Shown: piece after piece, positions 1 to 64,000 of the stretch
How the letters are laid out: every line of letters begins with the position of its first letter
How positions within the stretch are numbered: position 1 is the stretch's first letter
Source: Candidatus Deferrimicrobiaceae bacterium
GTDB lineage: Bacteria; Desulfobacterota; Deferrimicrobia; Deferrimicrobiales; Deferrimicrobiaceae
Length of the DNA stretch: 64,000 bases
NCBI GenBank assembly: GCA_963792415.1
Contig: CAWBVY010000004.1
Location: 256,001-320,000 of the forward strand
Direction: 5' to 3'
Made by a program: the position numbers and the translations under genes
Notes under the pieces: generated by a model
Databases searched by the model: none
Told to the model about the DNA's origin: nothing
Seen by the model: the letters and a program-made list of their open reading frames with translations, nothing else

Positions 1-309
1 CGGTTCGCGCTCGCCGACCGGATCGCCCTCGGCCGGTTCGCGCTCGAGATCGGGGACCGTCACTGCGGCCTGTGCGGCGCGTGCGGCGGCGTCTGCCCCC
101 GCGGCGTGGAGGTCCCGAGCGTACTGCGGGCGCTGACGTACCTCGAGGGGTACCGGGAGGAGGATCTGGCGCGCTCCGCCTACGGTTCCCTCCCGCCGGG
201 CCGGAACGCCGCCGCCTGCGGGGAGTGCGCGGCGTGCCTCGTCGCGTGCCGGCTGCGGCTGCCGGTGGGGCGGCTCGCGCGAAGAGCCCACGGGCGGCTT
301 GCCGGATGA
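1..309 (+). CDS. C-terminal part of an aldo/keto reductase-type protein with 4Fe-4S dicluster tail (5' truncated by window)
   Basis: Frame 1 open from base 1; CGLCGACGGVCP and CGECAACLVACR ferredoxin motifs; TGA overlaps next ATG. Confidence 0.7.
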   Translation, partial: RFALADRIALGRFALEIGDRHCGLCGACGGVCPRGVEVPSVLRALTYLEGYREEDLARSAYGSLPPGRNAAACGECAACLVACRLRLPVGRLARRAHGRLAG

Positions 310-1199
310 AGACGGTCCTCCTTGCGGCGCTGCTGCTCCTCGCGATCGCCGTTTCCCCGGCCGGGGCGGCGGATTCGGGGGATCCCGTCCTCGGGGCAAT
401 CGCGGCGAAAGGGGAGTGGAAGCTCCTCGAGCCCGTGCGGTCTTTCGGCCCCGACAACCTTTACGAGGAGATCGACGGCGAAGCCGAGCTGGTGCTCCCG
501 TACGGGATGGTACGTATGACGGTCGCCGTCCTCGGCAGGACGGCGAGACCCGGTTCCGAGGTGCGACTGGAGATGTACCGGATGGCCTCTCCCCGGGACG
601 CCTACGGGATCTGGTCCCAGTACCGGTACCCGGACCAGGAGGTTCTCCCGATTCCTCCCACGGAGGCGATCGTCTCGGACACCTCGGCCGACTTCTTCCG
701 GGGCGAGACGTTCGTGCGCATCCGTTCGAAGCCCGGAGACGGATCCCGGAGCGAGGTGGTCGGGATCTCCTCGGAGATCGTCGCGCTTCTTGCAGGCAGC
801 GGCTCTCCGCCGGAGGAGGCGAGGGCGCTCTCCGACCTGCAGGGGAGGGTCTCCGGATCGATCCTCTACCAGAAACGGGCGATGCTGGGCTACGAATGCC
901 TGGCCCCGGGGTTCGAGGCGAAGTTCTCCACCGCCTCCTCCTCCGGCCACTATCTGCTCCTGCCGCCAGCGGCGGACGGCGGCGCCGGGCGGAAGGCGCG
1001 CCTCGCACGGGAGCTTCCGGCGTACCGGGAGGTGCATCCGAACTTGTTCAACGCACGGATCCCATCCGGCAACGTATGGATGACCGCGGAGGGCGGATGC
1101 GTCCTCGCTGTTGCCGGGAAGATCCCCCGGGATCAGGCCGAGCCGCTCCTTTCCTCCTTCGCGCGGCGGGTGCGGGGCACCTGCCGCGCCGCCCCTTGA
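306..1199 (+). CDS. Exported protein, DUF6599-like
   Basis: ATGA overlap with upstream stop; signal peptide MKTVLLAALLLLAIAVSPAGA; NLYEEIDGEAE and DAYGIWS motifs. Confidence 0.6.
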   Translation: MKTVLLAALLLLAIAVSPAGAADSGDPVLGAIAAKGEWKLLEPVRSFGPDNLYEEIDGEAELVLPYGMVRMTVAVLGRTARPGSEVRLEMYRMASPRDAYGIWSQYRYPDQEVLPIPPTEAIVSDTSADFFRGETFVRIRSKPGDGSRSEVVGISSEIVALLAGSGSPPEEARALSDLQGRVSGSILYQKRAMLGYECLAPGFEAKFSTASSSGHYLLLPPAADGGAGRKARLARELPAYREVHPNLFNARIPSGNVWMTAEGGCVLAVAGKIPRDQAEPLLSSFARRVRGTCRAAP

Positions 1200-1225
1200 A
1201 TCCCGGCTTCCGGAAAGGAGCGCAG

Positions 1226-1768
1226 ATGCCGATTCGATCCGTCTTCATGGCCTTTGCCGCACTCGGCTCGATCCTCGTCCTCGCGGGCTGCCACTGGTGG
1301 GGCAGGTCGACCGCGCCCCCCCTGGCGGTGGTCCCGAGCGTCGATCTCTCGCGGTACGCCGGGACGTGGTACGAGATCGCGAAGTATCCGAACCGGTTCC
1401 AGCGGGGGTGCGTCGGCGCCACGGCGGAGTACACCCTTTCGCCGGACGGGAAGCGGGTCGAGGTGGTGAACCGGTGCCGGGAGATCGATACCGGGAAAGC
1501 GCGGTCGGTCCGCGGGAAAGCGCGGGTGGTCGATCCGACGACGAACGCGAAACTCTCGGTCACCTTCTTCTGGCCGTTCTCGGGCGACTACTGGATCCTC
1601 GCGCTGGGGGAGGAGTACGAATACGCGTTCGTCGGCACCCCCGACCGGAAATACCTCTGGTTCCTGGCACGTACGCCGACGATCGGGGACGACCTGTATG
1701 GACACCTCGTCGATCTTGCGCGCGCGCGGGGATTCGACCCGGCCCGGATCGAGAGGTCGGAGCGGTGA
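1226..1768 (+). CDS. blc: Lipocalin (Blc-like outer membrane lipoprotein)
   Basis: AAGGAG RBS; lipobox VLAGC; VDLSRYAGTWYEIAKYP, FFWPFSGDYWIL and YLWFLARTP lipocalin motifs. Confidence 0.88.
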   Translation: MPIRSVFMAFAALGSILVLAGCHWWGRSTAPPLAVVPSVDLSRYAGTWYEIAKYPNRFQRGCVGATAEYTLSPDGKRVEVVNRCREIDTGKARSVRGKARVVDPTTNAKLSVTFFWPFSGDYWILALGEEYEYAFVGTPDRKYLWFLARTPTIGDDLYGHLVDLARARGFDPARIERSER

Positions 1769-1805
1769 ACGGGCTCCCGGGTCGGCGCGATCGGGGGGCC
1801 GCGGG

Positions 1806-2285
1806 GTGACGCCGTCCGTATTGCGGGAAGTGCAGCGTCTGCCGATCTCCGTCCCGGAGGCGTGGACCTTCTTCTCCGATCCCCGGAACCTTCCCCGGAT
1901 CACGCCCCCCTCGCTCGGGCTCGAGGTGACGTCGGACCTCCCCGGGAAGATGTACCCAGGCATGATCATCACGTACAACGTCCGCCCGATTCCGTGGGTC
2001 CGGGTGGGGTGGGTCACGGAGATCACCCACGTGCGGGAGCCGTCGCTGTTCGTGGACGAGCAGCGGTTCGGGCCGTACCGGTTCTGGCACCACGAGCACC
2101 ACTTTCGCAAGGTCGAAGGGGGGGTGGAGATGGAGGACCTGGTCCACTACGCCCTTCCGCTGGGAACGATCGGGAGCCTGTTCGGCGGTCCCCCGGTGCG
2201 GCGCCGGCTCGCGGAGATCTTCGCCTTCCGTCGCCGGTTTCTCGAAAGGGAATTTGGCCCCGGGATCCACGGACCGCGGGGGTAA
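1806..2285 (+). CDS. SRPBCC/START-like family protein
   Basis: WTFFSDPRNLPRITPP, FVDEQRFGPYRFWHHEH motifs; GTG start inferred. Confidence 0.82.
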   Translation: MTPSVLREVQRLPISVPEAWTFFSDPRNLPRITPPSLGLEVTSDLPGKMYPGMIITYNVRPIPWVRVGWVTEITHVREPSLFVDEQRFGPYRFWHHEHHFRKVEGGVEMEDLVHYALPLGTIGSLFGGPPVRRRLAEIFAFRRRFLEREFGPGIHGPRG

Positions 2286-2294
2286 AGACGAGGG

Positions 2295-3272
2295 CTACCC
2301 TCCCACCCGGGACATCCCCAGGGGGCGCTTTCCGGGGTCGTCGGAGCAGAGCCGGTGTCTGTCCGGCTTGAACCGGACGATCCCCAGGAGCGCCTTTTCC
2401 AATCCCGGCGCCCCGCCTTCCCGAAGCAGCGGCTTCAGATCCACCTCCTCCCGCGAGAACAGGCATCCTCTCGCCATTCCGGAGGCGGTGACCCGGATCC
2501 GGTTGCAATCGCCGCAGAAATGGCCGGAGATGGGGGTGATGACCCCGATGGTGCCCGCCGCCCCCCGGATCCGGTAATCCTTCGCCGGCCCCGCCAGCTC
2601 CCCGCGATCCATCTCTTCGAACGGGTACTGTTTTCCAATCCGGTCGAGAATCTCCTTGCCCGGCACCACGTGGGAGCGCCACTCTCCCTCCTCCGTGCCG
2701 GACGGCATGAATTCGATGAAGCGGACGGTGTACGCCTTGTCCAGGGTGAGGGCCGCGAAATCGACAACCTCGTGGTCGTTGACTCCCCGCATCACCACCA
2801 TGTTCAACTTGATGGGAAAGCCGGCGCGCTCCGCCGCGTCGATCCCGGCGAGAACCCGGGGCAAGTCGCCCCCGCGGGTGATCCGCCGGAAGTTCCGAGG
2901 ATCGAGGGAGTCGATGCTGATGTTGAGGCGCTGGACGCCGGCACGCTTCATCGGCTCCGCCATTTCTTCCAGCAGGAGCCCGTTGGTGGTGAGGACGAGC
3001 TGGCGCAACCCGGGGATCCCGGCCAGGCGGGAGAGGAAGCCGAGGACCTCTTTCCTGAGCAGCGGTTCGCCGCCCGTCACCCGGATCTTTTCGATCCCGA
3101 GGGATACGGCCGTCCGCGCGATGAGAAACAGTTCCTCGTAGGTGAGGATCTCCCCGTGGGGAAGCAGAGGGACTCCGGCCTCCGGCATGCAGTACCGGCA
3201 CCGCAGGTTGCACCGGTCGGTGACGGAGACCCGCAGGTAGTTGATCTTCCTGCCGTGGGCGTCGATCATCAT
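2295..3272 (-). CDS. moaA: GTP 3',8-cyclase MoaA (radical SAM)
   Basis: YLRVSVTDRCNLRCRYCMP, FCGDCNRIR, C-terminal MSRVGG. Confidence 0.96.
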   Translation of the reverse strand: MMIDAHGRKINYLRVSVTDRCNLRCRYCMPEAGVPLLPHGEILTYEELFLIARTAVSLGIEKIRVTGGEPLLRKEVLGFLSRLAGIPGLRQLVLTTNGLLLEEMAEPMKRAGVQRLNISIDSLDPRNFRRITRGGDLPRVLAGIDAAERAGFPIKLNMVVMRGVNDHEVVDFAALTLDKAYTVRFIEFMPSGTEEGEWRSHVVPGKEILDRIGKQYPFEEMDRGELAGPAKDYRIRGAAGTIGVITPISGHFCGDCNRIRVTASGMARGCLFSREEVDLKPLLREGGAPGLEKALLGIVRFKPDRHRLCSDDPGKRPLGMSRVGG

Positions 3273-3330
3273 GGCGCCCATCATTATGCACCATCCGCGC
3301 CCGGGGACCCGTTCCGCCGGCAAATAATTT

Positions 3331-3362
3331 TTGACAACCGTTATATAGATAATAATATAGCG
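3331..3362 (+). promoter_or_regulatory. Sigma70-type promoter overlapped by a ModE operator
   Basis: TTGACA at 3331-3336; CG-T-TATATA-N6-AATATA-G-CG at 3339-3362 matches ModE consensus CGnTATATA-N6-TATATAnCG; modE lies downstream. Confidence 0.8.
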
Positions 3363-3433
3363 CTGTCCGCAAGGAGGTTCCGCCGTTGGTCACGGCGGCC
3401 TAGATCGCCTGCAAGGGAAAGGGGAGCGGGAAA

Positions 3434-4261
3434 ATGAGAAGACTCCTTCGACTTCACGGAACGACCCTGGTCGCCATCCTGCTGGTCATGACGGCCCTTC
3501 CGGCCCGCGCGGAGGAGCGGCTCCGAATGTCCACGACGACCTCCACGGAGAACTCCGGCCTCCTCTCCGTGCTGCTCCCCCCGTTCGAAAAGGAGTGCGA
3601 CTGCCAGGTCGACGTGGTCGCCGTCGGAACCGGAAAAGCGCTGAAGCTTGGTGAAGCGGGCGACGTCGACGTCGTATTCGTCCACGCGCGGAAGCTCGAG
3701 GACAGGTTCGTGGCGAACGGCTTCGGCGTGAACCGTCGTGACGTGATGTACAACGACTTCGTCCTTGTAGGGCCGCCGGACGACCCTGCGGGCGTCGGGA
3801 AGACGCGAAGCGCGACGGAGGCGTTCCGGGCGATTTCAATGAAGGGGAGCCCTTTCATCTCCCGCGGCGACGAATCGGGGACCCACCAGAAGGAGAAGGA
3901 GATCTGGGCGTCCGCCGGGATCGTCCCGAAGGGCGCCTGGTACGTCGAGGCGGGGCAGGGGATGGGGGAGGTCCTGACGATGGCCACGCAGAAGCGCGGG
4001 TATGCCCTCTCCGACCGCGGCACATACATCGCGTTTCGGAAAAAAACCGACCTCGTCGTGCTCCGGCACGGGGATGCCAACCTGTGGAACCCGTACGGGA
4101 TCATCGCCGTCAACCCGAAGAAATTTCCCCACGCGAAATACGGCCTCGCCATGAAGCTCATCGATTTCGTCACGGGGCCGGAGGGCCGGTCCCTCATCTC
4201 GGGGTACAAGGTGGGCGGCGAGCAGCTCTTCTTCGTCGCCGGGGAGGGGAAGAAAAATTAA
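3434..4261 (+). CDS. tupA: Tungstate ABC transporter substrate-binding protein
   Basis: Signal peptide; TTTS signature (STTTSTENSGLL); FISRGDESGTH. Confidence 0.92.
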   Translation: MRRLLRLHGTTLVAILLVMTALPARAEERLRMSTTTSTENSGLLSVLLPPFEKECDCQVDVVAVGTGKALKLGEAGDVDVVFVHARKLEDRFVANGFGVNRRDVMYNDFVLVGPPDDPAGVGKTRSATEAFRAISMKGSPFISRGDESGTHQKEKEIWASAGIVPKGAWYVEAGQGMGEVLTMATQKRGYALSDRGTYIAFRKKTDLVVLRHGDANLWNPYGIIAVNPKKFPHAKYGLAMKLIDFVTGPEGRSLISGYKVGGEQLFFVAGEGKKN

Positions 4262-4352
4262 GGCGAAGCCCGGCGGAAAACGCCCTTCCGGCCCCCGACG
4301 ATCGACGCCGCGCGGGGCGGGTGGAGCCGTTTCGATCGCGGCGACCCTCTCG

Positions 4353-5120
4353 ATGCGGCAGGCGGACCGGGCGCCGGTCGGTGGAAACCGGATCGACCTG
4401 CTGGAGGCGATCGACCGGTGCGGGTCGATCAGCGGCGCCGCCCGCGCGGTGGGGATCAGCTACAAGACCGCATGGGACGCAATGGACGCGATCAACAACG
4501 CCGCGGAAAAACCGCTCGTCCTCCGGGCGGCGGGCGGCGTCGGCGGCGGTGGTACAATTCTCACGGAAGCGGGTAAGGAAATGGTCCGCCTGTACCGCGT
4601 CCTGCAGGGGGAGCATCAAAGGTTCCTCGGGCGCCTCGAGGGGCGTCTCGGTGACCTGGGGCGCCTCTACGCCCTGCTCCGGAGGGTAACCATGCGTGTC
4701 AGCGCGAGGAACGTGTTTCTCGGAAAGGTGAAGGAGGTCCGCAAAGGGGCGGTCAGCACGGAGGTCACCCTCGCGCTTCCGGGGGGGGAGACCCTCTGCT
4801 CGGTCATCACGAACGAGAGCGCCGGGGCCCTGGGTCTCAAGCCCGGGTTGGAGGCGTACGCCTTCTTCAAGGCGAGCGCCGTGATCGTCGGGAAGGATCT
4901 CCACAACGCGAAGGTCAGCGCGCGGAACCTTTTGTGCGGGACCGTGGGCCGGGTCGTGCACGGACCGGTGAACGCCGAGGTGTCGGTGTCCCTGGGGGGC
5001 GGGGCCGTGCTCACGGCGATCGTGACCGAGGAGAGCGCGAAATCCCTGAAGTTTGCGCCCGGCGACCACGTCTGCGCGCTGGTCAAGGCTTCCAGCGTGA
5101 TCCTGGGGGTCGACGCGTGA
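4353..5120 (+). CDS. modE: ModE-family molybdate/tungstate-responsive regulator (wHTH + two TOBE domains); true start probably upstream
   Basis: GSISGAARAVGISYKTAWD, GGVGGGGTILT; two SARN TOBE repeats. Confidence 0.9.
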   Translation: MRQADRAPVGGNRIDLLEAIDRCGSISGAARAVGISYKTAWDAMDAINNAAEKPLVLRAAGGVGGGGTILTEAGKEMVRLYRVLQGEHQRFLGRLEGRLGDLGRLYALLRRVTMRVSARNVFLGKVKEVRKGAVSTEVTLALPGGETLCSVITNESAGALGLKPGLEAYAFFKASAVIVGKDLHNAKVSARNLLCGTVGRVVHGPVNAEVSVSLGGGAVLTAIVTEESAKSLKFAPGDHVCALVKASSVILGVDA

Positions 5121-5167
5121 CCATGCCCGTCAACGAAACGCGGCAGTAGGCGCATCGGGGCCGCTGG

Positions 5168-5854
5168 TTGGATTTCCTCGTTTCCTCCCTCGCCGCGGCC
5201 CTGGGCCTGATCGGGTCGTTCTCCCCCGACGTGGTCGACGCGGTCCGCACCTCCCTGTCGGTCTCCGCGGGGGCGACCGTCTTCGCCGCGCTCTTCGGCG
5301 TCCCGGTGGGCCTTGCCGTCGGCCTTTCCGACTTCCGGTGGAAAGGGTTCGCCGTCACCGCGCTGAACACCCTCATGGCGGTCCCGACGGTGGTGGTGGG
5401 GCTCTTCGTCTACGGGTTCCTGAGCCGGCAAGGACCGCTGGGAGCGCTCGGGCTGCTCTTCACCCCCACGGCGATCGTGATCGGAGGGACATTGCTCGCG
5501 TCCCCGATCGTGGCGAACTACACCCTCGCATCGGTCCGGGGCGCGGACCCGCGGATCCTCCCCACGGCCTTGACACTTGGGGCCGGGCGGTTCCGGGCGG
5601 TCGCCACGCTCGTCGGCGAGATCCGGTTCGGGGTGTTCGCCGCCGTGATCGCCGGCTTCGGGCGGGTCGTAGCGGAGGTCGGCGTCGCGATGATGCTCGG
5701 CGGGAACATCCGCGGATACACGCGAACGATGACGACCGCCATCGCCCTCGAGACCAGCAAGGGGGAATTCTCCTTCGGGATGGCGCTCGGGATCGTCCTC
5801 ATGACCGTTGCGCTGATCGTCAACCTGTTCCTGAGTCTCCTCCAGCGGAGGTAG
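5168..5854 (+). CDS. tupB: Tungstate ABC transporter permease
   Basis: PTVVVGL, GFGRVVAEVGVAMMLGGNIRGYTRTMTTAIALETSKG; TTG start. Confidence 0.92.
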   Translation: MDFLVSSLAAALGLIGSFSPDVVDAVRTSLSVSAGATVFAALFGVPVGLAVGLSDFRWKGFAVTALNTLMAVPTVVVGLFVYGFLSRQGPLGALGLLFTPTAIVIGGTLLASPIVANYTLASVRGADPRILPTALTLGAGRFRAVATLVGEIRFGVFAAVIAGFGRVVAEVGVAMMLGGNIRGYTRTMTTAIALETSKGEFSFGMALGIVLMTVALIVNLFLSLLQRR

Positions 5855-5858
5855 CCGC

Positions 5859-6533
5859 GTGACGGAACTGTACCGGCTCCGGTCGGTCACCAAGAGGTAC
5901 GGAACGAACGTCGCGGTCGACATCGACTCCCTGACGATCGATTCGGGCCGCCTGTACACCCTTACGGGCGCCAACGGTGCGGGGAAGAGCACGCTCCTGG
6001 GGATCCTCGCGTTCCTGACCCCTCCCACCACCGGGGAAATCCTCTATGCGGGGGAGCGGATCGACTGGAAGAGCGATATCGTGAGGGGACTGCGGCGGAA
6101 GGTCACCCTGCTCCACCAGTCCCCGTACCTCTTCGGGGGAACGGTGTTCCGGAACGTGGCGTACGGGCTTTCGGCAAGGGGTGTCGCGGTCGAAGATACG
6201 CTCCGGGCGGTGGACCGGGCGCTTGGAACGGTCGGCCTCGAAGGGTTCCGCGACCGGGACGCGCGGGAGCTTTCCGGGGGGGAGGCGCAGAGGGTGGCGA
6301 TGGCACGCGCACTGGCGCCGGCCCCCGAGGTTCTCCTCCTCGACGAGCCGCTGGCGAACATCGACCGGGAGACCGCGGTAGTTCTGGAAGCGGTCATTGC
6401 TTCGCTCCCGTCGCGGGGGACCACGGTCGTGATGACCACCCACGCCCCGGACCATCCGGCCCGGCGAAGCAGCGGGTCGATCGTGCTGGACGGGGGGAAG
6501 GTCGCACCCCCCCGCGATCCGATGACGGCCTGA
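5859..6533 (+). CDS. tupC: Tungstate ABC transporter ATPase
   Basis: Walker A GANGAGKS, LSGGE signature, LLLDEP; position after tupB. Confidence 0.88.
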   Translation: MTELYRLRSVTKRYGTNVAVDIDSLTIDSGRLYTLTGANGAGKSTLLGILAFLTPPTTGEILYAGERIDWKSDIVRGLRRKVTLLHQSPYLFGGTVFRNVAYGLSARGVAVEDTLRAVDRALGTVGLEGFRDRDARELSGGEAQRVAMARALAPAPEVLLLDEPLANIDRETAVVLEAVIASLPSRGTTVVMTTHAPDHPARRSSGSIVLDGGKVAPPRDPMTA

Positions 6534-6553
6534 CGAACTGGAGGGAGACGCGC

Positions 6554-7756
6554 ATGCCGACGTATGAAGAAGCGAGGAACATCGTGCTGGAGAGCGTCGC
6601 GCCGGTGGGGGCCGAGCGGGTCGAGACCGGCCGCGCGCTGGGGAGGACCCTCGCGGAAGACGTCGCGGCGCCGTGGCCCCTCCCGTTCTGGGACAACTCC
6701 GCGATGGACGGCTACGCCGTCCGGGCGGACGATTGCCGCGTGCCGGTGCGCCTGAAGATCACCGGGTACATCCCGGCGGGGGGGACCGCGTCGGTCCGCG
6801 TTGAGCCCGGGTGCGCCGTCAAGATCATGACCGGCGCTCCGATCCCCGCCGGCTGCGACGCGGTGATCCCGTTCGAGGAGACCGAGGAGGGGGACGGGCA
6901 CGTCGGCGTGAAAGGGAACGTGACGGTCCGCCAGCACATCCGGTTCTGCGGGGAGGACGTGCGGGAGGGAGACCTTGTCCTTCCGGAAGGGACGCCTCTC
7001 CGCCCGCCGGAGATCAGCATGCTCGCCTCCCTCGGGAAGGCGTTCGTCCCGGTCTATCGGAAAGTCCGGGTCGCGGTGCTCTCCACCGGCGACGAGCTGA
7101 TCGAGCTGGGGGAGCCGCCGTCGCCCGGCATGATCATCAACAGCAACAGCGTGGCGGTCGCCGCCGCCATCCGGGAAACGGGGGCGGAGCCGGTGCTCCT
7201 CGGCATCGCGCGCGACGACCTGTCGAGCCACGCGGAAAAGATTTCGGAGGGGTTGAAGGCGGACGCCCTGGTCACCACCGCGGGAGTGTCCGCGGGCGAC
7301 CGGGACCTGGTGCGGGAGGTGCTGGCGAATACGGGCGTCGCGTCCCGCTTCTTTCGGGTCGACATCAAGCCGGGCGGCCCCACCGCCTTCGGGATGAAGG
7401 ACGGGGTGCCGGTCTTCTCCCTTCCGGGGAACCCGGTGTCAGCCCTGATCACGTTCGAGGCGTTCGTCCGGCCCGCGCTCCTCCGGATGATGGGGCGGAA
7501 GAAGGTGGTGCGCCCCCTGGTCAAGGCGACCCTCACAGGGCAGGTGCGGAAAAAAGCGGGGAAGGTGAACTTCCTTCGGGTAGGGATCGAGGTCCGGGGA
7601 GGCGAATATTTCGCCTCCTCCTCCGGGGACCAGAACACGGGGATCCTCAGGACGATGGTTCTCGCCGACGCCCTTGCGGTTCTTCCGGCCGACAAGACCT
7701 CCTTCGCCGCGGGAGAAACGGTGGACGTCTTCCTGCTCGGGGAAACGCTCCAATGA
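6554..7756 (+). CDS. moeA: Molybdopterin molybdo/tungstotransferase MoeA
   Basis: NSAMDGYAVR, IMTGAPIP, STGDEL, GVSAGDRD, LPGNPVS. Confidence 0.95.
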   Translation: MPTYEEARNIVLESVAPVGAERVETGRALGRTLAEDVAAPWPLPFWDNSAMDGYAVRADDCRVPVRLKITGYIPAGGTASVRVEPGCAVKIMTGAPIPAGCDAVIPFEETEEGDGHVGVKGNVTVRQHIRFCGEDVREGDLVLPEGTPLRPPEISMLASLGKAFVPVYRKVRVAVLSTGDELIELGEPPSPGMIINSNSVAVAAAIRETGAEPVLLGIARDDLSSHAEKISEGLKADALVTTAGVSAGDRDLVREVLANTGVASRFFRVDIKPGGPTAFGMKDGVPVFSLPGNPVSALITFEAFVRPALLRMMGRKKVVRPLVKATLTGQVRKKAGKVNFLRVGIEVRGGEYFASSSGDQNTGILRTMVLADALAVLPADKTSFAAGETVDVFLLGETLQ

Positions 7757-7799
7757 ATTCCGGGGCGTGTGAACCGTTCGATGGCCGTGAGATAATCGT

Positions 7800-8276
7800 T
7801 TGCCGGGGGTCGCGCGGTTGAAACCATTCGGAGGAAGCGGATCGGGCGCGCGGGTCGCCGCGGTCTGCATCAGCGAACGGAAGGGGGAGCGGAAGAAGCC
7901 GGTCCCTTCGGTCGCGCTCGTCGCGGACCACGGGGTGCGGGGGGACGCCCACGCCGGGGACGGCCACCGGCAGGTGAGCCTGCTGGCGGCCGAGAGCATC
8001 GAGAAGATGCGGCAAAAGGGGCTTACCGTGTCGGCCGGCGACTTCGCCGAGAACGTGACCACCGAGGGGATCCTTCTGCCGGTGCTTCCGGTGGGGGCGC
8101 GGTTCCGCATCGGGGAGGCGGTCCTCGAGGTGACGCAGATCGGGAAGGAGTGCCACACCCGCTGCGCCATCTACCATCAGGCGGGCGACTGCGTGATGCC
8201 GAGGGAGGGGATCTTTGCCCGGGTCGTCGAGCCCGGCAAGGTCTCTCCGGGGGACGCCATCGAGCGGATCTCCTGA
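7800..8276 (+). CDS. MOSC domain protein (start uncertain, 7800 or 7818)
   Basis: GDAHAGDGHRQVSLL, GDFAENVT, QIGKECHTRCAI, CVMPREGIF. Confidence 0.88.
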   Translation: MPGVARLKPFGGSGSGARVAAVCISERKGERKKPVPSVALVADHGVRGDAHAGDGHRQVSLLAAESIEKMRQKGLTVSAGDFAENVTTEGILLPVLPVGARFRIGEAVLEVTQIGKECHTRCAIYHQAGDCVMPREGIFARVVEPGKVSPGDAIERIS

Positions 8277-8331
8277 GAACGCGGGTCGAATGTTGCCGAA
8301 AGTATGAAACGTAGCGCTTAGGAGTAGGGCA

Positions 8332-8817
8332 ATGCCGTTCAACCATTTCGACGACGGCGGTCGGGCCGTGATGGTGGGTGTGGGGGGGAAGGAGCCGACT
8401 TCCCGCACGGCGGTGGCGCGCGCCACCGTCCTCATGAGGAGGGAGACGGTCGCCGCGATCACGGGCGGCGGCGTGAAGAAGGGAGACGTGCTCGGGATCG
8501 CCCGGATCGCGGGGATCGCCGCCGCGAAGAAGACGTCCGACCTGATCCCGCTGGCGCACCCGATCGCGCTTACCGAAGCGTCGGTCGATTTCGAGGTGGA
8601 CGGGGAGCGGGGAACGGTCGTTGTCACGAGCACCGTGAAGGCGTTCGACCGTACCGGCGCGGAGATGGAGGCGATGGTCTCGGCGTCGGTCGCCGCTCTC
8701 ACGATCTACGACATGTGCAAGGGGGCGGACCGGGGGATCTCGATCGGGGAGGTCTTCCTGCTCTCGAAGGAGGGCGGCAGGAGCGGCGTCTACCGGAGGG
8801 GGGAACCCCGGTCCTGA
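8332..8817 (+). CDS. moaC: Cyclic pyranopterin monophosphate synthase MoaC
   Basis: KKGDVLGIARIAGIAAAKKTSDLIPLAHP, TGAEMEAM, TIYDMCK, KEGGRSG. Confidence 0.95.
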   Translation: MPFNHFDDGGRAVMVGVGGKEPTSRTAVARATVLMRRETVAAITGGGVKKGDVLGIARIAGIAAAKKTSDLIPLAHPIALTEASVDFEVDGERGTVVVTSTVKAFDRTGAEMEAMVSASVAALTIYDMCKGADRGISIGEVFLLSKEGGRSGVYRRGEPRS

Positions 8818-9073
8818 AGGGGGGTCGCACGATCCCTCCCGGAGGGGGCCGCTCTTACCGTCAACCCGACGGAAAAATTCGTGCTTGTGTCCCCACCGCA
8901 AAATCTAATACTATTCATATACAATCTGGCATGGAAGCCGATCAGCCGTAATATGCATCTCATTTTCCACAAGGTGCAGGCAATATGCGTGAAGGGGGGT
9001 GTGCGGAACGCGTGTGTGGACGTGATGGGAAACGCTCTTCTGGGACGAAAATCGAACGAAAGGGAGGGTTTCG

Positions 9074-9361
9074 ATGAGACGAGCATTGGTTGTCTTATGC
9101 GCGATGCTTCTTATCGCCGGGCTGGCCGTCGGTTGCGCGACGTCCAACGCGATCGGGAACGCCCGAGCGCAATTGATGAAAGCGAAAGCCGCGGGGGCCG
9201 ACTATTCGGCGCCGAACGAATACTACTCGGCGGAAGCGTACCTCGGGCAAGCGGTTCGACAGGCGGAAAAAGGGGATACCAAGCAGGCCAACATCTTCAC
9301 GAAGCAGTCGTCGGACTATTCCGCCAAGGCGCTGGAGATGGCCAAGGGAGGTGCGAAATGA
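9074..9361 (+). CDS. Small lipoprotein, DUF4398-like
   Basis: GGAGG RBS; lipobox LAVGC; AKAAGADYSAPNEYYSAE helical motif; overlaps start of OmpA gene. Confidence 0.7.
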   Translation: MRRALVVLCAMLLIAGLAVGCATSNAIGNARAQLMKAKAAGADYSAPNEYYSAEAYLGQAVRQAEKGDTKQANIFTKQSSDYSAKALEMAKGGAK

Positions 9362-10314
9362 GGAACCGGCATCTCATCCTTCTCGTGTCGATTCTCCTCG
9401 CGACGTTCCTCGTGGCCGGCTGCGGCAGCCACCGCCAGATGACCCAGGGAGAAGCCGACCAGTTCCAAGTCATCTCGACCAAGATCGCCATGGCGGAGAA
9501 TATGACGCCCAGGAGCGCCAAGGAATGCGTGCCCAAGGAACTGGCCTACGCAAAGGCGGAACTGGATAGCGCCCGTCACGAAACGATCGAGTCCTGGGAA
9601 ACTGCTTCAGCGGAAATCGCCAAGGCGGCCAAGGCCGCCGATGATGTCGTTGCCAAGACGGTAGCGTGTCAGCTTCCCACCGTGGATTTTGCGGCGAACC
9701 CGGACACGATTGCCCCCGGACAGTGCTCGACCCTGACGTGGACGATGGAATACGCGAAAGAGGGGTTGTGGGGCGCCGACAAAAAGCCGGAAAAACTCCC
9801 GACGAAAGGGTCCAAGGAAGTGTGCCCCAAGGAAACGACGGATTACCAGGTCGGGGCGAGCGGTCCCGGAGGGACCACGTATGCAGTCGCCACCGTCACG
9901 GTAAAGGCTCCTCCTCGTCCTCCTCCTCCTCCGATGGCCGCAGCGCCGGTGGTGGTTCCCGCCGCCGCTCCCAAGGCGGCCGAGATGGCCCTTCGCGTCA
10001 ACTTCGACACGGACAAATCCGCCATCCGGCCGGCGGACCTCGCGGAGCTGCAGAAGGGGGTCGAGTTCGTGAAGCAGAACCCGGACGCCAAGCTCCACAT
10101 TGTGGGATACACGGACTCCCGTGGAAACGCCAAATACAACCAGAAGCTGTCCGAGAGGAGAGCGGAGGCCGTGAAGAAGTATCTCGAGGGCGAGGTCACC
10201 ATTGCACCCGAGAAGATCACCTCGGAGGGGAGAGGGGAAGCCGATCCCGTCGGGGACAACAAGACGAAGGAAGGCCAGTTCCAGAACCGGAGAGTGGTGA
10301 TTACGATCAAGTAA
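9358..10314 (+). CDS. OmpA-family peptidoglycan-binding lipoprotein (helical domain, Ig/PKD-like domain, Pro/Ala linker, OmpA C-domain)
   Basis: Lipobox LVAGC; VNFDTDKS, GYTDSRG, NQKLSERRAEAV, NRRV. Confidence 0.88.
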   Translation: MRNRHLILLVSILLATFLVAGCGSHRQMTQGEADQFQVISTKIAMAENMTPRSAKECVPKELAYAKAELDSARHETIESWETASAEIAKAAKAADDVVAKTVACQLPTVDFAANPDTIAPGQCSTLTWTMEYAKEGLWGADKKPEKLPTKGSKEVCPKETTDYQVGASGPGGTTYAVATVTVKAPPRPPPPPMAAAPVVVPAAAPKAAEMALRVNFDTDKSAIRPADLAELQKGVEFVKQNPDAKLHIVGYTDSRGNAKYNQKLSERRAEAVKKYLEGEVTIAPEKITSEGRGEADPVGDNKTKEGQFQNRRVVITIK

Positions 10315-10348
10315 CGAGTAACGGATCGGCGCAACGATCCGGCTGTTT

Positions 10349-10398
10349 CCGGCACGGCGTATTCCAGAGGATGGGAGTGCGCCGTGCCGGTTTTATTT
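10349..10398 (+). terminator. Intrinsic terminator after the OmpA gene
   Basis: CCGGCACGGCG...CGCCGTGCCGG stem followed by TTTTATTT. Confidence 0.75.
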
Positions 10399-10436
10399 CA
10401 TGGAGGAGGCGGGAAGTTCGAGGACACGGACGGGTT

Positions 10437-10465
10437 TCGACCCCTCCGGGGTGAAGGTATATAAT
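10437..10465 (+). promoter_or_regulatory. Putative sigma70 promoter
   Basis: TCGACC-N17-TATAAT upstream of 10521 CDS. Confidence 0.5.
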
Positions 10466-10520
10466 GTATGCAAAAGGGGCGAGGCGCGAACAGGGACCTA
10501 CGGGACCGGGGAGGTGCGTC

Positions 10521-10730
10521 ATGCCGACCATGAAGGAGATCCGAGACATCGCGCGGCAGTTGGGAATACGCTCGACCCGGATGGAGAAGGCCGAGCTTAT
10601 CCGGGCCATCCAGCGGGCGGAGGGGAATTTCGACTGCTTCGGGACGGCGGCCGAGGAGGAGTGCAGCCAGGAGGAGTGCCTCTGGCGGGAAGAGTGCTTC
10701 CGGGAGTACGTCGCCGAGGAAATCCGCTGA
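10521..10730 (+). CDS. Small Rho-N/SAP-like helix-extension-helix protein with 4-Cys tail
   Basis: GGAGG RBS; MKEIRDIARQLGI..KAELIRAIQRAEGNFDCFGT..C..CLWREEC. Confidence 0.75.
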   Translation: MPTMKEIRDIARQLGIRSTRMEKAELIRAIQRAEGNFDCFGTAAEEECSQEECLWREECFREYVAEEIR

Positions 10731-10824
10731 TCCTCACCGGAAAGGAACCCCGACGCATTTCCAATGATGGGCAAGGGGACGCCGACCTTGCCCGTTTTTT
10801 GCTTGGAACGCCCGGGACCGCAGG

Positions 10825-11448
10825 TCAGGGGGAGGAAACCGTCCGGGCCAGGAGATAGAGGCCAAAGGCAAGGAGAGCGGCCCCCGTCACCCGGTTCGTG
10901 ACTCGCATCGACGGGAGCACGCCGCGGGAAGAGATCCAGCCCACGCCCAGGGAGAGGAGTAGCCACCAGGAAGCCGACCCCAGAAAAACACCGGAGGCCA
11001 GGAGAAGGGCCGTCACCGTCCCGCCCCCGGGGCCGGGAAGGCCGGCGCCGGAGAATACCGCGGCGATGGTGATCATCGTGACGGGGCTGGACAGCGACAG
11101 CAGGAGCGTCGAGGCGTACGCACCCGCGCGCCCATGCCCCGTCGGTTCGGCCGGCCGGTCGACGGGGCGGGAAAAGAGAATTCGCGCGCCGAGGAGGCAA
11201 AGGAAGAACCCGGCGACGGCCCGCAACAGGTGGTGGTGGGTGGAGACGGTCCCGGAGACGATGGACAGACCCAGCGCCGCCGCCAGGGCGTACGTTCCAT
11301 GGGCCGTCGCGGCTCCGAGGCCGGAGAGGAAAGCGGTGGCCCTCCCCGAGGAGATCCCCCGATGGATGCAGAGGAGGCCCACCGGCCCCACCGGCGCGGC
11401 GATCGCCGCGCCGGCGAGAAATCCTTTCGCGATCGCCCCGATGTCCAT
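10825..11448 (-). CDS. LysE-family exporter
   Basis: GFLAGAAIAAPVGPVGLLCI, GLGAATA, GVFLGSASWW; multiple TM segments. Confidence 0.85.
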   Translation of the reverse strand: MDIGAIAKGFLAGAAIAAPVGPVGLLCIHRGISSGRATAFLSGLGAATAHGTYALAAALGLSIVSGTVSTHHHLLRAVAGFFLCLLGARILFSRPVDRPAEPTGHGRAGAYASTLLLSLSSPVTMITIAAVFSGAGLPGPGGGTVTALLLASGVFLGSASWWLLLSLGVGWISSRGVLPSMRVTNRVTGAALLAFGLYLLARTVSSP

Positions 11449-11570
11449 CCCGTCCCCCCACCGTCCTTCACGCCGGCGGTTCCCACCGATCGGCGCCCTT
11501 TCGCCCCGGGCAGAAGGTAGAATATCCTCAATCAGGTCATTCCGGGACACTTCGGATCAGGGGGTACGCC

Positions 11571-12320
11571 ATGCACATGAAGGGAAAGGTTGCCGTGGTC
11601 ACGGGGGCGAGCCGCGGAATCGGGGCGGCGGCCGCGAAGCGCCTCGCGCAGCATGGCGCGGCGGTGGTGGTGAACTATTTTCAGAGCGAGACGGCCGCGG
11701 GGGAAGTGGTCGCGGCGATCCGGGAGATCGGCGGGACGGCGATCGCCATCAAGGCGGACGTCCGGGACGCGTCGCAGTGCGAGGCGATGGCGGACGAGGC
11801 GAAACGGAAGCTCGGGCCGGTCGACGTGCTCGTGCTGAACGCCTCGATCTCCTTCCCCGTCGTCCCCTTCCTCAAGTTCCCGTGGCCCGAGTTCGAGGCG
11901 AAGCTCACCGGGGAGCTCAAGGCCGCCTTCTTCTGCTGCAAGGCGTTCGTGCCGGGGATGGTGGAGCGCCGCAAGGGATCGATCGTCGCGATCAGCAGCG
12001 GGCTCTCCCGGCACCCGGGAGAGGGGTTCTGCGCGCACAGCACAGCGAAGTCCGGTCTTGACGCCTTCGTGAAGTCGCTCGCCCTCGAACTGGGTCCGAG
12101 CGGCATCCGGGTGAACGTGGTCGCCCCGGGGCTCACCTTGACCGACGCGACATCGTTTCTTTCGCAGAAGGACAAGGACGGGACGGCGCAGATGACGCCG
12201 CTGCGGCGGAACGGCCTCCCGGAGGACGTGGCGGGGGCGGTCCTCTTCTTCGCCTCGGAGGAGGCGCGCTTCATCACGGGCGCGTACCTGCCGGTTTCCG
12301 GCGGGATCCAGATGCCATGA
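11571..12320 (+). CDS. SDR-family oxidoreductase
   Basis: TGASRGIG Rossmann motif, LNAS, IRVNVVAPG. Confidence 0.9.
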   Translation: MHMKGKVAVVTGASRGIGAAAAKRLAQHGAAVVVNYFQSETAAGEVVAAIREIGGTAIAIKADVRDASQCEAMADEAKRKLGPVDVLVLNASISFPVVPFLKFPWPEFEAKLTGELKAAFFCCKAFVPGMVERRKGSIVAISSGLSRHPGEGFCAHSTAKSGLDAFVKSLALELGPSGIRVNVVAPGLTLTDATSFLSQKDKDGTAQMTPLRRNGLPEDVAGAVLFFASEEARFITGAYLPVSGGIQMP

Positions 12321-13195
12321 AGACGGAAGCGCCCTGGGAAGGTGCGCTTCGGCGCCTCGAAGGGATCCTGGCGCGCGTCGAGGCGCTCCTCGGGAAGCGG
12401 GAGGCGTCCCCGACCGACCCGGCGATCTTCCGGTCCCACCGCGCGTTCCGGTGGGAGCGCGCGGGGGAGAGCGGGCGGATCGTGCCGATCCCGCATCCGC
12501 AAGGGGTGGATCTCGCCGCGCTCGTCGGAATCGACCGTGCGAAGAAGGAGCTGCTCCGGAACACGGAGCAGTTCGTTTCCGGGCGGGGGGCGAACCACGT
12601 TCTCCTGTGGGGGGAGCGCGGCACCGGGAAGTCGTCGTGCGTGAAGGGGCTTCTCCCCGTCTTCGGTCCGCGGGGACTCCGGATCGTCGAGCTCGCCCGG
12701 TGGGACCTGTTCTCCTTCCCGAAGATCGTCGGTCAGCTGCGGGACCTGCCGTTCCGGTTCCTCCTCTACTGCGACGATCTGTCGTTCGACGAGGGGGAGG
12801 CCGACTACCGGGGGCTCAAGACGCTTCTGGACGGCGGCGTGGAGGAGCGCCCGGAGAACGTGCTGATCTACGCCACCTCGAACCGGCGGCACCTGATGCC
12901 CGAGCGCCGGGTCGAGCTGGGCGCGGAGGACGAGATCCACCCGGAAGAGGCGGTCGGGGAGAAGCTCTCTCTCTCCGACCGGTTCGGCCTGCAGCTCGGG
13001 TTCTACCGGTTCGACCAGGAGACGTACCTCGCCGTCGTCGAATCGTACGCGGGGAGGATGCGCCTCCCCGTCGATCCGGAGAGGCTCCGGGAGGACGCGC
13101 TGCGGTGGGCGCTCGCCGCAGGCTCCCGCAGCGGGCGGACGGCAAGGCAGTTCATCGACGACCTCGCGGGCCGCCTCGGGACGCGATCTTCGTGA
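12317..13195 (+). CDS. DUF815-family AAA+ ATPase
   Basis: NHVLLWGERGTGKSS, CDDLSFDE, YATSNRRHLMPE, EKLSLSDRFG, SGRTARQF. Confidence 0.88.
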   Translation: MKTEAPWEGALRRLEGILARVEALLGKREASPTDPAIFRSHRAFRWERAGESGRIVPIPHPQGVDLAALVGIDRAKKELLRNTEQFVSGRGANHVLLWGERGTGKSSCVKGLLPVFGPRGLRIVELARWDLFSFPKIVGQLRDLPFRFLLYCDDLSFDEGEADYRGLKTLLDGGVEERPENVLIYATSNRRHLMPERRVELGAEDEIHPEEAVGEKLSLSDRFGLQLGFYRFDQETYLAVVESYAGRMRLPVDPERLREDALRWALAAGSRSGRTARQFIDDLAGRLGTRSS

Positions 13196-13267
13196 TCCGT
13201 GGCGTGATCGAGCCGGTTCTCCATCTTCCCATCGCAGGGAAGCCGTGATAAGAAAGAACGGTGACCC

Positions 13268-13320
13268 GGCGATGGAGTTCGCCGTGAACCGCCTCGCCTT
13301 GCGAGGCTGATGACTCCTAC
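13268..13320 (+). ncRNA. Fluoride (crcB) riboswitch aptamer
   Basis: GGCGATGGAGTTCGCC...AACCGC...GCTGATGACTCCTAC consensus directly upstream of crcB. Confidence 0.93.
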
Positions 13321-13349
13321 CCGACACCCGTGGGGAAGGAGTTTTTTTT
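13314..13349 (+). terminator. Riboswitch expression-platform terminator
   Basis: CTCCT...AGGAG stem overlapping aptamer 3' end, followed by T8. Confidence 0.7.
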
Positions 13350-13386
13350 ATCCCCTCGACATTTACGGTTCCGGAGGGTTCCACCA

Positions 13387-13761
13387 ATGACCGTCGTTCT
13401 GTATATCGCCCTCTTCGGCGCGCTGGGGTGCCTCGCGCGCTACTTTCTCTCCGGCTGGGTGTACGACCTGATCGGCAGCATGCTGCCGTACGGCACCCTC
13501 GCCGTCAACGCGATCGGCGCGTTCCTGATCGGGCTGGTCATGGAGTTCGGCCTGCGGAGCACCACCGTTTCCCCCGAGCTGCGGATCGGCCTGACGATCG
13601 GCTTCCTCGGCGGTTTCACCACCTTCTCGACCTTCAGCTACGAGACGTTCCGCCTGCTCGAGAGCGCCCAGCTGCCGCAGGCTCTGGGGAACGTTCTCCT
13701 GAGCGTCACCGCCTGCCTGGCGTTCACGTTTCTCGGGATCGTCGCCGCGCGCCACCTGTAA
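13387..13761 (+). CDS. crcB: Fluoride channel CrcB/Fluc
   Basis: GALGCLARY, PYGTLAVN, GFLGGFTTFSTFSYE; GGAGG RBS. Confidence 0.96.
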   Translation: MTVVLYIALFGALGCLARYFLSGWVYDLIGSMLPYGTLAVNAIGAFLIGLVMEFGLRSTTVSPELRIGLTIGFLGGFTTFSTFSYETFRLLESAQLPQALGNVLLSVTACLAFTFLGIVAARHL

Positions 13762-13786
13762 GCAGAGGCCGTATAGGAGGAGGGAG

Positions 13787-14131
13787 ATGCGGAACTTCGT
13801 CGGCGAGAATGTCCTGATGCGGATCTTCATCGGGGAGGGGGACAAGTTCGGCGGCCGCCCCCTGCACGAAGCGCTGGTGGAACTCTTGAGGAAAGATGGA
13901 TTCCACGGCGCGACGGTGCTTCGCGGAGTCGCGGGGTTCGGGGCGCACAGCGTGTACCACACCGAGAAGATTCTCCGCCTGTCGCGCGACCTCCCGATCA
14001 TCGTCGAGGTGGTGGACACGCAGGAGAACGTCGACCGGGTCATGCCGAGACTCGACGAGATGATCGAAGGCGGCATGATCACCCTCGAGAAGATCAAGGT
14101 GATGCGGTACACCCACAGGCATGCGGAGTAG
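13787..14131 (+). CDS. DUF190 (PII-like) protein
   Basis: RIFIGEGDK, GATVLRGVAGFG, LSRDLPIIVEVVD; usual crcB neighbour. Confidence 0.9.
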   Translation: MRNFVGENVLMRIFIGEGDKFGGRPLHEALVELLRKDGFHGATVLRGVAGFGAHSVYHTEKILRLSRDLPIIVEVVDTQENVDRVMPRLDEMIEGGMITLEKIKVMRYTHRHAE

Positions 14132-14167
14132 GGGCGAATCGTAGCCTCGCAGGGAGGATTCCCGGGG

Positions 14168-15808
14168 ATGGACCTGTCCGGAACCGTCGCCCGCGTCGGG
14201 GCGATCTGCCGGCGTTTCAGGGTCGACTCCCTGATGCCGCAGCTTGCGGCGTGCGAGGAGCTCCTGGGCGGAGGCGGTCTGGTGGACGTGGCCGTGCTCG
14301 GGCAGTTCAAGGCGGGGAAGAGCTCGTTCCTCAACGGCCTGATCGGCGCCCCCGTCCTTCCGGTCGACGTTCTGCCGTCGACCGCCGTGGTCACCCGGAT
14401 CGGGTATGGCCCAAGGGAGCGGGTCACGGTCCACGACTCCGCGGGGGAGCGGATCGAGGTCCCGCCCCGCAGGCTGGCGGAGTTCGTTACCGAGCGGGGG
14501 AACCCCGCGAACGAAAAGCGGGTGGCGGTGGTCGACGTGGATCTTCCCTCCCTCGCACAGTACGAGGGGATCCGGTTCGTCGACACGCCGGGGATGGGCA
14601 GCGTCTTCGCCCACAACACGCGGGTGTCGAAAGAGTGGATGCCCCGCGTCGGGGCGGTCCTCGTCGCCGTCAGCGTCAACCATCCTCTGTCCGGCGATGA
14701 CCTGCTCCTCCTCAACGACGTGTCCGCCCACACCCCGGAGGCGGTCCTCCTGCTGACGAAGGCGGACCTGTTGTCGGGGGAAGAGCTCGCCTCCGTGATC
14801 GGATTCACCCGGAGCCAGACGACCTCCCGGACGGGGAAGGAGTGGAGGATTTTCCCGGTTTCCAATCGCCCCGGCTTCGAGGGGATGCGCGGGGAAGTGG
14901 CGGAGTACCTGCGGGAGCGGATCGCGGGGCGGCGGGAGGAGGCGTTCGGGGAGATCGCGCGTCACAAGGTCCATGCGCTGGTCGCCGGGTGCCGGAACTA
15001 CCTGCTCCTGGCGGAACGCGCGGCGGAGGCCGCCGATGCCGCCCGGTCCGACCTCGCCGCGGCGATGGCGCGCGAGCGGCGCGACTTCGGCTCCGTGAAG
15101 GGGGAGATCCGGCTCCTCTGCAACCACCTCCAGGCCGAGGTGCGAACCGCTGCAGACGAGCGGTTTTACGCTTACCACGGCGAAGTGACGGCACGGGTAT
15201 CCGCGAATCTCCGGGAGGCGATGGAGGGGTGGGAAGGGCACCTTGGACGGGTGACCCGGGAGTTCGAGGGGTGGCTTGGAGACGCGATGATGGAGGAGAT
15301 GGGGGCGATCTCCCTGCACGGCGAAGGGCATCTCGCGGGGTTTCTCTTCAGGGCGCAGGCGAGCGTCGAGCGGTCGGTGCGGGCCTTCGCGGACCGGCTG
15401 GCGAGGGAGATCGAGCGCGCCCTCGGGATCCGATTCGACGGGGCCCGGTTCGATCCGCGGGTCGAAGAGCCGGCCCACCCCGACGTCCGCCTCTCCCCCA
15501 CGTTCGACACCCATTTCGAACTGCTCTGGTTCCTCGTTCCGATGGGGCTCTTCCGGCCGCTGGTCCGCAGGCATTTCCTGCGCAGGGTCCCGTGGGAGGT
15601 CGAGAAGAACCTCTCCCGCGTGGCGGCCCAGTGGGCCGACGCCGTGGCCGCTTCGATCGACGGTCTGTTCCGGGACGCGACGACGTTTCTCGAGCGCGAG
15701 GTCGAAACCATTGCGGGGCTGGTTGGCGAAGCCGACGCGGGGACCCGGCGCGAGGAGATCCGGGCCGCGCTTCAGGAGCTTTCCGCCCTCGAATCTGCGG
15801 TATCCTGA
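14168..15808 (+). CDS. Bacterial dynamin-like GTPase
   Basis: G1 GQFKAGKSS, G2 PSTA, G3 DTPG, G4 TKAD; helical C-half with hydrophobic FELLWFLVPMGLF. Confidence 0.85.
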   Translation: MDLSGTVARVGAICRRFRVDSLMPQLAACEELLGGGGLVDVAVLGQFKAGKSSFLNGLIGAPVLPVDVLPSTAVVTRIGYGPRERVTVHDSAGERIEVPPRRLAEFVTERGNPANEKRVAVVDVDLPSLAQYEGIRFVDTPGMGSVFAHNTRVSKEWMPRVGAVLVAVSVNHPLSGDDLLLLNDVSAHTPEAVLLLTKADLLSGEELASVIGFTRSQTTSRTGKEWRIFPVSNRPGFEGMRGEVAEYLRERIAGRREEAFGEIARHKVHALVAGCRNYLLLAERAAEAADAARSDLAAAMARERRDFGSVKGEIRLLCNHLQAEVRTAADERFYAYHGEVTARVSANLREAMEGWEGHLGRVTREFEGWLGDAMMEEMGAISLHGEGHLAGFLFRAQASVERSVRAFADRLAREIERALGIRFDGARFDPRVEEPAHPDVRLSPTFDTHFELLWFLVPMGLFRPLVRRHFLRRVPWEVEKNLSRVAAQWADAVAASIDGLFRDATTFLEREVETIAGLVGEADAGTRREEIRAALQELSALESAVS

Positions 15809-15847
15809 TAACTTGATGGACGACACCAGACCACAAGGAGGATTCCA

Positions 15848-17518
15848 GTGCGCTCAGACGTCATAAAGAAGGGATTCGAGCGGGCGCCCCACCGCAGCCT
15901 GTTGAAGGCCACCGGCGTCACCGACGCCGACATGGGGAAGCCGTTCATCGCCATCTGCAACTCGTTCGTCGAGATCATCCCCGGCCACGTGCACCTGAAC
16001 CGGGTCGGACGGTACGTGAAGGAGTGCATCCGGGAGGCGGGCGGCGTCGCCTTCGAGTTCAACACGATCGGCGTGGACGACGGGATCGCCATGGGGCACA
16101 GCGGGATGCTCTACTCCCTTCCGTCGCGCGAGATCATCGCGGATTCCGTCGAGACGATGCTCAAGGCCCACTGCTTCGACGGGATGATCTGCATCCCGAA
16201 CTGCGACAAGATCGTCCCCGGCATGCTGATGGCGGCGATGCGGTGCAACATCCCGACGATCTTCGTCTCCGGCGGGCCGATGAAGGCGGGGGTGACGAAG
16301 GAAGGGCGGGTCGTAGACCTCATCACCGTCTTCGAGGGGGTGGGGGCGCACAAGCTCGGGAACCTCTCCGACGAGGGGCTCAAGGAGCTCGAGGACACCG
16401 GGTGCCCCACCTGCGGAAGCTGCTCCGGCATGTTCACGGCGAACTCGATGAACTGCCTGTGCGAGGCGCTCGGGATGGCGCTTCCGGGGAACGGGTCGGT
16501 GCTCGCGGTCGACACGAAACGGGATGAACTTTACCGCGCGGCGGCGTTCCGCCTGATGGACATGGTGCGCAAGGACGTGAAGCCGCGCGACATCGCGACG
16601 CTCGACGCCTTCGACAACGCGCTGGCGCTCGACATGGCGATGGGCGGCTCCACGAACACGATCCTCCACACCCTGGCGATCGCCCATGAAGCGGGGGTCC
16701 CGTTCGACCTGGCGCGGATCGACGCGATCTCCCGGAAGACGCCCACGCTGTGCAAGGTGTCGCCGTCGTCCCAGTACCACATGGAGGACGTGGACCGCGC
16801 GGGGGGGATCACGGCGATCCTTTCGGAGCTGTTCAAGGTGCCGGGGCTCATGAAGCGGGGCTGCCTCACCGTGACGGGGAAGACCCTCGAGGAGAACGTG
16901 GCAAAGGCGGGGTCGCAGGACCCGGCGGTCATCCGGCCCCTTTCCGACGCGTACAGCAAGGAAGGGGGGCTCGCGGTCCTCTACGGTAACCTCGCGACCG
17001 AAGGCGCGGTCGTCAAGGCCGCCGGGGTCGATCCGAAGATGCTCGTCTTCGAGGGGTCCGCCGTGATCTTCGAGTCGCAGGACGAGGCGTGCGAGGGGAT
17101 CCTCGCGGGGAAGGTGAAGGGGGGCGACTTCGTCGTCATCCGGTACGAAGGGCCCAAAGGCGGACCCGGGATGCAGGAGATGCTCGCGCCGACGTCGTAC
17201 ATCATGGGCGAGGGGCTCGGCGACAAGGTGGCGATGGTCACCGACGGGCGCTTCTCCGGGGGGACGCGCGGGGCGGTCATCGGGCACGTCTCCCCCGAGG
17301 CGGCCGCCGGGGGGACGATCGCCCTGGTCCGGAACGGGGACCGGATCCGCCTCGACATCCCGGCGCGGAAGCTGGAACTGGTGGTCCCGGAAGCGGAACT
17401 TGCCGAACGGCGCGCGAAATGGCGTCTTCCCGCCAAGGTGAAATCAACGGGTTCTCTCGGGAAGTACGCCGCGATGGCGACCAGCGCGAGCACCGGCGCG
17501 ATCCTGAGATGGGGATGA
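15848..17518 (+). CDS. ilvD: Dihydroxy-acid dehydratase
   Basis: [47 protein letters not shown]. Confidence 0.97.
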
Positions 17519-17654
17519 TCCCGTATCGCAAACGGTGAACCGGGAAGAATCCCGGAACCGACTGAAGAAAGGAGGAGAAAACGGCGATAAGCACGGGAAA
17601 TACGCCCTCTTCGTGCCAGTCTTTCGGCCGGGGAAAGAAAAGGGGGATGTCCGG

Positions 17655-18620
17655 ATGAATCGTGGGGCGCGGATCGTTACGGTTCTATTGGCTCTGGTGG
17701 CACTGTCGCTTTCCTCGTGCGGAGGTGGCGGGGGAGGGGGGAGCAGCGCGTCCCCCTACACCGGACTGGCCACCCCCGCCGTGATCACCACGTCCAACGC
17801 CGACGACATCGCAAGGCAGGCGTTCCAGGGAGGCGACCTCGGGGCGAACGTGACCCTCGCCCCGGCACATTCCGACATGGCGTCCCCGATGGCGGCGAGG
17901 CCGGCCGCCCTTACCCTCGTTCAGATTCTGACGAAAGCATCCACCGCCGCGCTCCTGGCCCCATCCTCCGCCCCGGCGCCGGCGCCGGCGCCGCGGGCGG
18001 TCGTCACGATCGATAATACCGAAACGGACGGGATGGGTGGAAGCGCCCGTTTCATTTTGTCTGTGAACGATGAGACGGGAGCGTTCACCGGGACGATCGT
18101 GTTCACGAACTTCCACGGGGATGGCGGCGGCGCGATCAACGGAACCGTTGCCGTGTCGGGCGTCGTCTACAGTGACGACTATATCGAGATCCACATCGAC
18201 TTCCGATCGGTCAGGGTCGTGGACGGCACGACCGACGTCACCGCCCAAGGCGCCGTGTACCTCACCTCCGGAACCGGCGGGGGACAAGCAACCCTCAACC
18301 TCTGCTTCACCGACAACGGGACCGGGAAAGGCGTCTTGCTTTCGGACTACACGGTGGCCGTGACGGACCTCGGGGGCGCCACCGATGTCCGGGTGTCCGG
18401 ACGCATCTACCTGCACGATTACGGGTACGTGGACGTCTGGACGGAGGCGCCGTTCCTCTATCCGGCCCTGTCCACCCAGCCGACGAGCGGGGCCATCACG
18501 CTGACAGGGGACAACAACTGCCGGGCGAGATTGACCGTGGTGGATGCGGCCACGTACACGGTCGAGCTCGACGCCGACGGGAATGGATCGTACGAATGGT
18601 CCGTCACCCACAGCTGGTAG
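17655..18620 (+). CDS. Hypothetical beta-rich lipoprotein
   Basis: Lipobox LSSC followed by poly-Gly; Thr/Gly/Val-rich beta-strand pattern. Confidence 0.7.
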   Translation: MNRGARIVTVLLALVALSLSSCGGGGGGGSSASPYTGLATPAVITTSNADDIARQAFQGGDLGANVTLAPAHSDMASPMAARPAALTLVQILTKASTAALLAPSSAPAPAPAPRAVVTIDNTETDGMGGSARFILSVNDETGAFTGTIVFTNFHGDGGGAINGTVAVSGVVYSDDYIEIHIDFRSVRVVDGTTDVTAQGAVYLTSGTGGGQATLNLCFTDNGTGKGVLLSDYTVAVTDLGGATDVRVSGRIYLHDYGYVDVWTEAPFLYPALSTQPTSGAITLTGDNNCRARLTVVDAATYTVELDADGNGSYEWSVTHSW

Positions 18621-18760
18621 CCCGACGGCGAAAGCGATAACGATGGGCTGATCCCGTCGAAGATTTCGCCCCCGTGGAGGGGGGCCGGAGGCGGCGCGCT
18701 CCGGCCCCTCCCGGGCCCCTTCGGAACCATTCATAACCGTCCGTATTTATTATATATTCC

Positions 18761-18793
18761 TTGACACGACGATCCCGACAACTGTGATAGAAT
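18761..18793 (+). promoter_or_regulatory. Putative gyrA promoter
   Basis: TTGACA at 18761 and extended -10 TGnTAGAAT at 18785-18793 (non-canonical spacing), AT-rich tract upstream. Confidence 0.45.
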
Positions 18794-18869
18794 GACTCAT
18801 TTGCACGGATAGGCGCGCGGCGATCCCGCCGCATCGATCCGGATCCTTCGAAGGAGCACCCGAATCCCC

Positions 18870-21302
18870 ATGGACCTGTTCCAGAAGCAGGCACAGCCCC
18901 GCGCCATCCAGGACGAGATGCGCCAGAGCTACCTCGACTACGCGATGAGCGTGATCGTGGGGCGCGCGCTTCCCGACGTCCGCGACGGGCTGAAACCCGT
19001 CCAGCGCCGCATCCTCTTCGCCATGCACGAGCTTGGGAACGAGTACGGAAAGCCGTACAAGAAGTCCGCCCGCATCGTCGGCGACGTGATCGGTAAATAT
19101 CACCCGCACGGCGACAACGCGGTGTACGACGCCCTCGTGCGGATGGTGCAGGAGTTCTCGCTGCGGTACCCCCTGATCGACGGGCAGGGGAACTTCGGTT
19201 CGGTGGACGGCGACTCGGCCGCGGCGATGCGGTACACCGAGGTCCGGATGGCGAAGGTGGCGGGGGAACTGCTGTCGGATCTCGACAAGGAAACGGTCGA
19301 GACGCTCCCCAACTACGACGGCTCGCTCCAGGAGCCGCGCGTCCTTCCGTCCCGCGTTCCCAACCTGCTGGTGAACGGGAGCGCGGGGATCGCCGTCGGG
19401 ATGGCGACTTCCATCCCGCCCCACAACCTCGGCGAGGTGATCGGCGCCCTGCTCGCCCTGATCGGCAACCCCGACATCACGGTCGACGAGCTGATGGAGC
19501 ACGTCCCGGCGCCCGATTTCCCCACCGGCGGGATCCTCTACGGTCTCGACGGGGTGCGCGAGGCGTACCGCACGGGGCGCGGCAGCGTCCAGATCCGCGC
19601 GCGGGCCTTCATCGAGAAGGCGAAGAAGGGGGACCGGGAGTCGATCGTCGTCACCGAGATCCCGTACCAGGTGAACAAGTCCCGCCTCATCGAGCGGATG
19701 GCGGAGCTGGTGCGGAACAAGGAGATCGAGGAGATCTCGGACCTGCGGGACGAGTCCGACCGCGACGGGATGCGCGTGGTCGTGGAACTGAAGAAGGACG
19801 CGGTCGCCGAGGTCGTCCTCAACAACCTGTACAAGCAGACCCAGATGCAGACCTCCTTCGGCGTGCAGCTGCTGGCGATCGTCCAGAACCGGCCGCGGAC
19901 GATGAACCTCAAGGAGCTCCTCGAGGAGTTCCTCGCCTTCCGGAAGGAGGTCGTCACCCGGCGGACCCTCTTCCTGCTGCGGAAGGCGGAGGCCCGGGAG
20001 CACATCCTGCTCGGGCTTTCGATCGCCCTCGACCACATCGACGCGGTCATCCGGCTGATCCGGGCCTCGAAGGACCCGAAGGAGGCGAAGGAAGGCCTCG
20101 TGGCGAAGTTCGGCCTGTCGGAGATCCAGGCCCAGGCGATCCTCGACATGCGGCTGCAGCGGCTGACCGGGCTGGAGCGCGAGAAGATCCTGCAGGAGCT
20201 GAAGGAGGTTCGCGCGGAGATCGCCCGGCTGAAAAAGATCCTCGGCGAGGAGTCGGAGCTTCTGCGCGTGATCGGGCAGGAGTTCCGCGAGATCCGGGAC
20301 GCCTACGGGGACGCCCGCCGCTCCGAGATCCAGCGCGAGACGAAGGACCTGCGGCTCGAGGACCTGATCGTGGACGAGGAGATGGTGGTCACCGTCTCCC
20401 ACACGGGGTACATCAAGCGGAATCCGATCAGCCTCTACCGGACGCAGCGGCGCGGGGGGCGCGGGAAGGTCGGCATGGGGATGAAGGAGGAGGATTTCGT
20501 CTCGATGCTCTTCGTCGCCTCGATGCACACGTACGTCCTCTTCTTCTCGAACCAGGGGAAGGTGTACTGGCTGAAGGTCCACGAATTGCCGGAGGCGGGG
20601 CGCGCCTCGAAGGGGCGGGCCATCGTGAACCTCCTGTCCCTCTCCCCCGGCGAGGAGATCGCGTCGATCCTCCCCGTCCGGGAGTTCACGGAGGGGAAGT
20701 TCGTGATGACGGCGACGGCGCTCGGGGTCATCAAGAAGACGGACCTCATGGAGTACTCCCGGCCGCGCGCGGGCGGCATCATCGCCATGGGTCTGAACGA
20801 GGGGGACCGGCTGATCGCGACGGCACTCACCACGGGGCAGGACGAGGTGTCCCTCTCCACCCGCCAGGGGATGTCGATCCGCTTCCACGAGGAGGACGTC
20901 CGGTCGATGGGCCGCGCGGCGGTGGGGGTGCGCGGCATCGACCTCGAGGAGGGGGACGTCGCCGTGGGGATGGAGATCCTGAAGCCCCAGGGGACGCTCC
21001 TTTCCGTGACGGAGCACGGGTACGGGAAGCGCACGGCGGTCGAGGAGTACCGGAGCCAGTCGCGGGGCGGCAAGGGCGTGATCGCCCTGAAGGTGACGGG
21101 GAAGACCGGCCGCGTGGTCGGGGTCAGCCAGGTCGCCGAAACGGACGAGGTGATGCTGGTCACCGACGGCGGGAAGATCATCCGGCTCGGGATGGGCGAT
21201 CTGCGGGTGATCGGGAGGAACACGCAGGGCGTCCGCCTGATCGGACTCGGCGAGAAGGAAAGGGTCGTCTCGATCGCGCGCCTGGCGGAGAAGGAAGAGT
21301 GA
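18870..21302 (+). CDS. gyrA: DNA gyrase subunit A
   Basis: [24 protein letters not shown] catalytic Tyr, GyrA-box QRRGGRG, C-terminal pinwheel repeats. Confidence 0.98.
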
Positions 21303-21305
21303 GCG

Positions 21306-22091
21306 GTGGCGGGGGCGTGGAGGATCGGGCTCCTGTGCGGGGCGCTGCTTCTTTCGGCGGCGTGCGCGGACCCGGCCCGGGAGCGGTTCGAGCGGGCGGA
21401 GAAGGAACTCCTTTCGCAGAAGATGGAGGCGGCCCTCGCCGACTACCGGGTCATCGCCCGGGACCATCCCCAGTCGCGGGTTGCCCCGGCCGCCCTGCTG
21501 CGCCAGGGGGACCTCTACGGCGGCTACTTCCGGAACTTCCCCGCGGCGCTCGAGGCGTACGAATCCCTCGTGTACAACTACCCGAGGGCGCCCGAGGTGC
21601 CGCGCGCGCTGCTGCGGACCGCGGAGATCCACCTGCTGCAGTACTTCGACCCCTCCTCGGCGGCCGCGGATCTGGAGCGGATCCGGAAGACGTTCCCGCG
21701 GTTCGAGGGGGAGGACGAGGTGCTCTTCCTCCTCGCGCGGGCGTATGGCGCCGCGGGGGAGGACGAGCGGCAGGAGGCGGCGCTCGCCGAACTGATCGAG
21801 CAATTTCCCAATTCGAACCGCGCGGCCGAGGGGCGATGGATGCTGGCGTACGCGCTCTTCGGGCAGCGCCGGTACGCCGACGCGGGCCGGGAGTTCCGCA
21901 AGCTTCTGTATCTTTCGACGGAGCGCGAGTCCACGGCCCAGGCGCGCTGGGGGGTGGCGCAGTCGCTCGAGGGGATGGGGGACCTCGAGGGCGCGATCTC
22001 CCAGTACGAGGCGATGCTGGAAGACGCGGACAACCCGGAGTACGTGACGGAGAAGATCGAGCGGCTCAAGGCCCGCCTCCGGAAGCCGTGA
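21306..22091 (+). CDS. TPR lipoprotein (BamD/CpoB-like)
   Basis: Lipobox LSAAC; repeated TPR helices. Confidence 0.75.
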   Translation: MAGAWRIGLLCGALLLSAACADPARERFERAEKELLSQKMEAALADYRVIARDHPQSRVAPAALLRQGDLYGGYFRNFPAALEAYESLVYNYPRAPEVPRALLRTAEIHLLQYFDPSSAAADLERIRKTFPRFEGEDEVLFLLARAYGAAGEDERQEAALAELIEQFPNSNRAAEGRWMLAYALFGQRRYADAGREFRKLLYLSTERESTAQARWGVAQSLEGMGDLEGAISQYEAMLEDADNPEYVTEKIERLKARLRKP

Positions 22092-22116
22092 TCGCTCCGG
22101 AACGGTACGGGAGGCG

Positions 22117-23133
22117 GTGAGCGTGGAGAGAAAGGAGTCGGTCGCCGTCGTCGGGGCGGGGTCGTGGGGGACGGCGTTCGCCGCGATGCTCGCCGGGCGG
22201 CACGAATCGGTCACTCTGTGGGCGCACGAGACGGAGGTGTTCGCCGACCTCCGGGATCGGCGGGAAAACCGTGCCTTCCTGCCGGGGGTCGCCCTCCCCT
22301 CGGCGATCCGGCCGACGATCGACCTCGCGGGTGCGGTTTCCGGGAAGACCGTGGTGGTCTTCGCCGTTCCGTCCCAGCACCTGCGGGAGGTGGCGGCGCG
22401 GACGACGGCGCACCTGTCCCCCGACGCTTGCCTCGTCTCCCTGGCCAAGGGGGTCGAGAACGGAACGCTGAAGCGGATGACGGAGGTGCTCGCCGAGGCG
22501 TCCCCGGAGCACGCCCTCCGCGTCGCGGCCCTTTCCGGCCCGACCTTCGCCCGCGAGGTGGCGGAAGGGAAGCCGACGGGAGCGACGGTGGCGGCGCGCG
22601 ACCTCTCCGTCGCGCGGAGGCTGCAGCACGCGCTGTCCGGTTCCCGATTCCGCCTCTACGCCGACGACGACGTGACGGGGATCGAGATCGGCGGGGCGTT
22701 GAAAAACGTGATGGCGATCGCGGCGGGGATGGCCGACGGGCTGGGGTTCGGCCACAACGCGCGGGCGCTCCTCATCTCCCGGGGGCTCGCCGAGATCTCC
22801 CGGCTGGGCGTCCACCTCGGTGCGCACCCGCAGACGTTCGCGGGGCTGGCGGGGATGGGGGACCTGGTCCTCACCTGCACCGGCGACCTCTCCCGGAACC
22901 GGACCGTCGGGGTGCGCGTGGGGTCCGGCGAGAGGATCGCCGACATCCTCCCGGGGATGACGATGGTGGCCGAGGGAGTCCGTACGGCGGTCTCCGCCGT
23001 GGAGCTGTCGCGCCGCACGGGGGTGCCGATGCCGATCTCGGAGCAGGTGCACCGCATTCTCCACGAGGGGAAGGACGTCCGGGAGGCGGTGAGCGAGCTC
23101 TTTTCCCGGGCGCTGAAGCGGGAGAAGGAGTAG
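22117..23133 (+). CDS. gpsA: NAD(P)H-dependent glycerol-3-phosphate dehydrogenase
   Basis: [42 protein letters not shown]. Confidence 0.96.
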
Positions 23134-23140
23134 GAGCGCG

Positions 23141-24070
23141 ATGCGGAAGGAAGTGCCGGCCCTCAAGGCGGAGATCGGGAAACTGCTTTCGGAGCGCAAC
23201 GCAATCCTGCTGGCGCACAATTACCAGCGGGACGAGGTGCAGGAGATCGCGGACATCACGGGCGACTCGCTGGGGCTCTCGCAGGAGGCGGCGAAGACGA
23301 ACGCGGATGTGATCGTCTTCTGCGGCGTCCACTTCATGGCCGAGAGCGCCGCGATCCTGTCCCCGGGGAAGACCGTGCTGCTGCCGCGCGAGGACGCGGG
23401 GTGCCCGATGGCGGACATGATCACCGGACCCGACCTCGCGGCGTACCGGGAAGCGCATCCCGGCGCCGTCGTCGTGACGTACGTCAACTCCTCCGCGGAG
23501 GTGAAGGCCCTCTCCGACGTCTGCTGCACCTCGGGCAACGCGGTGAACGTGGTGAAGTCGGTCCCGGCGGGGAAGGAGATCTACATGGTCCCCGACCGGA
23601 ACCTCGCGCAGTGGGTGGCGAAGGTGTCGGGCCGCCCGCTCACCTGGTGGGACGGCTACTGCCCGACCCACGAGCGGCTGACCGTCGACGCCACGGTGAG
23701 GGCGAAGGAGGCCCACCCGGACGCCGTGCTCGTGGTCCACCCCGAGTGCCCGCCCGAGGTGGTGGCGATGGCGGACGCGGTCCTCTCCACGGCGGGGATG
23801 TACGCCTGGTGCCGGCGCTCCCCGGCGAAGGAGTTCATCGTCGGGACGGAGATGGGGATCCTCTACCGGCTCCGGAAGGAGAACCCGGGAAAGCGGTTCC
23901 ACACCGCCTCGCGCGCCCTCCTGTGCCCGAACATGAAGCTCACGACGCTCGAGGACGTGCGGGACGCGCTCGTCTCCCTCTCGCCCGTGATCACGGTGCC
24001 CGAAGAGGTGCGGGTCCGTGCGAAGGCGGCCCTCGACGCGATGCTCGCCGTTCCCCGCGACGCCGCGTAG
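23141..24070 (+). CDS. nadA: Quinolinate synthase A
   Basis: [35 protein letters not shown]. Confidence 0.96.
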
Positions 24071-24096
24071 ATCACCCCCGGACCTTCGTCCCCGGA

Positions 24097-27000
24097 ATGC
24101 ACCAGACCCTCCCGAGGCTCTCCTTCGAGCACGTCGCCCTCGCCCTCGCGAAGCGCGGAACCTCCCCCTGCGTCCAGTGGATGCGACTCCCGCCCGGGGC
24201 GAGGTCGTTCCTCGCCGCCCGTCTCTTCGAGCGTCTCGGCCGCACGCTCCTGTACCTGTGCGCCGGCGAGAAGGAAGCGGAGGAGGCGACCCGGGAACTG
24301 ACCGCCTATCTCGGACCCGACGCGGTCCTCCCGTTCCCTTCCATCGAGGCGACGCCGTACGAGCCGGTTCCCCCGCACCTCCCCTCGGTCCACGACCGGA
24401 TGCGGGCGCTCCACCGGCTTCTTTCCGGACCCCCCGCCGTGGTCGTCGCCCCGATCGCGGCGGCGGCGGAGAAGACGCTCCCCCCCGAGGCCTTCGTCGA
24501 GGCGGTAGCCGGGGTATCCCCGGGGGATACGCTCGACGTCGACGCGTTCACGGCGCGCCTCGTGACCCTCGGCTACGCCCGCCTTCCCGCGGCGGCCGAC
24601 CCGGGGGATTTCGCGGTGCGCGGGGGGATCGTCGACGTCTACAGCCCGGCCCATCCGCTCCCGGCGAGGATCCTGCTGGACGGCGACGCCGTCGAGTCGG
24701 TGCGGTGGTTCCACCCGTCGACGCAGCGAACGGTGGCGGCGGGAGCGCGGGCGGACGGAGAACCCGGGCACGGGGAGCGACTCGTGATTCTTCCATGCTC
24801 CCAGGTGATCACGCGCGACGATTACCTTACGGCGGCGTGTGACGGGAGCCCCGCTGATTCCGAAGACATGGAGCAGGCCCCCAAAAGGGGGCACGCCCCC
24901 AAGAGGGGGCACGCCTCAAGGCCATATGCCTGGCAGGAGGCCTTTCGGCATGGGATCCGGTTCCACGGCGCGGACGCCCTTCTGCCGCGCCTCTACGGTC
25001 ACGCCGCCCCGGTCTTTTCGTACCTTCCCGCGGACGCCCTCGTCGTGGTGGTCGACTCCGTGGAGTGCGTCGCCGCCGCCCGGAACGCCTTCGAGGAGGC
25101 GGAGGAGAGGTACTCCCTCGCGGGGGAGGAAGAGGGGTCCCCCGCGCCGTCGGAGCTGGTCGTGCCGGAAGCCGAGCTGGTTGCCGCGCTCTCCTGCGTC
25201 CCGATGCTCGCCTTCGACGGGATCGAGGTTCCCCCCTTCGGGCGCAAGGAGCCGCTGCGGGGGGACGCGGGGGTGGAGGGGAACGAGGAGATCCGTCGAA
25301 GCACCGCAACCGCCTCCTCGGAGGGGCTCCTCTACCCGCTGGCCGAGGAGGCGAAGGCGTGGTGGAAGCGGGGCGACCGGTTCATCGTCAGTTCCCTCTC
25401 CCCGTCGCAGGTCGACCGGATGGAGGATTTCCTCTCCCGGTACGCCGTTCCCCTTTCCCGCGTCGACTCGCTGCGCGAGGCGCTGTCCCGGAACCAGGGG
25501 GTCTTCCTGTGCGGGTCGGAGGTCACCCGGGGGTTCCGGGCGCCGGAGCTTCGCGCGGCGATCGTCACCGAGAGCGAGATCTTCGGGGAGAAGGCCCGGG
25601 CGCGCCGCCCCCGGAGGGAGCGGATCGCCGTCCCCGAGGAGTTCTCGCTCGCGGACCTGCGCGTGAACGACCCGGCGGTCCACGTGGATCACGGGATCGG
25701 GATCTACCGCGGCCTGCTGCGCCGGGTGGCCGCCGGGACCGAGGGGGACTACCTCGTCCTCGAGTACGCGGGGGGCGATCGGCTGTTCGTCCCCGTGGAG
25801 AAGATGTCCAGGGTGCAGCGGTACGTGGCGTCGGAGCAGGGGCGCGCGCAGCTGTCGCGCCTGGGGGGTACGGCGTGGCAGCGCGCCAAGCGGAAGGTGC
25901 GGGACGATCTGCTCGCGATGGCGCAGGAGCTGGTGGACCTGCAGGCGAAGCGCCAGCTGGCCGAGAAGGCTCCCGTTTCGCCGCCCGACGCGGTCTTCCG
26001 GGAATTCGAGGCTTCGTTCCCCCACGAGGAGACGTCAGACCAGGAGCAGGTGATCCGCGAGGTGCTGTCGGACCTCTCTTCCCCCCGCCCGATGGACCGG
26101 CTCGTCTGCGGAGACGTGGGGTACGGCAAGACCGAGGTGGCGATCCGCGCGGCGTTCCAGGTGGTGATGTCCGGGAAGCAGGCGGCGGTTCTGGTTCCGA
26201 CGACCCTCCTGGCCGAGCAGCATTACCAGACGTTCACCCGCCGCCTCGCGGGGTACCCCGTGCGGGTGGCGAACCTGTCGCGGTTCGGCACCCGCAAGGA
26301 CCAGGCGGCGGTGGTGAAGGGGGTGGCGAACGGCACGGTCGACGTCGTCGTCGGCACGCACCGGCTCCTGCAGAGGGACGTGACGTTCCGGGACCTCGGG
26401 CTCGTGGTGATCGACGAGGAGCAGCGGTTCGGAGTGGCGCACAAGGAACGGTTGAAGAGGATGCGCGCCGCGGTCGACGTGCTGACGCTGTCGGCCACTC
26501 CGATCCCGCGCACGCTGCACATGGCGTTCTCCGGGATCCGGGATGTGAGCCTGATCGCCACCCCCCCCGAGGACCGGCTCTCGATCCGCACCTTCGTCGT
26601 CCCCTTCTCGGGGGAGACGATCCGCGAGGCGGTGGATCGGGAGATCCGCCGGGGCGGGCAGGTCTTCTTCGTCCACAACCGGGTGCAGACCCTCCCCGCG
26701 ATGGAGCGGTACCTGCGCGAGCTGCTCCCCGACGCCCGGATCGCCGTAGGGCACGGGCAGATGGACGAGGAGACCCTTTCCGTCGCGATGGACGATTTCG
26801 CGTCGCGCCGCGCCGACATCCTCCTGTGCACCGCGATCATCGAGGCCGGGCTGGACCTGCCCAACGCGAACACGATTCTCGTGAACCTCGCCCACCGGTT
26901 CGGGCTGGCCCAGCTGTACCAGCTCCGGGGCCGCGTGGGCCGCGACCGCCACCGGGCGTACGCCTACTTCGTCGTCCCGAAAGACGTGGCTCTTACCCGG

Positions 27001-27660
27001 GACGCCACACGGCGGCTTGCCGTGCTCGAGGAGCTCACCGAACTCGGCTCGGGGTTCCGGATCGCCTCCCACGACCTCGAGATCCGGGGCGCGGGGAACC
27101 TTCTCGGGAAGGACCAGTCGGGACAGATCCACCAGGTGGGGTTCGAGCTGTACACGCAGCTGCTCTCCGAGACGGTGGCGGAGATCTCGGGGAAGATCTC
27201 CTCGCAGGAGGAGGAGCCGGAACTGGAGCTTCGCGTCCCGGCGTTCCTCCCGGATGACTACATCGAGGAGGCCGGGGAGCGCCTGGAGTTCTATCGGAAG
27301 CTGTCGTCGGCGAAGACCGTGGACGCCGCGGACGAGATCGAGATGGCGCTGCTGGACCGGTTCGGCCGGCTTCCCGTTCCCGCACGCGCGCTGTGCGACC
27401 TGGCGCGGATGCGAGCCGGGATGCGCTCCGCGGGAGTGGCGGAGCTCAAGCGCGGGGACGGCTCCCTGTTCCTCACCCTTGCCGCCCATTCCCCGTTCGA
27501 CCGGGCGATACTGGTTTCCTGGGTGACGCGGGAACGGAAGACCTTCTCCTTCGTCCGCGGGGAGATCCTCGCGATGCGCCTTCCGGGTCAGGATCCCGCG
27601 GAGGTCCTGGCGGCGGCGAAAAACCTGTTGAGCCGGTTCGGCACCGGCAGTACGATGTAG
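24097..27660 (+). CDS. mfd: Transcription-repair coupling factor
   Basis: UvrB-like N-term (FAVRGGIVDVY), HVDHGIG, CGDVGYGKTEVA, DEEQRFGV, QLRGRVGR, DLEIRGAGNLLG. Confidence 0.97.
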   Translation: MHQTLPRLSFEHVALALAKRGTSPCVQWMRLPPGARSFLAARLFERLGRTLLYLCAGEKEAEEATRELTAYLGPDAVLPFPSIEATPYEPVPPHLPSVHDRMRALHRLLSGPPAVVVAPIAAAAEKTLPPEAFVEAVAGVSPGDTLDVDAFTARLVTLGYARLPAAADPGDFAVRGGIVDVYSPAHPLPARILLDGDAVESVRWFHPSTQRTVAAGARADGEPGHGERLVILPCSQVITRDDYLTAACDGSPADSEDMEQAPKRGHAPKRGHASRPYAWQEAFRHGIRFHGADALLPRLYGHAAPVFSYLPADALVVVVDSVECVAAARNAFEEAEERYSLAGEEEGSPAPSELVVPEAELVAALSCVPMLAFDGIEVPPFGRKEPLRGDAGVEGNEEIRRSTATASSEGLLYPLAEEAKAWWKRGDRFIVSSLSPSQVDRMEDFLSRYAVPLSRVDSLREALSRNQGVFLCGSEVTRGFRAPELRAAIVTESEIFGEKARARRPRRERIAVPEEFSLADLRVNDPAVHVDHGIGIYRGLLRRVAAGTEGDYLVLEYAGGDRLFVPVEKMSRVQRYVASEQGRAQLSRLGGTAWQRAKRKVRDDLLAMAQELVDLQAKRQLAEKAPVSPPDAVFREFEASFPHEETSDQEQVIREVLSDLSSPRPMDRLVCGDVGYGKTEVAIRAAFQVVMSGKQAAVLVPTTLLAEQHYQTFTRRLAGYPVRVANLSRFGTRKDQAAVVKGVANGTVDVVVGTHRLLQRDVTFRDLGLVVIDEEQRFGVAHKERLKRMRAAVDVLTLSATPIPRTLHMAFSGIRDVSLIATPPEDRLSIRTFVVPFSGETIREAVDREIRRGGQVFFVHNRVQTLPAMERYLRELLPDARIAVGHGQMDEETLSVAMDDFASRRADILLCTAIIEAGLDLPNANTILVNLAHRFGLAQLYQLRGRVGRDRHRAYAYFVVPKDVALTRDATRRLAVLEELTELGSGFRIASHDLEIRGAGNLLGKDQSGQIHQVGFELYTQLLSETVAEISGKISSQEEEPELELRVPAFLPDDYIEEAGERLEFYRKLSSAKTVDAADEIEMALLDRFGRLPVPARALCDLARMRAGMRSAGVAELKRGDGSLFLTLAAHSPFDRAILVSWVTRERKTFSFVRGEILAMRLPGQDPAEVLAAAKNLLSRFGTGSTM
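24877..24922. repeat. Tandem 18-bp palindromic units inside mfd (encode APKRGH twice)
   Basis: GCCCCCAAAAGGGGGCAC GCCCCCAAGAGGGGGCAC GCCTCAAGGC. Confidence 0.8.
27628..27656 (+). promoter_or_regulatory. Putative internal promoter at the 3' end of mfd for the PPIase cluster
   Basis: TTGAGC-N17-TACGAT. Confidence 0.4.
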
Positions 27661-27707
27661 TATTGGGTCGGGTTCCTTCGAAATTTTTCACCAAGGAGAG
27701 CTGCTCC

Positions 27708-28628
27708 ATGCGGAAGATGCCGGTTCTGTTCGTGATTTTCACGTTCGTCGCATCCGCCTGCGGGAGCGCCCCGGGGAACGGACCGCAGGGAAAGGTTCTC
27801 GCCGTAGTGGACGGGGAGCCTCTCACGGAGGCGACCCTCATGAAAGAGGTGGAGAACCTTCCCCCCTACGTGCGGCCGATCCTCGAAACCGCAGCGGGCA
27901 GGGCGCAGTTTCTCGAGAGCGTCATCACCCGCAACCTGCTGATGCGAGAGGCGTTGCGGCGCGGGATCGACCGCCGCCCCGAGGTGGCCGACCGGATCGG
28001 CATGGCGCGCAAGTCGATCGTCCTAGAGGCGCTGCTTCGCGACGTGGCCGAAAAGGCCCCCGGGCTTTCCGACGACACGCTTCGCAAGATCTACGACGAG
28101 AACCCCGCCTTGCACCAGGTCGGGGAGCGGGTGAGGGTGAGCCACATGCTCTTCCGGGACAAGGCCCGCGCGCTTGAGATTTTTCATCGCGCGAAGGCGG
28201 GGGAGCCGTTCGAATCGCTGATGAAGGAGGTCGCGGCCGGCGACGGCGAGGTCGCCGTGGACCTCGGGGAGATCGAGCGCGGGAACTTCGTGAAGGAATT
28301 CGAGGCGGCGGCCTTCGCCACCGAACCCGGCGAGGTGACGGGTCCCGTCAAGACCACGTACGGGTACCATGTGATCAAGGTGTACGCGAAATCACCCGCG
28401 GGCACCATTTCGTTCGAGGAGATGAAGCCGAAACTCCTCGCCGAGCAGCGGGAGCAGGCGCAGCGGGACGCCTTCGAGGGGTTGATCGCAGGCTTGAGGA
28501 AACAGGCGACGGTGCGCGTCCTCTACAAGCCGGAGGGGCCTCCGGTCTCCACGGGGGCGCAGGCGCCGGGAACGACGTCGGACGCCCCGAAGGCCGTTGA
28601 ACCGGCCCAGCCGTCGCAGGGGAAGTGA
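27708..28628 (+). CDS. Parvulin-type peptidyl-prolyl isomerase lipoprotein
   Basis: AAGGAG RBS; lipobox ASAC; RVSHML, DLG, EFEAAAF, GPVKTTYGYHVIKV. Confidence 0.88.
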   Translation: MRKMPVLFVIFTFVASACGSAPGNGPQGKVLAVVDGEPLTEATLMKEVENLPPYVRPILETAAGRAQFLESVITRNLLMREALRRGIDRRPEVADRIGMARKSIVLEALLRDVAEKAPGLSDDTLRKIYDENPALHQVGERVRVSHMLFRDKARALEIFHRAKAGEPFESLMKEVAAGDGEVAVDLGEIERGNFVKEFEAAAFATEPGEVTGPVKTTYGYHVIKVYAKSPAGTISFEEMKPKLLAEQREQAQRDAFEGLIAGLRKQATVRVLYKPEGPPVSTGAQAPGTTSDAPKAVEPAQPSQGK

Positions 28629-29616
28629 TTCCCGGGGGACGCTCCTGATTCTTTCGAAGAGAAAACCAGGAGCGTCCACTGCCCATGCCGTCGCCCGGTT
28701 CGCGCTGGTTGCCGCGTTGCTGTGGGCATGTTCTCCCGCACCGTCGAACCGGTCCGATGCCGAGGTCGTCGTCGCCGAGGTGGACGGCGCACCCGTCGTC
28801 CTGAAGGACGTCAAGAACGAGATTCTGTCGATGCGCGGGTACACGCCGTCCCTCGAGGCCCGGGGCCCCTCCCGCGGAGAGGTTTCCGAGGCGGTCCGGC
28901 GGGCGATCGAGCGGACCGTTGTCCTGCGCGAGGGGCGGCGACGGGGGGTCACGCTTCCCGCGGGATCCCTCGAGGAAGAGGTGATGCGGTTCCGGGCGGA
29001 CTTCCCGCCGGGGGGACTCGAGAAGGCGCTACTTCAGGCGGGGATGGAACCCGACGCGTGGCGGGAGCAGCTCCGGAGTTCCCTCCTGTACCGGCGGTCG
29101 GCCGACGCCATTGCGGCGGCCGGGGCGACGGTGACCCCGCAGGAGGTGGAGGAGGAGTTCCGGAAGGAACGGAATCCCGCGACGGTCCCGGAGAGGATCC
29201 GCGTGCGGCAATATCTCTTCGATTCGGCGGAGCGCGCCGCCGTCGCGCGGGAGAAGCTGCAGGCCGGGAGGCTCGTCGGCGGGGTCGCCGGAGATCCTTC
29301 CGTCGAGGGGGTCGACCTCGGGTTCTTCCGCCGCGACGAACTCCCCCCGGAAATTCCGGCCGGAGTGTTCGACCTTCCGGAGGGCGGCGTCAGCGAGCCG
29401 GTTCCCGGGGAAGACGTGACGAGCCTGTTCCGGGTCACGCGGAGGGAAGCGGCCGGGGAGCAGACGCTGGGCAGCGAAGAGGCGCGGATCCGGGAGTCGA
29501 TTCTTGCGCCCCGGAGGGAGGCGGCGTTCCGCCGGTGGCTGGCGCAGGCTACGGCGGGGGCGAGGGTCAAGGTGCACGCGGAACTGCTGCAAAAACTGGT
29601 GGAGGAGAAACCTTGA
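28597..29616 (+). CDS. SurA/PPIase-domain lipoprotein (start uncertain)
   Basis: Lipobox LWAC; VVAEVDG; degenerate parvulin DLGFFRRDELP..GGVSEPV. Confidence 0.75.
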   Translation: MNRPSRRRGSDSRGTLLILSKRKPGASTAHAVARFALVAALLWACSPAPSNRSDAEVVVAEVDGAPVVLKDVKNEILSMRGYTPSLEARGPSRGEVSEAVRRAIERTVVLREGRRRGVTLPAGSLEEEVMRFRADFPPGGLEKALLQAGMEPDAWREQLRSSLLYRRSADAIAAAGATVTPQEVEEEFRKERNPATVPERIRVRQYLFDSAERAAVAREKLQAGRLVGGVAGDPSVEGVDLGFFRRDELPPEIPAGVFDLPEGGVSEPVPGEDVTSLFRVTRREAAGEQTLGSEEARIRESILAPRREAAFRRWLAQATAGARVKVHAELLQKLVEEKP

Positions 29617-30587
29617 GGAGAACGGGAGCGATCATCGCGGCGGCCGCAGCGGCGCTGCTTCTTTACGCGGGGACGGCGTTCCCCCGCGTGATCGACGGCG
29701 TCGTCGCGCTGGTGAACGAGGAGCCGGTCACTTTTTCCGAGGTGCGGGAGGCGGTGTCGGAAGGGATGGGAATCCCGGCGGGGGAAGCGGATGCGGTCCT
29801 GCGCGAGGAGCGCGACAACCGCACGGTGCTGCGCTGGATCGAGGGCCTCGTCGATTCCGTCCTGGTGCGCAAGGAACTGGAGAAACAGGGCCAGCCGATC
29901 CTGGAAACGGAGATCGACAAGGCCGTCGAATCCGTCCGGAAGGCGAACGGCCTGAACGAGGCGCAGTTCAGCGAACTGCTCGCGAAGGAGGGGATCACCC
30001 TTCCCGCGTACCGCCGCCGCATCCGGTGGCAGATGGAGCGCGGCGCGATCGTCCGGGCGCGCAAGTACAAGGAGGTCCAGGTCACGGAAAGCGAGGTGCG
30101 GGACTACTTCCATGAGAACCGGGAGCGGTTCCTGGTCGGCGTGAAGGTCCGGCTCGAGACCCTCTTCTTCCCGATCGCCTCCTCGCCGTCCGCGGCCCTC
30201 GACACCGCGCAGGCGCGGATCGCCGTGCAGCAGGCGGCCGAGGCGATCCGGGCGGGAGGCACCTTTGCCGAGGCGGAGGCGTTGGTTCGCGGGACGTTTC
30301 CCATGGTTCAGTTCCACGCCGCCGGCTTCGTGACGACCGAGGATCTTCTCCCGGAGCTGCAGCGGGAGGTTCGACGCCTGCGGGCCGGGGAAGCATCCCC
30401 GCCGTTCTCCACCGAGGCGGGGGCATATCTGGTGCGGGTCGTCGAGCGCCAGGGGGGGGCGCCCGGCGATTTCTCCGCAGTGAAGGACGCGTTGACCGAG
30501 GAACTCACCGACCGCCGCAGCGAGAAGGCGTTTTCCGACATCCTCTTGGAGCTGAGGCGGTCGGCCTCGATCGACGTACGTCTCTGA
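29613..30587 (+). CDS. surA: SurA N-terminal-domain chaperone
   Basis: TTG start overlapping upstream TGA; signal peptide; VIDGVVALVNEEPVTFSE; precedes pdxA. Confidence 0.75.
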   Translation: MRRTGAIIAAAAAALLLYAGTAFPRVIDGVVALVNEEPVTFSEVREAVSEGMGIPAGEADAVLREERDNRTVLRWIEGLVDSVLVRKELEKQGQPILETEIDKAVESVRKANGLNEAQFSELLAKEGITLPAYRRRIRWQMERGAIVRARKYKEVQVTESEVRDYFHENRERFLVGVKVRLETLFFPIASSPSAALDTAQARIAVQQAAEAIRAGGTFAEAEALVRGTFPMVQFHAAGFVTTEDLLPELQREVRRLRAGEASPPFSTEAGAYLVRVVERQGGAPGDFSAVKDALTEELTDRRSEKAFSDILLELRRSASIDVRL

Positions 30588-30613
30588 CCCGCCCTCCGGC
30601 AGGGGAACCCTCC

Positions 30614-31597
30614 ATGCTCCCGAAGATCGCCATCACGATGGGGGACCCCGCGGGGATCGGCCCGGAGGTCGCCGTCCTCGCCCACGCGCGGGAGGAGCTC
30701 TGCTCCCGGTGCCGCCCGGTGGTGTACGGCGACCCGGCGATCCTCCGGCGCGCGATACGTGCGACGGGCGTGTCCCTCGCGATCGCAGGGGAAGGCGAGG
30801 AACCGGGACCCGGGCGGATCGTCGTCGCGGCCCGCTCCTCCCTCGACCCGGGCCAGGTTCCGTACGGACGCCCCTCCCTCCCCGGCTCCGTCGCGATGGC
30901 CGGGTACATCCGATCCGCGACGCGGGACGTTCTCTCCGGCAGGGCCGCGGCGATCGTCACCTGCCCGATCACGAAGGAAGGGTTGAAGGCGGCGGGCGTC
31001 CCGTTCCCCGGCCACACCGAGTTCCTCGCCCACCTGTGCGGCGGCGCCGACGTGGTGATGATGCTCGCGGGCGACCGGCTGCGCGTCGCCCTGGTCACGA
31101 TCCACGTCGGATTGCGCCGCGCCCTGGAACTTCTCTCTCCCCCGCTCATCGAAAGGACCGTGCGGATCACCGACGCTTTCTTCCGTAAGTACATGGGGAC
31201 CCCCTCGCCGCGGATCGCCGTGGCGGCGCTGAACCCCCACGCGGGCGAAGGGGGGATGTTCGGCGACGACGAGACGACGCTCATCGCGCCCGCGATCTCG
31301 GCCTGCCGGGGCGCGGGGATCGACGCCTCGGGCCCGTTCCCTCCCGACACGATCTTTTTCCGCGCGTACCGGGGGGAGTTCGACGTCGTCGTCGCGATGA
31401 CGCACGATCACGGCCTCATCCCCCTGAAGCTCGTCCACTTCGACGACGGGGTGAACGTGACGATGGGCCTGCCGATCCTCCGGACCTCGGTGGACCACGG
31501 CACCGCCTACGACATCGCCGGAAAGGGGACCGCGAACCCCGCGAGCCTGCTGGCCGCCGTCCGGATGGCCGCGTCGATGGTGGGGATGGCGTCATGA
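30614..31597 (+). CDS. pdxA: 4-hydroxythreonine-4-phosphate dehydrogenase
   Basis: ITMGDPAGIGPE, GHTEFL, LNPHAGE, RTSVDHGTAYDIAGKG. Confidence 0.96.
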   Translation: MLPKIAITMGDPAGIGPEVAVLAHAREELCSRCRPVVYGDPAILRRAIRATGVSLAIAGEGEEPGPGRIVVAARSSLDPGQVPYGRPSLPGSVAMAGYIRSATRDVLSGRAAAIVTCPITKEGLKAAGVPFPGHTEFLAHLCGGADVVMMLAGDRLRVALVTIHVGLRRALELLSPPLIERTVRITDAFFRKYMGTPSPRIAVAALNPHAGEGGMFGDDETTLIAPAISACRGAGIDASGPFPPDTIFFRAYRGEFDVVVAMTHDHGLIPLKLVHFDDGVNVTMGLPILRTSVDHGTAYDIAGKGTANPASLLAAVRMAASMVGMAS

Positions 31598-31635
31598 ATC
31601 AGGTACCGTAGACACAGGGCGCCCCAACACGAGAG

Positions 31636-31772
31636 GGTCCGGCTGCGCCGCCTCGGAGCGGGGGCTCCGTTCGTGGCTCGCCGTGCGGTGAACCTGCACG
31701 GCTGCGCTTTACCTCACTGCGCCCCCCTCCTGCGGCGACTCCGCCGAAGGGGTAATCCCGGAGGCCCTCCGG
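31636..31772. repeat. Nested inverted-repeat intergenic element (REP/MITE-like or structured RNA)
   Basis: Three nested stems (31640-51/31732-46, 31655-65/31721-30, 31680-88/31693-702) plus hairpin at 31758-72. Confidence 0.55.
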
Positions 31773-31829
31773 CTTCCTGGATCGGATTGGATACCTTGCC
31801 GTAAATATGATTGGAGCGACTGAGGAGAA

Positions 31830-34670
31830 GTGGCCGTGGCCCTGGACCGGATCATCGTGCGCGGCGCCCGCGCGCACAACCTGAAGAACATCGACGTCGA
31901 GATCCCCCGCGACCGGCTCGTCGTGATCACCGGGGTCTCGGGCTCCGGGAAGTCGTCGCTCGCCTTCGACACGATCTACGCCGAGGGGCAGCGGCGGTAC
32001 GTGGAGTCGCTCTCCGCCTACGCCCGCCAGTTCCTCGAGCAGATGGAGAAGCCCGACGTCGACGTGATCGAGGGGCTTTCCCCCGCCATCTCGATCGAGC
32101 AGAAGTCGGTCGGGAAGAATCCCCGCTCCACCGTCGGGACGGTCACGGAGATCTACGACTACCTGCGGCTGCTCTTCTCCTCGATCGGACGGGTCCACTG
32201 TCCCTCCTGCGGGAAGGAGATCCGCCGCCAGACGGTGACGCAGATCGTCGACGCCGTGATGGCGATGGGAGACGGCGCGCGCGTCCAGCTGTGGGCGCCG
32301 ATCGTCCGGGGGCGCAAGGGGGAGTACCGCAAGGAGCTCGCGAAGCTGTCCGGCGACGGCTTTTCCCGCGTGGTGGTGGACGGGGAGACGAGGGACCCCG
32401 CGGAGCCGATCGCCCTCGACAAGCAGCGCAAGCACGACATCGACGTCGTCGTGGACCGCTTGAAGGTCTCGGAAGGATCCCGCGGCCGTTTGGCCGACTC
32501 CGTCGCGCTCTGTCTCAAGCTGTCCGAGGGGCTGGTGCGCGTGGTCGACGGGCAGGGGAGCGGCACGATCTTCAGCGAGAAGTTCGCCTGCCCCGATTGC
32601 GGCGTGAGCCTCCCCGAGGTCGTCCCGCGGCTGTTCTCCTTCAACAGTCCCCACGGCGCCTGCCCGGAGTGCGACGGGCTCGGGTCGACGATCTACTTCG
32701 ACCCGGACCTCGTGGTCCCCGACCCCGGGAAGACGATCCACCAGGGGGCGATCGACCCGTGGAGCCGGCGCACCCAGATCTTCTACCGCCAGACGCTCGC
32801 CTCCCTGGCGTCCCACTACCGATTTTCCCTCGACGTGCCGTTCGGAAAGCTCCCGGATCGGATCCGGCGCCTCGTCCTGTTCGGATCGGCCGGGGAGTCG
32901 ATCCGGTTCGCCCTCGAGGAAGGTGACCGGCGCTTCTCCTTCACCAAGCCGTTCGAGGGGGTGGTGAACAACCTCGAGCGGCGCTTCCGGGAGACCGACT
33001 CCGAGGACGTGCGGGAAGAGCTCTCCCGGTACATGAACAACCGGCCGTGCCGGGCGTGCGGTGGGGCGCGCCTGAAAAAAGAGGCGCTGTGCGTCGCCGT
33101 GGGAGGGAAGGGGATCGACGGCGTGACCGCCCTGCCGGTCGAGGAGGCGCTCGCCTTCTTTCGCGGCCTTCCGCTGTCGGCCCGCGAGGAGGAGATCGCC
33201 TCCCGGATCCTGAAGGAGATCCGGTCGCGCCTCACCTTCCTCGCGAACGTCGGGCTCTCCTACCTCACGCTGTCGCGGGCCTCGGCGACCCTTTCCGGCG
33301 GCGAGGGGCAGCGGATCCGGCTGGCCACGCAGATCGGCGCGTCGCTGATGGGCGTCCTCTACATCCTCGACGAGCCGTCGATCGGGCTGCACCAGCGGGA
33401 CAACCGGCGGCTCCTGTCCACCCTTACCCGGCTGCGCGACCTGGGGAACACGGTGCTGGTGGTCGAGCACGACGAGGAGACGATCCGGACCGCGGATTAC
33501 GTGATCGACATGGGACCGGGGGCGGGGGAGCACGGCGGGCACGTGGTGGCGGCGGGCCCCCCGGAGGAGATCGTCCGGTGCGAGGCGTCGCTCACCGGGA
33601 GGTACCTCGCGGGGAAGAAGGAGATCCCCGTGCCGCGGGAGCGGCGCCGCTTCAACGGACACGCGCTGCGGCTCGAGGGGTGCCGGGCGAACAACCTGAA
33701 GGGGATCGACGTGTCGATCCCGCTCGGGGTCATCACGTGCGTCACCGGCGTCTCGGGCTCCGGCAAGTCGACGTTGATCCTCGACACCCTCTACAAGGCG
33801 CTCGCCCAGAAGCTCACCGGCGGACGGGAGCGGCCCGGGGAACACCGGTCGCTGTCGGGGCTGGAACACGTCGACAAGGTGATCCACATCGACCAGTCCC
33901 CCATCGGACGCACCCCGCGATCGAACCCGGCGACCTACTCCGGCGTCTTCACGCCGATCCGGGACCTGTTCGCGATGCTCCCCGAGAGCAAATCCCGCGG
34001 GTACCGTCCCGGGCGCTACTCCTTCAACGTGCGAGGGGGGCGGTGCGAGGCGTGCGAGGGGGACGGGATCATAAAGATCGAGATGCACTTCATGCCGGAC
34101 GTCTACGTCACGTGCGAGGAGTGCCGGGGGCGGCGGTACAATCGGGAGACGCTCGAGGTCGCCTACAAGGGGAAGAGCGTCGCGGACGTCCTCGAGATGA
34201 CGGTCGACCAGGCGCTGGCGTTCCTTTCCCCCATCCCGCCGATCCGGCACAAGCTGGAGACGCTGTCGCGCGTCGGGCTGGGGTACATCCGGCTGGGGCA
34301 GTCGGCCACCACGCTGTCGGGTGGGGAGGCGCAGCGGGTGAAGCTCGCACGGGAGCTGTCGCGCCGGGCGACGGGGAAGACGGTCTACCTGCTCGACGAG
34401 CCGACGACCGGGCTCCACTTCGACGACATCTCGAAGCTCCTCGCCGTCCTCCACCTCTTCGCGGACGCGGGGAACACGGTGATCATCATCGAGCACAACC
34501 TCGATGTCATCAAGTCGGCGGACCACATAATCGATCTGGGACCGGAAGGGGGCGACGCCGGCGGCGAGATCGTCGCGCGCGGCACCCCCGAGGAGGTTGC
34601 GGAAAACCCGCGCTCCTTCACCGGTCACTTCCTGCGCCGGGTTCTCCACCTCCCCGCCGCCGCGGGCTGA
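31830..34670 (+). CDS. uvrA: Excinuclease ABC subunit A
   Basis: [10 protein letters not shown], two GVSGSGKS Walker A, Zn-finger CxxC pairs, two LSGGE. Confidence 0.98.
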
Positions 34671-35525
34671 TCAGCGTTCCTCCCCCGGCCCCCGGAACCT
34701 GGCCCACTCCCAGGCGAGGATCGCCTTCTTCCGGGTCCCACCCCCGCCGTATCCCCCGAAGGCCCCCGTTTTCCGGAGGACCCGGTGGCACGGGATGAGG
34801 AAGGCGACGGGGTTCCGTCCCACGGCGTTTCCGACGGCGCGCACCGCTTTCGGCGTGCCGATTCGTGCGGCGACGTCCTCGTAGGCGACGACTCTGCCCG
34901 CAGGGATCCGGAGGAGGGCTTCCCAGACCTTGATCTGGAAGTTGGTTCCCTTGACGATCACGTTCAGCGGTGGGGTGCCCGCCTGCCCCGGGGAGGCGAA
35001 GATACGGTCCGCCACGGGTTTCGTGGCCTTCGGGTCTTCGACGAGCCTCGACCCCGCCCACTCCTTCCGGAGCGCTTCCACCGCTTCCCGGGCGCCGCGC
35101 TGCCCCAGGAACGACAGCGCGCAGATTCCCTTGCCGGTGATCGCGAGCAGGAAGTCTCCGAAGGGGCCCCGGTGGACTCCGTGGCGGATCGTGAGACCCG
35201 CTCCCTCCTCTTTCAATTCCCCCGGGGTGACGGCGTAGACGTTTACGATCAGGTCGTGAAGCCGTCCCGACCCCGAAAGCCCGGCCTCCCAGGCGGCCTC
35301 GAGCACGCTCGGCGACTCCCTGAGCAACCCCCTGGCGTACTCCGCGGTCAGAAACTGGAGGAACCGTTTCGGGCTGATTCCGGCCCACCTCGTGAAGAGG
35401 CGATGGAAGTGGTACTCGCTGAGCCCCGCCTTCCCGGCCACTTCCTTCAGGCTCGGCTGTCTTCGGAAGCCCTGGTCGAGAAAAAGGATCGCTTTTTCGA
35501 TCCGCGCGTAATCCATCGGGCGCAT
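34671..35525 (-). CDS. AraC-HTH/O6-methylguanine-DNA methyltransferase fusion (Ada-like, no N-terminal Zn domain)
   Basis: LSEYHFHRLFTRWAGISPKRF; GTNFQIKVWEAL; active-site IPCHRV. Confidence 0.9.
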   Translation of the reverse strand: MRPMDYARIEKAILFLDQGFRRQPSLKEVAGKAGLSEYHFHRLFTRWAGISPKRFLQFLTAEYARGLLRESPSVLEAAWEAGLSGSGRLHDLIVNVYAVTPGELKEEGAGLTIRHGVHRGPFGDFLLAITGKGICALSFLGQRGAREAVEALRKEWAGSRLVEDPKATKPVADRIFASPGQAGTPPLNVIVKGTNFQIKVWEALLRIPAGRVVAYEDVAARIGTPKAVRAVGNAVGRNPVAFLIPCHRVLRKTGAFGGYGGGGTRKKAILAWEWARFRGPGEER

Positions 35526-35643
35526 GATCCCCCTCCTCCCCGTTGTACGCTCCCGATTTCCACGATGACATCCGGAGGATGGGAGATCAATCCGGTTCTT
35601 GCGCTCCCGGAAATGCGAAGAGGGCGGGGGCGACCCGCCGGGA

Positions 35644-36195
35644 TCAGGCCGCGGACGGTTTCTTCGCGCCGCTCCCGTTGCCGTTGTGCAGCTTGCGAAC
35701 GATTTCCTCGGGGAAGAGGTGGTCCACTTCCTTCGCTACCACGTCGAGGATCGGGTGGGTCCGGTTCTCGTCCGCAAGGCACCACACCTCGTCCATGTCC
35801 TCGTCGACGGTCAGCACGCCCTCCGAGACCACGAGCGGGAACATGATGCAGAAGCGCGGCTTGAACTCCCACTCGTGTCTCCCCCGGTCGATCGCCGCCT
35901 TCTGCAGGGAGCAGCCGTGGGCCGGATGGAAGAAGACGCACGCGTCGCCGACCACGGTCGTCTCGACCGCCGTGCCGCTCGGGCAGTCGGAATCTTTCGT
36001 CGTCTCTCCGAACCAGAGGGAAGGGTTTCTCGCCTCCTCCCGGACGTACGGGAGGAAGAGGTCGGCGTGCCGCAGGATCAGTTCCCGCTCCCCGATGTCG
36101 GCCCATACGCCGTGCCGGCAGCATCGGCTCTTGCACCGGTCGAGCGCGCAGTGGTGGGGGAACTTCGCGTGAAATACGTGCGGGTCGATCTTCAT
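35644..36195 (-). CDS. Cys-cluster protein (DUF3109/YkgJ-like)
   Basis: CALDRCKSRCCRHG, CVFF, GCSLQ, FKPRFCIMFP. Confidence 0.7.
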   Translation of the reverse strand: MKIDPHVFHAKFPHHCALDRCKSRCCRHGVWADIGERELILRHADLFLPYVREEARNPSLWFGETTKDSDCPSGTAVETTVVGDACVFFHPAHGCSLQKAAIDRGRHEWEFKPRFCIMFPLVVSEGVLTVDEDMDEVWCLADENRTHPILDVVAKEVDHLFPEEIVRKLHNGNGSGAKKPSAA

Positions 36196-36254
36196 CGGGG
36201 AACACCTTTCCAATGTCCGTAAAATTGTCCGCGCATGCGGCGTGCCTTTTTCCC

Positions 36255-36283
36255 ATTCTATTCGCGCGAACGTCCGCGGGCAA
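36255..36283 (-). promoter_or_regulatory. Putative sigma70 promoter
   Basis: Minus strand TTGCCC-N17-TAGAAT. Confidence 0.5.
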
Positions 36284-36380
36284 GGCCGGGGGGAGTTTTT
36301 CCTCCCCCGAGCGTGAAAAAAAGTACGCCACTCGCGGCGGCGCCCGGCGCGAGGGGTTGCGGAAGAAGTCGGACGGCAAC

Positions 36381-36410
36381 GAAAAGGGGCTCCCGGAGGA
36401 GCCCCTTTTC
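36381..36410 (-). terminator. Intrinsic terminator downstream of atpE
   Basis: GAAAAGGGGCTCC-CGGA-GGAGCCCCTTTTC perfect inverted repeat. Confidence 0.8.
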
Positions 36411-36438
36411 GCAAGATCCGTTTTCGTCGCGCGCCGGG

Positions 36439-36771
36439 CTACAGCTTCCCGACGAGGACGAACGCGATGACCAGCGCGTAGATGACGAGGGACTCGATCA
36501 GCGCGAGTCCGACGATCATCGGGATGAAGATCTTGTTCTGGGCGGAAGGGTTGCGCGCGATCCCCTCCAGCCCGGCTGCGATGGCTTTGCCCTGGCCCAT
36601 CGCGCCGCCGAACGCGGCGATCGCGATGCCGAACCCTGCCGCCAGAGCGATGACGGCCTTCACGTTGGAATCGCCGCCCGCGGCGGGAGTGCCTTCCGCC
36701 GCCAAAGCCACCGACGCCACTGCCACGAAGAGCAGAGCGACGAGGAAAGAGAAAGTGAACCTGCGGAACAT
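36439..36771 (-). CDS. atpE: ATP synthase Fo subunit c
   Basis: GIAIAAFGGAMGQG, IARNP loop, LIESLVIYAL. Confidence 0.95.
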   Translation of the reverse strand: MFRRFTFSFLVALLFVAVASVALAAEGTPAAGGDSNVKAVIALAAGFGIAIAAFGGAMGQGKAIAAGLEGIARNPSAQNKIFIPMIVGLALIESLVIYALVIAFVLVGKL

Positions 36772-36864
36772 TGGGTGTTCCCCCTTTCAGGATGTCCCCG
36801 GGAGCCGGTTCCGCCCGGCGGCCGGGGTGAAGCCTTTATCATCGACCGGGGGGTCACCCCCGGA

Positions 36865-37620
36865 TCAATGCTCCTCCGCGTGCGTCACGGCCCCCGAAAT
36901 GTAGATCATCGAGAGCACGGTGAAGATGAACGCCTGCATGAACGAAACGAAGACGCCGAGGCCCATGAAGACCGAGGGGACGACGATGGGGATGAGCGCC
37001 ATGAAACCGGCCACCACCGCGTGGTCGCCCGTGATGTTCCCGAAGAGACGGAGGGAGAGCGACATCGGCCGCGCCAGGTGGGAGATGATCTCGATCGGAA
37101 GCATGATCGGCGCCATCCACCACACGGGGCCGAGGAAATGCTTGAGGTAGGCGATCCCGTTCTCCCGCAGCCCGAAGTAGTGGGTCGACAGGAAGATGAC
37201 GAGCGCGAGGCCGAGGGTGATGTTCATCTTCTGCGTGGGCGGGAGGAACCCCGGGATGAGCCCGATGAGGTTCATGAACAGGATGAAGAGGAAGCAGGTC
37301 CCCAGGAGCGGGAGGTACTTTCTGTAATGGTGCCCGATGATGTCCTCGGCCAGTTGCTGGAGGAACCCCAGGATCAGCTCGAAGAGGTTGCGCAGCGTGA
37401 ACCGGGTGTCGGGGATCACCATCTCTTCCGTCTTCTTCCCCCCGACGACCACCGCCGCCGCGACGAGCAGGAAGACGGCGATGAAGACCGCCGCGTATAT
37501 GTAGAAGAGGTGTTCCCCTCCAGGCAGCATCATGAACCAGGAGAACCCGTGGCCTCCCGCCGCCAGCGCCGTCGTCGGCAGCGCCGCGACGGCCAGGAGC
37601 CCGAGAATTGCTTTCCGCAT
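36865..37620 (-). CDS. atpB: ATP synthase Fo subunit a
   Basis: NLIGLIPGF, ARPMSLSLRLFGNI, MQAFIFTVLSMIYI. Confidence 0.96.
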   Translation of the reverse strand: MRKAILGLLAVAALPTTALAAGGHGFSWFMMLPGGEHLFYIYAAVFIAVFLLVAAAVVVGGKKTEEMVIPDTRFTLRNLFELILGFLQQLAEDIIGHHYRKYLPLLGTCFLFILFMNLIGLIPGFLPPTQKMNITLGLALVIFLSTHYFGLRENGIAYLKHFLGPVWWMAPIMLPIEIISHLARPMSLSLRLFGNITGDHAVVAGFMALIPIVVPSVFMGLGVFVSFMQAFIFTVLSMIYISGAVTHAEEH

Positions 37621-37649
37621 CGTTCCTACCCCCGTCGATCGCGAAACGA

Positions 37650-38045
37650 TCACGCGTTTGGTTCGAACGACCTCGCCAGCGCCTCGAGGAGGATCCCGAG
37701 GAAGAGCGAGGAGAGCCCGAGCAGAAACCCCAAAAGGTCGAACCCGCCGTACCGGACGACGAGGTAGACGACACCGATCAACCCCAGGAACTTCAGCGCG
37801 TACTGGACGACGAACCCCTTGGAGACCGCCCCCCCGCCCGAGAACGCCCTCTCCAGGATCTTCCTTATGAGGAAGAAGTTTCCGCACGCGATGCCGGCCC
37901 CGCAAACCGCTCCGGGGAGCATCGAGACGCTCGCCGCTCCCGTCGCGACCGCGACCCCGATCCCCGCGAGGATCAGCCCCGCCGAGAGGAAGATCCGGTT
38001 CGTCAGCGCCCGCAGCGACAACCGGTCCGGGGCGTCACGACCCAC
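37650..38045 (-). CDS. atpI: ATP synthase protein I
   Basis: Four TM segments, position directly upstream of atpB. Confidence 0.75.
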   Translation of the reverse strand: MGRDAPDRLSLRALTNRIFLSAGLILAGIGVAVATGAASVSMLPGAVCGAGIACGNFFLIRKILERAFSGGGAVSKGFVVQYALKFLGLIGVVYLVVRYGGFDLLGFLLGLSSLFLGILLEALARSFEPNA

Positions 38046-38301
38046 CGGGCTTCCTCCGCCGCTCCTCTTCCCGCTCCAGGTCTTTCCCGGACCGCACGGC
38101 GGCGCGGTAGAGGCTGCGCACCCCGGCGGCGAACCCGAGACCGATCCAGACGATCATCAGCCACGGCTCCGTCCCGAGCCAGCGGTCGAGGTAGTACCCG
38201 ATCCCCATCCCGATCACGACCGACAGCGCCATCTCGAGCCCGAGGGCGCTGTACTTCCCCAGTTCCCGGAAGAACGCCTTTCGGTCCTGTCGGTCGGTCA
38301 T
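38035..38301 (-). CDS. atpZ: AtpZ/AtpI-family accessory protein
   Basis: GMGIGYYLDRWLGTEPWLMIVWIGLGFAAG. Confidence 0.85.
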   Translation of the reverse strand: MTDRQDRKAFFRELGKYSALGLEMALSVVIGMGIGYYLDRWLGTEPWLMIVWIGLGFAAGVRSLYRAAVRSGKDLEREEERRRKPGGS

Positions 38302-38353
38302 GAGGGCAAACGCCGGATATTTATCACAGGATCCGGGAACGCGTCAACGGAAA

Positions 38354-39646
38354 TCAGAGCGTGGCCAGGACGGCTTTGGCGGCGGCGATCGTCCGGTCGA
38401 GGTCCCGCTTCGTGTGCGCCAGGGAGACGAACCCCGCCTCGAACTGGGACGGCGCGAGGTAGACCCCGCGGGAGAGCATCCCGTGGAACCAGGCCGCGTA
38501 CCGTTTCGTGTCGCTCCGCTTCGCCGAGGCGTAGTCCGTCACCGGGCCCTTCTGAAAGAAGGTCGTCCCCATCGAGCCCACGCGGTTCGTCCAGGTCGGG
38601 ACGCCGGAGGCTTTGATCGCCTTCGCCATCCCCTCCGCGAGGTAATCCGCCTTCGCGTTCAGTTCCTTGTAGGCCCCCCTGCGGGAAAGTTCCGTGAGCG
38701 CGGCGATCCCCGCCGCCACGGCGAGCGGATTCCCGGAAAGGGTCCCCGCCTGGTAGACCGGGCCGACCGGCGAGAGGGCGTCCATGATCTCCTTCCGCCC
38801 GCCGAAGGCCCCCACCGGGAGGCCGCCGCCGATGATCTTGCCGAGGATCGTCAGGTCGGGAACGACACCGAGCAGTTCCTGCGCCCCGCCGAACGCGACG
38901 CGGAACCCCGAGATCACCTCGTCGAAGACGAGGAGCGCCCCATGCTTCTTCGCAAGCGCCTGCAGTTCGGCCAGGAAGCCGGGCTCGGGGGGGACCACTC
39001 CCATGTTGCCGGGAATCGGCTCCACGAAGATCGCCGCGACCTGCTTCCGGTTTTTCTCGAGGAGCCTCCGCACGGAGGCGATGTCGTTGAAGGCGGCGGT
39101 CAAGGTGAGTTTCGCCAGCACCGCCGGGACGCCGGGGGAGTCGGGCTGGCCGAAGGTGAGGACCCCCGAGCCGGCTTTCACCAGCATCGAATCGGCGTGG
39201 CCGTGGTACCCGCCTTCGAACTTGATGATCTTGTCCCTCCCCGTGTACCCCCGTGCCAGCCGCATCGCGCTCATCGCCGCCTCGGTCCCGGAGGAGACGA
39301 GGCGGACCTTCTCGACGGAGGGGAACGCCTTGCGGATCAGGTGCGCGAGCCCCACCTCTCCCGGCGTGGGAGCCCCGTAGCTCGTTCCCCGGCCGGCGGC
39401 CTTCTTGATGGCGGAGACGACCGCGGGGGGAGCGTGCCCGAGGATCATCGGGCCCCACGACCCGACGTAGTCGATGAAGGTGTTCCCGTCCACGTCGCGG
39501 ACGGAGGAGCCCTTCGCGCTCTCTATGAACAGGGGGGTCCCCCCGACGGAGCCGAACGCGCGGACGGGGGAGTTCACGCCTCCGGGGATCATCGTTTTCG
39601 CAAGGGCGAACAGCTTGCTCGAGGTGCTCGTCGTCAGGCGGGGCAC
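38354..39646 (-). CDS. hemL: Glutamate-1-semialdehyde 2,1-aminomutase
   Basis: IPGGVNSPVRAF, SWGPMILGH, FDEVISGFR, GKIIGGGLPVG, YQAGTLSGNP. Confidence 0.97.
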   Translation of the reverse strand: MPRLTTSTSSKLFALAKTMIPGGVNSPVRAFGSVGGTPLFIESAKGSSVRDVDGNTFIDYVGSWGPMILGHAPPAVVSAIKKAAGRGTSYGAPTPGEVGLAHLIRKAFPSVEKVRLVSSGTEAAMSAMRLARGYTGRDKIIKFEGGYHGHADSMLVKAGSGVLTFGQPDSPGVPAVLAKLTLTAAFNDIASVRRLLEKNRKQVAAIFVEPIPGNMGVVPPEPGFLAELQALAKKHGALLVFDEVISGFRVAFGGAQELLGVVPDLTILGKIIGGGLPVGAFGGRKEIMDALSPVGPVYQAGTLSGNPLAVAAGIAALTELSRRGAYKELNAKADYLAEGMAKAIKASGVPTWTNRVGSMGTTFFQKGPVTDYASAKRSDTKRYAAWFHGMLSRGVYLAPSQFEAGFVSLAHTKRDLDRTIAAAKAVLATL

Positions 39647-39694
39647 GGGGGGATCGGCCTCCTTCGCGGGATGGGATGCGTCGCAGGAGGTGGA

Positions 39695-39723
39695 ATTCTA
39701 GCCCCACGGGATCGAAGTGTCAA
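39695..39723 (-). promoter_or_regulatory. Sigma70 promoter of hemL
   Basis: Minus strand TTGACA-N17-TAGAAT. Confidence 0.7.
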
Positions 39724-39891
39724 GGTAAACCGCGGGATTTCCGCAGGATTCTCCAATATTGCAAAACGCCATTATAGAATCGCTTGACACGATGGGTGGC
39801 CAGGAGGTACAAGAGGAGTTTCCCCCCCGTTTCCGCAGTTTCATGTTTTATTCTCTGTCTTCCCAAGGGACGGGGTGAAAGGGGTGTCCGT

Positions 39892-40290
39892 GTGAGCATC
39901 GAGGACAAGGAGTTGATCGAAACGCGTTTCGGGCCGCTCTGGTCCGGGAAGACCGAGATCGCCTCCCGTGGCGGGGTGCGGACGTTCCGCGACGTGAGAC
40001 GCGCGCTCGACCTGGCGGGAGAGGACGTGATGTCGATCGACCTCCACGAATTGCCTGACGGGAACTTCGCCTACCGCTACTATGACGGCGACGACCGCCG
40101 GGTCGTGGTCCTGGTCTGCGACGCGGAAGGGGGGATCCTCGAGGAGCACCGGGCGCACATCGCGGAGTGGCTGGGGGATCTCTACTACGAAAGCGGCGCA
40201 CTCGCCTACGACGCGGACGCGATGCTCCACCTCCTCCGGAAAAAGAGCGAGGAGGGCGGGGCGCCCTCCGGGGAGGCGGGCCAATGTTGA
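39892..40290 (+). CDS. Hypothetical protein
   Basis: GTG start after AAGGGG; GC3-rich codon pattern; overlaps next ORF. Confidence 0.65.
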   Translation: MSIEDKELIETRFGPLWSGKTEIASRGGVRTFRDVRRALDLAGEDVMSIDLHELPDGNFAYRYYDGDDRRVVVLVCDAEGGILEEHRAHIAEWLGDLYYESGALAYDADAMLHLLRKKSEEGGAPSGEAGQC

Positions 40291-40658
40291 TCTGCCGCAA
40301 GACCCAACTGCGGGAGTCCGCCGCCCAGTGGAACCTCGACGCGCTGGTAGAGAAGCAGGGGAGCGGCACGCTCCCCTGCTTTGTCGCCGTGCTCACCTCG
40401 TATTGCACCGTCCAGGCCCCCAACACGGAGGACGGAGAGGCGATCCTCGGGGACGTGGCCGGGGCGCTGGGCGTCCCCCCGTCTTCTCCCCCGCAGATGG
40501 GGAAGGGCGGCTCGTGCGGCGGGGAGGACGAGGACGGGGAGTTCGCCTTCACGGGGTCGATGATCTCCGCCACCTGGGAATTCCCGAAGGAGCGAAGAAA
40601 TGCCGTTCTCGCCTCCTTCCGCGGGCTCTTCGCCCTGGCGAAAGTGGCCTCAAGATGA
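40284..40658 (+). CDS. Hypothetical protein
   Basis: GGAGG RBS; ATGA coupling to next gene. Confidence 0.65.
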   Translation: MLICRKTQLRESAAQWNLDALVEKQGSGTLPCFVAVLTSYCTVQAPNTEDGEAILGDVAGALGVPPSSPPQMGKGGSCGGEDEDGEFAFTGSMISATWEFPKERRNAVLASFRGLFALAKVASR

Positions 40659-42022
40659 ACTCGTACGTCGAGCTCGTGCGCCGCCGCCTCGAGGACCGGG
40701 GGAACAACATCGTCGGGAACCTCGAACGATTCATGGAACCGCAGCTGCGGTTCACGATGCGGATCTTCGGCGACTGCCTCGACGAGGAGACCCGCGGGAA
40801 GATGTTCGAAGGGTACAGCGAGCACATGTCCGAGAAGGAGCTGCGCTCGTTCGCAGGTGATTTCGTCCCCGCCTACACCGCATATGCGATCGCCGAGCTC
40901 GAGGAGAAAAAGAAGGACGGCGAGCGGCACGAACCCCCCTTCCTTACCCAGGAGGAGTACCAGGAGATGGCGGTCCGGGAGAAGTGGCCCCGGATCGCGG
41001 CGCACATGGACTTTGTTCCCCCCCTCCAGCTGCGCCGCGAGGTCGCGCGCGCGGCGATGCTGTTCCTCCCCGGGATGCTCTCCGACCCCGGGTTCAACGA
41101 GGGGGTCCTCGAGTTCTCCCTCTATTTCGACCTCCTGCAGCGGCTGCGCCCCGTCCCCGAACCGCGGCTGTGGGAAGCGGCCGGGGAGATCGCCCCGCGG
41201 ATCGCCGCGGCCGTCGCGGCGGCGTCGGAGGGGGAGCGGGAGACGCTCCTCCGGGAGATCCGCACCGCGGCGGCGGGGGCGGCGGGGCTGCCCGCCGATC
41301 CGGAGACGCTGCTGGGCCCCCCGATGGAGAAGTACCCGCGGGAGGTCCCGCCGGAATACCGCCTCAGGGAACTGAAGAACACCCTTGCCACGATGACCCT
41401 GAAGGACCTTCGCCTCACCGCGCTGGTCCACCTCGACCTGCTGACCGTCGAGGAGACCCGGCGGATCGTTCTCCCCTTCCTCGCGAAGTTCCCCTCCTTC
41501 TATGAAATGCCTTCGAAGGGGCTGCGGGAGATGATCCTGGCCGTCGCGGCGGGCGTGGACGGCCGGTCGATCACGTACTTCATCGAGCGGTACGGCTCCG
41601 GCTGGCTGGCGATGACGAAGCCGGTCGACTACATCGTATGGAAGCTGATGCCCGAGGAGGAGCGGGTCGACGCGCTCCGGCGGGACAACGAGCGGATGGA
41701 CGCCGCGATGATGGCGCGCCACCTGGCCCGGTACCTCCATTCGGAGAGCGAGCAGGACCTGTCGGACGCCGGGAAGCAGATCGCCCTGCTGACGGACGCG
41801 CGCTTCGTATCGGACCACGGGGCGATCCTCACGCGCCTGGGGGCGGAAAGGGAGGGGGAGCGGATCAAGCGGCTCTACGACACCGTGACGCTGTCGTCCG
41901 CCCGGATGGCGGGGAAACGCGCGGAAGAACGCGAGTCGGCGTACCAGGCGATCCGCGGTTTGATCGCCGACGCGGCGGGAGTCTCCGCCGCGACCAATGA
42001 GGAGGAGGGCAGCGACGGATGA
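40655..42022 (+). CDS. Hypothetical all-helical cytoplasmic protein (455 aa)
   Basis: Long ORF with typical codon usage; ATGA overlaps at both ends. Confidence 0.8.
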   Translation: MNSYVELVRRRLEDRGNNIVGNLERFMEPQLRFTMRIFGDCLDEETRGKMFEGYSEHMSEKELRSFAGDFVPAYTAYAIAELEEKKKDGERHEPPFLTQEEYQEMAVREKWPRIAAHMDFVPPLQLRREVARAAMLFLPGMLSDPGFNEGVLEFSLYFDLLQRLRPVPEPRLWEAAGEIAPRIAAAVAAASEGERETLLREIRTAAAGAAGLPADPETLLGPPMEKYPREVPPEYRLRELKNTLATMTLKDLRLTALVHLDLLTVEETRRIVLPFLAKFPSFYEMPSKGLREMILAVAAGVDGRSITYFIERYGSGWLAMTKPVDYIVWKLMPEEERVDALRRDNERMDAAMMARHLARYLHSESEQDLSDAGKQIALLTDARFVSDHGAILTRLGAEREGERIKRLYDTVTLSSARMAGKRAEERESAYQAIRGLIADAAGVSAATNEEEGSDG

Positions 42023-42225
42023 TCTTCGAATATATGGACAGGATGGTGATGTTCCAGGACACGCCGGAAGGGTTGACGGCGGACATGGCGTGGCTGAAGG
42101 AGGCCGGGGAGAACGGCTGGGAGCTTGTGACCTCCGTCCCCCTGATCGCCCCGAACCGGGACGGGATCGCCTACGGGACGGTGGGGTGCCAGATGGTCCT
42201 GAAACGTTCCAAACAGACGCAATGA
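42019..42225 (+). CDS. Small protein, DUF4177-like
   Basis: FEY...LKEAGENGWELVTSV pattern; GGAGG RBS. Confidence 0.6.
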   Translation: MIFEYMDRMVMFQDTPEGLTADMAWLKEAGENGWELVTSVPLIAPNRDGIAYGTVGCQMVLKRSKQTQ

Positions 42226-42265
42226 GCGGAGAGATCAAAATGTGTTTTATCTGCAAAAAAAGGGC

Positions 42266-42304
42266 TTGACACAAAACGGCGTGTTGCTGTATTAATAAAA
42301 CACG
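42266..42304 (+). promoter_or_regulatory. Promoter of the CoA-transferase operon with overlapping inverted repeat
   Basis: TTGACA 42266-71, AT-rich -10 region TATTAAT 42290-96, CGTGTT-N13-AACACG. Confidence 0.55.
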
Positions 42305-42511
42305 TTTATAAAGCCACGCCGGCCATATCGTGGAACATCCCGATTTTCGGCGGTTTTTTCTACCCGCCAAATCGCTCCATCCAAGGAGATGGCGTCCTTG
42401 AAAATTTACGGGAAGGGGGGATAACGGCGAGAGAAAAAAATATCGTTCATCGGTTCTCAACGTTTCATGCGTTACAGGCACGGAAAGCAAATTTCTAGAA
42501 GGAGGGGAAGC

Positions 42512-43939
42512 ATGGCTGAAAAGTGGCGCACGGAAAAGAAGCGGCCCAAAATCAAGGTTCTCCCCTGGCCCGCAATTCCCCCACCGACGGTGGAAGAGGT
42601 TTACGCCGGCGTGGACGAGAAGCGGAAAGAGTACAACCTCTGGGTGGAGTCGGCCGTCCGGCAGCAGTTCAACGCCAACAAGCCGGAGTCGCTGAACGGA
42701 ATCCGCGTCCTCGACATGACGACGAACCAGATCATGGGGCACTGGTGCTCCTCGCACTTCTCGGAGCTCGGCGCCGAGGTCATAATGGTGGAGCCGCCCG
42801 GCGGCGACCCGCTGCGGAAACTCACCCCCTTCGGCCGGGAGGAGTACATGTTCGCCGCCCAGAACGGGGAGAAGTGCGGCATCCGGTTCCTGGCGGAGGC
42901 CCGGAACAAGTTCTCCGTCACCCTCAACATCGATACCGACGAAGGGCGCAACCTGCTGAAGGCGATCATCCCGCAGGTCGACATCCTCATCGAGAACGGC
43001 GCCCCGGGCCATTACGACAGCCTGGGGATCGGCTACCGTCAGCTCTCAGAGATCAACCCGCGGCTGATCTACCTATGGGTCGGCCAGCGCGGCCAGTGGG
43101 GGCCCCTCAAGGATCAGCCCGGCGCCATGGACCCGGTCGCCCAATGCTCGATGGGCTTCGTCCACGGCACCGGCGCCCCCGTGTCGTTCGGCGGCACCCC
43201 GACCCGGTCGGGGTGGTGGCTGTGCGACCAGGTCGGCGGCACCTTCGCGGCGATGGGCGCGATGGCGGCCCTCTACGCCCGGGAGAAGTTCCTCGGGCAC
43301 GGCCAGTTCGTCGAGTGCACGGGGGCCGAGGCGGTCATCCGGATCATCGACTACAACTGGGCGTGGAACGGGATGGACGGCTCCGTCCGTCCCCGCTACG
43401 GGAACTGGGACCTCGCGATCAACATCTACGCGGTCAACCCGTGCGCCGACGGCCAGATCATGGTGGGCGGCGGGCACGACCGGCTCTGGTTCCGGATCTG
43501 GCGGGCCGCCGGGAAGGCGAAGCCGTACCTCGAGCAGCACATCTGCGAGGACCCGAAGCTGCGGGTCGTCACCGACCGGCTTCCGCACTACCAGCAGGTC
43601 GAGACGTACACCACCCTGGTCGAGTGGATGAAGGACTGCACCCGGTTCCAGTGCGAGACGGCGCTGCAGGAAGAGGAAGTCGCCTCGGGCGGCGTGTCGT
43701 TCCTCGACGAGGTCTGCGAGTTCCCGCACTACAAGTACCGCGGCCACGTGCGGCTGCTCGATGACGGCGAGTACGGCCAGGTCCTCCTCGGGGGCTCCAG
43801 CTTCATCGGATCCAACACCCCGGGCCGGATCAAGTGGATCGGCCGGCCGGTCGGCAAGGACAACGAGGACGTGTACCGCGGCCTCGCGGGCCTGAACCGG
43901 CACGAGTTGGCGAGCCTGAAGAAGGGAGGTGTCATCTAA
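42512..43939 (+). CDS. Family III (CaiB/BaiF) CoA-transferase, subunit 1
   Basis: LNGIRVLDMT, ELGAEVIMVEPPGGDPLR, RNKFSVTLNI, INPRLIY, catalytic Asp region WLCDQVGG. Confidence 0.9.
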   Translation: MAEKWRTEKKRPKIKVLPWPAIPPPTVEEVYAGVDEKRKEYNLWVESAVRQQFNANKPESLNGIRVLDMTTNQIMGHWCSSHFSELGAEVIMVEPPGGDPLRKLTPFGREEYMFAAQNGEKCGIRFLAEARNKFSVTLNIDTDEGRNLLKAIIPQVDILIENGAPGHYDSLGIGYRQLSEINPRLIYLWVGQRGQWGPLKDQPGAMDPVAQCSMGFVHGTGAPVSFGGTPTRSGWWLCDQVGGTFAAMGAMAALYAREKFLGHGQFVECTGAEAVIRIIDYNWAWNGMDGSVRPRYGNWDLAINIYAVNPCADGQIMVGGGHDRLWFRIWRAAGKAKPYLEQHICEDPKLRVVTDRLPHYQQVETYTTLVEWMKDCTRFQCETALQEEEVASGGVSFLDEVCEFPHYKYRGHVRLLDDGEYGQVLLGGSSFIGSNTPGRIKWIGRPVGKDNEDVYRGLAGLNRHELASLKKGGVI

Positions 43940-45297
43940 TGGTCGACAAGGCCTTGAAGGACATGACGTTCGAGGATTTCTGCCGCACCGTCTTCAACAC
44001 AAAGGACACGTTCCACAAGCCCGAGGTCCTGAAAGGGATCCGGGCCATCTCCACCACCCAGTACATCCTCGGCCCCTCCTGCGCGGCGTACCTGGCCGAG
44101 CTGGGCGCCGAGACGATCAAGGTCGAGCTGCCGAAGCGGGGCGAGCCGATGCGGCACACCACCCCGTTCAACGAGCCGTTCCTCTACCCCCTCTCCCGGT
44201 GGATGCCGGACAAGGGGACGGGGCTCGGCTTCTTCGGCGCGAACCCGAACGAGCTCTTCATGTCGCTCGACTTCCACAAGCCGGAAGCGATCGAGATCAT
44301 GAAGCGGCTCGCCGCCAAGAGCGACGTCTTCTGCGAGAACTACCGCGCGGGCACGTTCGACCGGTGGGGGATCGGGTACCGGCAGCACGCAGAGATCAAC
44401 CCCCGCGTCATCTATCAATGGATGGGCGGGTTCGGCGGCTGGGGCCCGGGGCGGAACCGCGCCTCGTACGACATCCTCGGCCAGGCGCAGGGCGGCTGCT
44501 TCTCCGTCACCGGGTGGCCGAAGGAGTACGGCGGGATGCCGTCCAAGCAGACGATCTGGATCATGGACTACTGGGGCGGCGCGATCTCCGCGTTCAACAT
44601 CCTCGCCTGCCTCTACTGGCGCGACAACGTGTCGAACAAGGGGAACTTCCTCGAGTACTCCCAGGTGCACGGCGCCCAGCGGCACCTGACCGACTTCATC
44701 GCCCTCTACGGCCGCACGGGCATCGTCGCCCAGCGGTGGGGGAACTGGGAGCCGCTGCTGTGCGTCCACGGGATCCTCAAGTGCGGGAAGTCGTCGTACC
44801 CGAACTCGAAGAACCCGCAGGAGCAGGAAGTCGGCTTCTGCTTCGTCTCCGCCTACAAGGACGACGATTTCAAGAAGCTGTGCGGCGTCGTCGGCAACGC
44901 CGAGCTCGCCAAGAAGTACCCGACCCACGCGGACCGCGTAGGGTCGGATGCCCAGATGGCGATCTACCCCGAGTTGGAGAAGTGGGCCGCCGACAAGACC
45001 AAGGAGCAGGTCTGGAAAGCGTTCACCGATGCCGGCCTGGTCTCCCAGCCGGTGTGGAACTCCAACGAGGCGGCGGAACAGGAGCACTGGCACCTTCGGG
45101 GCTCGATGCTGTGGCTCGACGACCCGACCTTCGGGGACGTCCTGACCCAGGGAGTTCCGTACCGGCTGTCCGAGACGCCGGGCCGGATCAAGAACGTCTT
45201 CAAGCCGGTCGGCGCGGACAACGAGTACGTCCTGGCCAAGCTGTGCGGCTACGGCGGCTCCGAGATCGCCGCGCTCGAGAAGAACGAGATCATCTAA
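43939..45297 (+). CDS. Family III (CaiB/BaiF) CoA-transferase, subunit 2
   Basis: LKGIRAI, LGAETIKVE, ENYRAG, SYDILGQAQGG, WIMDYWGG; TAATG coupling. Confidence 0.9.
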   Translation: MVDKALKDMTFEDFCRTVFNTKDTFHKPEVLKGIRAISTTQYILGPSCAAYLAELGAETIKVELPKRGEPMRHTTPFNEPFLYPLSRWMPDKGTGLGFFGANPNELFMSLDFHKPEAIEIMKRLAAKSDVFCENYRAGTFDRWGIGYRQHAEINPRVIYQWMGGFGGWGPGRNRASYDILGQAQGGCFSVTGWPKEYGGMPSKQTIWIMDYWGGAISAFNILACLYWRDNVSNKGNFLEYSQVHGAQRHLTDFIALYGRTGIVAQRWGNWEPLLCVHGILKCGKSSYPNSKNPQEQEVGFCFVSAYKDDDFKKLCGVVGNAELAKKYPTHADRVGSDAQMAIYPELEKWAADKTKEQVWKAFTDAGLVSQPVWNSNEAAEQEHWHLRGSMLWLDDPTFGDVLTQGVPYRLSETPGRIKNVFKPVGADNEYVLAKLCGYGGSEIAALEKNEII

Positions 45298-45313
45298 CAA
45301 GAATAAGGAGGTA

Positions 45314-45712
45314 ATGATGAGCAGTCCTTTCCGCGAGACGTCGCTCATACTTGAATGTCCGAAGTGCGAGACATTGAACTACCTTGATCCGTTCACCTTC
45401 TGGAACTTCAAGGGGAAGATCAAGTGCGCCGGCTGCGATGCCGTCTGGGCATACGAGCTGGTGAACGGGACCCGGACCGCCGCGCCGGCCGCCGCCACGG
45501 GGCCGCACGACAAGATGCCCGGGTACGCCCAGAGCAAGGACTGGAAGTCGATCACGGACCCCACGAAGGTCAACAAGGGGCCGCAGGCCCGCGAGGACTT
45601 CCAGGGGAAGCCGATCGCGATCACCAAGAGCAAGCGCGGCAACCCGGTGTCGGGCGCTCCGCTGAAGCCGGAAGATCTGGTCGGAAGCCGCCCGAAGCAG
45701 TTCGCGAAGTAA
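45314..45712 (+). CDS. Zinc-ribbon protein of unknown function
   Basis: TAAGGAGG RBS; CPKC..CAGC. Confidence 0.8.
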   Translation: MMSSPFRETSLILECPKCETLNYLDPFTFWNFKGKIKCAGCDAVWAYELVNGTRTAAPAAATGPHDKMPGYAQSKDWKSITDPTKVNKGPQAREDFQGKPIAITKSKRGNPVSGAPLKPEDLVGSRPKQFAK

Positions 45713-45760
45713 CGGTCGGTTCGCGGCGAAAGAACCAGGAATCTACAAAGGAGGAGAACC

Positions 45761-45949
45761 GTGGCAACTATTCCGAACTGTGCGAAGTGCAACAACTTCG
45801 TGCCCGCGACCGACCCGCATATCTCCAAGGTCTACTCGGGCCAGTGCACGAAGCTCGAATGGCCGTACAATATCAACATCCCGAAGGTCGACGGGATCGA
45901 GGGGGAGTGCGGTTTCTACGAGGGGCCCGGACCCGCGACCCTGAAGTAG
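45761..45949 (+). CDS. Small 4-Cys protein (HiPIP/BssC-like spacing), putative Fe-S carrier
   Basis: AAGGAGG RBS; CAKCNNF..GQC..GECGFY. Confidence 0.7.
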   Translation: MATIPNCAKCNNFVPATDPHISKVYSGQCTKLEWPYNINIPKVDGIEGECGFYEGPGPATLK

Positions 45950-45998
45950 GAAAAAGGTCCTTGAACCGACCGTCGCCGGTCTGATAGATTAGCGACGC

Positions 45999-46055
45999 GG
46001 CAAATCCACGGCCGCCCTGTGGTTTTCACAAGCGCGGCCGTGGATTTTGCCTTTC
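45999..46055 (+). terminator. Strong intra-operon hairpin (terminator or mRNA stabiliser)
   Basis: GGCAAATCCACGGCCGC...GCGGCCGTGGATTTTGCC followed by TTTC. Confidence 0.6.
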
Positions 46056-46105
46056 AGGGGCTCCATGTCTTCCAAAATACACACCACGAAGGAGGGTTCA
46101 CAGCG

Positions 46106-46480
46106 ATGAAGGTGGAATTCTACTACGACAGTACGGTACCGCCCGGGTCCGCGTTCCCCTGCGACAACGCCAAAGCCGTCGAGCTGATCGGACAGCTGGC
46201 GGCCAAGGGGGTCAACGCCAAGGCCACCGACCTCAAGGGCCAGCAGGTCGGGTTCATGACGTACAACGCCGCTGTGACGGGACCCAAGTCCCAGGTCCGC
46301 GCCGTGTTCGGCGCGAAAGGCGCCTTGCAGGAAGACTTCGGGAAGAACGTCCCGGCCCTCCTCCTGTTCGAGAAGGACGACGACCGTTATCCCAACGAGG
46401 CGTTTCCCCGCAGCGACAAGGAGCTGATGAAGCTGATCAGCTGCGAGGAGATGCTCCAGACGCTCCTGGCGAAGGCGTAA
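46106..46480 (+). CDS. Hypothetical protein, possible thioredoxin-like fold
   Basis: AAGGAGG RBS; MKVEFYY..PC..FGKNVPALLLF. Confidence 0.7.
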   Translation: MKVEFYYDSTVPPGSAFPCDNAKAVELIGQLAAKGVNAKATDLKGQQVGFMTYNAAVTGPKSQVRAVFGAKGALQEDFGKNVPALLLFEKDDDRYPNEAFPRSDKELMKLISCEEMLQTLLAKA

Positions 46481-46550
46481 CACCGCATACCCACACGAGG
46501 ACCGCCGGGCCGTTCCCGGCCCGGCGGGCCCTCTCACGAAGGGGGGAGTG

Positions 46551-48191
46551 ATGGCAAAGATACCCGAGAGCTACCTGCCGCCGCCCGAGCTGCGGCCCCA
46601 GCGGATCTACACGCTTGATGAGTTCAAGAACATCCCGCAGAAGTTCAACTCCACCGAAGTCCTCCTCGACCAGACGGCAGCGAAATACGGCGACAAGGTC
46701 GCGATCTACTTCGACGAGCAGCGGGTCACCTACAAGCAGCTCCAGGCGAGCGTCAACCGCGTCGCCAACGGGCTGAAGAAGCTCGGCGTCGAGGAGGGGG
46801 ACCGCGTCCTGATGCGGATGCCCAACATCGTGCCGATCATCGTGTGCAACTTCGCGATCATCAAGATCGGCGCCGTCTCCCTTCCGACCTCGGTCCTCTT
46901 CTCCCGGTCGGAGATCGCGCATGTCGCGAACGTGTCGGAAGCGAAAGTGATCATCGTCGCGGCGGTGATGCTGGCAGAGCTGGAGGCCGCGAAGGCCGAC
47001 CTGAAGTTCGCCAAGACGATCGTCGTGGTGGGCGGCGACGAGAACGAGGTCCGGGCGAAGGGGTACGTCCCGTACGCCGACCTGATGAAGAACCCCGACC
47101 AGTGCGAGGCGGTCAAGCGCGACCGGATGGACGTTTCCGTCCTCCTCTTCACCTCGGGGACGACGGGGCTCCCCAAGGGGACGGCCCACTTCATGGAAGA
47201 GTCGCTGATCGTCGCCGACGGGTTCGGGAAGTATTGCTGGGAGGTGTCCGACAAGGACGTGATCGGCGGCCCGGCGCCCCTCGCGATGGCGGCGGGGTAC
47301 TCCACCGTCGGTGTCATCCCGTTCCGGTTCGGCGCGGCCGTCTCCCTCATCGGGAAGTTCGACCCGGTCGCGATGTTCAAGAACATCCAGAACCACAGGA
47401 TCACGATCATGACGGCCCTTCCGACCGCGTACCGGAAGATGCTGGTCGACATCAACCCGAAAGAGTGGGACTACTCCTCCCTGCGGTTCTGCACCGGCGG
47501 CGGCGAGGCGCTCACCGCCAAGACGTACCTCGACTGGAAGGAGAAGTTCGGGCTGGAGATCTACGAGGGGCTCGGCACCACCGAGATGATGTTCGTGTTC
47601 ATCTCCGCGGCGGTGACGAAGAAGGTCAAGCCAGGACCGATCGGGACGGCGTGCCCCGGCTACGACGTCCGCGTGGTGAACGAGAGCTTCGAGCAGGTCA
47701 AGCCCGGCGAGGTCGGCAAGATGATCGTCCGGGGACCCACGGGGACGATCTACTGGAAGGACAACGAGAAGCAGAAGTCGTCGGTCCGCGACGGCTGGTG
47801 CCTGGCGGGCGACGTCGTCACGATGGACGAGGACGGGTACGTCCAGTTCCTCTCCCGCGAGGACGACCTGATCAAGTCGTCCGGCTACCGGATCGGGCCC
47901 GAGGAGATCGAGGAGGCCCTGGTGATGCACCCGTCCGTCGCCGACGCCGGGGTGGTCGGCGTTCCCGACCCGGTGATCGGGCAGAAGACCAAGGCGTTCG
48001 TGCAGCTCAAGCCCGGCGTCGCGCCGTCCGAGGAGCTGAAGAAGGAGCTCGTCGAGCATTGCAAGGGGAAGGTCGCCGTGTACAAACTGCCGCGGGAGAT
48101 CGAGTTCATCGACGCGATGCCCCGGACGGCGGTCGGCAAGCTGCTTCGCCGCATCCTGCGCCAGCAGGAGATCGACAAGGCGAAGAAGTAA
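46551..48191 (+). CDS. AMP-forming acyl/aryl-CoA ligase (2-aminobenzoate/benzoate-CoA ligase-like)
   Basis: FTSGTTGLPKG, EGLGTTE, GD, REDDLIKSSGYRIGPEEIE, PRTAVGKLLR; N-terminal YLPPPELRP. Confidence 0.9.
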   Translation: MAKIPESYLPPPELRPQRIYTLDEFKNIPQKFNSTEVLLDQTAAKYGDKVAIYFDEQRVTYKQLQASVNRVANGLKKLGVEEGDRVLMRMPNIVPIIVCNFAIIKIGAVSLPTSVLFSRSEIAHVANVSEAKVIIVAAVMLAELEAAKADLKFAKTIVVVGGDENEVRAKGYVPYADLMKNPDQCEAVKRDRMDVSVLLFTSGTTGLPKGTAHFMEESLIVADGFGKYCWEVSDKDVIGGPAPLAMAAGYSTVGVIPFRFGAAVSLIGKFDPVAMFKNIQNHRITIMTALPTAYRKMLVDINPKEWDYSSLRFCTGGGEALTAKTYLDWKEKFGLEIYEGLGTTEMMFVFISAAVTKKVKPGPIGTACPGYDVRVVNESFEQVKPGEVGKMIVRGPTGTIYWKDNEKQKSSVRDGWCLAGDVVTMDEDGYVQFLSREDDLIKSSGYRIGPEEIEEALVMHPSVADAGVVGVPDPVIGQKTKAFVQLKPGVAPSEELKKELVEHCKGKVAVYKLPREIEFIDAMPRTAVGKLLRRILRQQEIDKAKK

Positions 48192-48230
48192 CGGGGGATA
48201 CCGCGCTTCACGGCGCGGTGGCGGGACCGG

Positions 48231-48267
48231 AGCCCGGGGGCGTGCCGCCCCCGGGCTTTCTTCGTTT
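48231..48267 (+). terminator. Intrinsic terminator after the ligase
   Basis: AGCCCGGGGG...CCCCCGGGCT followed by TTCTTCGTTT. Confidence 0.65.
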
Positions 48268-48275
48268 CCGCCCCG

Positions 48276-49565
48276 TCATTCCCCGAGGAACATCCCGATC
48301 CGCCGCGTGGACGGGACGTTGTCGAAGATGCATTTCAGGACGGCCAGGATCGGGATCCCCAGCACCAGCCCCATCCCCCCCCACAGCCAGCCGAAGAAGA
48401 GCAGGGCCATCGTCGAGGCGGTCGCGTTCAGCCGCACCCCCCTGCCCACCAGCCTCGGCGTCAGGTAGTTCGCCGCCACGACGTGGAAAACGGTCACCGA
48501 GGCGACCAGGACCACAAAGGGCCCCCCCGACTCGAAGGAGACGAGGCCGACGACGACGCCCGGGAGCAGCGCGAGCGGCAGGCCGAGGTAGGGGACGATG
48601 CTGAGCGTCCCGCTCAGGATTCCCAGCACCACCGGGTACGGGAGCCCCACGAGCAGGTAGACCAGGACGGTCGCCACGGAGAGGAGGATGGCAATCACGG
48701 CGTTTCCGAGGAGGAACTTCCGCATCATCCACTCGATGTCCAGGAGGATCCCCCCCACCGTCGCGCGCTGCACTTCCGGGAAGAGCTCCCGCGTCCGCCG
48801 GGTGAGCGGTTCCCGGTCCGCGAGGATGAAGTAGACGAGGAAGGGGATGAAGCCGAAGGCGAAGAGGACGCCGGTCAGGGACCCGAGGCCGTGGAGCAGC
48901 GACTCCGTGAACGGTTCCGCATCCTGCATGAGGACGGGCGGGGCGGATTTCGGGCTCGCGGAGGCCGCTGCCGGGGGTGCGATGCGGCGGCCCGCCTCGG
49001 CGACGACGCGGTTGAGCTCCTCGGCCCTGTCCGCCAGGCTCGCGACGATCGGGGCGGCGCGGATCTTTTCGGCGATCGCGGGGATCTCCGCGAAAAAGCT
49101 TTCCGCGCGCAGGTACGTGCCGTAGAAAATCCCGTAGAGCATCGCGACGAACAGGAAGACCACGATGCCGCTGGCGTGAGGACGCCGCAAGGGGGTCCGT
49201 TCGCAGAGCAGGTGGACCAGCGGTTCGAGGGCGAAGGCCAGCAGCATGGAGGAGAACAGGGTGATGAAGACGGAGGCGGCGTAGTGCAGGAGGGCGATGA
49301 CGCCGAGGATCGCGATGACGGTCGCACTCGCCCGGATGAGTTTCAGATCCGGCCCGGGCGGCCGCGCTTCCTCCTTCGTCCCCGAAATCGGGACCTCCGC
49401 AGGGGCGTCGGCCCCCCGGGCTCCGGCGGCTCGCGCCGCTTCCTCCTTCGCGGCTCGCGCCGCTTCCTCCTTCGCGGCTCGCGCCGCTTCCTCCTTCGCG
49501 GCTCGCGCCGCTTCGGAGGACAAGTCGGAGGACAAGCCCTGGTTCTTTTCTTGCGGTGGCGTCAT
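48276..49565 (-). CDS. AI-2E (PerM) family transporter with repetitive N-terminal extension
   Basis: LAFALEPLV, SIVPYLG, NYLTPRLVG, GWLWGGMGLVLGIP. Confidence 0.88.
   Translation of the reverse strand: MTPPQEKNQGLSSDLSSEAARAAKEEAARAAKEEAARAAKEEAARAAGARGADAPAEVPISGTKEEARPPGPDLKLIRASATVIAILGVIALLHYAASVFITLFSSMLLAFALEPLVHLLCERTPLRRPHASGIVVFLFVAMLYGIFYGTYLRAESFFAEIPAIAEKIRAAPIVASLADRAEELNRVVAEAGRRIAPPAAASASPKSAPPVLMQDAEPFTESLLHGLGSLTGVLFAFGFIPFLVYFILADREPLTRRTRELFPEVQRATVGGILLDIEWMMRKFLLGNAVIAILLSVATVLVYLLVGLPYPVVLGILSGTLSIVPYLGLPLALLPGVVVGLVSFESGGPFVVLVASVTVFHVVAANYLTPRLVGRGVRLNATASTMALLFFGWLWGGMGLVLGIPILAVLKCIFDNVPSTRRIGMFLGE
49366..49536 (-). repeat. In-frame palindromic repeat array (three 24-bp units plus a partial, 12-bp duplication, second hairpin module)
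   Basis: GAAGCGGCGCGAGCCGCGAAGGAG units at 49443-49514 (minus), TTGTCCTCC twice, GCGGAGGTCCCGATTTCGGGGACGAAGGAGG. Confidence 0.9.
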
Positions 49566-49645
49566 CGTCTCACTTTACCGTTTTTCCGGTACCCCGCCTA
49601 CGCCCGTTTGACATCCGGCCGGGGAGAGGCGATCCTGACGAAGAG

Positions 49646-50071
49646 ATGGCGGCTCCCCTCTCGCACACGATCGAGATCCGCGTCCGGTTCGGCGAGACCG
49701 ACCCGTACGGCGTGGCGTACTTCGCCGCGATCCTCGACTACTTCAAGCGCGGGATGGACGAGTTCCTCCGGTCCCGCGGACTCTCTCCCGACCTCGCGTA
49801 CCGGAACCCGAAGCGGAACTACGGGTTCCCCGTCGTGGCTACCGCCTGCCGCTACAGGGCCCCGGTCCGGTTCGACGACCTGCTGATGCTGCGGACCCGC
49901 GTCGTGCGGGTGGAGAAAAGCGGGGCCACGTTCGGCTTCTCCCTGTTCCGCACGGAGGCGGGGAAGGATATCCTGGCGGCGGAGGGACGGATCTCCTGCC
50001 GCTCCATCGACTCCTCCTGGACGCCGATCCCCCTGCCGGCGGAGCTGATAAACATCTTATCCGCCCGCTGA
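49646..50071 (+). CDS. Hotdog-fold acyl-CoA thioesterase (4HBT/YbgC-like)
   Basis: IRVRFGETDPYGVAY, CRYRAPVRFDD. Confidence 0.87.
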   Translation: MAAPLSHTIEIRVRFGETDPYGVAYFAAILDYFKRGMDEFLRSRGLSPDLAYRNPKRNYGFPVVATACRYRAPVRFDDLLMLRTRVVRVEKSGATFGFSLFRTEAGKDILAAEGRISCRSIDSSWTPIPLPAELINILSAR

Positions 50072-50860
50072 GGCGGCGCGTGCAGCGTCCAGCTTCCTCC
50101 GGAAGCGGTTGACCAGCGCCGCCACCGCCGGCGGGGAAAGTTCCCTCCCCTCGATCTTGAAGACATCCGCCCCCGCGGCGATCCAGACCGGGAGTTCGTC
50201 CTCGAGGGAGTTGGGCGCTTCCGGGACCGGCAGGGTCCGGCAAACCAGGCGGCAGCTCCCCCCCCGTTTCGCGGAGGCCGTCCCGCCCCCGATCCCCTCG
50301 ACGACGTATCCGGTCAACCCGCACTTTCCGTGAAGGAGGAACTCCGGGCGGGAGTACGCGAAGACCTCGATCCGAAGCCCCGACGCCTTCTTGATGGGGG
50401 GAATCTCCCCGGGCCGGACCGCCGAGGGGAGGACGACGGCGACGACCCCCAGGTCCCGGTACGCACGGGCATCCTCGGGGTTGAGGACGGAGAGTCCGAC
50501 CGAGGCGCAGAGCGGCCAGCCGGGGAACTCCCGCCGCGCGAGCGCGATCACCCCGGGATCGTTCAGGATCACCTCGTCGACCCCTGCGTCCCGGAGCCGA
50601 TGGAGGTACACCAGGAAGGCGGGGAGATCGCCGGACGACGGAACGGCGTTGATCGCGGCGTGAAGCCGCGCCCCCGCCCGCAGGCAGACGGAAACCGCCG
50701 CCCCGACTTCCTCCGGGGAGAGCCCCGTCCTGCCGCCACGGGAGAGGGAACGGACCCCGACGTAGACGGCGTCGGCCCCCGCCGACAGCGCCGCCTCGAC
50801 CGCGGGGAGGGATCCCGCCGGCGCGAGGAGGGTCGGTGATGGGGGGGACGCCAGGGCCAT
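50057..50860 (-). CDS. Peptidase U32-family Fe-S protein
   Basis: LLAPAGS, GADAVYVG, ILNDPG, GKC..CRLVCR, FKIEGR. Confidence 0.87.
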   Translation of the reverse strand: MALASPPSPTLLAPAGSLPAVEAALSAGADAVYVGVRSLSRGGRTGLSPEEVGAAVSVCLRAGARLHAAINAVPSSGDLPAFLVYLHRLRDAGVDEVILNDPGVIALARREFPGWPLCASVGLSVLNPEDARAYRDLGVVAVVLPSAVRPGEIPPIKKASGLRIEVFAYSRPEFLLHGKCGLTGYVVEGIGGGTASAKRGGSCRLVCRTLPVPEAPNSLEDELPVWIAAGADVFKIEGRELSPPAVAALVNRFRRKLDAARAASAGG

Positions 50861-50932
50861 GCGCCATTATATCGCGGCCGTTCATCGCTTGCTTCGGCGT
50901 GGCGCACGATCGAGGTGCTGTTTATTTTTTGG

Positions 50933-50960
50933 TTGACTTGAAAATATTCCTGAGTATCGT
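50933..50960 (+). promoter_or_regulatory. Putative nuo operon promoter
   Basis: TTGACT-N16-TATCGT with T-rich tract upstream. Confidence 0.5.
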
Positions 50961-51087
50961 AGTGTCGATTGTATGCAAGCCGCACCCCCGAGGCATGAAG
51001 CCGTTCCGCTCGGCACAACGTAAATAAAACGCGCCGGGCGGCGGTTTCGTCGCCATCTTCCGGCCTAGGACGGGACAAGAAGAGACG

Positions 51088-51483
51088 ATGCTGGTCGAAT
51101 ACGCAACCGTTCTTGTGTTCATCGTACTTGGGGCGGTCACCGTCGCCTTGATGCTCGGGCTCTCGCGCTGGTTCGCCCCGACCGCCCCCTCGGCCGCGAA
51201 GTCCTCCACCTACGAGTGCGGGGAGGTCCCGTACGGCTCCTCATGGGTGCAGTTCAACATCCGATTCTACGTGGTGGCGCTCATCTTCATCATCTTCGAC
51301 GTCGAAGTGGCGCTCCTGTACCCCTGGGCCGTGGTCTTCCAGCGGCTGGGCTGGCTCGCCTTCATCGAGGCGTTCATCTTCATCGTGATTCTGCTCGCCG
51401 GGCTGGCGTACCTGTGGAAGGAGGGGGACCTCGAGTGGGTCCGCACAATGCAGGACGCCCCGGCGAAGAAGGGTGCGAAATGA
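51088..51483 (+). CDS. nuoA: NADH-quinone oxidoreductase subunit A (copy 1)
   Basis: [20 protein letters not shown]. Confidence 0.95.
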
Positions 51484-52013
51484 GTTCTGATCCGGCGCAC
51501 GCCCAGCCCCCGGGACACGGGAGTGCCCCGGTTCCGGGGCTCGGGCCCGAGGCGCACGTCATGGTGGGCAACGCGGACCTGTTCGTCAACTGGGCTCGAA
51601 AATCCTCGCTCTGGTACCTCCTGTTCGCCACGGCGTGCTGCGGCATCGAGCTGATGCAGGCGGGCGCGTCGCGGTACGACATGGACCGGTTCGGCGCGGT
51701 CTTCCGCGCCACCCCCCGCCAGGCGGACCTGATGCTGGTGGCCGGCACGATCACCCACAAGATGGCGGAGCGGGTAAAGCGCCTCTACGACCAGATGCCC
51801 GAGCCCAAGTACGTGATCTCCATGGGATCGTGCGCCAACACCGGGGGCCCGTTCTTCAAGGACTCGTACTGCGTGGTCAAGGGCGTGGACCTGATCATCC
51901 CGGTGGACGTCTACATCCCCGGCTGCCCCCCTCGCCCCGAGGCGCTGATCGACGGGATCATGAAGTTGCAGAAGATCATCATGCAGCGCAAAAATTACGG
52001 CGCCAAGGCGTGA
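51480..52013 (+). CDS. nuoB: NADH-quinone oxidoreductase subunit B (copy 1)
   Basis: [25 protein letters not shown]. Confidence 0.96.
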
Positions 52014-52029
52014 GGCGAAGGGAAACCGG

Positions 52030-52500
52030 TTGGAAGGCCAGGCGATTTTCGACACATTGAAGGGGAAGTTCGGCGACGCCGTCGTCGAGCTGCAGGGGGA
52101 GGGCTATTCCCCCGCCTTCGTGGTCGTCGCCGCGGCGGCGGTGAAAGAGGTCTCCCGGTTCCTAAAGGAGGACCCGAGCCTCTCCTTCGACGTCCTCATG
52201 TGCCTTTCCGGGGTGGATTACAAGGAGAAGTTCGCCGTCGCCTACCATCTCCACTCCCTGAAACACCGCCACGCGATCGGTCTCAAGGCGATGCTCCCCC
52301 GCGAGAACCCGTCCCTCCCGACGGTGGACGACGTCTGGCCCGCCGCCAATTTCAACGAGCGGGAGGCGTTCGACCTGTTCGGGATCGTGTTCGAGGGCTC
52401 GAAGGACCTCCGCCGGATCCTTCTCCCGCCGGACTGGGAGGGGCACCCGCTGCGGAAGGATTACAAGTATCCCGACTTCTACCACGGGATCAAGGTATGA
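52030..52500 (+). CDS. nuoC: NADH-quinone oxidoreductase subunit C (copy 1)
   Basis: EREAFDLFGI, WEGHPLRKDY. Confidence 0.94.
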   Translation: MEGQAIFDTLKGKFGDAVVELQGEGYSPAFVVVAAAAVKEVSRFLKEDPSLSFDVLMCLSGVDYKEKFAVAYHLHSLKHRHAIGLKAMLPRENPSLPTVDDVWPAANFNEREAFDLFGIVFEGSKDLRRILLPPDWEGHPLRKDYKYPDFYHGIKV

Positions 52501-53627
52501 CGACCCGGTCCAACGCGCTCCCCACGCAGGAGATGACGATCAACATGGGGCCGCAGCACCCGAGCACCCACGGGGTGCTCCGGGTGATCCTCACCACCGA
52601 CGGCGAGGTGGTGACCCGCGCGGTGCCCGACGTCGGCTACCTGCACCGGGGGCTCGAGAAGATCGGCGAGCGCGTCACCTACGCCCAGTTCATGCCGTTC
52701 ACGGACCGCCTCGACTACCTCGCGGCGATGAACTGCAACTGCGCCTGGGCGTGGGCGGTCGAGAAGCTGGCGAAGATCGAGGTTCCCGAGCGCGCCGAGT
52801 TCCTGCGCGTCATCGTCTCCGAGCTGAACCGGATCTCCTCCCACCTGATCGCGTTCGGGTCGTACACCGCGGACATGGGGGCGTTCACCCCGTTCCTGTA
52901 CGCCATCCGGGAGCGGGAGCAGGTCAACGACCTTTTCGAGATGCTCTGCGGGAACCGCCTGACGTACAACTACGCCCGCGTCGGCGGCGTCTCGGGCGAT
53001 GCCCCTCCGGGCTTTCTCGAGAAGACGAAGGAGTTCCTCGACTACTTCGAGCCGAAGCTCGACGAGTACAACAACCTCATCTCCTACAACAAGATCTTCG
53101 TCCACCGGCTGGCGAACGTCGCCGTGATCCCCGCGGAGGAGGCGGTCGCCTACGGGCTGACGGGCCCCAACCTGCGCGGCTCCGGCGTCCACTTCGACCT
53201 TCGGAAGGACGAGCCGTACTCCGTCTACCCGAAGTTCGATTTCAAGGTCTGCGTCGGCACCGGGGAGCGCGGCACGCTCGGCGACTGCTTCGACCGGTAC
53301 ATGGTGCGGATCAACGAGATGCGCGAGAGCGTCAAGATCGTCCGGCAGGCGGTCGCGCAGATCCCCGACGGGCCCGTGCTGGCGAAGGTCCCCCGCGTCT
53401 TCAAGCCGCCGGTCGGCGAGACGTACTTCCGCTCCGAGTGCCCGCGCGGGGAGACGGGGATCTACCTGATCAGCGACGGCTCGGTGAACCCGTACCGGCT
53501 GAAGATCCGCACCGGCTCCTTCGTGTCGATGAACATCTTCGAGAAGATCACGAGAGGGCTGATGATCGCGGACATCGTCGCCGTCATCGGCAGCTTCGAC
53601 ATCATCCTTCCGGAGATCGATCGATAG
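52497..53627 (+). CDS. nuoD: NADH-quinone oxidoreductase subunit D (copy 1)
   Basis: NMGPQHPSTHGVLR, GYLHRGLEK, DRLDY, C-terminal EIDR; no NiFe CxxC motifs. Confidence 0.96.
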   Translation: MTTRSNALPTQEMTINMGPQHPSTHGVLRVILTTDGEVVTRAVPDVGYLHRGLEKIGERVTYAQFMPFTDRLDYLAAMNCNCAWAWAVEKLAKIEVPERAEFLRVIVSELNRISSHLIAFGSYTADMGAFTPFLYAIREREQVNDLFEMLCGNRLTYNYARVGGVSGDAPPGFLEKTKEFLDYFEPKLDEYNNLISYNKIFVHRLANVAVIPAEEAVAYGLTGPNLRGSGVHFDLRKDEPYSVYPKFDFKVCVGTGERGTLGDCFDRYMVRINEMRESVKIVRQAVAQIPDGPVLAKVPRVFKPPVGETYFRSECPRGETGIYLISDGSVNPYRLKIRTGSFVSMNIFEKITRGLMIADIVAVIGSFDIILPEIDR

Positions 53628-54742
53628 TGGAAGCCCTGGCGATATCCCTCGTGAACGCCATCCCGCTGCTGGCGGGCGTCCCCCTGTGGACGGTGACGCT
53701 GCTGCTGATGGTGGTGGTGGCGGCGGTCATCCTCGTGTTCGCCCTGACGTTCGAAGGGGTCGGGTCGCTGGTTCTGCGCAAGGTCGCAGGCGACATCCAG
53801 GCCCGGATCGGACCGAACCGGGTCGGCCCCAACGGGATGCTCCAGTTCCTGGCCGACGGCGTGAAGCTGGTCCTCAAGGAGGACCTCATCCCGGCGAGCG
53901 CGGACCGGCTCCTCTTCAAGCTGGCGCCGTACTTCGCCTTCGTAGGCTCCTTCGCCGCCTTCGTGGTCGTCCCCTTCGGCGTGGGACTGATCGCCGCCGA
54001 CCTGAACATCGGCATCTACTACGTGATGGCGGTCACCTCCCTGGTGGTGATCGGGGTCCTGCTCGCGGGGTGGTCCTCCAACAACAAGTGGGCGCTCCTC
54101 GGAGGCATGCGGGCCGCCGCGCAGATCGTCTCCTACGAGATCCCGGTGGGGATGGCCCTGATCCCCGCGGTGCTCATCGCCGGCTCCCTGTCGCTGCAGG
54201 ACATCGTCCGTTCCCAGGGGGGACTGTTCGGTGTCTTCGGGTGGAACCTGTTCCACAACCCCTTCACCTTCTTCTCCTTCTTCCTCTACTTCACGGCGGC
54301 GCAGGCCGAGACCAACCAGACCCCGTTCGACCTCCCCGAGGCCGAGTCGGAGCTGGTCTCCGGCTACAACGTGGAGTACTCCGGGATCCGCTTCGGCCTC
54401 TTCTTCCTGTCGGAGTTCGGCGACATGTTCATCGTGGCGGCGCTGGCCACCGCCTGCTTCCTGGGAGGGTGGAACGTCCCGTACTTCAACGCCGCGACGC
54501 TTCCGTGGATCTGGGGGAACCTCCTCTCCCTCGGCGTCTTCCTCGGGAAGGCGTTCACGATGGTGCTGATCATGATGTGGGTCCGCTGGACGCTGCCCCG
54601 CCTGCGCGTGGACCAGTTGATGCGGATGGCGTGGAAATACCTGGTGCCGCTTACGTTCGTCAACCTCCTCGGCGTCTCCCTCTGGCTCCTGGTCTTCCAG
54701 GGCAAGGGGATCCCCGGGATGATCGCCTCGCTGTTCGGATGA
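53627..54742 (+). CDS. nuoH: NADH-quinone oxidoreductase subunit H
   Basis: QARIGPNRVGP, ADGVKLVLKED, PFDLPEAESELVSG, RWTLPRLRVDQ. Confidence 0.96.
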   Translation: MEALAISLVNAIPLLAGVPLWTVTLLLMVVVAAVILVFALTFEGVGSLVLRKVAGDIQARIGPNRVGPNGMLQFLADGVKLVLKEDLIPASADRLLFKLAPYFAFVGSFAAFVVVPFGVGLIAADLNIGIYYVMAVTSLVVIGVLLAGWSSNNKWALLGGMRAAAQIVSYEIPVGMALIPAVLIAGSLSLQDIVRSQGGLFGVFGWNLFHNPFTFFSFFLYFTAAQAETNQTPFDLPEAESELVSGYNVEYSGIRFGLFFLSEFGDMFIVAALATACFLGGWNVPYFNAATLPWIWGNLLSLGVFLGKAFTMVLIMMWVRWTLPRLRVDQLMRMAWKYLVPLTFVNLLGVSLWLLVFQGKGIPGMIASLFG

Positions 54743-54746
54743 GACC

Positions 54747-55529
54747 ATGGGCCTGAAGGCATACATGAACGACATCGTCGAGGCCGTGGTCACCACGGCG
54801 AAGGGGATGCGGATCACCGCGCGCTACGGCGTGAACCCGAAGGAAGAGGTCACGCTGCAGTACCCCGAGGAGCGGTGGGAAATTCCCGAGGGGTACCGCG
54901 GCTTCCTCCACAACGATGTCAAGAAATGCACCGCGTGCACGATGTGCGTGAAGGTGTGCCCTATCGACTGCATCTCCCTCGAGTCGGTGCGGGGGGCGGA
55001 CAAGAAGATGGTTCTCGCCTCCTACGACATCAACATCGGGCGGTGCATGTACTGCGGGCTGTGCGTCGAGGTGTGCCCCCCGAAGTCCCTGAAGCACACG
55101 GCCGGCTACGAGATGGCGTCGGTGGCCCGCGGGGAGCTGATCCTGAACTTCATCGCGGAGGACGCGGCGGAGATCAAGGCCAGGGTGGCGCGCCAGGTGG
55201 CCGAGGCGGCGGCCAAGGAGGCCGAAGCCAAGAAAGCCGCCGAAGCCCAGGCCGCCGAAGCCCAGGCCGCGGGAAAACCTGCGCAGGCCCCCCTTTCGGG
55301 GGCTGCCAAAGTGGCGGAGGTCCCTTCATCGGGGACGGCGGAGGTCCCCTCTTCGGGGACGAAGTCCGCGGACCTGTCCTCCGACCCGTCCTCCGAAGCG
55401 GCGCGAGCCGCGAAGGAGGAAGCCGGCAAGGCCGCTGGTGTGGAGCCGAAGCCGGCGAAGGAAGAAGCTGCCAAGGCCCCGGTCGTGGAGCCGAAGGCCG
55501 CGAAGGAGGAGGAGAAGAAACCGGAATGA
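54747..55529 (+). CDS. nuoI: NADH-quinone oxidoreductase subunit I with long low-complexity C-terminal tail
   Basis: TLQYPEE; CTACTMCVKVCP; CMYCGLCVEVCP. Confidence 0.94.
   Translation: MGLKAYMNDIVEAVVTTAKGMRITARYGVNPKEEVTLQYPEERWEIPEGYRGFLHNDVKKCTACTMCVKVCPIDCISLESVRGADKKMVLASYDINIGRCMYCGLCVEVCPPKSLKHTAGYEMASVARGELILNFIAEDAAEIKARVARQVAEAAAKEAEAKKAAEAQAAEAQAAGKPAQAPLSGAAKVAEVPSSGTAEVPSSGTKSADLSSDPSSEAARAAKEEAGKAAGVEPKPAKEEAAKAPVVEPKAAKEEEKKPE
55284..55423 (+). repeat. In-frame palindromic modules in the nuoI tail, homologous to those at 49366-49536
   Basis: GCGGAGGTCCC..GGGGAC twice and TGTCCTCCGACCCGTCCTCCGAAGCGGCGCGAGCCGCGAAGGAGGAAGC. Confidence 0.88.
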
Positions 55530-56059
55530 GCGGACCCGCGGAATACATCTTCTACGCCGCGGCGGCGATGACCGTGGGGGCGGCCATACTGGTGGCCATC
55601 CTCCCGAACATCCTCTACGCGGCCGTGGCGCTCCTGTTCTCCTTCGCCGGCGTGGCGGGGCTGTACGTCCTCCTTTCCGCGGATTTCCTCGCCGCGACCC
55701 AGATCCTGGTCTACGTGGGGGGGATCATCGTCCTGCTCCTGTTCGCCGTCTTCCTGTCGAACCGGATCTCCGAGGCGAAGATCACCAACCCCACCCACTT
55801 CCGCCTTCCCGCCGCGGCGATCTGCCTGGTCCTGTTCGGCGTTCTCTCGTACGCCGCCGTGTCGACGCCCTACGCCGTAAAGCAGGGGGTCTATCTCCCC
55901 ACCACCGCGGACATCGGCGAACTGCTGATGACCCGCTACCTGCTCCCCTTCGAGGTCGCGTCGGTGCTGCTGCTGGCGGCGCTCATCGGCGCGGCGCTGC
56001 TGTCCCGGCCGGACCGGGCGGCTCCGGATACGGGAGAGATGGAGGAAGGGAAGCGATGA
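55526..56059 (+). CDS. nuoJ: NADH-quinone oxidoreductase subunit J
   Basis: QILVYVGGIIVLLLF, YLLPFEVASVLLLAALIGA. Confidence 0.94.
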   Translation: MSGPAEYIFYAAAAMTVGAAILVAILPNILYAAVALLFSFAGVAGLYVLLSADFLAATQILVYVGGIIVLLLFAVFLSNRISEAKITNPTHFRLPAAAICLVLFGVLSYAAVSTPYAVKQGVYLPTTADIGELLMTRYLLPFEVASVLLLAALIGAALLSRPDRAAPDTGEMEEGKR

Positions 56060-56358
56060 CGCTCGACAAGCTCCTCGTCATCGCCGCCGCTCTCTTCTGC
56101 TGCGGCCTCTACACCGTGATGACCCGCCGCAACGCCGTGGCGGTGCTGATGGGGGTCGAGCTGATCCTGAACGCGACCAACATCAACTTCGTCGCGTTTT
56201 CCTTCTTCCTCAACCGGGTGATGGGCGGGCAGATCTTCGCCGTCTTCGTCATCGTGCTCGCTGCGGCCGAGGCGGCGGTGGCGCTGGCCATTTTCCTGCG
56301 GATGTTCTCGACCACGGGGACCGTGGAAGTCGACGCCGCGGACCAGTTGAAGGGGTAG
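56056..56358 (+). CDS. nuoK: NADH-quinone oxidoreductase subunit K
   Basis: RRNAVAVLMGVELILN, AAAEAAVALAI. Confidence 0.95.
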   Translation: MTLDKLLVIAAALFCCGLYTVMTRRNAVAVLMGVELILNATNINFVAFSFFLNRVMGGQIFAVFVIVLAAAEAAVALAIFLRMFSTTGTVEVDAADQLKG

Positions 56359-56361
56359 CCG

Positions 56362-58491
56362 GTGATCCGATACGCCTACATCATCCCGTTCCTCCCGCTG
56401 CTGTCCTTCTTCATCAACATCGCGGTCGGCAAGCGGCTGCCGCGCAAGGGGGACTGGCTCTGTCTGGGCACGATCGCCGTGGCCCTCGCGATGTCGATCG
56501 GGATCTTCTACGAGGTCTTCGGGGCGTACGACCCGAACTTCCGGTACCATGTCGTCTTCCCCTGGATCACGGTAGGGGACCGCGCGCTGCTCAACACCGG
56601 AATCCTCATCGACAACCTCACCGCGGTCATGCTCCTGGTGGTCACCATCGTGTCGACGCTGGTCCACCTGTTCTCCATCGGGTACATGCACGGCGACCCA
56701 AGGTACAGCCGGTACTTCGCCTACCTGTCGATCTTCTCCTTCTCGATGCTGGGGCTGGTCCTCGCCGAAAGCTTCCTGTTCATCTACATCTTCTGGGAAC
56801 TGGTGGGGCTTTCCTCCTACCTCCTGATCGGCTTCTGGTTCGAGAAGAAGTCGGCGTCCGACGCGGGGAAGAAGGCGTTCATCGTCAACCGGGTGGGCGA
56901 CTTCGGGTTCCTCGTCGGTATCCTGATCATCTACGCCACCTGCGGCGTGCTGGGATACGACCAGGTGTTCCTGGCGATCGGGGAGGGGAAGCTCTCCGGG
57001 ACGCTGCTGACCCTTGCGGGAATCGGGGTCTTCTGCGGCGCCATCGGCAAATCCGCGCAGTTCCCGCTGCACGTCTGGCTCCCCGACGCGATGGAAGGCC
57101 CCACGCCGGTCTCCGCGTTGATCCACGCGGCCACCATGGTCGCCGCGGGCGTCTACCTCGTGGGGCGGGTCTACCCGATGTTCACCCCCGACGCGTTCCT
57201 GGTCATCGCCTACTTCGGCCTGATCACCCTGTTCCTCACCGCAACGATCGCCCTGGCCCAGAACGACATCAAGAAGGTGCTGGCGTACTCGACCTGTTCC
57301 CAGCTCGGCTACATGGTCATGGGGCTCGGGGTCGGGGGCTACACGGCGGGACTCGCGCACCTGGCCACCCACGCGGCGTTCAAGGCGTGCCTCTTCCTCG
57401 GATCGGGCTCCGTGATCCACGCCGTCCACAGCCAGGACATCCAGGAGATGGGCGGCCTCCGGAAGAAGATGCCGATCACGTTCGTCACCTTCCTGATCGC
57501 CACGCTGGCGATCTCGGGAGTCCCCGGCTTCTCCGGCTTCTACTCCAAGGACATGATCCTGGGAGCGGCGCTTGAATTCGGCATGAAGAGCGCGAACCCG
57601 CTGCACATGGTCTTTTTCCTCGGTGCGCTGTTCACCGCCGGGTTGACCGCCTTCTACATGTTCCGCCTGGTGATCCTCACCTTCTTCGGCCCGCCGAAAG
57701 ACCACCACAAGTACGACCACGCACACGAGTCGCCAGCGAACATGTGGGTCCCCCTCGTGATCCTGGCGGGCCTCTCCTTCTCCTTCTGGTACTCCGGGTG
57801 GTTCGGGACGCTGATCCAGAAGCCGACGTCGGTCGCCAACCTGGCCGCGATTTCGGCTCCGGCGAAGGTCGCCACGATGGAGCACGCCGCCGTCATGGCG
57901 CCCGCGCCGCACGGAGAAGCGGAGAAGACCCCGCATGCAGCGGCTCCGCCCGTTCACGGAGAGGTGCACGGCGAGGCTCCGGCAACGCACGGGGGGGCCG
58001 GGGACGAAGCCTCGCACGATGCCCATATCGCGCACACGGCCCACACGTATGCGATGTACTCCTCGGTGGCGGTGGGCACCCTCGGGATCTTCCTCGCCTT
58101 CGTGGTGTACTCCTTCGGGTGGATCAACCCGGACCGCGTCATGAACGCGTTGAAGCCGCTCCACACCTTCCTGCAGAACAAGTGGTACTTCGACGAACTG
58201 TACGAAGCGACGGTGATCAACGGCTCCAAGGCGTTCTCCAGGGGGCTGTACTGGTTCGACCTGCACGTGGTGGACGGCCTGGTGAATCTCACCGCGCAGC
58301 TCGGGGTCTTTGTCTCGTTCCTCGTCGGGAAGTTCGACGATTACGTCGTCGACGGGGCCGTCAACGGCCTGGCCAGCGCGACGACCGGCAGCGGATCGGT
58401 CCTGCGCCGGCTCCAGACCGGAAAGCTGTACCACTACGTGTTCGTGCTGGCAGGCGGTGCGCTCATCATATTCCTGATCAAGGCGTTCTAA
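56362..58491 (+). CDS. nuoL: NADH-quinone oxidoreductase subunit L
   Basis: WELVGLSSYLLIGFW, GKSAQFPLHVWLPDAMEGPTPVSALIHAATMV. Confidence 0.97.
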   Translation: MIRYAYIIPFLPLLSFFINIAVGKRLPRKGDWLCLGTIAVALAMSIGIFYEVFGAYDPNFRYHVVFPWITVGDRALLNTGILIDNLTAVMLLVVTIVSTLVHLFSIGYMHGDPRYSRYFAYLSIFSFSMLGLVLAESFLFIYIFWELVGLSSYLLIGFWFEKKSASDAGKKAFIVNRVGDFGFLVGILIIYATCGVLGYDQVFLAIGEGKLSGTLLTLAGIGVFCGAIGKSAQFPLHVWLPDAMEGPTPVSALIHAATMVAAGVYLVGRVYPMFTPDAFLVIAYFGLITLFLTATIALAQNDIKKVLAYSTCSQLGYMVMGLGVGGYTAGLAHLATHAAFKACLFLGSGSVIHAVHSQDIQEMGGLRKKMPITFVTFLIATLAISGVPGFSGFYSKDMILGAALEFGMKSANPLHMVFFLGALFTAGLTAFYMFRLVILTFFGPPKDHHKYDHAHESPANMWVPLVILAGLSFSFWYSGWFGTLIQKPTSVANLAAISAPAKVATMEHAAVMAPAPHGEAEKTPHAAAPPVHGEVHGEAPATHGGAGDEASHDAHIAHTAHTYAMYSSVAVGTLGIFLAFVVYSFGWINPDRVMNALKPLHTFLQNKWYFDELYEATVINGSKAFSRGLYWFDLHVVDGLVNLTAQLGVFVSFLVGKFDDYVVDGAVNGLASATTGSGSVLRRLQTGKLYHYVFVLAGGALIIFLIKAF

Positions 58492-58509
58492 GAACGGAGG
58501 TGGTCGTCC

Positions 58510-60039
58510 GTGGGGTTCATCGATAGTCACATTCTCTCGTTCATGACGTTCCTGCCGCTCCTCGGTGCGGCGGTGATCCTCTGCGTGCCGAAGGGGAAGG
58601 ACGAGACGATCAAGTGGATCGCCGCCGCCGCCTCCTTCCTGCCGGTGCTGCTGGCGGTTCGCCTCTGGTTCATCTACGACCGGACCCTGGCCGGCGTCAA
58701 CGTGGCCAGCCAGTTCCAGTTCGTGGAGCACTACTCCTGGATCCCCTCGATCAACGTGGAGTACTTCGTGGGGGCGGACGGCATCTCGATGCCCATGCTC
58801 CTCCTGACGGCCCTCCTGTCGTTCCTGGCGGTCATCGGCTCCTGGGGGATCGACAAGAAGATCCGGGGGTACATGGCTCTGTTCCTCCTCCTCGAGACCG
58901 GCATGATGGGCACCTTCATCGCCCTCGACTTCTTCCTCTTCTACGTCTTCTGGGAAGTGATGCTGCTGCCGATGTACTTCCTCATCGGCGTCTGGGGCGG
59001 ACCGCGGAAGGAGTACGCGGCGATCAAGTTCTTCCTGTACACCCTGGCCGGCTCGATCCTGATGCTGATCGTGCTGCTGGCCCTCTACTTCAACACGACG
59101 AATCCCGAGACCGGAGCGCACACCTTCAACCTGCTCCACTACATGTCCCAGGGCACGCACAACGGCTGGCTGAAGGGGTTCGACGTCCGCATCCTCCTGT
59201 TCCTCGGCCTGTTCATCGGCTTCGCCATCAAGGTGCCGCTCTTCCCGTTCCACACCTGGCTCCCCGACGCCCACGTCGAGGCGCCCACCGCCATTTCGGT
59301 CATCCTGGCGGGCGTCCTCCTGAAGATGGGGACGTACGGCCTGATGCGGATCTCCTTCCCGATCTTCCCCGACGTGACGGTGTATTTCGCCCTCCCGATG
59401 GCGATCCTCGGCGTGATCAACATCATCTACGGCGCCCTGTGCGCGATGGCGCAGTCCGACCTGAAGAAGCTGGTCGCCTACTCCTCCGTCAGCCACATGG
59501 GCTTCTGCCTCCTCGGCATGGCGGCGCTGACGCCGCTGGGGATGGTCGGCGCGTCGATGCAGATGTTCTCCCACGGCATGATCACCGCCATGCTCTTCTT
59601 CCTGGTCGGCGTGGTCTACGACCGGGCGCACCACCGCCAGATCGACGGCTTCGGCGGCCTGGGCGTCGTGGTTCCCATCTATACCGCCTTCATCGGCTTC
59701 GCGTTCTTCGCGTCCCTGGGGCTGCCCGGGCTGTCGGGCTTCATCGCCGAGCAGTTGGTCTTCCTCGGCTCCTTCCCGGTGTTCCGGACGCTGGTGATCA
59801 TCGGCGCCGTGGGGATCATCTTCGTCGCGGCGTTCCATCTCTGGGCGCTGCAGCGGGTCTTCCTCGGTCCGCTGAACCCGAAGTACACCACCCTCGAGGA
59901 GATCAACGCTCGGGAGATCTTCTGCCTGGCGCCCCTGGTGGTCCTGATCCTGATCGTCGGCGTCTGGCCGATGCCGGTGATGAATCTCATGAACGCCTCC
60001 CTGGTGCGGCTGGTCGACCTCGTGAAGGCGGTGATCTAA
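58510..60039 (+). CDS. nuoM: NADH-quinone oxidoreductase subunit M
   Basis: FYVFWEVMLLPMY, KVPLFPFHTWLPDAHVEAPT, LKMGTYG. Confidence 0.97.
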   Translation: MGFIDSHILSFMTFLPLLGAAVILCVPKGKDETIKWIAAAASFLPVLLAVRLWFIYDRTLAGVNVASQFQFVEHYSWIPSINVEYFVGADGISMPMLLLTALLSFLAVIGSWGIDKKIRGYMALFLLLETGMMGTFIALDFFLFYVFWEVMLLPMYFLIGVWGGPRKEYAAIKFFLYTLAGSILMLIVLLALYFNTTNPETGAHTFNLLHYMSQGTHNGWLKGFDVRILLFLGLFIGFAIKVPLFPFHTWLPDAHVEAPTAISVILAGVLLKMGTYGLMRISFPIFPDVTVYFALPMAILGVINIIYGALCAMAQSDLKKLVAYSSVSHMGFCLLGMAALTPLGMVGASMQMFSHGMITAMLFFLVGVVYDRAHHRQIDGFGGLGVVVPIYTAFIGFAFFASLGLPGLSGFIAEQLVFLGSFPVFRTLVIIGAVGIIFVAAFHLWALQRVFLGPLNPKYTTLEEINAREIFCLAPLVVLILIVGVWPMPVMNLMNASLVRLVDLVKAVI

Positions 60040-60084
60040 GTGGCCACTTTCACCAATACGGCTGCATTCGAAAGGGGCCGCTAG

Positions 60085-61563
60085 ATGTTCCTGGGCAACC
60101 TCGCCAGCGTGGGGTACTTCCTGCCGGAGTTCGCCGTCACGGCGACGATCCTCCTGCTGGTCGTGCTCCACGTGGTCACGAAGAGCCCGCAGTCCACCGC
60201 GTCCGGGTTCCTGTCGCTTCTCGGGGTGGGGGCCGCGATCCTCCTCGCGGGGGTCGCGCCTGCGGGCGCGGGCCGGTCGATCTTCGAGGGGATGGTGGCC
60301 CACGACGGTTTCGCGGTTTTCTTCAAGGTCCTGACCGCCCTGGCCACCCTCGTGGTGATCTTCATGTCGATGGACAGCAGGGACCTGGCCGGCCGGAGCC
60401 AGGCGGAGTACTACATCTTCCTGCTCTCCACCCTGCTCGGGATGTTCCTGCTCTCCTCGGCGACCGACATCGTGATGCTGTACCTGGCGCTGGAACTGGT
60501 CTCCATCCCGTCGTACCTGCTGGCGGGATACCTCAAGGGGCAGGAGCATTCCACCGAGGCCGCGATGAAATACGTGGTGTACGGGGCCACGGCGTCGGGC
60601 GTCATGATCTACGGCTTCTCCATCCTTTTCGGGCTGACCGGGTCCACCCAGGTCGCGGAGATCGGGCGGAGCCTGGCGGCCGGGAAGGCGACGCTGCCCA
60701 TGCTGCTGGCCGCCGTGATGGTGGCCGTGGGGTTCGGGTACAAGATCGCCGCGGTGCCGTTCCATATGTGGAGCCCCGACGTGTACGAGGGGGCCCCCAC
60801 GCCCGCGACCGCCTTCTTCTCCGTCGGGCCGAAGGCGGCCGGGTTCGCCGTCCTCGTCCGCTTCTACTACACGGTGTTCGCCGCCGCGGACCCCGGGACG
60901 GGCCTGTGGAGCCTGACCTCCGCGGTGGACTGGCCGTTCCTGTTCGCCGCGTTGTCGGCGCTGACGATGACCGTCGGGAACCTGGTCGCCGTCAAGCAGA
61001 ACAACGTGAAGCGGCTTCTGGCCTACTCCTCGATCGCCCACGCGGGATACATGCTCATGGGGTTCGTGCTTCTGACTTCCGCGGGAATCGAGGCGATCCT
61101 GTTCTACCTCGTGGTCTACCTCTTCATGAATCTGGGCGCCTTCTACGTCGTGGTCCTGGTGAGCAACGCGACCCTCGGGGAGGAGATCTCCGACTTCACG
61201 GGACTGGGGAGCCGCGCCCCCTTCGCGGCGGTCGTGCTCGCCATCTTCCTCTTCGCCCTGACCGGGATCCCCCCGTTCTCCGGCTTCATCGGAAAGGTCT
61301 ATCTGTTTGCCGAGGTCATCCACCGTGGCGTATACTGGCTCGCGGTCGTCGCGGGCCTGAACAGCGTGGTGTCGCTCTATTACTACGCGCGGATCGTCCG
61401 GGCGATGTTCCTCGAGGAACCGAAGGATGCGTCGGCGATCCCCGTTCCCGCGGTCTCCATGGCGATGCTCGTCCTGCTCGCGGCGCCGACGATGATCCTC
61501 GGCGTATACTGGGAGCCGGTGGCACGGATCGCCGCCGATTCCGTCCGGATGCTGGCGTTCTGA
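60085..61563 (+). CDS. nuoN: NADH-quinone oxidoreductase subunit N
   Basis: EAAMKY, KIAAVPFHMWSPDVYEGAP, KRLLAYSSIAHAGY. Confidence 0.97.
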   Translation: MFLGNLASVGYFLPEFAVTATILLLVVLHVVTKSPQSTASGFLSLLGVGAAILLAGVAPAGAGRSIFEGMVAHDGFAVFFKVLTALATLVVIFMSMDSRDLAGRSQAEYYIFLLSTLLGMFLLSSATDIVMLYLALELVSIPSYLLAGYLKGQEHSTEAAMKYVVYGATASGVMIYGFSILFGLTGSTQVAEIGRSLAAGKATLPMLLAAVMVAVGFGYKIAAVPFHMWSPDVYEGAPTPATAFFSVGPKAAGFAVLVRFYYTVFAAADPGTGLWSLTSAVDWPFLFAALSALTMTVGNLVAVKQNNVKRLLAYSSIAHAGYMLMGFVLLTSAGIEAILFYLVVYLFMNLGAFYVVVLVSNATLGEEISDFTGLGSRAPFAAVVLAIFLFALTGIPPFSGFIGKVYLFAEVIHRGVYWLAVVAGLNSVVSLYYYARIVRAMFLEEPKDASAIPVPAVSMAMLVLLAAPTMILGVYWEPVARIAADSVRMLAF

Positions 61564-61590
61564 CCCACCGAAAGGCGTGAGGGGGCTCCC

Positions 61591-61974
61591 ATGGTCGGAT
61601 TTCCCGCAACCGTGGACTTCTCGAACCCGTACTTCGCGGTTCTCCTGCTTCTAATCATCGCGCTGGTGATGTCGGTGGGATTCGTCCTCCTCTCCCAGGC
61701 GCTGGGCCCGAAGCGGTACGACCGGGTCAAGTACGGCGTGTACGAGTGCGGCGTCGACCCCCTCACCCCGGCCGCCGTGCGCGTCTCCGTCAAGTTCTAC
61801 CTGATCGCGATCCTGTTCATCCTCTTCGACCTCGAGGTGACCTTCCTCTACCCGTGGGCGGTCCTGTTCCGTTCGCTCGGGTTGTTCGGCTTCATCGAGA
61901 TGGCCGTCTTCGTCGGAATCCTGCTGGTCGGGCTGGTCTACGCGTGGAAAAAGGGAGCCCTCGAATGGCAGTGA
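61591..61974 (+). CDS. nuoA: NADH-quinone oxidoreductase subunit A (copy 2)
   Basis: [28 protein letters not shown]. Confidence 0.95.
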
Positions 61975-62465
61975 AGCGCGGGAAGGACGGCGCCTCCGGC
62001 TACGCGCTCACGACCCTCGAGTCGCTGATCGCCTGGGGGAGGAAATACTCCCTCTACCCGTTCACCTTCGCCACGGCGTGCTGCGGCATCGAGGTGATGG
62101 GGGCGTTCGGGACCCACTACGACCTGTCCCGCTTCGGCGCCGAGGTCGTCCGTTTCTCTCCCCGGCAGGCGGATGTGCTTCTGGTGGCGGGGACGATCAA
62201 CTACAAGATGGCTCCCGTGCTGAAGCGGATCTACGACCAGATGCTCGAGCCGAAGTGGGTGATCTCGATGGGCGCGTGCGCCTGCTCCGGCGGCTTCTAC
62301 AACAACTACACGGTCCTGCAGGGGATCGACAAGATCGTTCCGGTCGACGTCTACATCCCCGGGTGCCCGCCGAACCCCGAGGGGATCATCGACGCCGTTG
62401 TGCAGATCCAGAAGATCATCGAGACCGGCGCGCCCCGCGCGGCGGAACGGTGGCCGTTGAAATGA
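61965..62465 (+). CDS. nuoB: NADH-quinone oxidoreductase subunit B (copy 2)
   Basis: [26 protein letters not shown]. Confidence 0.96.
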
Positions 62466-62481
62466 AGGGGCGGGAAGCGGC

Positions 62482-62958
62482 GTGAGCATCGTCCTCGAGA
62501 GGCTGCGGGAGCGGTTCCCGGCGGAAGTGGAGTCCACCCACTCGGACTTCGGGGACGACACGGCCTTAGTGCGGCGGGAGCGGATCGTCGAGATCCTCGC
62601 GTTCCTGCGGGACGACCCGGAGCTGCTTTTCGACTTCGCGATGGACCTGACCGGCGTCGACTATCTCGGGGAGGAGCCCCGCTTCGAGGTGGTCTACCAC
62701 CTCTACTCGCTGGAGAAGAAGCGCCGCGTCCGGATCAAGGCGCGGCTCCACGAGGACGACCCGGTGATCGACACGGCCGTCCCGGTGTGGCCCGGAATCG
62801 ACTGGTACGAGCGGGAGGCGTGGGACATGTACGGGATCGTCTTCCGCGGCCACCCGAACCTGAAGCGGATCCTGATGTACGAGGCGTTCGAGGGGCACCC
62901 GTTGCGCAAGGATTACCCGAAGGCGAAGCGTCAGCCCACGATCGGGCCGGAGGAGTAG
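62482..62958 (+). CDS. nuoC: NADH-quinone oxidoreductase subunit C (copy 2)
   Basis: WYEREAWDMYGI, FEGHPLRKDYP. Confidence 0.95.
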   Translation: MSIVLERLRERFPAEVESTHSDFGDDTALVRRERIVEILAFLRDDPELLFDFAMDLTGVDYLGEEPRFEVVYHLYSLEKKRRVRIKARLHEDDPVIDTAVPVWPGIDWYEREAWDMYGIVFRGHPNLKRILMYEAFEGHPLRKDYPKAKRQPTIGPEE

Positions 62959-62965
62959 GAAGGCG

Positions 62966-64000
62966 ATGGCGGAACCGGTACAAGTCACGGCGAAGGTCGG
63001 GAGGCCCGACCTGCAGGCCGAGCCGATGCTCATCAACATCGGCCCGTCCCACCCGGCGACGCACGCGACGCTGCGGTTCCAGGCGACGCTCGACGGGGAG
63101 ACGATCCTGGACCTGGTGCCGGAGTTCGGCTACCTGCACCGCGGGTTCGAGAAGGAGTCCGAGGCCGCCACCTGGACCCAGGTGGTCCCGTACACCGACC
63201 GGCTGAACTACGTCTCGCCGCTCATGAACAACGTAGGGTACGCGATGGCGGTGGAGAAACTGTGCGGCATCGAGATCACGGAGCGGTGCAAATACGTCCG
63301 CGTCATCATCTCGGAGCTCTCCCGGATCATCGACCACATGGTGTGCGTCGGGACGAACATGGTCGACCTCGGCGCGTTGACGAACTTCTGGTACTTCTGG
63401 AAGCCGCGCGAGGAGGTCTACTTCCTGATCGAGGAGCTGTGCGGGCAGCGGCTGACCACTTCCTACACCCGGATCGGCGGGGCGATGGCGGACCTGCCGG
63501 AGGGGTGGACCGACCGGGTCCTCGCGGTCTGCCGCGGCGTGATCCCCGAGTGCATCGCGGACGTGAACGCCCTCCTGACGAAGAACCGGATCTTCATCGA
63601 GCGGACGATGGGCGTGGGGCCGATTTCCGCGAAGGACGCCGTCGCCCTTGGGTTCACCGGACCGTGCCTGCGGGCGGCGGGGGTCCCCCTCGACCTGCGG
63701 AAGGACGAGCCGTACCTCGTGTACGACCGGTTCGACTTCGACGTGGCCATCGGCGAGGCGGGCGACACGTGCGACCGGTACATGGTGCGCATGGAGGAGA
63801 TGCGGCAGTCGCTCCGGATCATCGAACAGGCGGTAGCGCAACTCCCCGGCGGCCCCATCAACATCGACGACCCCCGGTTCCTCCTTCCGGAGAAACCGCA
63901 GGTGTACGAGAACATCGAGGCGCTGATGAACCACTTCAAGTTCATCATGGAGGGGGTCAAGGTCCCGGCCGGCGAGGTGTACTCGGCGACGGAGGCGGCG
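62966..64000 (+). CDS. nuoD: NADH-quinone oxidoreductase subunit D (copy 2, runs off window end)
   Basis: Translated manually: NIGPSHPATHATLR, GYLHRGFEK, DRLNYVSP. Confidence 0.94.
   Translation, partial: MAEPVQVTAKVGRPDLQAEPMLINIGPSHPATHATLRFQATLDGETILDLVPEFGYLHRGFEKESEAATWTQVVPYTDRLNYVSPLMNNVGYAMAVEKLCGIEITERCKYVRVIISELSRIIDHMVCVGTNMVDLGALTNFWYFWKPREEVYFLIEELCGQRLTTSYTRIGGAMADLPEGWTDRVLAVCRGVIPECIADVNALLTKNRIFIERTMGVGPISAKDAVALGFTGPCLRAAGVPLDLRKDEPYLVYDRFDFDVAIGEAGDTCDRYMVRMEEMRQSLRIIEQAVAQLPGGPINIDDPRFLLPEKPQVYENIEALMNHFKFIMEGVKVPAGEVYSATEAA

Follow-up and report, generated by a model that had tools for sequence, protein, structure and literature searches.

Six genes occupy one unit on the + strand, at positions 42512-48191 of the window (the whole stretch of 64,000 nucleotides analysed here, from a Candidatus Deferrimicrobiaceae bacterium). 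They follow the order T1-T2-Zn-S62-P153-Lig, with a promoter-like site on the 5' side and a terminator hairpin on the 3' side. The frames of all six + strand genes have coding-type GC3 values of 0.80-0.94; the genes listed in an initial annotation of this DNA are real and lie essentially where it had placed them. That annotation described strong ribosome binding sites for most genes, and GGAGG RBS-like sites are found 5' of T1, T2, Zn, S62, and P153; nor is there any dehydrogenase, decarboxylase, or glycyl-radical gene within or adjoining the operon, as it had stated. The putative promoter, read from the sequence at 42266..42295 (+), consists of TTGACA-18 nt-TATTAA and lies within AT-rich spacer DNA, roughly 215 nt before T1; it is absent from the list of a consensus scan whose -10 hexamer must end in T. 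A terminator-like hairpin with 14 pairs (11 G-C) and a T-rich tail follows the operon at 48229..48259 (+). No known RNA or riboswitch was matched in the leader and spacers (Rfam, E < 0.1).

T1 (42512..43939, +, 475 aa) and T2 (43939..45297, +, 452 aa) are paralogous family III CoA-transferase proteins. They match PF02515 (CaiB/BaiF/Frc; cut-off 23.3 bits) with 265.6 and 260.2 bits, respectively, over profile positions 1-365 of 366. The two genes are translationally coupled through an overlap, TAATG, between the stop codon of T1 and the start codon of T2. The catalytic Asp of family III enzymes forms an acyl-aspartyl anhydride, and the putative nucleophiles D239 of T1 and D210 of T2 both align to the Asp of the solved Frc-type chain 10uh_A. 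Both positions are retained among homologues: position 239 of T1 holds D in 34 of 36 sequences and E in the other two, and D210 of T2 is D in all 36. N-terminal extensions of about 60 aa (T1) and 30 aa (T2) precede the Pfam domain. T1 is 60-96% identical to 35 homologues and has 11 invariant Trp residues; T2 likewise has many. The coupled CaiB/BaiF pair with catalytic Asp, extensions, and Trp residues that was originally proposed is therefore confirmed. No NCBIfam cut-off for a named family III equivalog is reached: the six models listed, which cover formyl-CoA, succinate-glutarate, succinyl-CoA:mesaconate, oxalate, and carnitine transferases, all score far below threshold, with best values of 129.9 for T1 and 150.4 for T2 against 442.

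T1 and T2 share 32% identity, and their mutual score of 195 bits is higher than that of either with any solved member of family III (at most 112 bits). The top T1 matches are Frc/YfdW and succinate-hydroxymethylglutarate/succinyl-CoA:glutarate CoA-transferases (10uh_A, the best PDB match, 111.6 bits; 9br7, 105.7 bits), which also provide the top NCBIfam models, although their equivalog cut-offs are far off (129.9 versus 442 and 120.8 versus 750). Frc-type and glutarate-type transferases are homodimers that are not known to have accessory subunits. An oxalate/formate (Frc-Oxc) function was rejected, as the locus has no TPP/oxalyl-CoA decarboxylase gene and the scores are far below cut-off. CaiB is a more distant relative (E 5e-8 to 6e-7). 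Benzylsuccinate CoA-transferase BbsEF (9fn0) resembles the pair in having two adjacent paralogous PF02515 subunits, and its chains rank near the top of the solved proteins matched (T2 with 9fn0_B, its best PDB match, 104.9 bits; T1 with 9fn0_A, 92.5 bits). Because the mutual score of 195 bits exceeds that against either Bbs chain, the T1/T2 duplication is independent of BbsEF, and a one-to-one equation of T1 with BbsE and T2 with BbsF was discarded. The flanks of the operon also lack bbs-type beta-oxidation genes. Heteromeric members of family III also include SmtAB and the phthalate CoA-transferases; the kinship to BbsEF and phthalate transferases suggested initially gains no specific support, given the 195 bits between T1 and T2 versus at most 112 to solved members. 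Whereas T1/T2 are accompanied by three small proteins, we know of no report of dedicated small partner proteins for BbsEF.

The last gene encodes Lig (46548..48191, +, 547 aa), an AMP-forming acyl/aryl-CoA ligase with AMP-binding and AMP-binding_C domains (PF00501 and PF13193), which make it a general ANL enzyme. Its best solved relative is anthranilate-CoA ligase 4wv3 (274 bits), in agreement with the earlier comparison to 2-aminobenzoate-CoA ligase, with an acetyl-CoA synthetase, benzoate-CoA ligases, and ACSM2A next in rank. The alignments of Lig with 4wv3, the benzoate-CoA ligases, and ACSM2A extend over the full length (232-274 bits). Its best NCBIfam model, NF004837, is not reached (396 versus cut-off 476). 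The score against the benzoate-CoA ligase family TIGR02262 is 335.4 versus a cut-off of 375.25, and with this cut-off missed, an aromatic substrate is possible but no more than a lead.

The third gene encodes the Zn protein (45314..45712, +, 132 aa), which combines an N-terminal ribbon with two CxxC pairs and a long conserved tail. Three of its cysteines (C18, C38, C41) are invariant among 36 sequences, and the fourth, C15, shows at least 90% conservation. Pfam Zn_ribbon_5 scores 17.8 bits against a cut-off of 29.3, and a profile search of PDB sequences found no relative. The family is small, with 78 representatives at E <= 1e-3 among 1.84 billion. No Zn protein fused within a longer protein was found, which is weak evidence. 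Of the longer matches in the representative search, P0143 and P0133 look frameshifted and P0151 has an unrelated C-terminal part. Complex modelling with three chains predicts that Zn binds the T1/T2 pair, with a median ipSAE of 0.71 (best control 0.00). Three runs, whose output comprised scores and contact lists, gave 0.71, 0.75, and 0.71, with at least 91% contact agreement and partner pLDDT of at least 80. The ipSAE mark used is reached by 116 of 157 solved complexes and 2 of 215 mismatched pairs, counts that are only roughly valid here because the Zn model used custom alignments and a three-chain job. Since Zn has no solved relative by sequence, the score is unlikely to have been memorised, for this partner, from a solved complex. 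Modelled Zn behaves like a structural strap: it runs across T1, makes contact with T2, and has a long extended tail. The modelled interface is not significantly enriched in invariant residues, either on T1 (17 of 38 versus 135 of 422 elsewhere, p = 0.08), on T2 (p = 0.94), or on Zn (p = 0.85). The initial suggestion that a small protein could be a subunit of the transferase pair thus gains predicted support in the case of Zn. Zn-ribbon scaffolds are known from the DUF35 protein of the archaeal thiolase/HMG-CoA synthase complex and from BbsA with BbsB. Zn resembles them in being a small Cys4 ribbon protein encoded beside CoA-ester enzymes that it is predicted to bind; however, it has no DUF35/OB-fold match and its predicted partner is a family III transferase rather than a thiolase.

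S62 (45761..45949, +) is a 62-aa Cys mini-protein without a Pfam family. It has four Cys in the window and in most lineages, as first described, but their positions shift or vanish in other lineages. P153 (46106..46480, +, 124 aa) has no Pfam or NCBIfam family either; its start was set by homologue alignment and RBS, and the conserved start is the ATG at 46106 behind GGAGG, not 46019. The AF2 model of its domain has pLDDT values of 85-96, and Foldseek returns thioredoxin, ArsD, glutaredoxin, and GST-N folds only, weakly (E >= 0.14; target-normalised TM 0.34-0.51). P153 lacks a CxxC motif, and in some homologues and lineages another residue takes the place of its only Cys. The thioredoxin-like label given to it earlier therefore stands only as a weak likeness of fold, with a later start and no CxxC, and P153 falls outside the thioredoxins and glutaredoxins as marked by the fold plus CxxC or CxxS. 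An ESM Atlas match of P153 to Gfo/Idh/MocA C-terminal clusters (0.88, at most 113 shared features) was set aside as chance-level by the tool's guidance. Of 17 representative loci, 8 encode S62 and P153 as a single fused ORF. Four longer P153 relatives (226-297 aa, no Pfam domain) have lengths that fit S62-P153 fusions or over-long ORFs, and the S62-P153 profile found nothing significant among PDB sequences. The spacer between the two genes holds a structured RNA or DNA element (45969..46054, +) of two hairpins, the second being a 17-bp stem followed by TTT. The spacer folds with -66.5 kcal/mol (z = -5.1), and the element is nearly invariant in 12 loci, with a variable loop and compensatory changes at 3 pairs. 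It has no Rfam match, and a dispersed repeat was dismissed because there is one copy per locus and none elsewhere in the window.

In line with the electron or metal partners suggested initially, Zn and S62 could be Fe(Cys)4 electron carriers of the rubredoxin type, with P153 as redox partner and the transferase-like pair part of a redox enzyme. The two conserved CxxC pairs of Zn and the four Cys of S62 in most lineages would fit this, as would one Campylobacterales locus in which nifS, nifU, and an Rrf2-type gene lie divergently beside the operon. We consider it very improbable: the S62 cysteines are not conserved in position, P153 has neither CxxC nor a constant Cys, none of the six proteins has a flavin, Fe-S, or nicotinamide domain, and Zn is modelled as a strap.

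The gene set was surveyed in the best 80 of 244 related loci, of which those on long enough contigs are informative. These loci come from MAGs labelled as Deferrimicrobia-type "Deltaproteobacteria", Methylomirabilota/Rokubacteria, Acidobacteriota, Campylobacterota, and Armatimonadota. Gene order is kept in nearly all informative loci, among which T2 is present in 61 of 61, Zn in 61 of 61, S62 in 59 of 61, P153 in 57 of 58, and Lig in 45 of 47. The small ORFs are thus conserved with the transferases across phyla, and between phyla T1 and T2 retain 60-65% identity. One Campylobacterales locus has the six genes by themselves, flanked by housekeeping genes unrelated to them, so that they make up a self-contained module. 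No curated family or solved structure was found that explains the whole set, and the gene set is not described in the literature searched, an absence that is unproven because most subscription journals were beyond reach. With no NCBIfam equivalog cut-off reached as well, the initial view that the cluster matches no characterised pathway holds. The intact operon across several uncultured phyla points to an undescribed multi-subunit organic-acid-activating enzyme.

Several neighbours recur in the 41 loci of at least 15 kb among these best 80 of 244. In the window, c6 (39892..40290, +, 132 aa; no Pfam match), U646 (40658..42022, +, about 454 aa), and U68 (42019..42225, +, 68 aa) precede T1, and they occur in 33, 23, and 30 of the 41 loci, respectively. 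c6 often has two copies elsewhere. U646 neighbours the operon in Deferrimicrobia-type and some NC10 loci; it is all-helical (AF2 pLDDT 91.4), with no Pfam or NCBIfam family, no fold match against the PDB in Foldseek (all E > 0.001, TM <= 0.16), and no usable ESM Atlas match. U68 is 53-96% identical in other phyla and weakly DUF4177-like (17 bits, cut-off 25). A U32-family gene, UbiU/TrhP-like, lies at 50057..50860 (-) with a PF01136 match. Across the best 80 of 244 loci, an MFS transporter lies beside T1 in 9 loci of Acidobacteria- or Rokubacteria-type and passes the NCBIfam L-lactate transporter equivalog (406.6 versus cut-off 320), and IclR-type regulators flank the operon in 20 loci of NC10-type. 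An MFS transporter adjoining the operon in Acidobacteria-type loci recalls BaiG of the bai operon. The wider surroundings are core genes: ATP synthase and nuo genes in the window, and the dcw cluster in NC10-type loci.

This setting allows a housekeeping or biosynthetic role, in which the operon supplies or recycles a CoA-activated aromatic intermediate for neighbouring U32 enzymes, which would be prephenate-dependent, O2-independent hydroxylases, for example in low-oxygen quinone or cofactor synthesis. One to three U32 copies occur within 10 kb in 27 of the 41 loci, in differing arrangements and at least four lineage groups. The operon lies among core genes and is kept in a MAG chromosome of 2.3 Mb (L019). 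PMC10990095 discusses U32 proteins as hydroxylases with mostly uncharacterised subfamilies. We nevertheless regard such a role as improbable. The Campylobacterota and Armatimonadota loci have no U32 gene within 10 kb, and neither have 14 of the 41 long loci. The U32 proteins also have only PF01136 membership and lie far below the UbiU, UbiV, and TrhP cut-offs (window protein versus UbiU NF047963, 104.8 against 440; two in locus L073, 59.8 against 440 and 84.1 against 275), and the adjoining transporter and IclR regulators fit catabolism better.

The reading we favour, held tentatively and with a little less than even confidence, is that the six genes specify a family III CoA-transferase of several subunits plus its priming ligase. 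T1 and T2 would form the heteromeric core, with the Asp nucleophile kept in both, Zn would be a non-catalytic third subunit across T1 and touching T2, and the S62-P153 unit may be a further accessory part. At the cost of ATP, Lig would convert an imported carboxylic acid, most likely a monocarboxylate of aromatic or medium-chain type, into the first acyl-CoA. The T1/T2 complex would then move CoA from the product thioester to fresh substrate, so that ATP is paid once. In favour of this reading are the two full-length, coupled paralogues with their nucleophiles kept, the conserved gene order, the S62-P153 fusions, the Zn model, the solved relatives of Lig, and the adjoining MFS transporter and IclR-type regulators. 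Ligase-primed cycles are known for CaiC/CaiB (carnitine), BaiB/BaiF (bile acids), FldL/FldA (phenyllactate), and BbuE/BbuBC (gamma-butyrobetaine). As here, an AMP-forming ligase is encoded with one or more family III transferases in these systems, and the CaiC/CaiB, BaiB/BaiF, and FldL/FldA pairs follow the logic proposed for Lig and T1/T2. Unlike the six-gene operon, however, their operons add a thioester-acting dehydratase, dehydrogenase, or reductase. With six conserved genes but no enzyme acting on the CoA ester, a plain transfer cycle would be idle unless distant or variable genes supply that step. The thioester-changing step would thus lie outside the six genes, perhaps in recurrent neighbours, among which the putative O2-independent U32 hydroxylases would be the best candidates. 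The presence of transporter, regulator, and U32 genes each in part of the loci only counts against the transferase reading, as do the lack of significant enrichment of invariant residues at the modelled Zn interface and the missed TIGR02262 cut-off of Lig. So does the identity of T1/T2 between phyla together with the core-region location, a pattern unusual for a peripheral catabolic enzyme.

The missing step would disappear if T1/T2, Zn, and S62-P153 together formed a thioester-dependent isomerase, racemase, intramolecular transferase, or lyase on the family III fold. Such an enzyme would take the acyl-CoA product of Lig straight as its own substrate, and the six genes would be a complete two-step module; alpha-methylacyl-CoA racemase, mesaconyl-CoA C1-C4 transferase, ThnP, and DddD would be its models. 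The solitary Campylobacterales locus, with no other thioester enzyme nearby, agrees with this, as do the unusual conservation of T1/T2 across phyla with many family-specific invariant residues and the presence of racemases and intramolecular transferases among solved or described relatives. The three dedicated accessory proteins also argue for something other than an ordinary transferase: to our knowledge the family III CoA-transferases described so far are either homodimers or heteromers of simple make-up, and we know of no counterpart with three such proteins. Against it stand the transferase-typical Asp kept in both subunits, a weak objection because racemases use the same Asp, and the fact that no product can be proposed. 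We judge this chemistry rather unlikely.

A broader reading, also unlikely although we give it some weight, is that T1, T2, Zn, and S62-P153 are an unprecedented five-protein holoenzyme on the family III fold, which with Lig (and in many lineages U32, c6, U68, and U646) would carry out thioester chemistry other than plain transfer and would be widespread and near-housekeeping. If true, this would be a pathway of uncultured soil and groundwater phyla that is absent from model organisms.

A version of family III with three dedicated accessory proteins, conserved to this degree across little-cultured phyla, would be a new architecture. The operon would mark a step of carbon metabolism that lacks an assignment in MBNT15/Deferrimicrobia, NC10/Rokubacteria, and Acidobacteria, which are abundant in soil and groundwater. 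The six-gene set is compact, which makes direct expression and assay feasible, and its linkage to U32 genes could yield the first non-quinone, non-RNA substrate of the U32 family.

Six plus-strand genes occupy 42512–48191 of the window, in which G+C content is ~67% and real frames were chosen from third-position G+C (GC3) together with homology. They encode two paralogous family III CoA-transferases, T1 (42512–43939, 475 aa) and T2 (43939–45297, 452 aa), a two-CxxC zinc-ribbon-like protein, Zn (45314–45712, 132 aa), a Cys-containing mini-protein, S62 (45761–45949, 62 aa), a thioredoxin-fold-like protein, P153 (46106–46480, 124 aa), and an AMP-forming CoA ligase, Lig (46548–48191, 547 aa). The same six genes were recognized in the initial annotation, and this observation is confirmed with minor corrections; for example, P153 starts at 46106 and not at 46019, an upstream GTG that is rejected because neither homologues nor a ribosome-binding site support it. 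The T1 stop overlaps the T2 start in TAATG, and GGAGG-type sites precede five of the six genes. A promoter-like TTGACA-18-TATTAA, read by eye and unscored by the scan, lies in the AT-rich 290-nt spacer 5′ of the operon, and a terminator-like 14-pair hairpin with a T-rich tail lies downstream of Lig at 48229–48259. Housekeeping genes flank the operon. Those on the upstream side encode ATP synthase a, c and gene-1 and a class III aminotransferase, and the downstream side has nuo genes, a U32-family gene and a gene for an AI-2E-family transporter. Two separate complex I gene sets occur in the window at ~51.1–53.6 kb (51088–53627) and ~61.6–64.0 kb (61564–64000), each with chain 3 (nuoA-like), 30-kDa and 49-kDa subunit genes, and three antiporter-like subunit genes lie between them. 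The frame scan also reveals a 1509-codon plus-strand open frame with coding-type GC3 at 23134–27660.

Homologues of T1 are numerous in metagenome-assembled genomes (MAGs) and metagenomes, with ~55–97% identity over the aligned part, and carry only the names "CoA transferase" or "CaiB-like". When one genome per species was scanned by pattern, 244 loci encoding a relative were obtained, and the best 80 of them were fetched together with flanks of up to 10 kb. MAG labels place these best 80 of 244 loci in Deltaproteobacteria/Candidatus Deferrimicrobia, Methylomirabilota/NC10/Rokuibacteriota, Acidobacteriota/Terriglobia, Campylobacterota, Armatimonadota and a few other groups; some labels conflict with sequence similarity, and binning errors are possible. 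Four loci (L003, L026, L046 and L075) have Actinomycetota, Limnocylindria or Anaeromyxobacteraceae labels that conflict with their sequences, which are 83–95% identical to Deferrimicrobia-type loci or group with Rokubacteria- or Acidobacteria-type loci, so title-based phylum counts should be taken cautiously. The order T1-T2-Zn-S62-P153-Lig is constant throughout the fetched loci in tblastn searches with the window proteins. Among those of the best 80 that are long enough for the gene concerned, T2 and Zn are each present in 61 of 61, S62 in 59 of 61 (absent from L078 and L080), P153 in 57 of 58 (absent from L078) and Lig in 45 of 47 (absent from L043 and L078). The small ORFs are, therefore, conserved with the transferases; a lack of such conservation was what the initial annotation had named as refuting its reading. 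Identity to the window proteins in the most distant loci is ~60–65% for T1/T2, 47–59% for Lig, 43–56% for P153, 44–49% for Zn and 34–42% for S62. A Campylobacterales locus has the six genes and one extra ORF isolated between nifS/nifU/Rrf2-type genes and unrelated genes; the extra ORF (L069, 13330–13695, 121 aa) lies between S62 and P153 and has no Pfam family. In the Methylomirabilia-labelled L078 (9926–17036), a second T1/T2-like pair is inserted after Zn, P153 lies further downstream, and neither S62 nor Lig was found within the stretch examined.

T1 and T2 are both full-length family III CoA-transferases (265.6 and 260.2 bits to PF02515), and no curated NCBIfam equivalog comes anywhere near its cut-off for either. 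Their best solved relatives, at ≤112 bits, are Frc-type formyl-CoA transferase, succinate-hydroxymethylglutarate CoA-transferase and both benzylsuccinate CoA-transferase chains. The two proteins share 32% identity and 195 bits, which exceeds their similarity to any solved relative; the pair is therefore a lineage-specific duplication and is not orthologous to BbsE/BbsF. The acidic nucleophile position is conserved in both, with D in 34 and E in 2 of 36 T1 sequences and D in 36 of 36 T2 sequences. Lig is an ANL-superfamily ligase; among solved structures it is closest to anthranilate-CoA ligase (274 bits), an acetyl-CoA synthetase (252), benzoate-CoA ligases (~230–242) and ACSM2A (233), and its score for the benzoate-CoA ligase family stays under the curated cut-off.

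In Zn, a conserved ribbon with two CxxC pairs is followed by a long tail with conserved motifs. It belongs to a tiny family, with 78 representatives at E ≤ 1e-3, 48 at ≤ 1e-10 and 10 at ≤ 1e-30 among 1.84 billion, and has no solved relative. Modelling supports binding of Zn to the T1/T2 pair. In three-chain models (T1 16–475, T2 10–452 and Zn 12–108, with a 36-row alignment per chain), Zn on T1/T2 reached a median ipSAE of 0.71 over three runs compared to 0.00 for the best of three controls, with contact agreement of at least 91% and partner pLDDT of at least 80; the calibration counts for passing the mark (116 of 157 for solved complexes, 2 of 215 for mismatched pairs) are only roughly valid for a three-chain job with its own alignments. 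Modelled Zn contacts are mainly with T1 (residues 222–228, 285–298, 309–312 and 346–375) and also with T2 (residues 76–80, 198–200, 291–294, 392 and 399–402). Invariant positions are not significantly enriched at this modelled interface in T1 (p = 0.08), and T2 and Zn have no enrichment.

S62 and P153 match no Pfam or NCBIfam family. Of the 17 representative loci in which S62 was located, 8 have the two as a single ORF; one of these is NC10-type, one is Deferrimicrobia-type and the others are Acidobacteria- or Armatimonadota-type. This Rosetta-stone pattern ties them into one functional unit. An AF2 model of the L012 fusion has a mean pLDDT of 80.9 (85–96 in the P153 part and 54–71 in the S62 part); a Foldseek search against the PDB produced no match at E ≤ 0.001, and its weak top matches are nearly all thioredoxin-class folds. 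The S62 cysteines shift or disappear across lineages and P153 has no CxxC, so calling S62 a "metalloprotein" or giving P153 a redox role appears unsupported. The spacer between S62 and P153 carries an additional conserved element. In the window it comprises two hairpins at 45969–46054, and it is near-invariant across 12 Deferrimicrobia-type loci in which the flanking genes are just 60–83% identical. Its second stem has 17 bp, a variable loop, compensatory changes at 3 pairs and a short T run afterwards, and the spacer folds at −66.5 kcal/mol (z = −5.1). The element occurs once per locus and has no Rfam match, and its exact 17-base arm was not found in loci with fused S62-P153. A possible role is attenuation within the operon, or else RNA processing or stability.

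ORFs of all fetched loci were clustered and scanned, and recurrent neighbours were counted over the 41 loci of at least 15 kb. Three families without Pfam assignment accompany the operon in several phyla (window 39892–42225; L073 15743–19970; others): c6, a family of ~120–130 aa often in two copies (39892–40290; 33 of 41 loci), U68, of 68 aa and weakly DUF4177-like (42019–42225; 30 of 41), and U646, of ~454 aa (40658–42022; 23 of 41), for which a confident all-helical AF2 model (pLDDT 91.4) has no fold match in the PDB. Other neighbours are lineage-specific: IclR-type regulators (20 of 80 loci), an MFS transporter scoring above the NCBIfam cut-off for the L-lactate transporter equivalog (406.6 vs 320; 9 of 80), a 4HBT thioesterase, an HDAC-type amidohydrolase and alpha/beta hydrolases.

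The best-supported reading is that the operon encodes a ligase-primed, multi-subunit family III CoA-transferase. Lig would form the first thioester from an imported acid, and a T1/T2 core, strapped by Zn and with S62-P153 alongside, would recycle CoA. The relatives of the ligase, together with the IclR regulators and the hydrolases and amidohydrolase nearby, hint at a monocarboxylate substrate that is aromatic or otherwise medium-sized. The main weakness of this model is that the conserved six include no thioester-modifying enzyme; in addition, the operon proteins are conserved, and placed in the genome, in the manner of core genes. Two serious rivals are therefore retained. The complex itself could be the catalyst of a thioester-dependent isomerisation or cleavage, or it could partner U32 enzymes in a biosynthetic route. 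U32-family genes (UbiU/UbiV/TrhP-like, far under cut-offs) occur in one to three copies within 10 kb of the operon in 27 of the 41 long loci, as a tandem triple in NC10- and Acidobacteria-type loci (e.g., L036 16806–19605; L073 4948–7719) and singly in the window's lineage (50057–50860, minus strand). U32 proteins are discussed as probable hydroxylases that depend on prephenate but not on O2, and most of their subfamilies are uncharacterised (PMC10990095).

The initial annotation proposed an anaerobic organic-acid pathway in which small metalloproteins may be subunits of, or electron or metal partners for, the transferase pair. That interpretation is supported in part only: Zn is predicted to sit on the transferase pair, and metal or redox roles for S62 and P153 appear unsupported. 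No description of this gene set was found in full-text literature searches, whose coverage is incomplete, so that this is no proof of novelty, and passages on CoA-transferase and related terms in a Deferrimicrobium-type MBNT15 genome paper do not mention it (PMC9386147). The operon, widespread in uncultured phyla, would represent a family III CoA-transferase that comes with dedicated accessory subunits and a ligase of its own.
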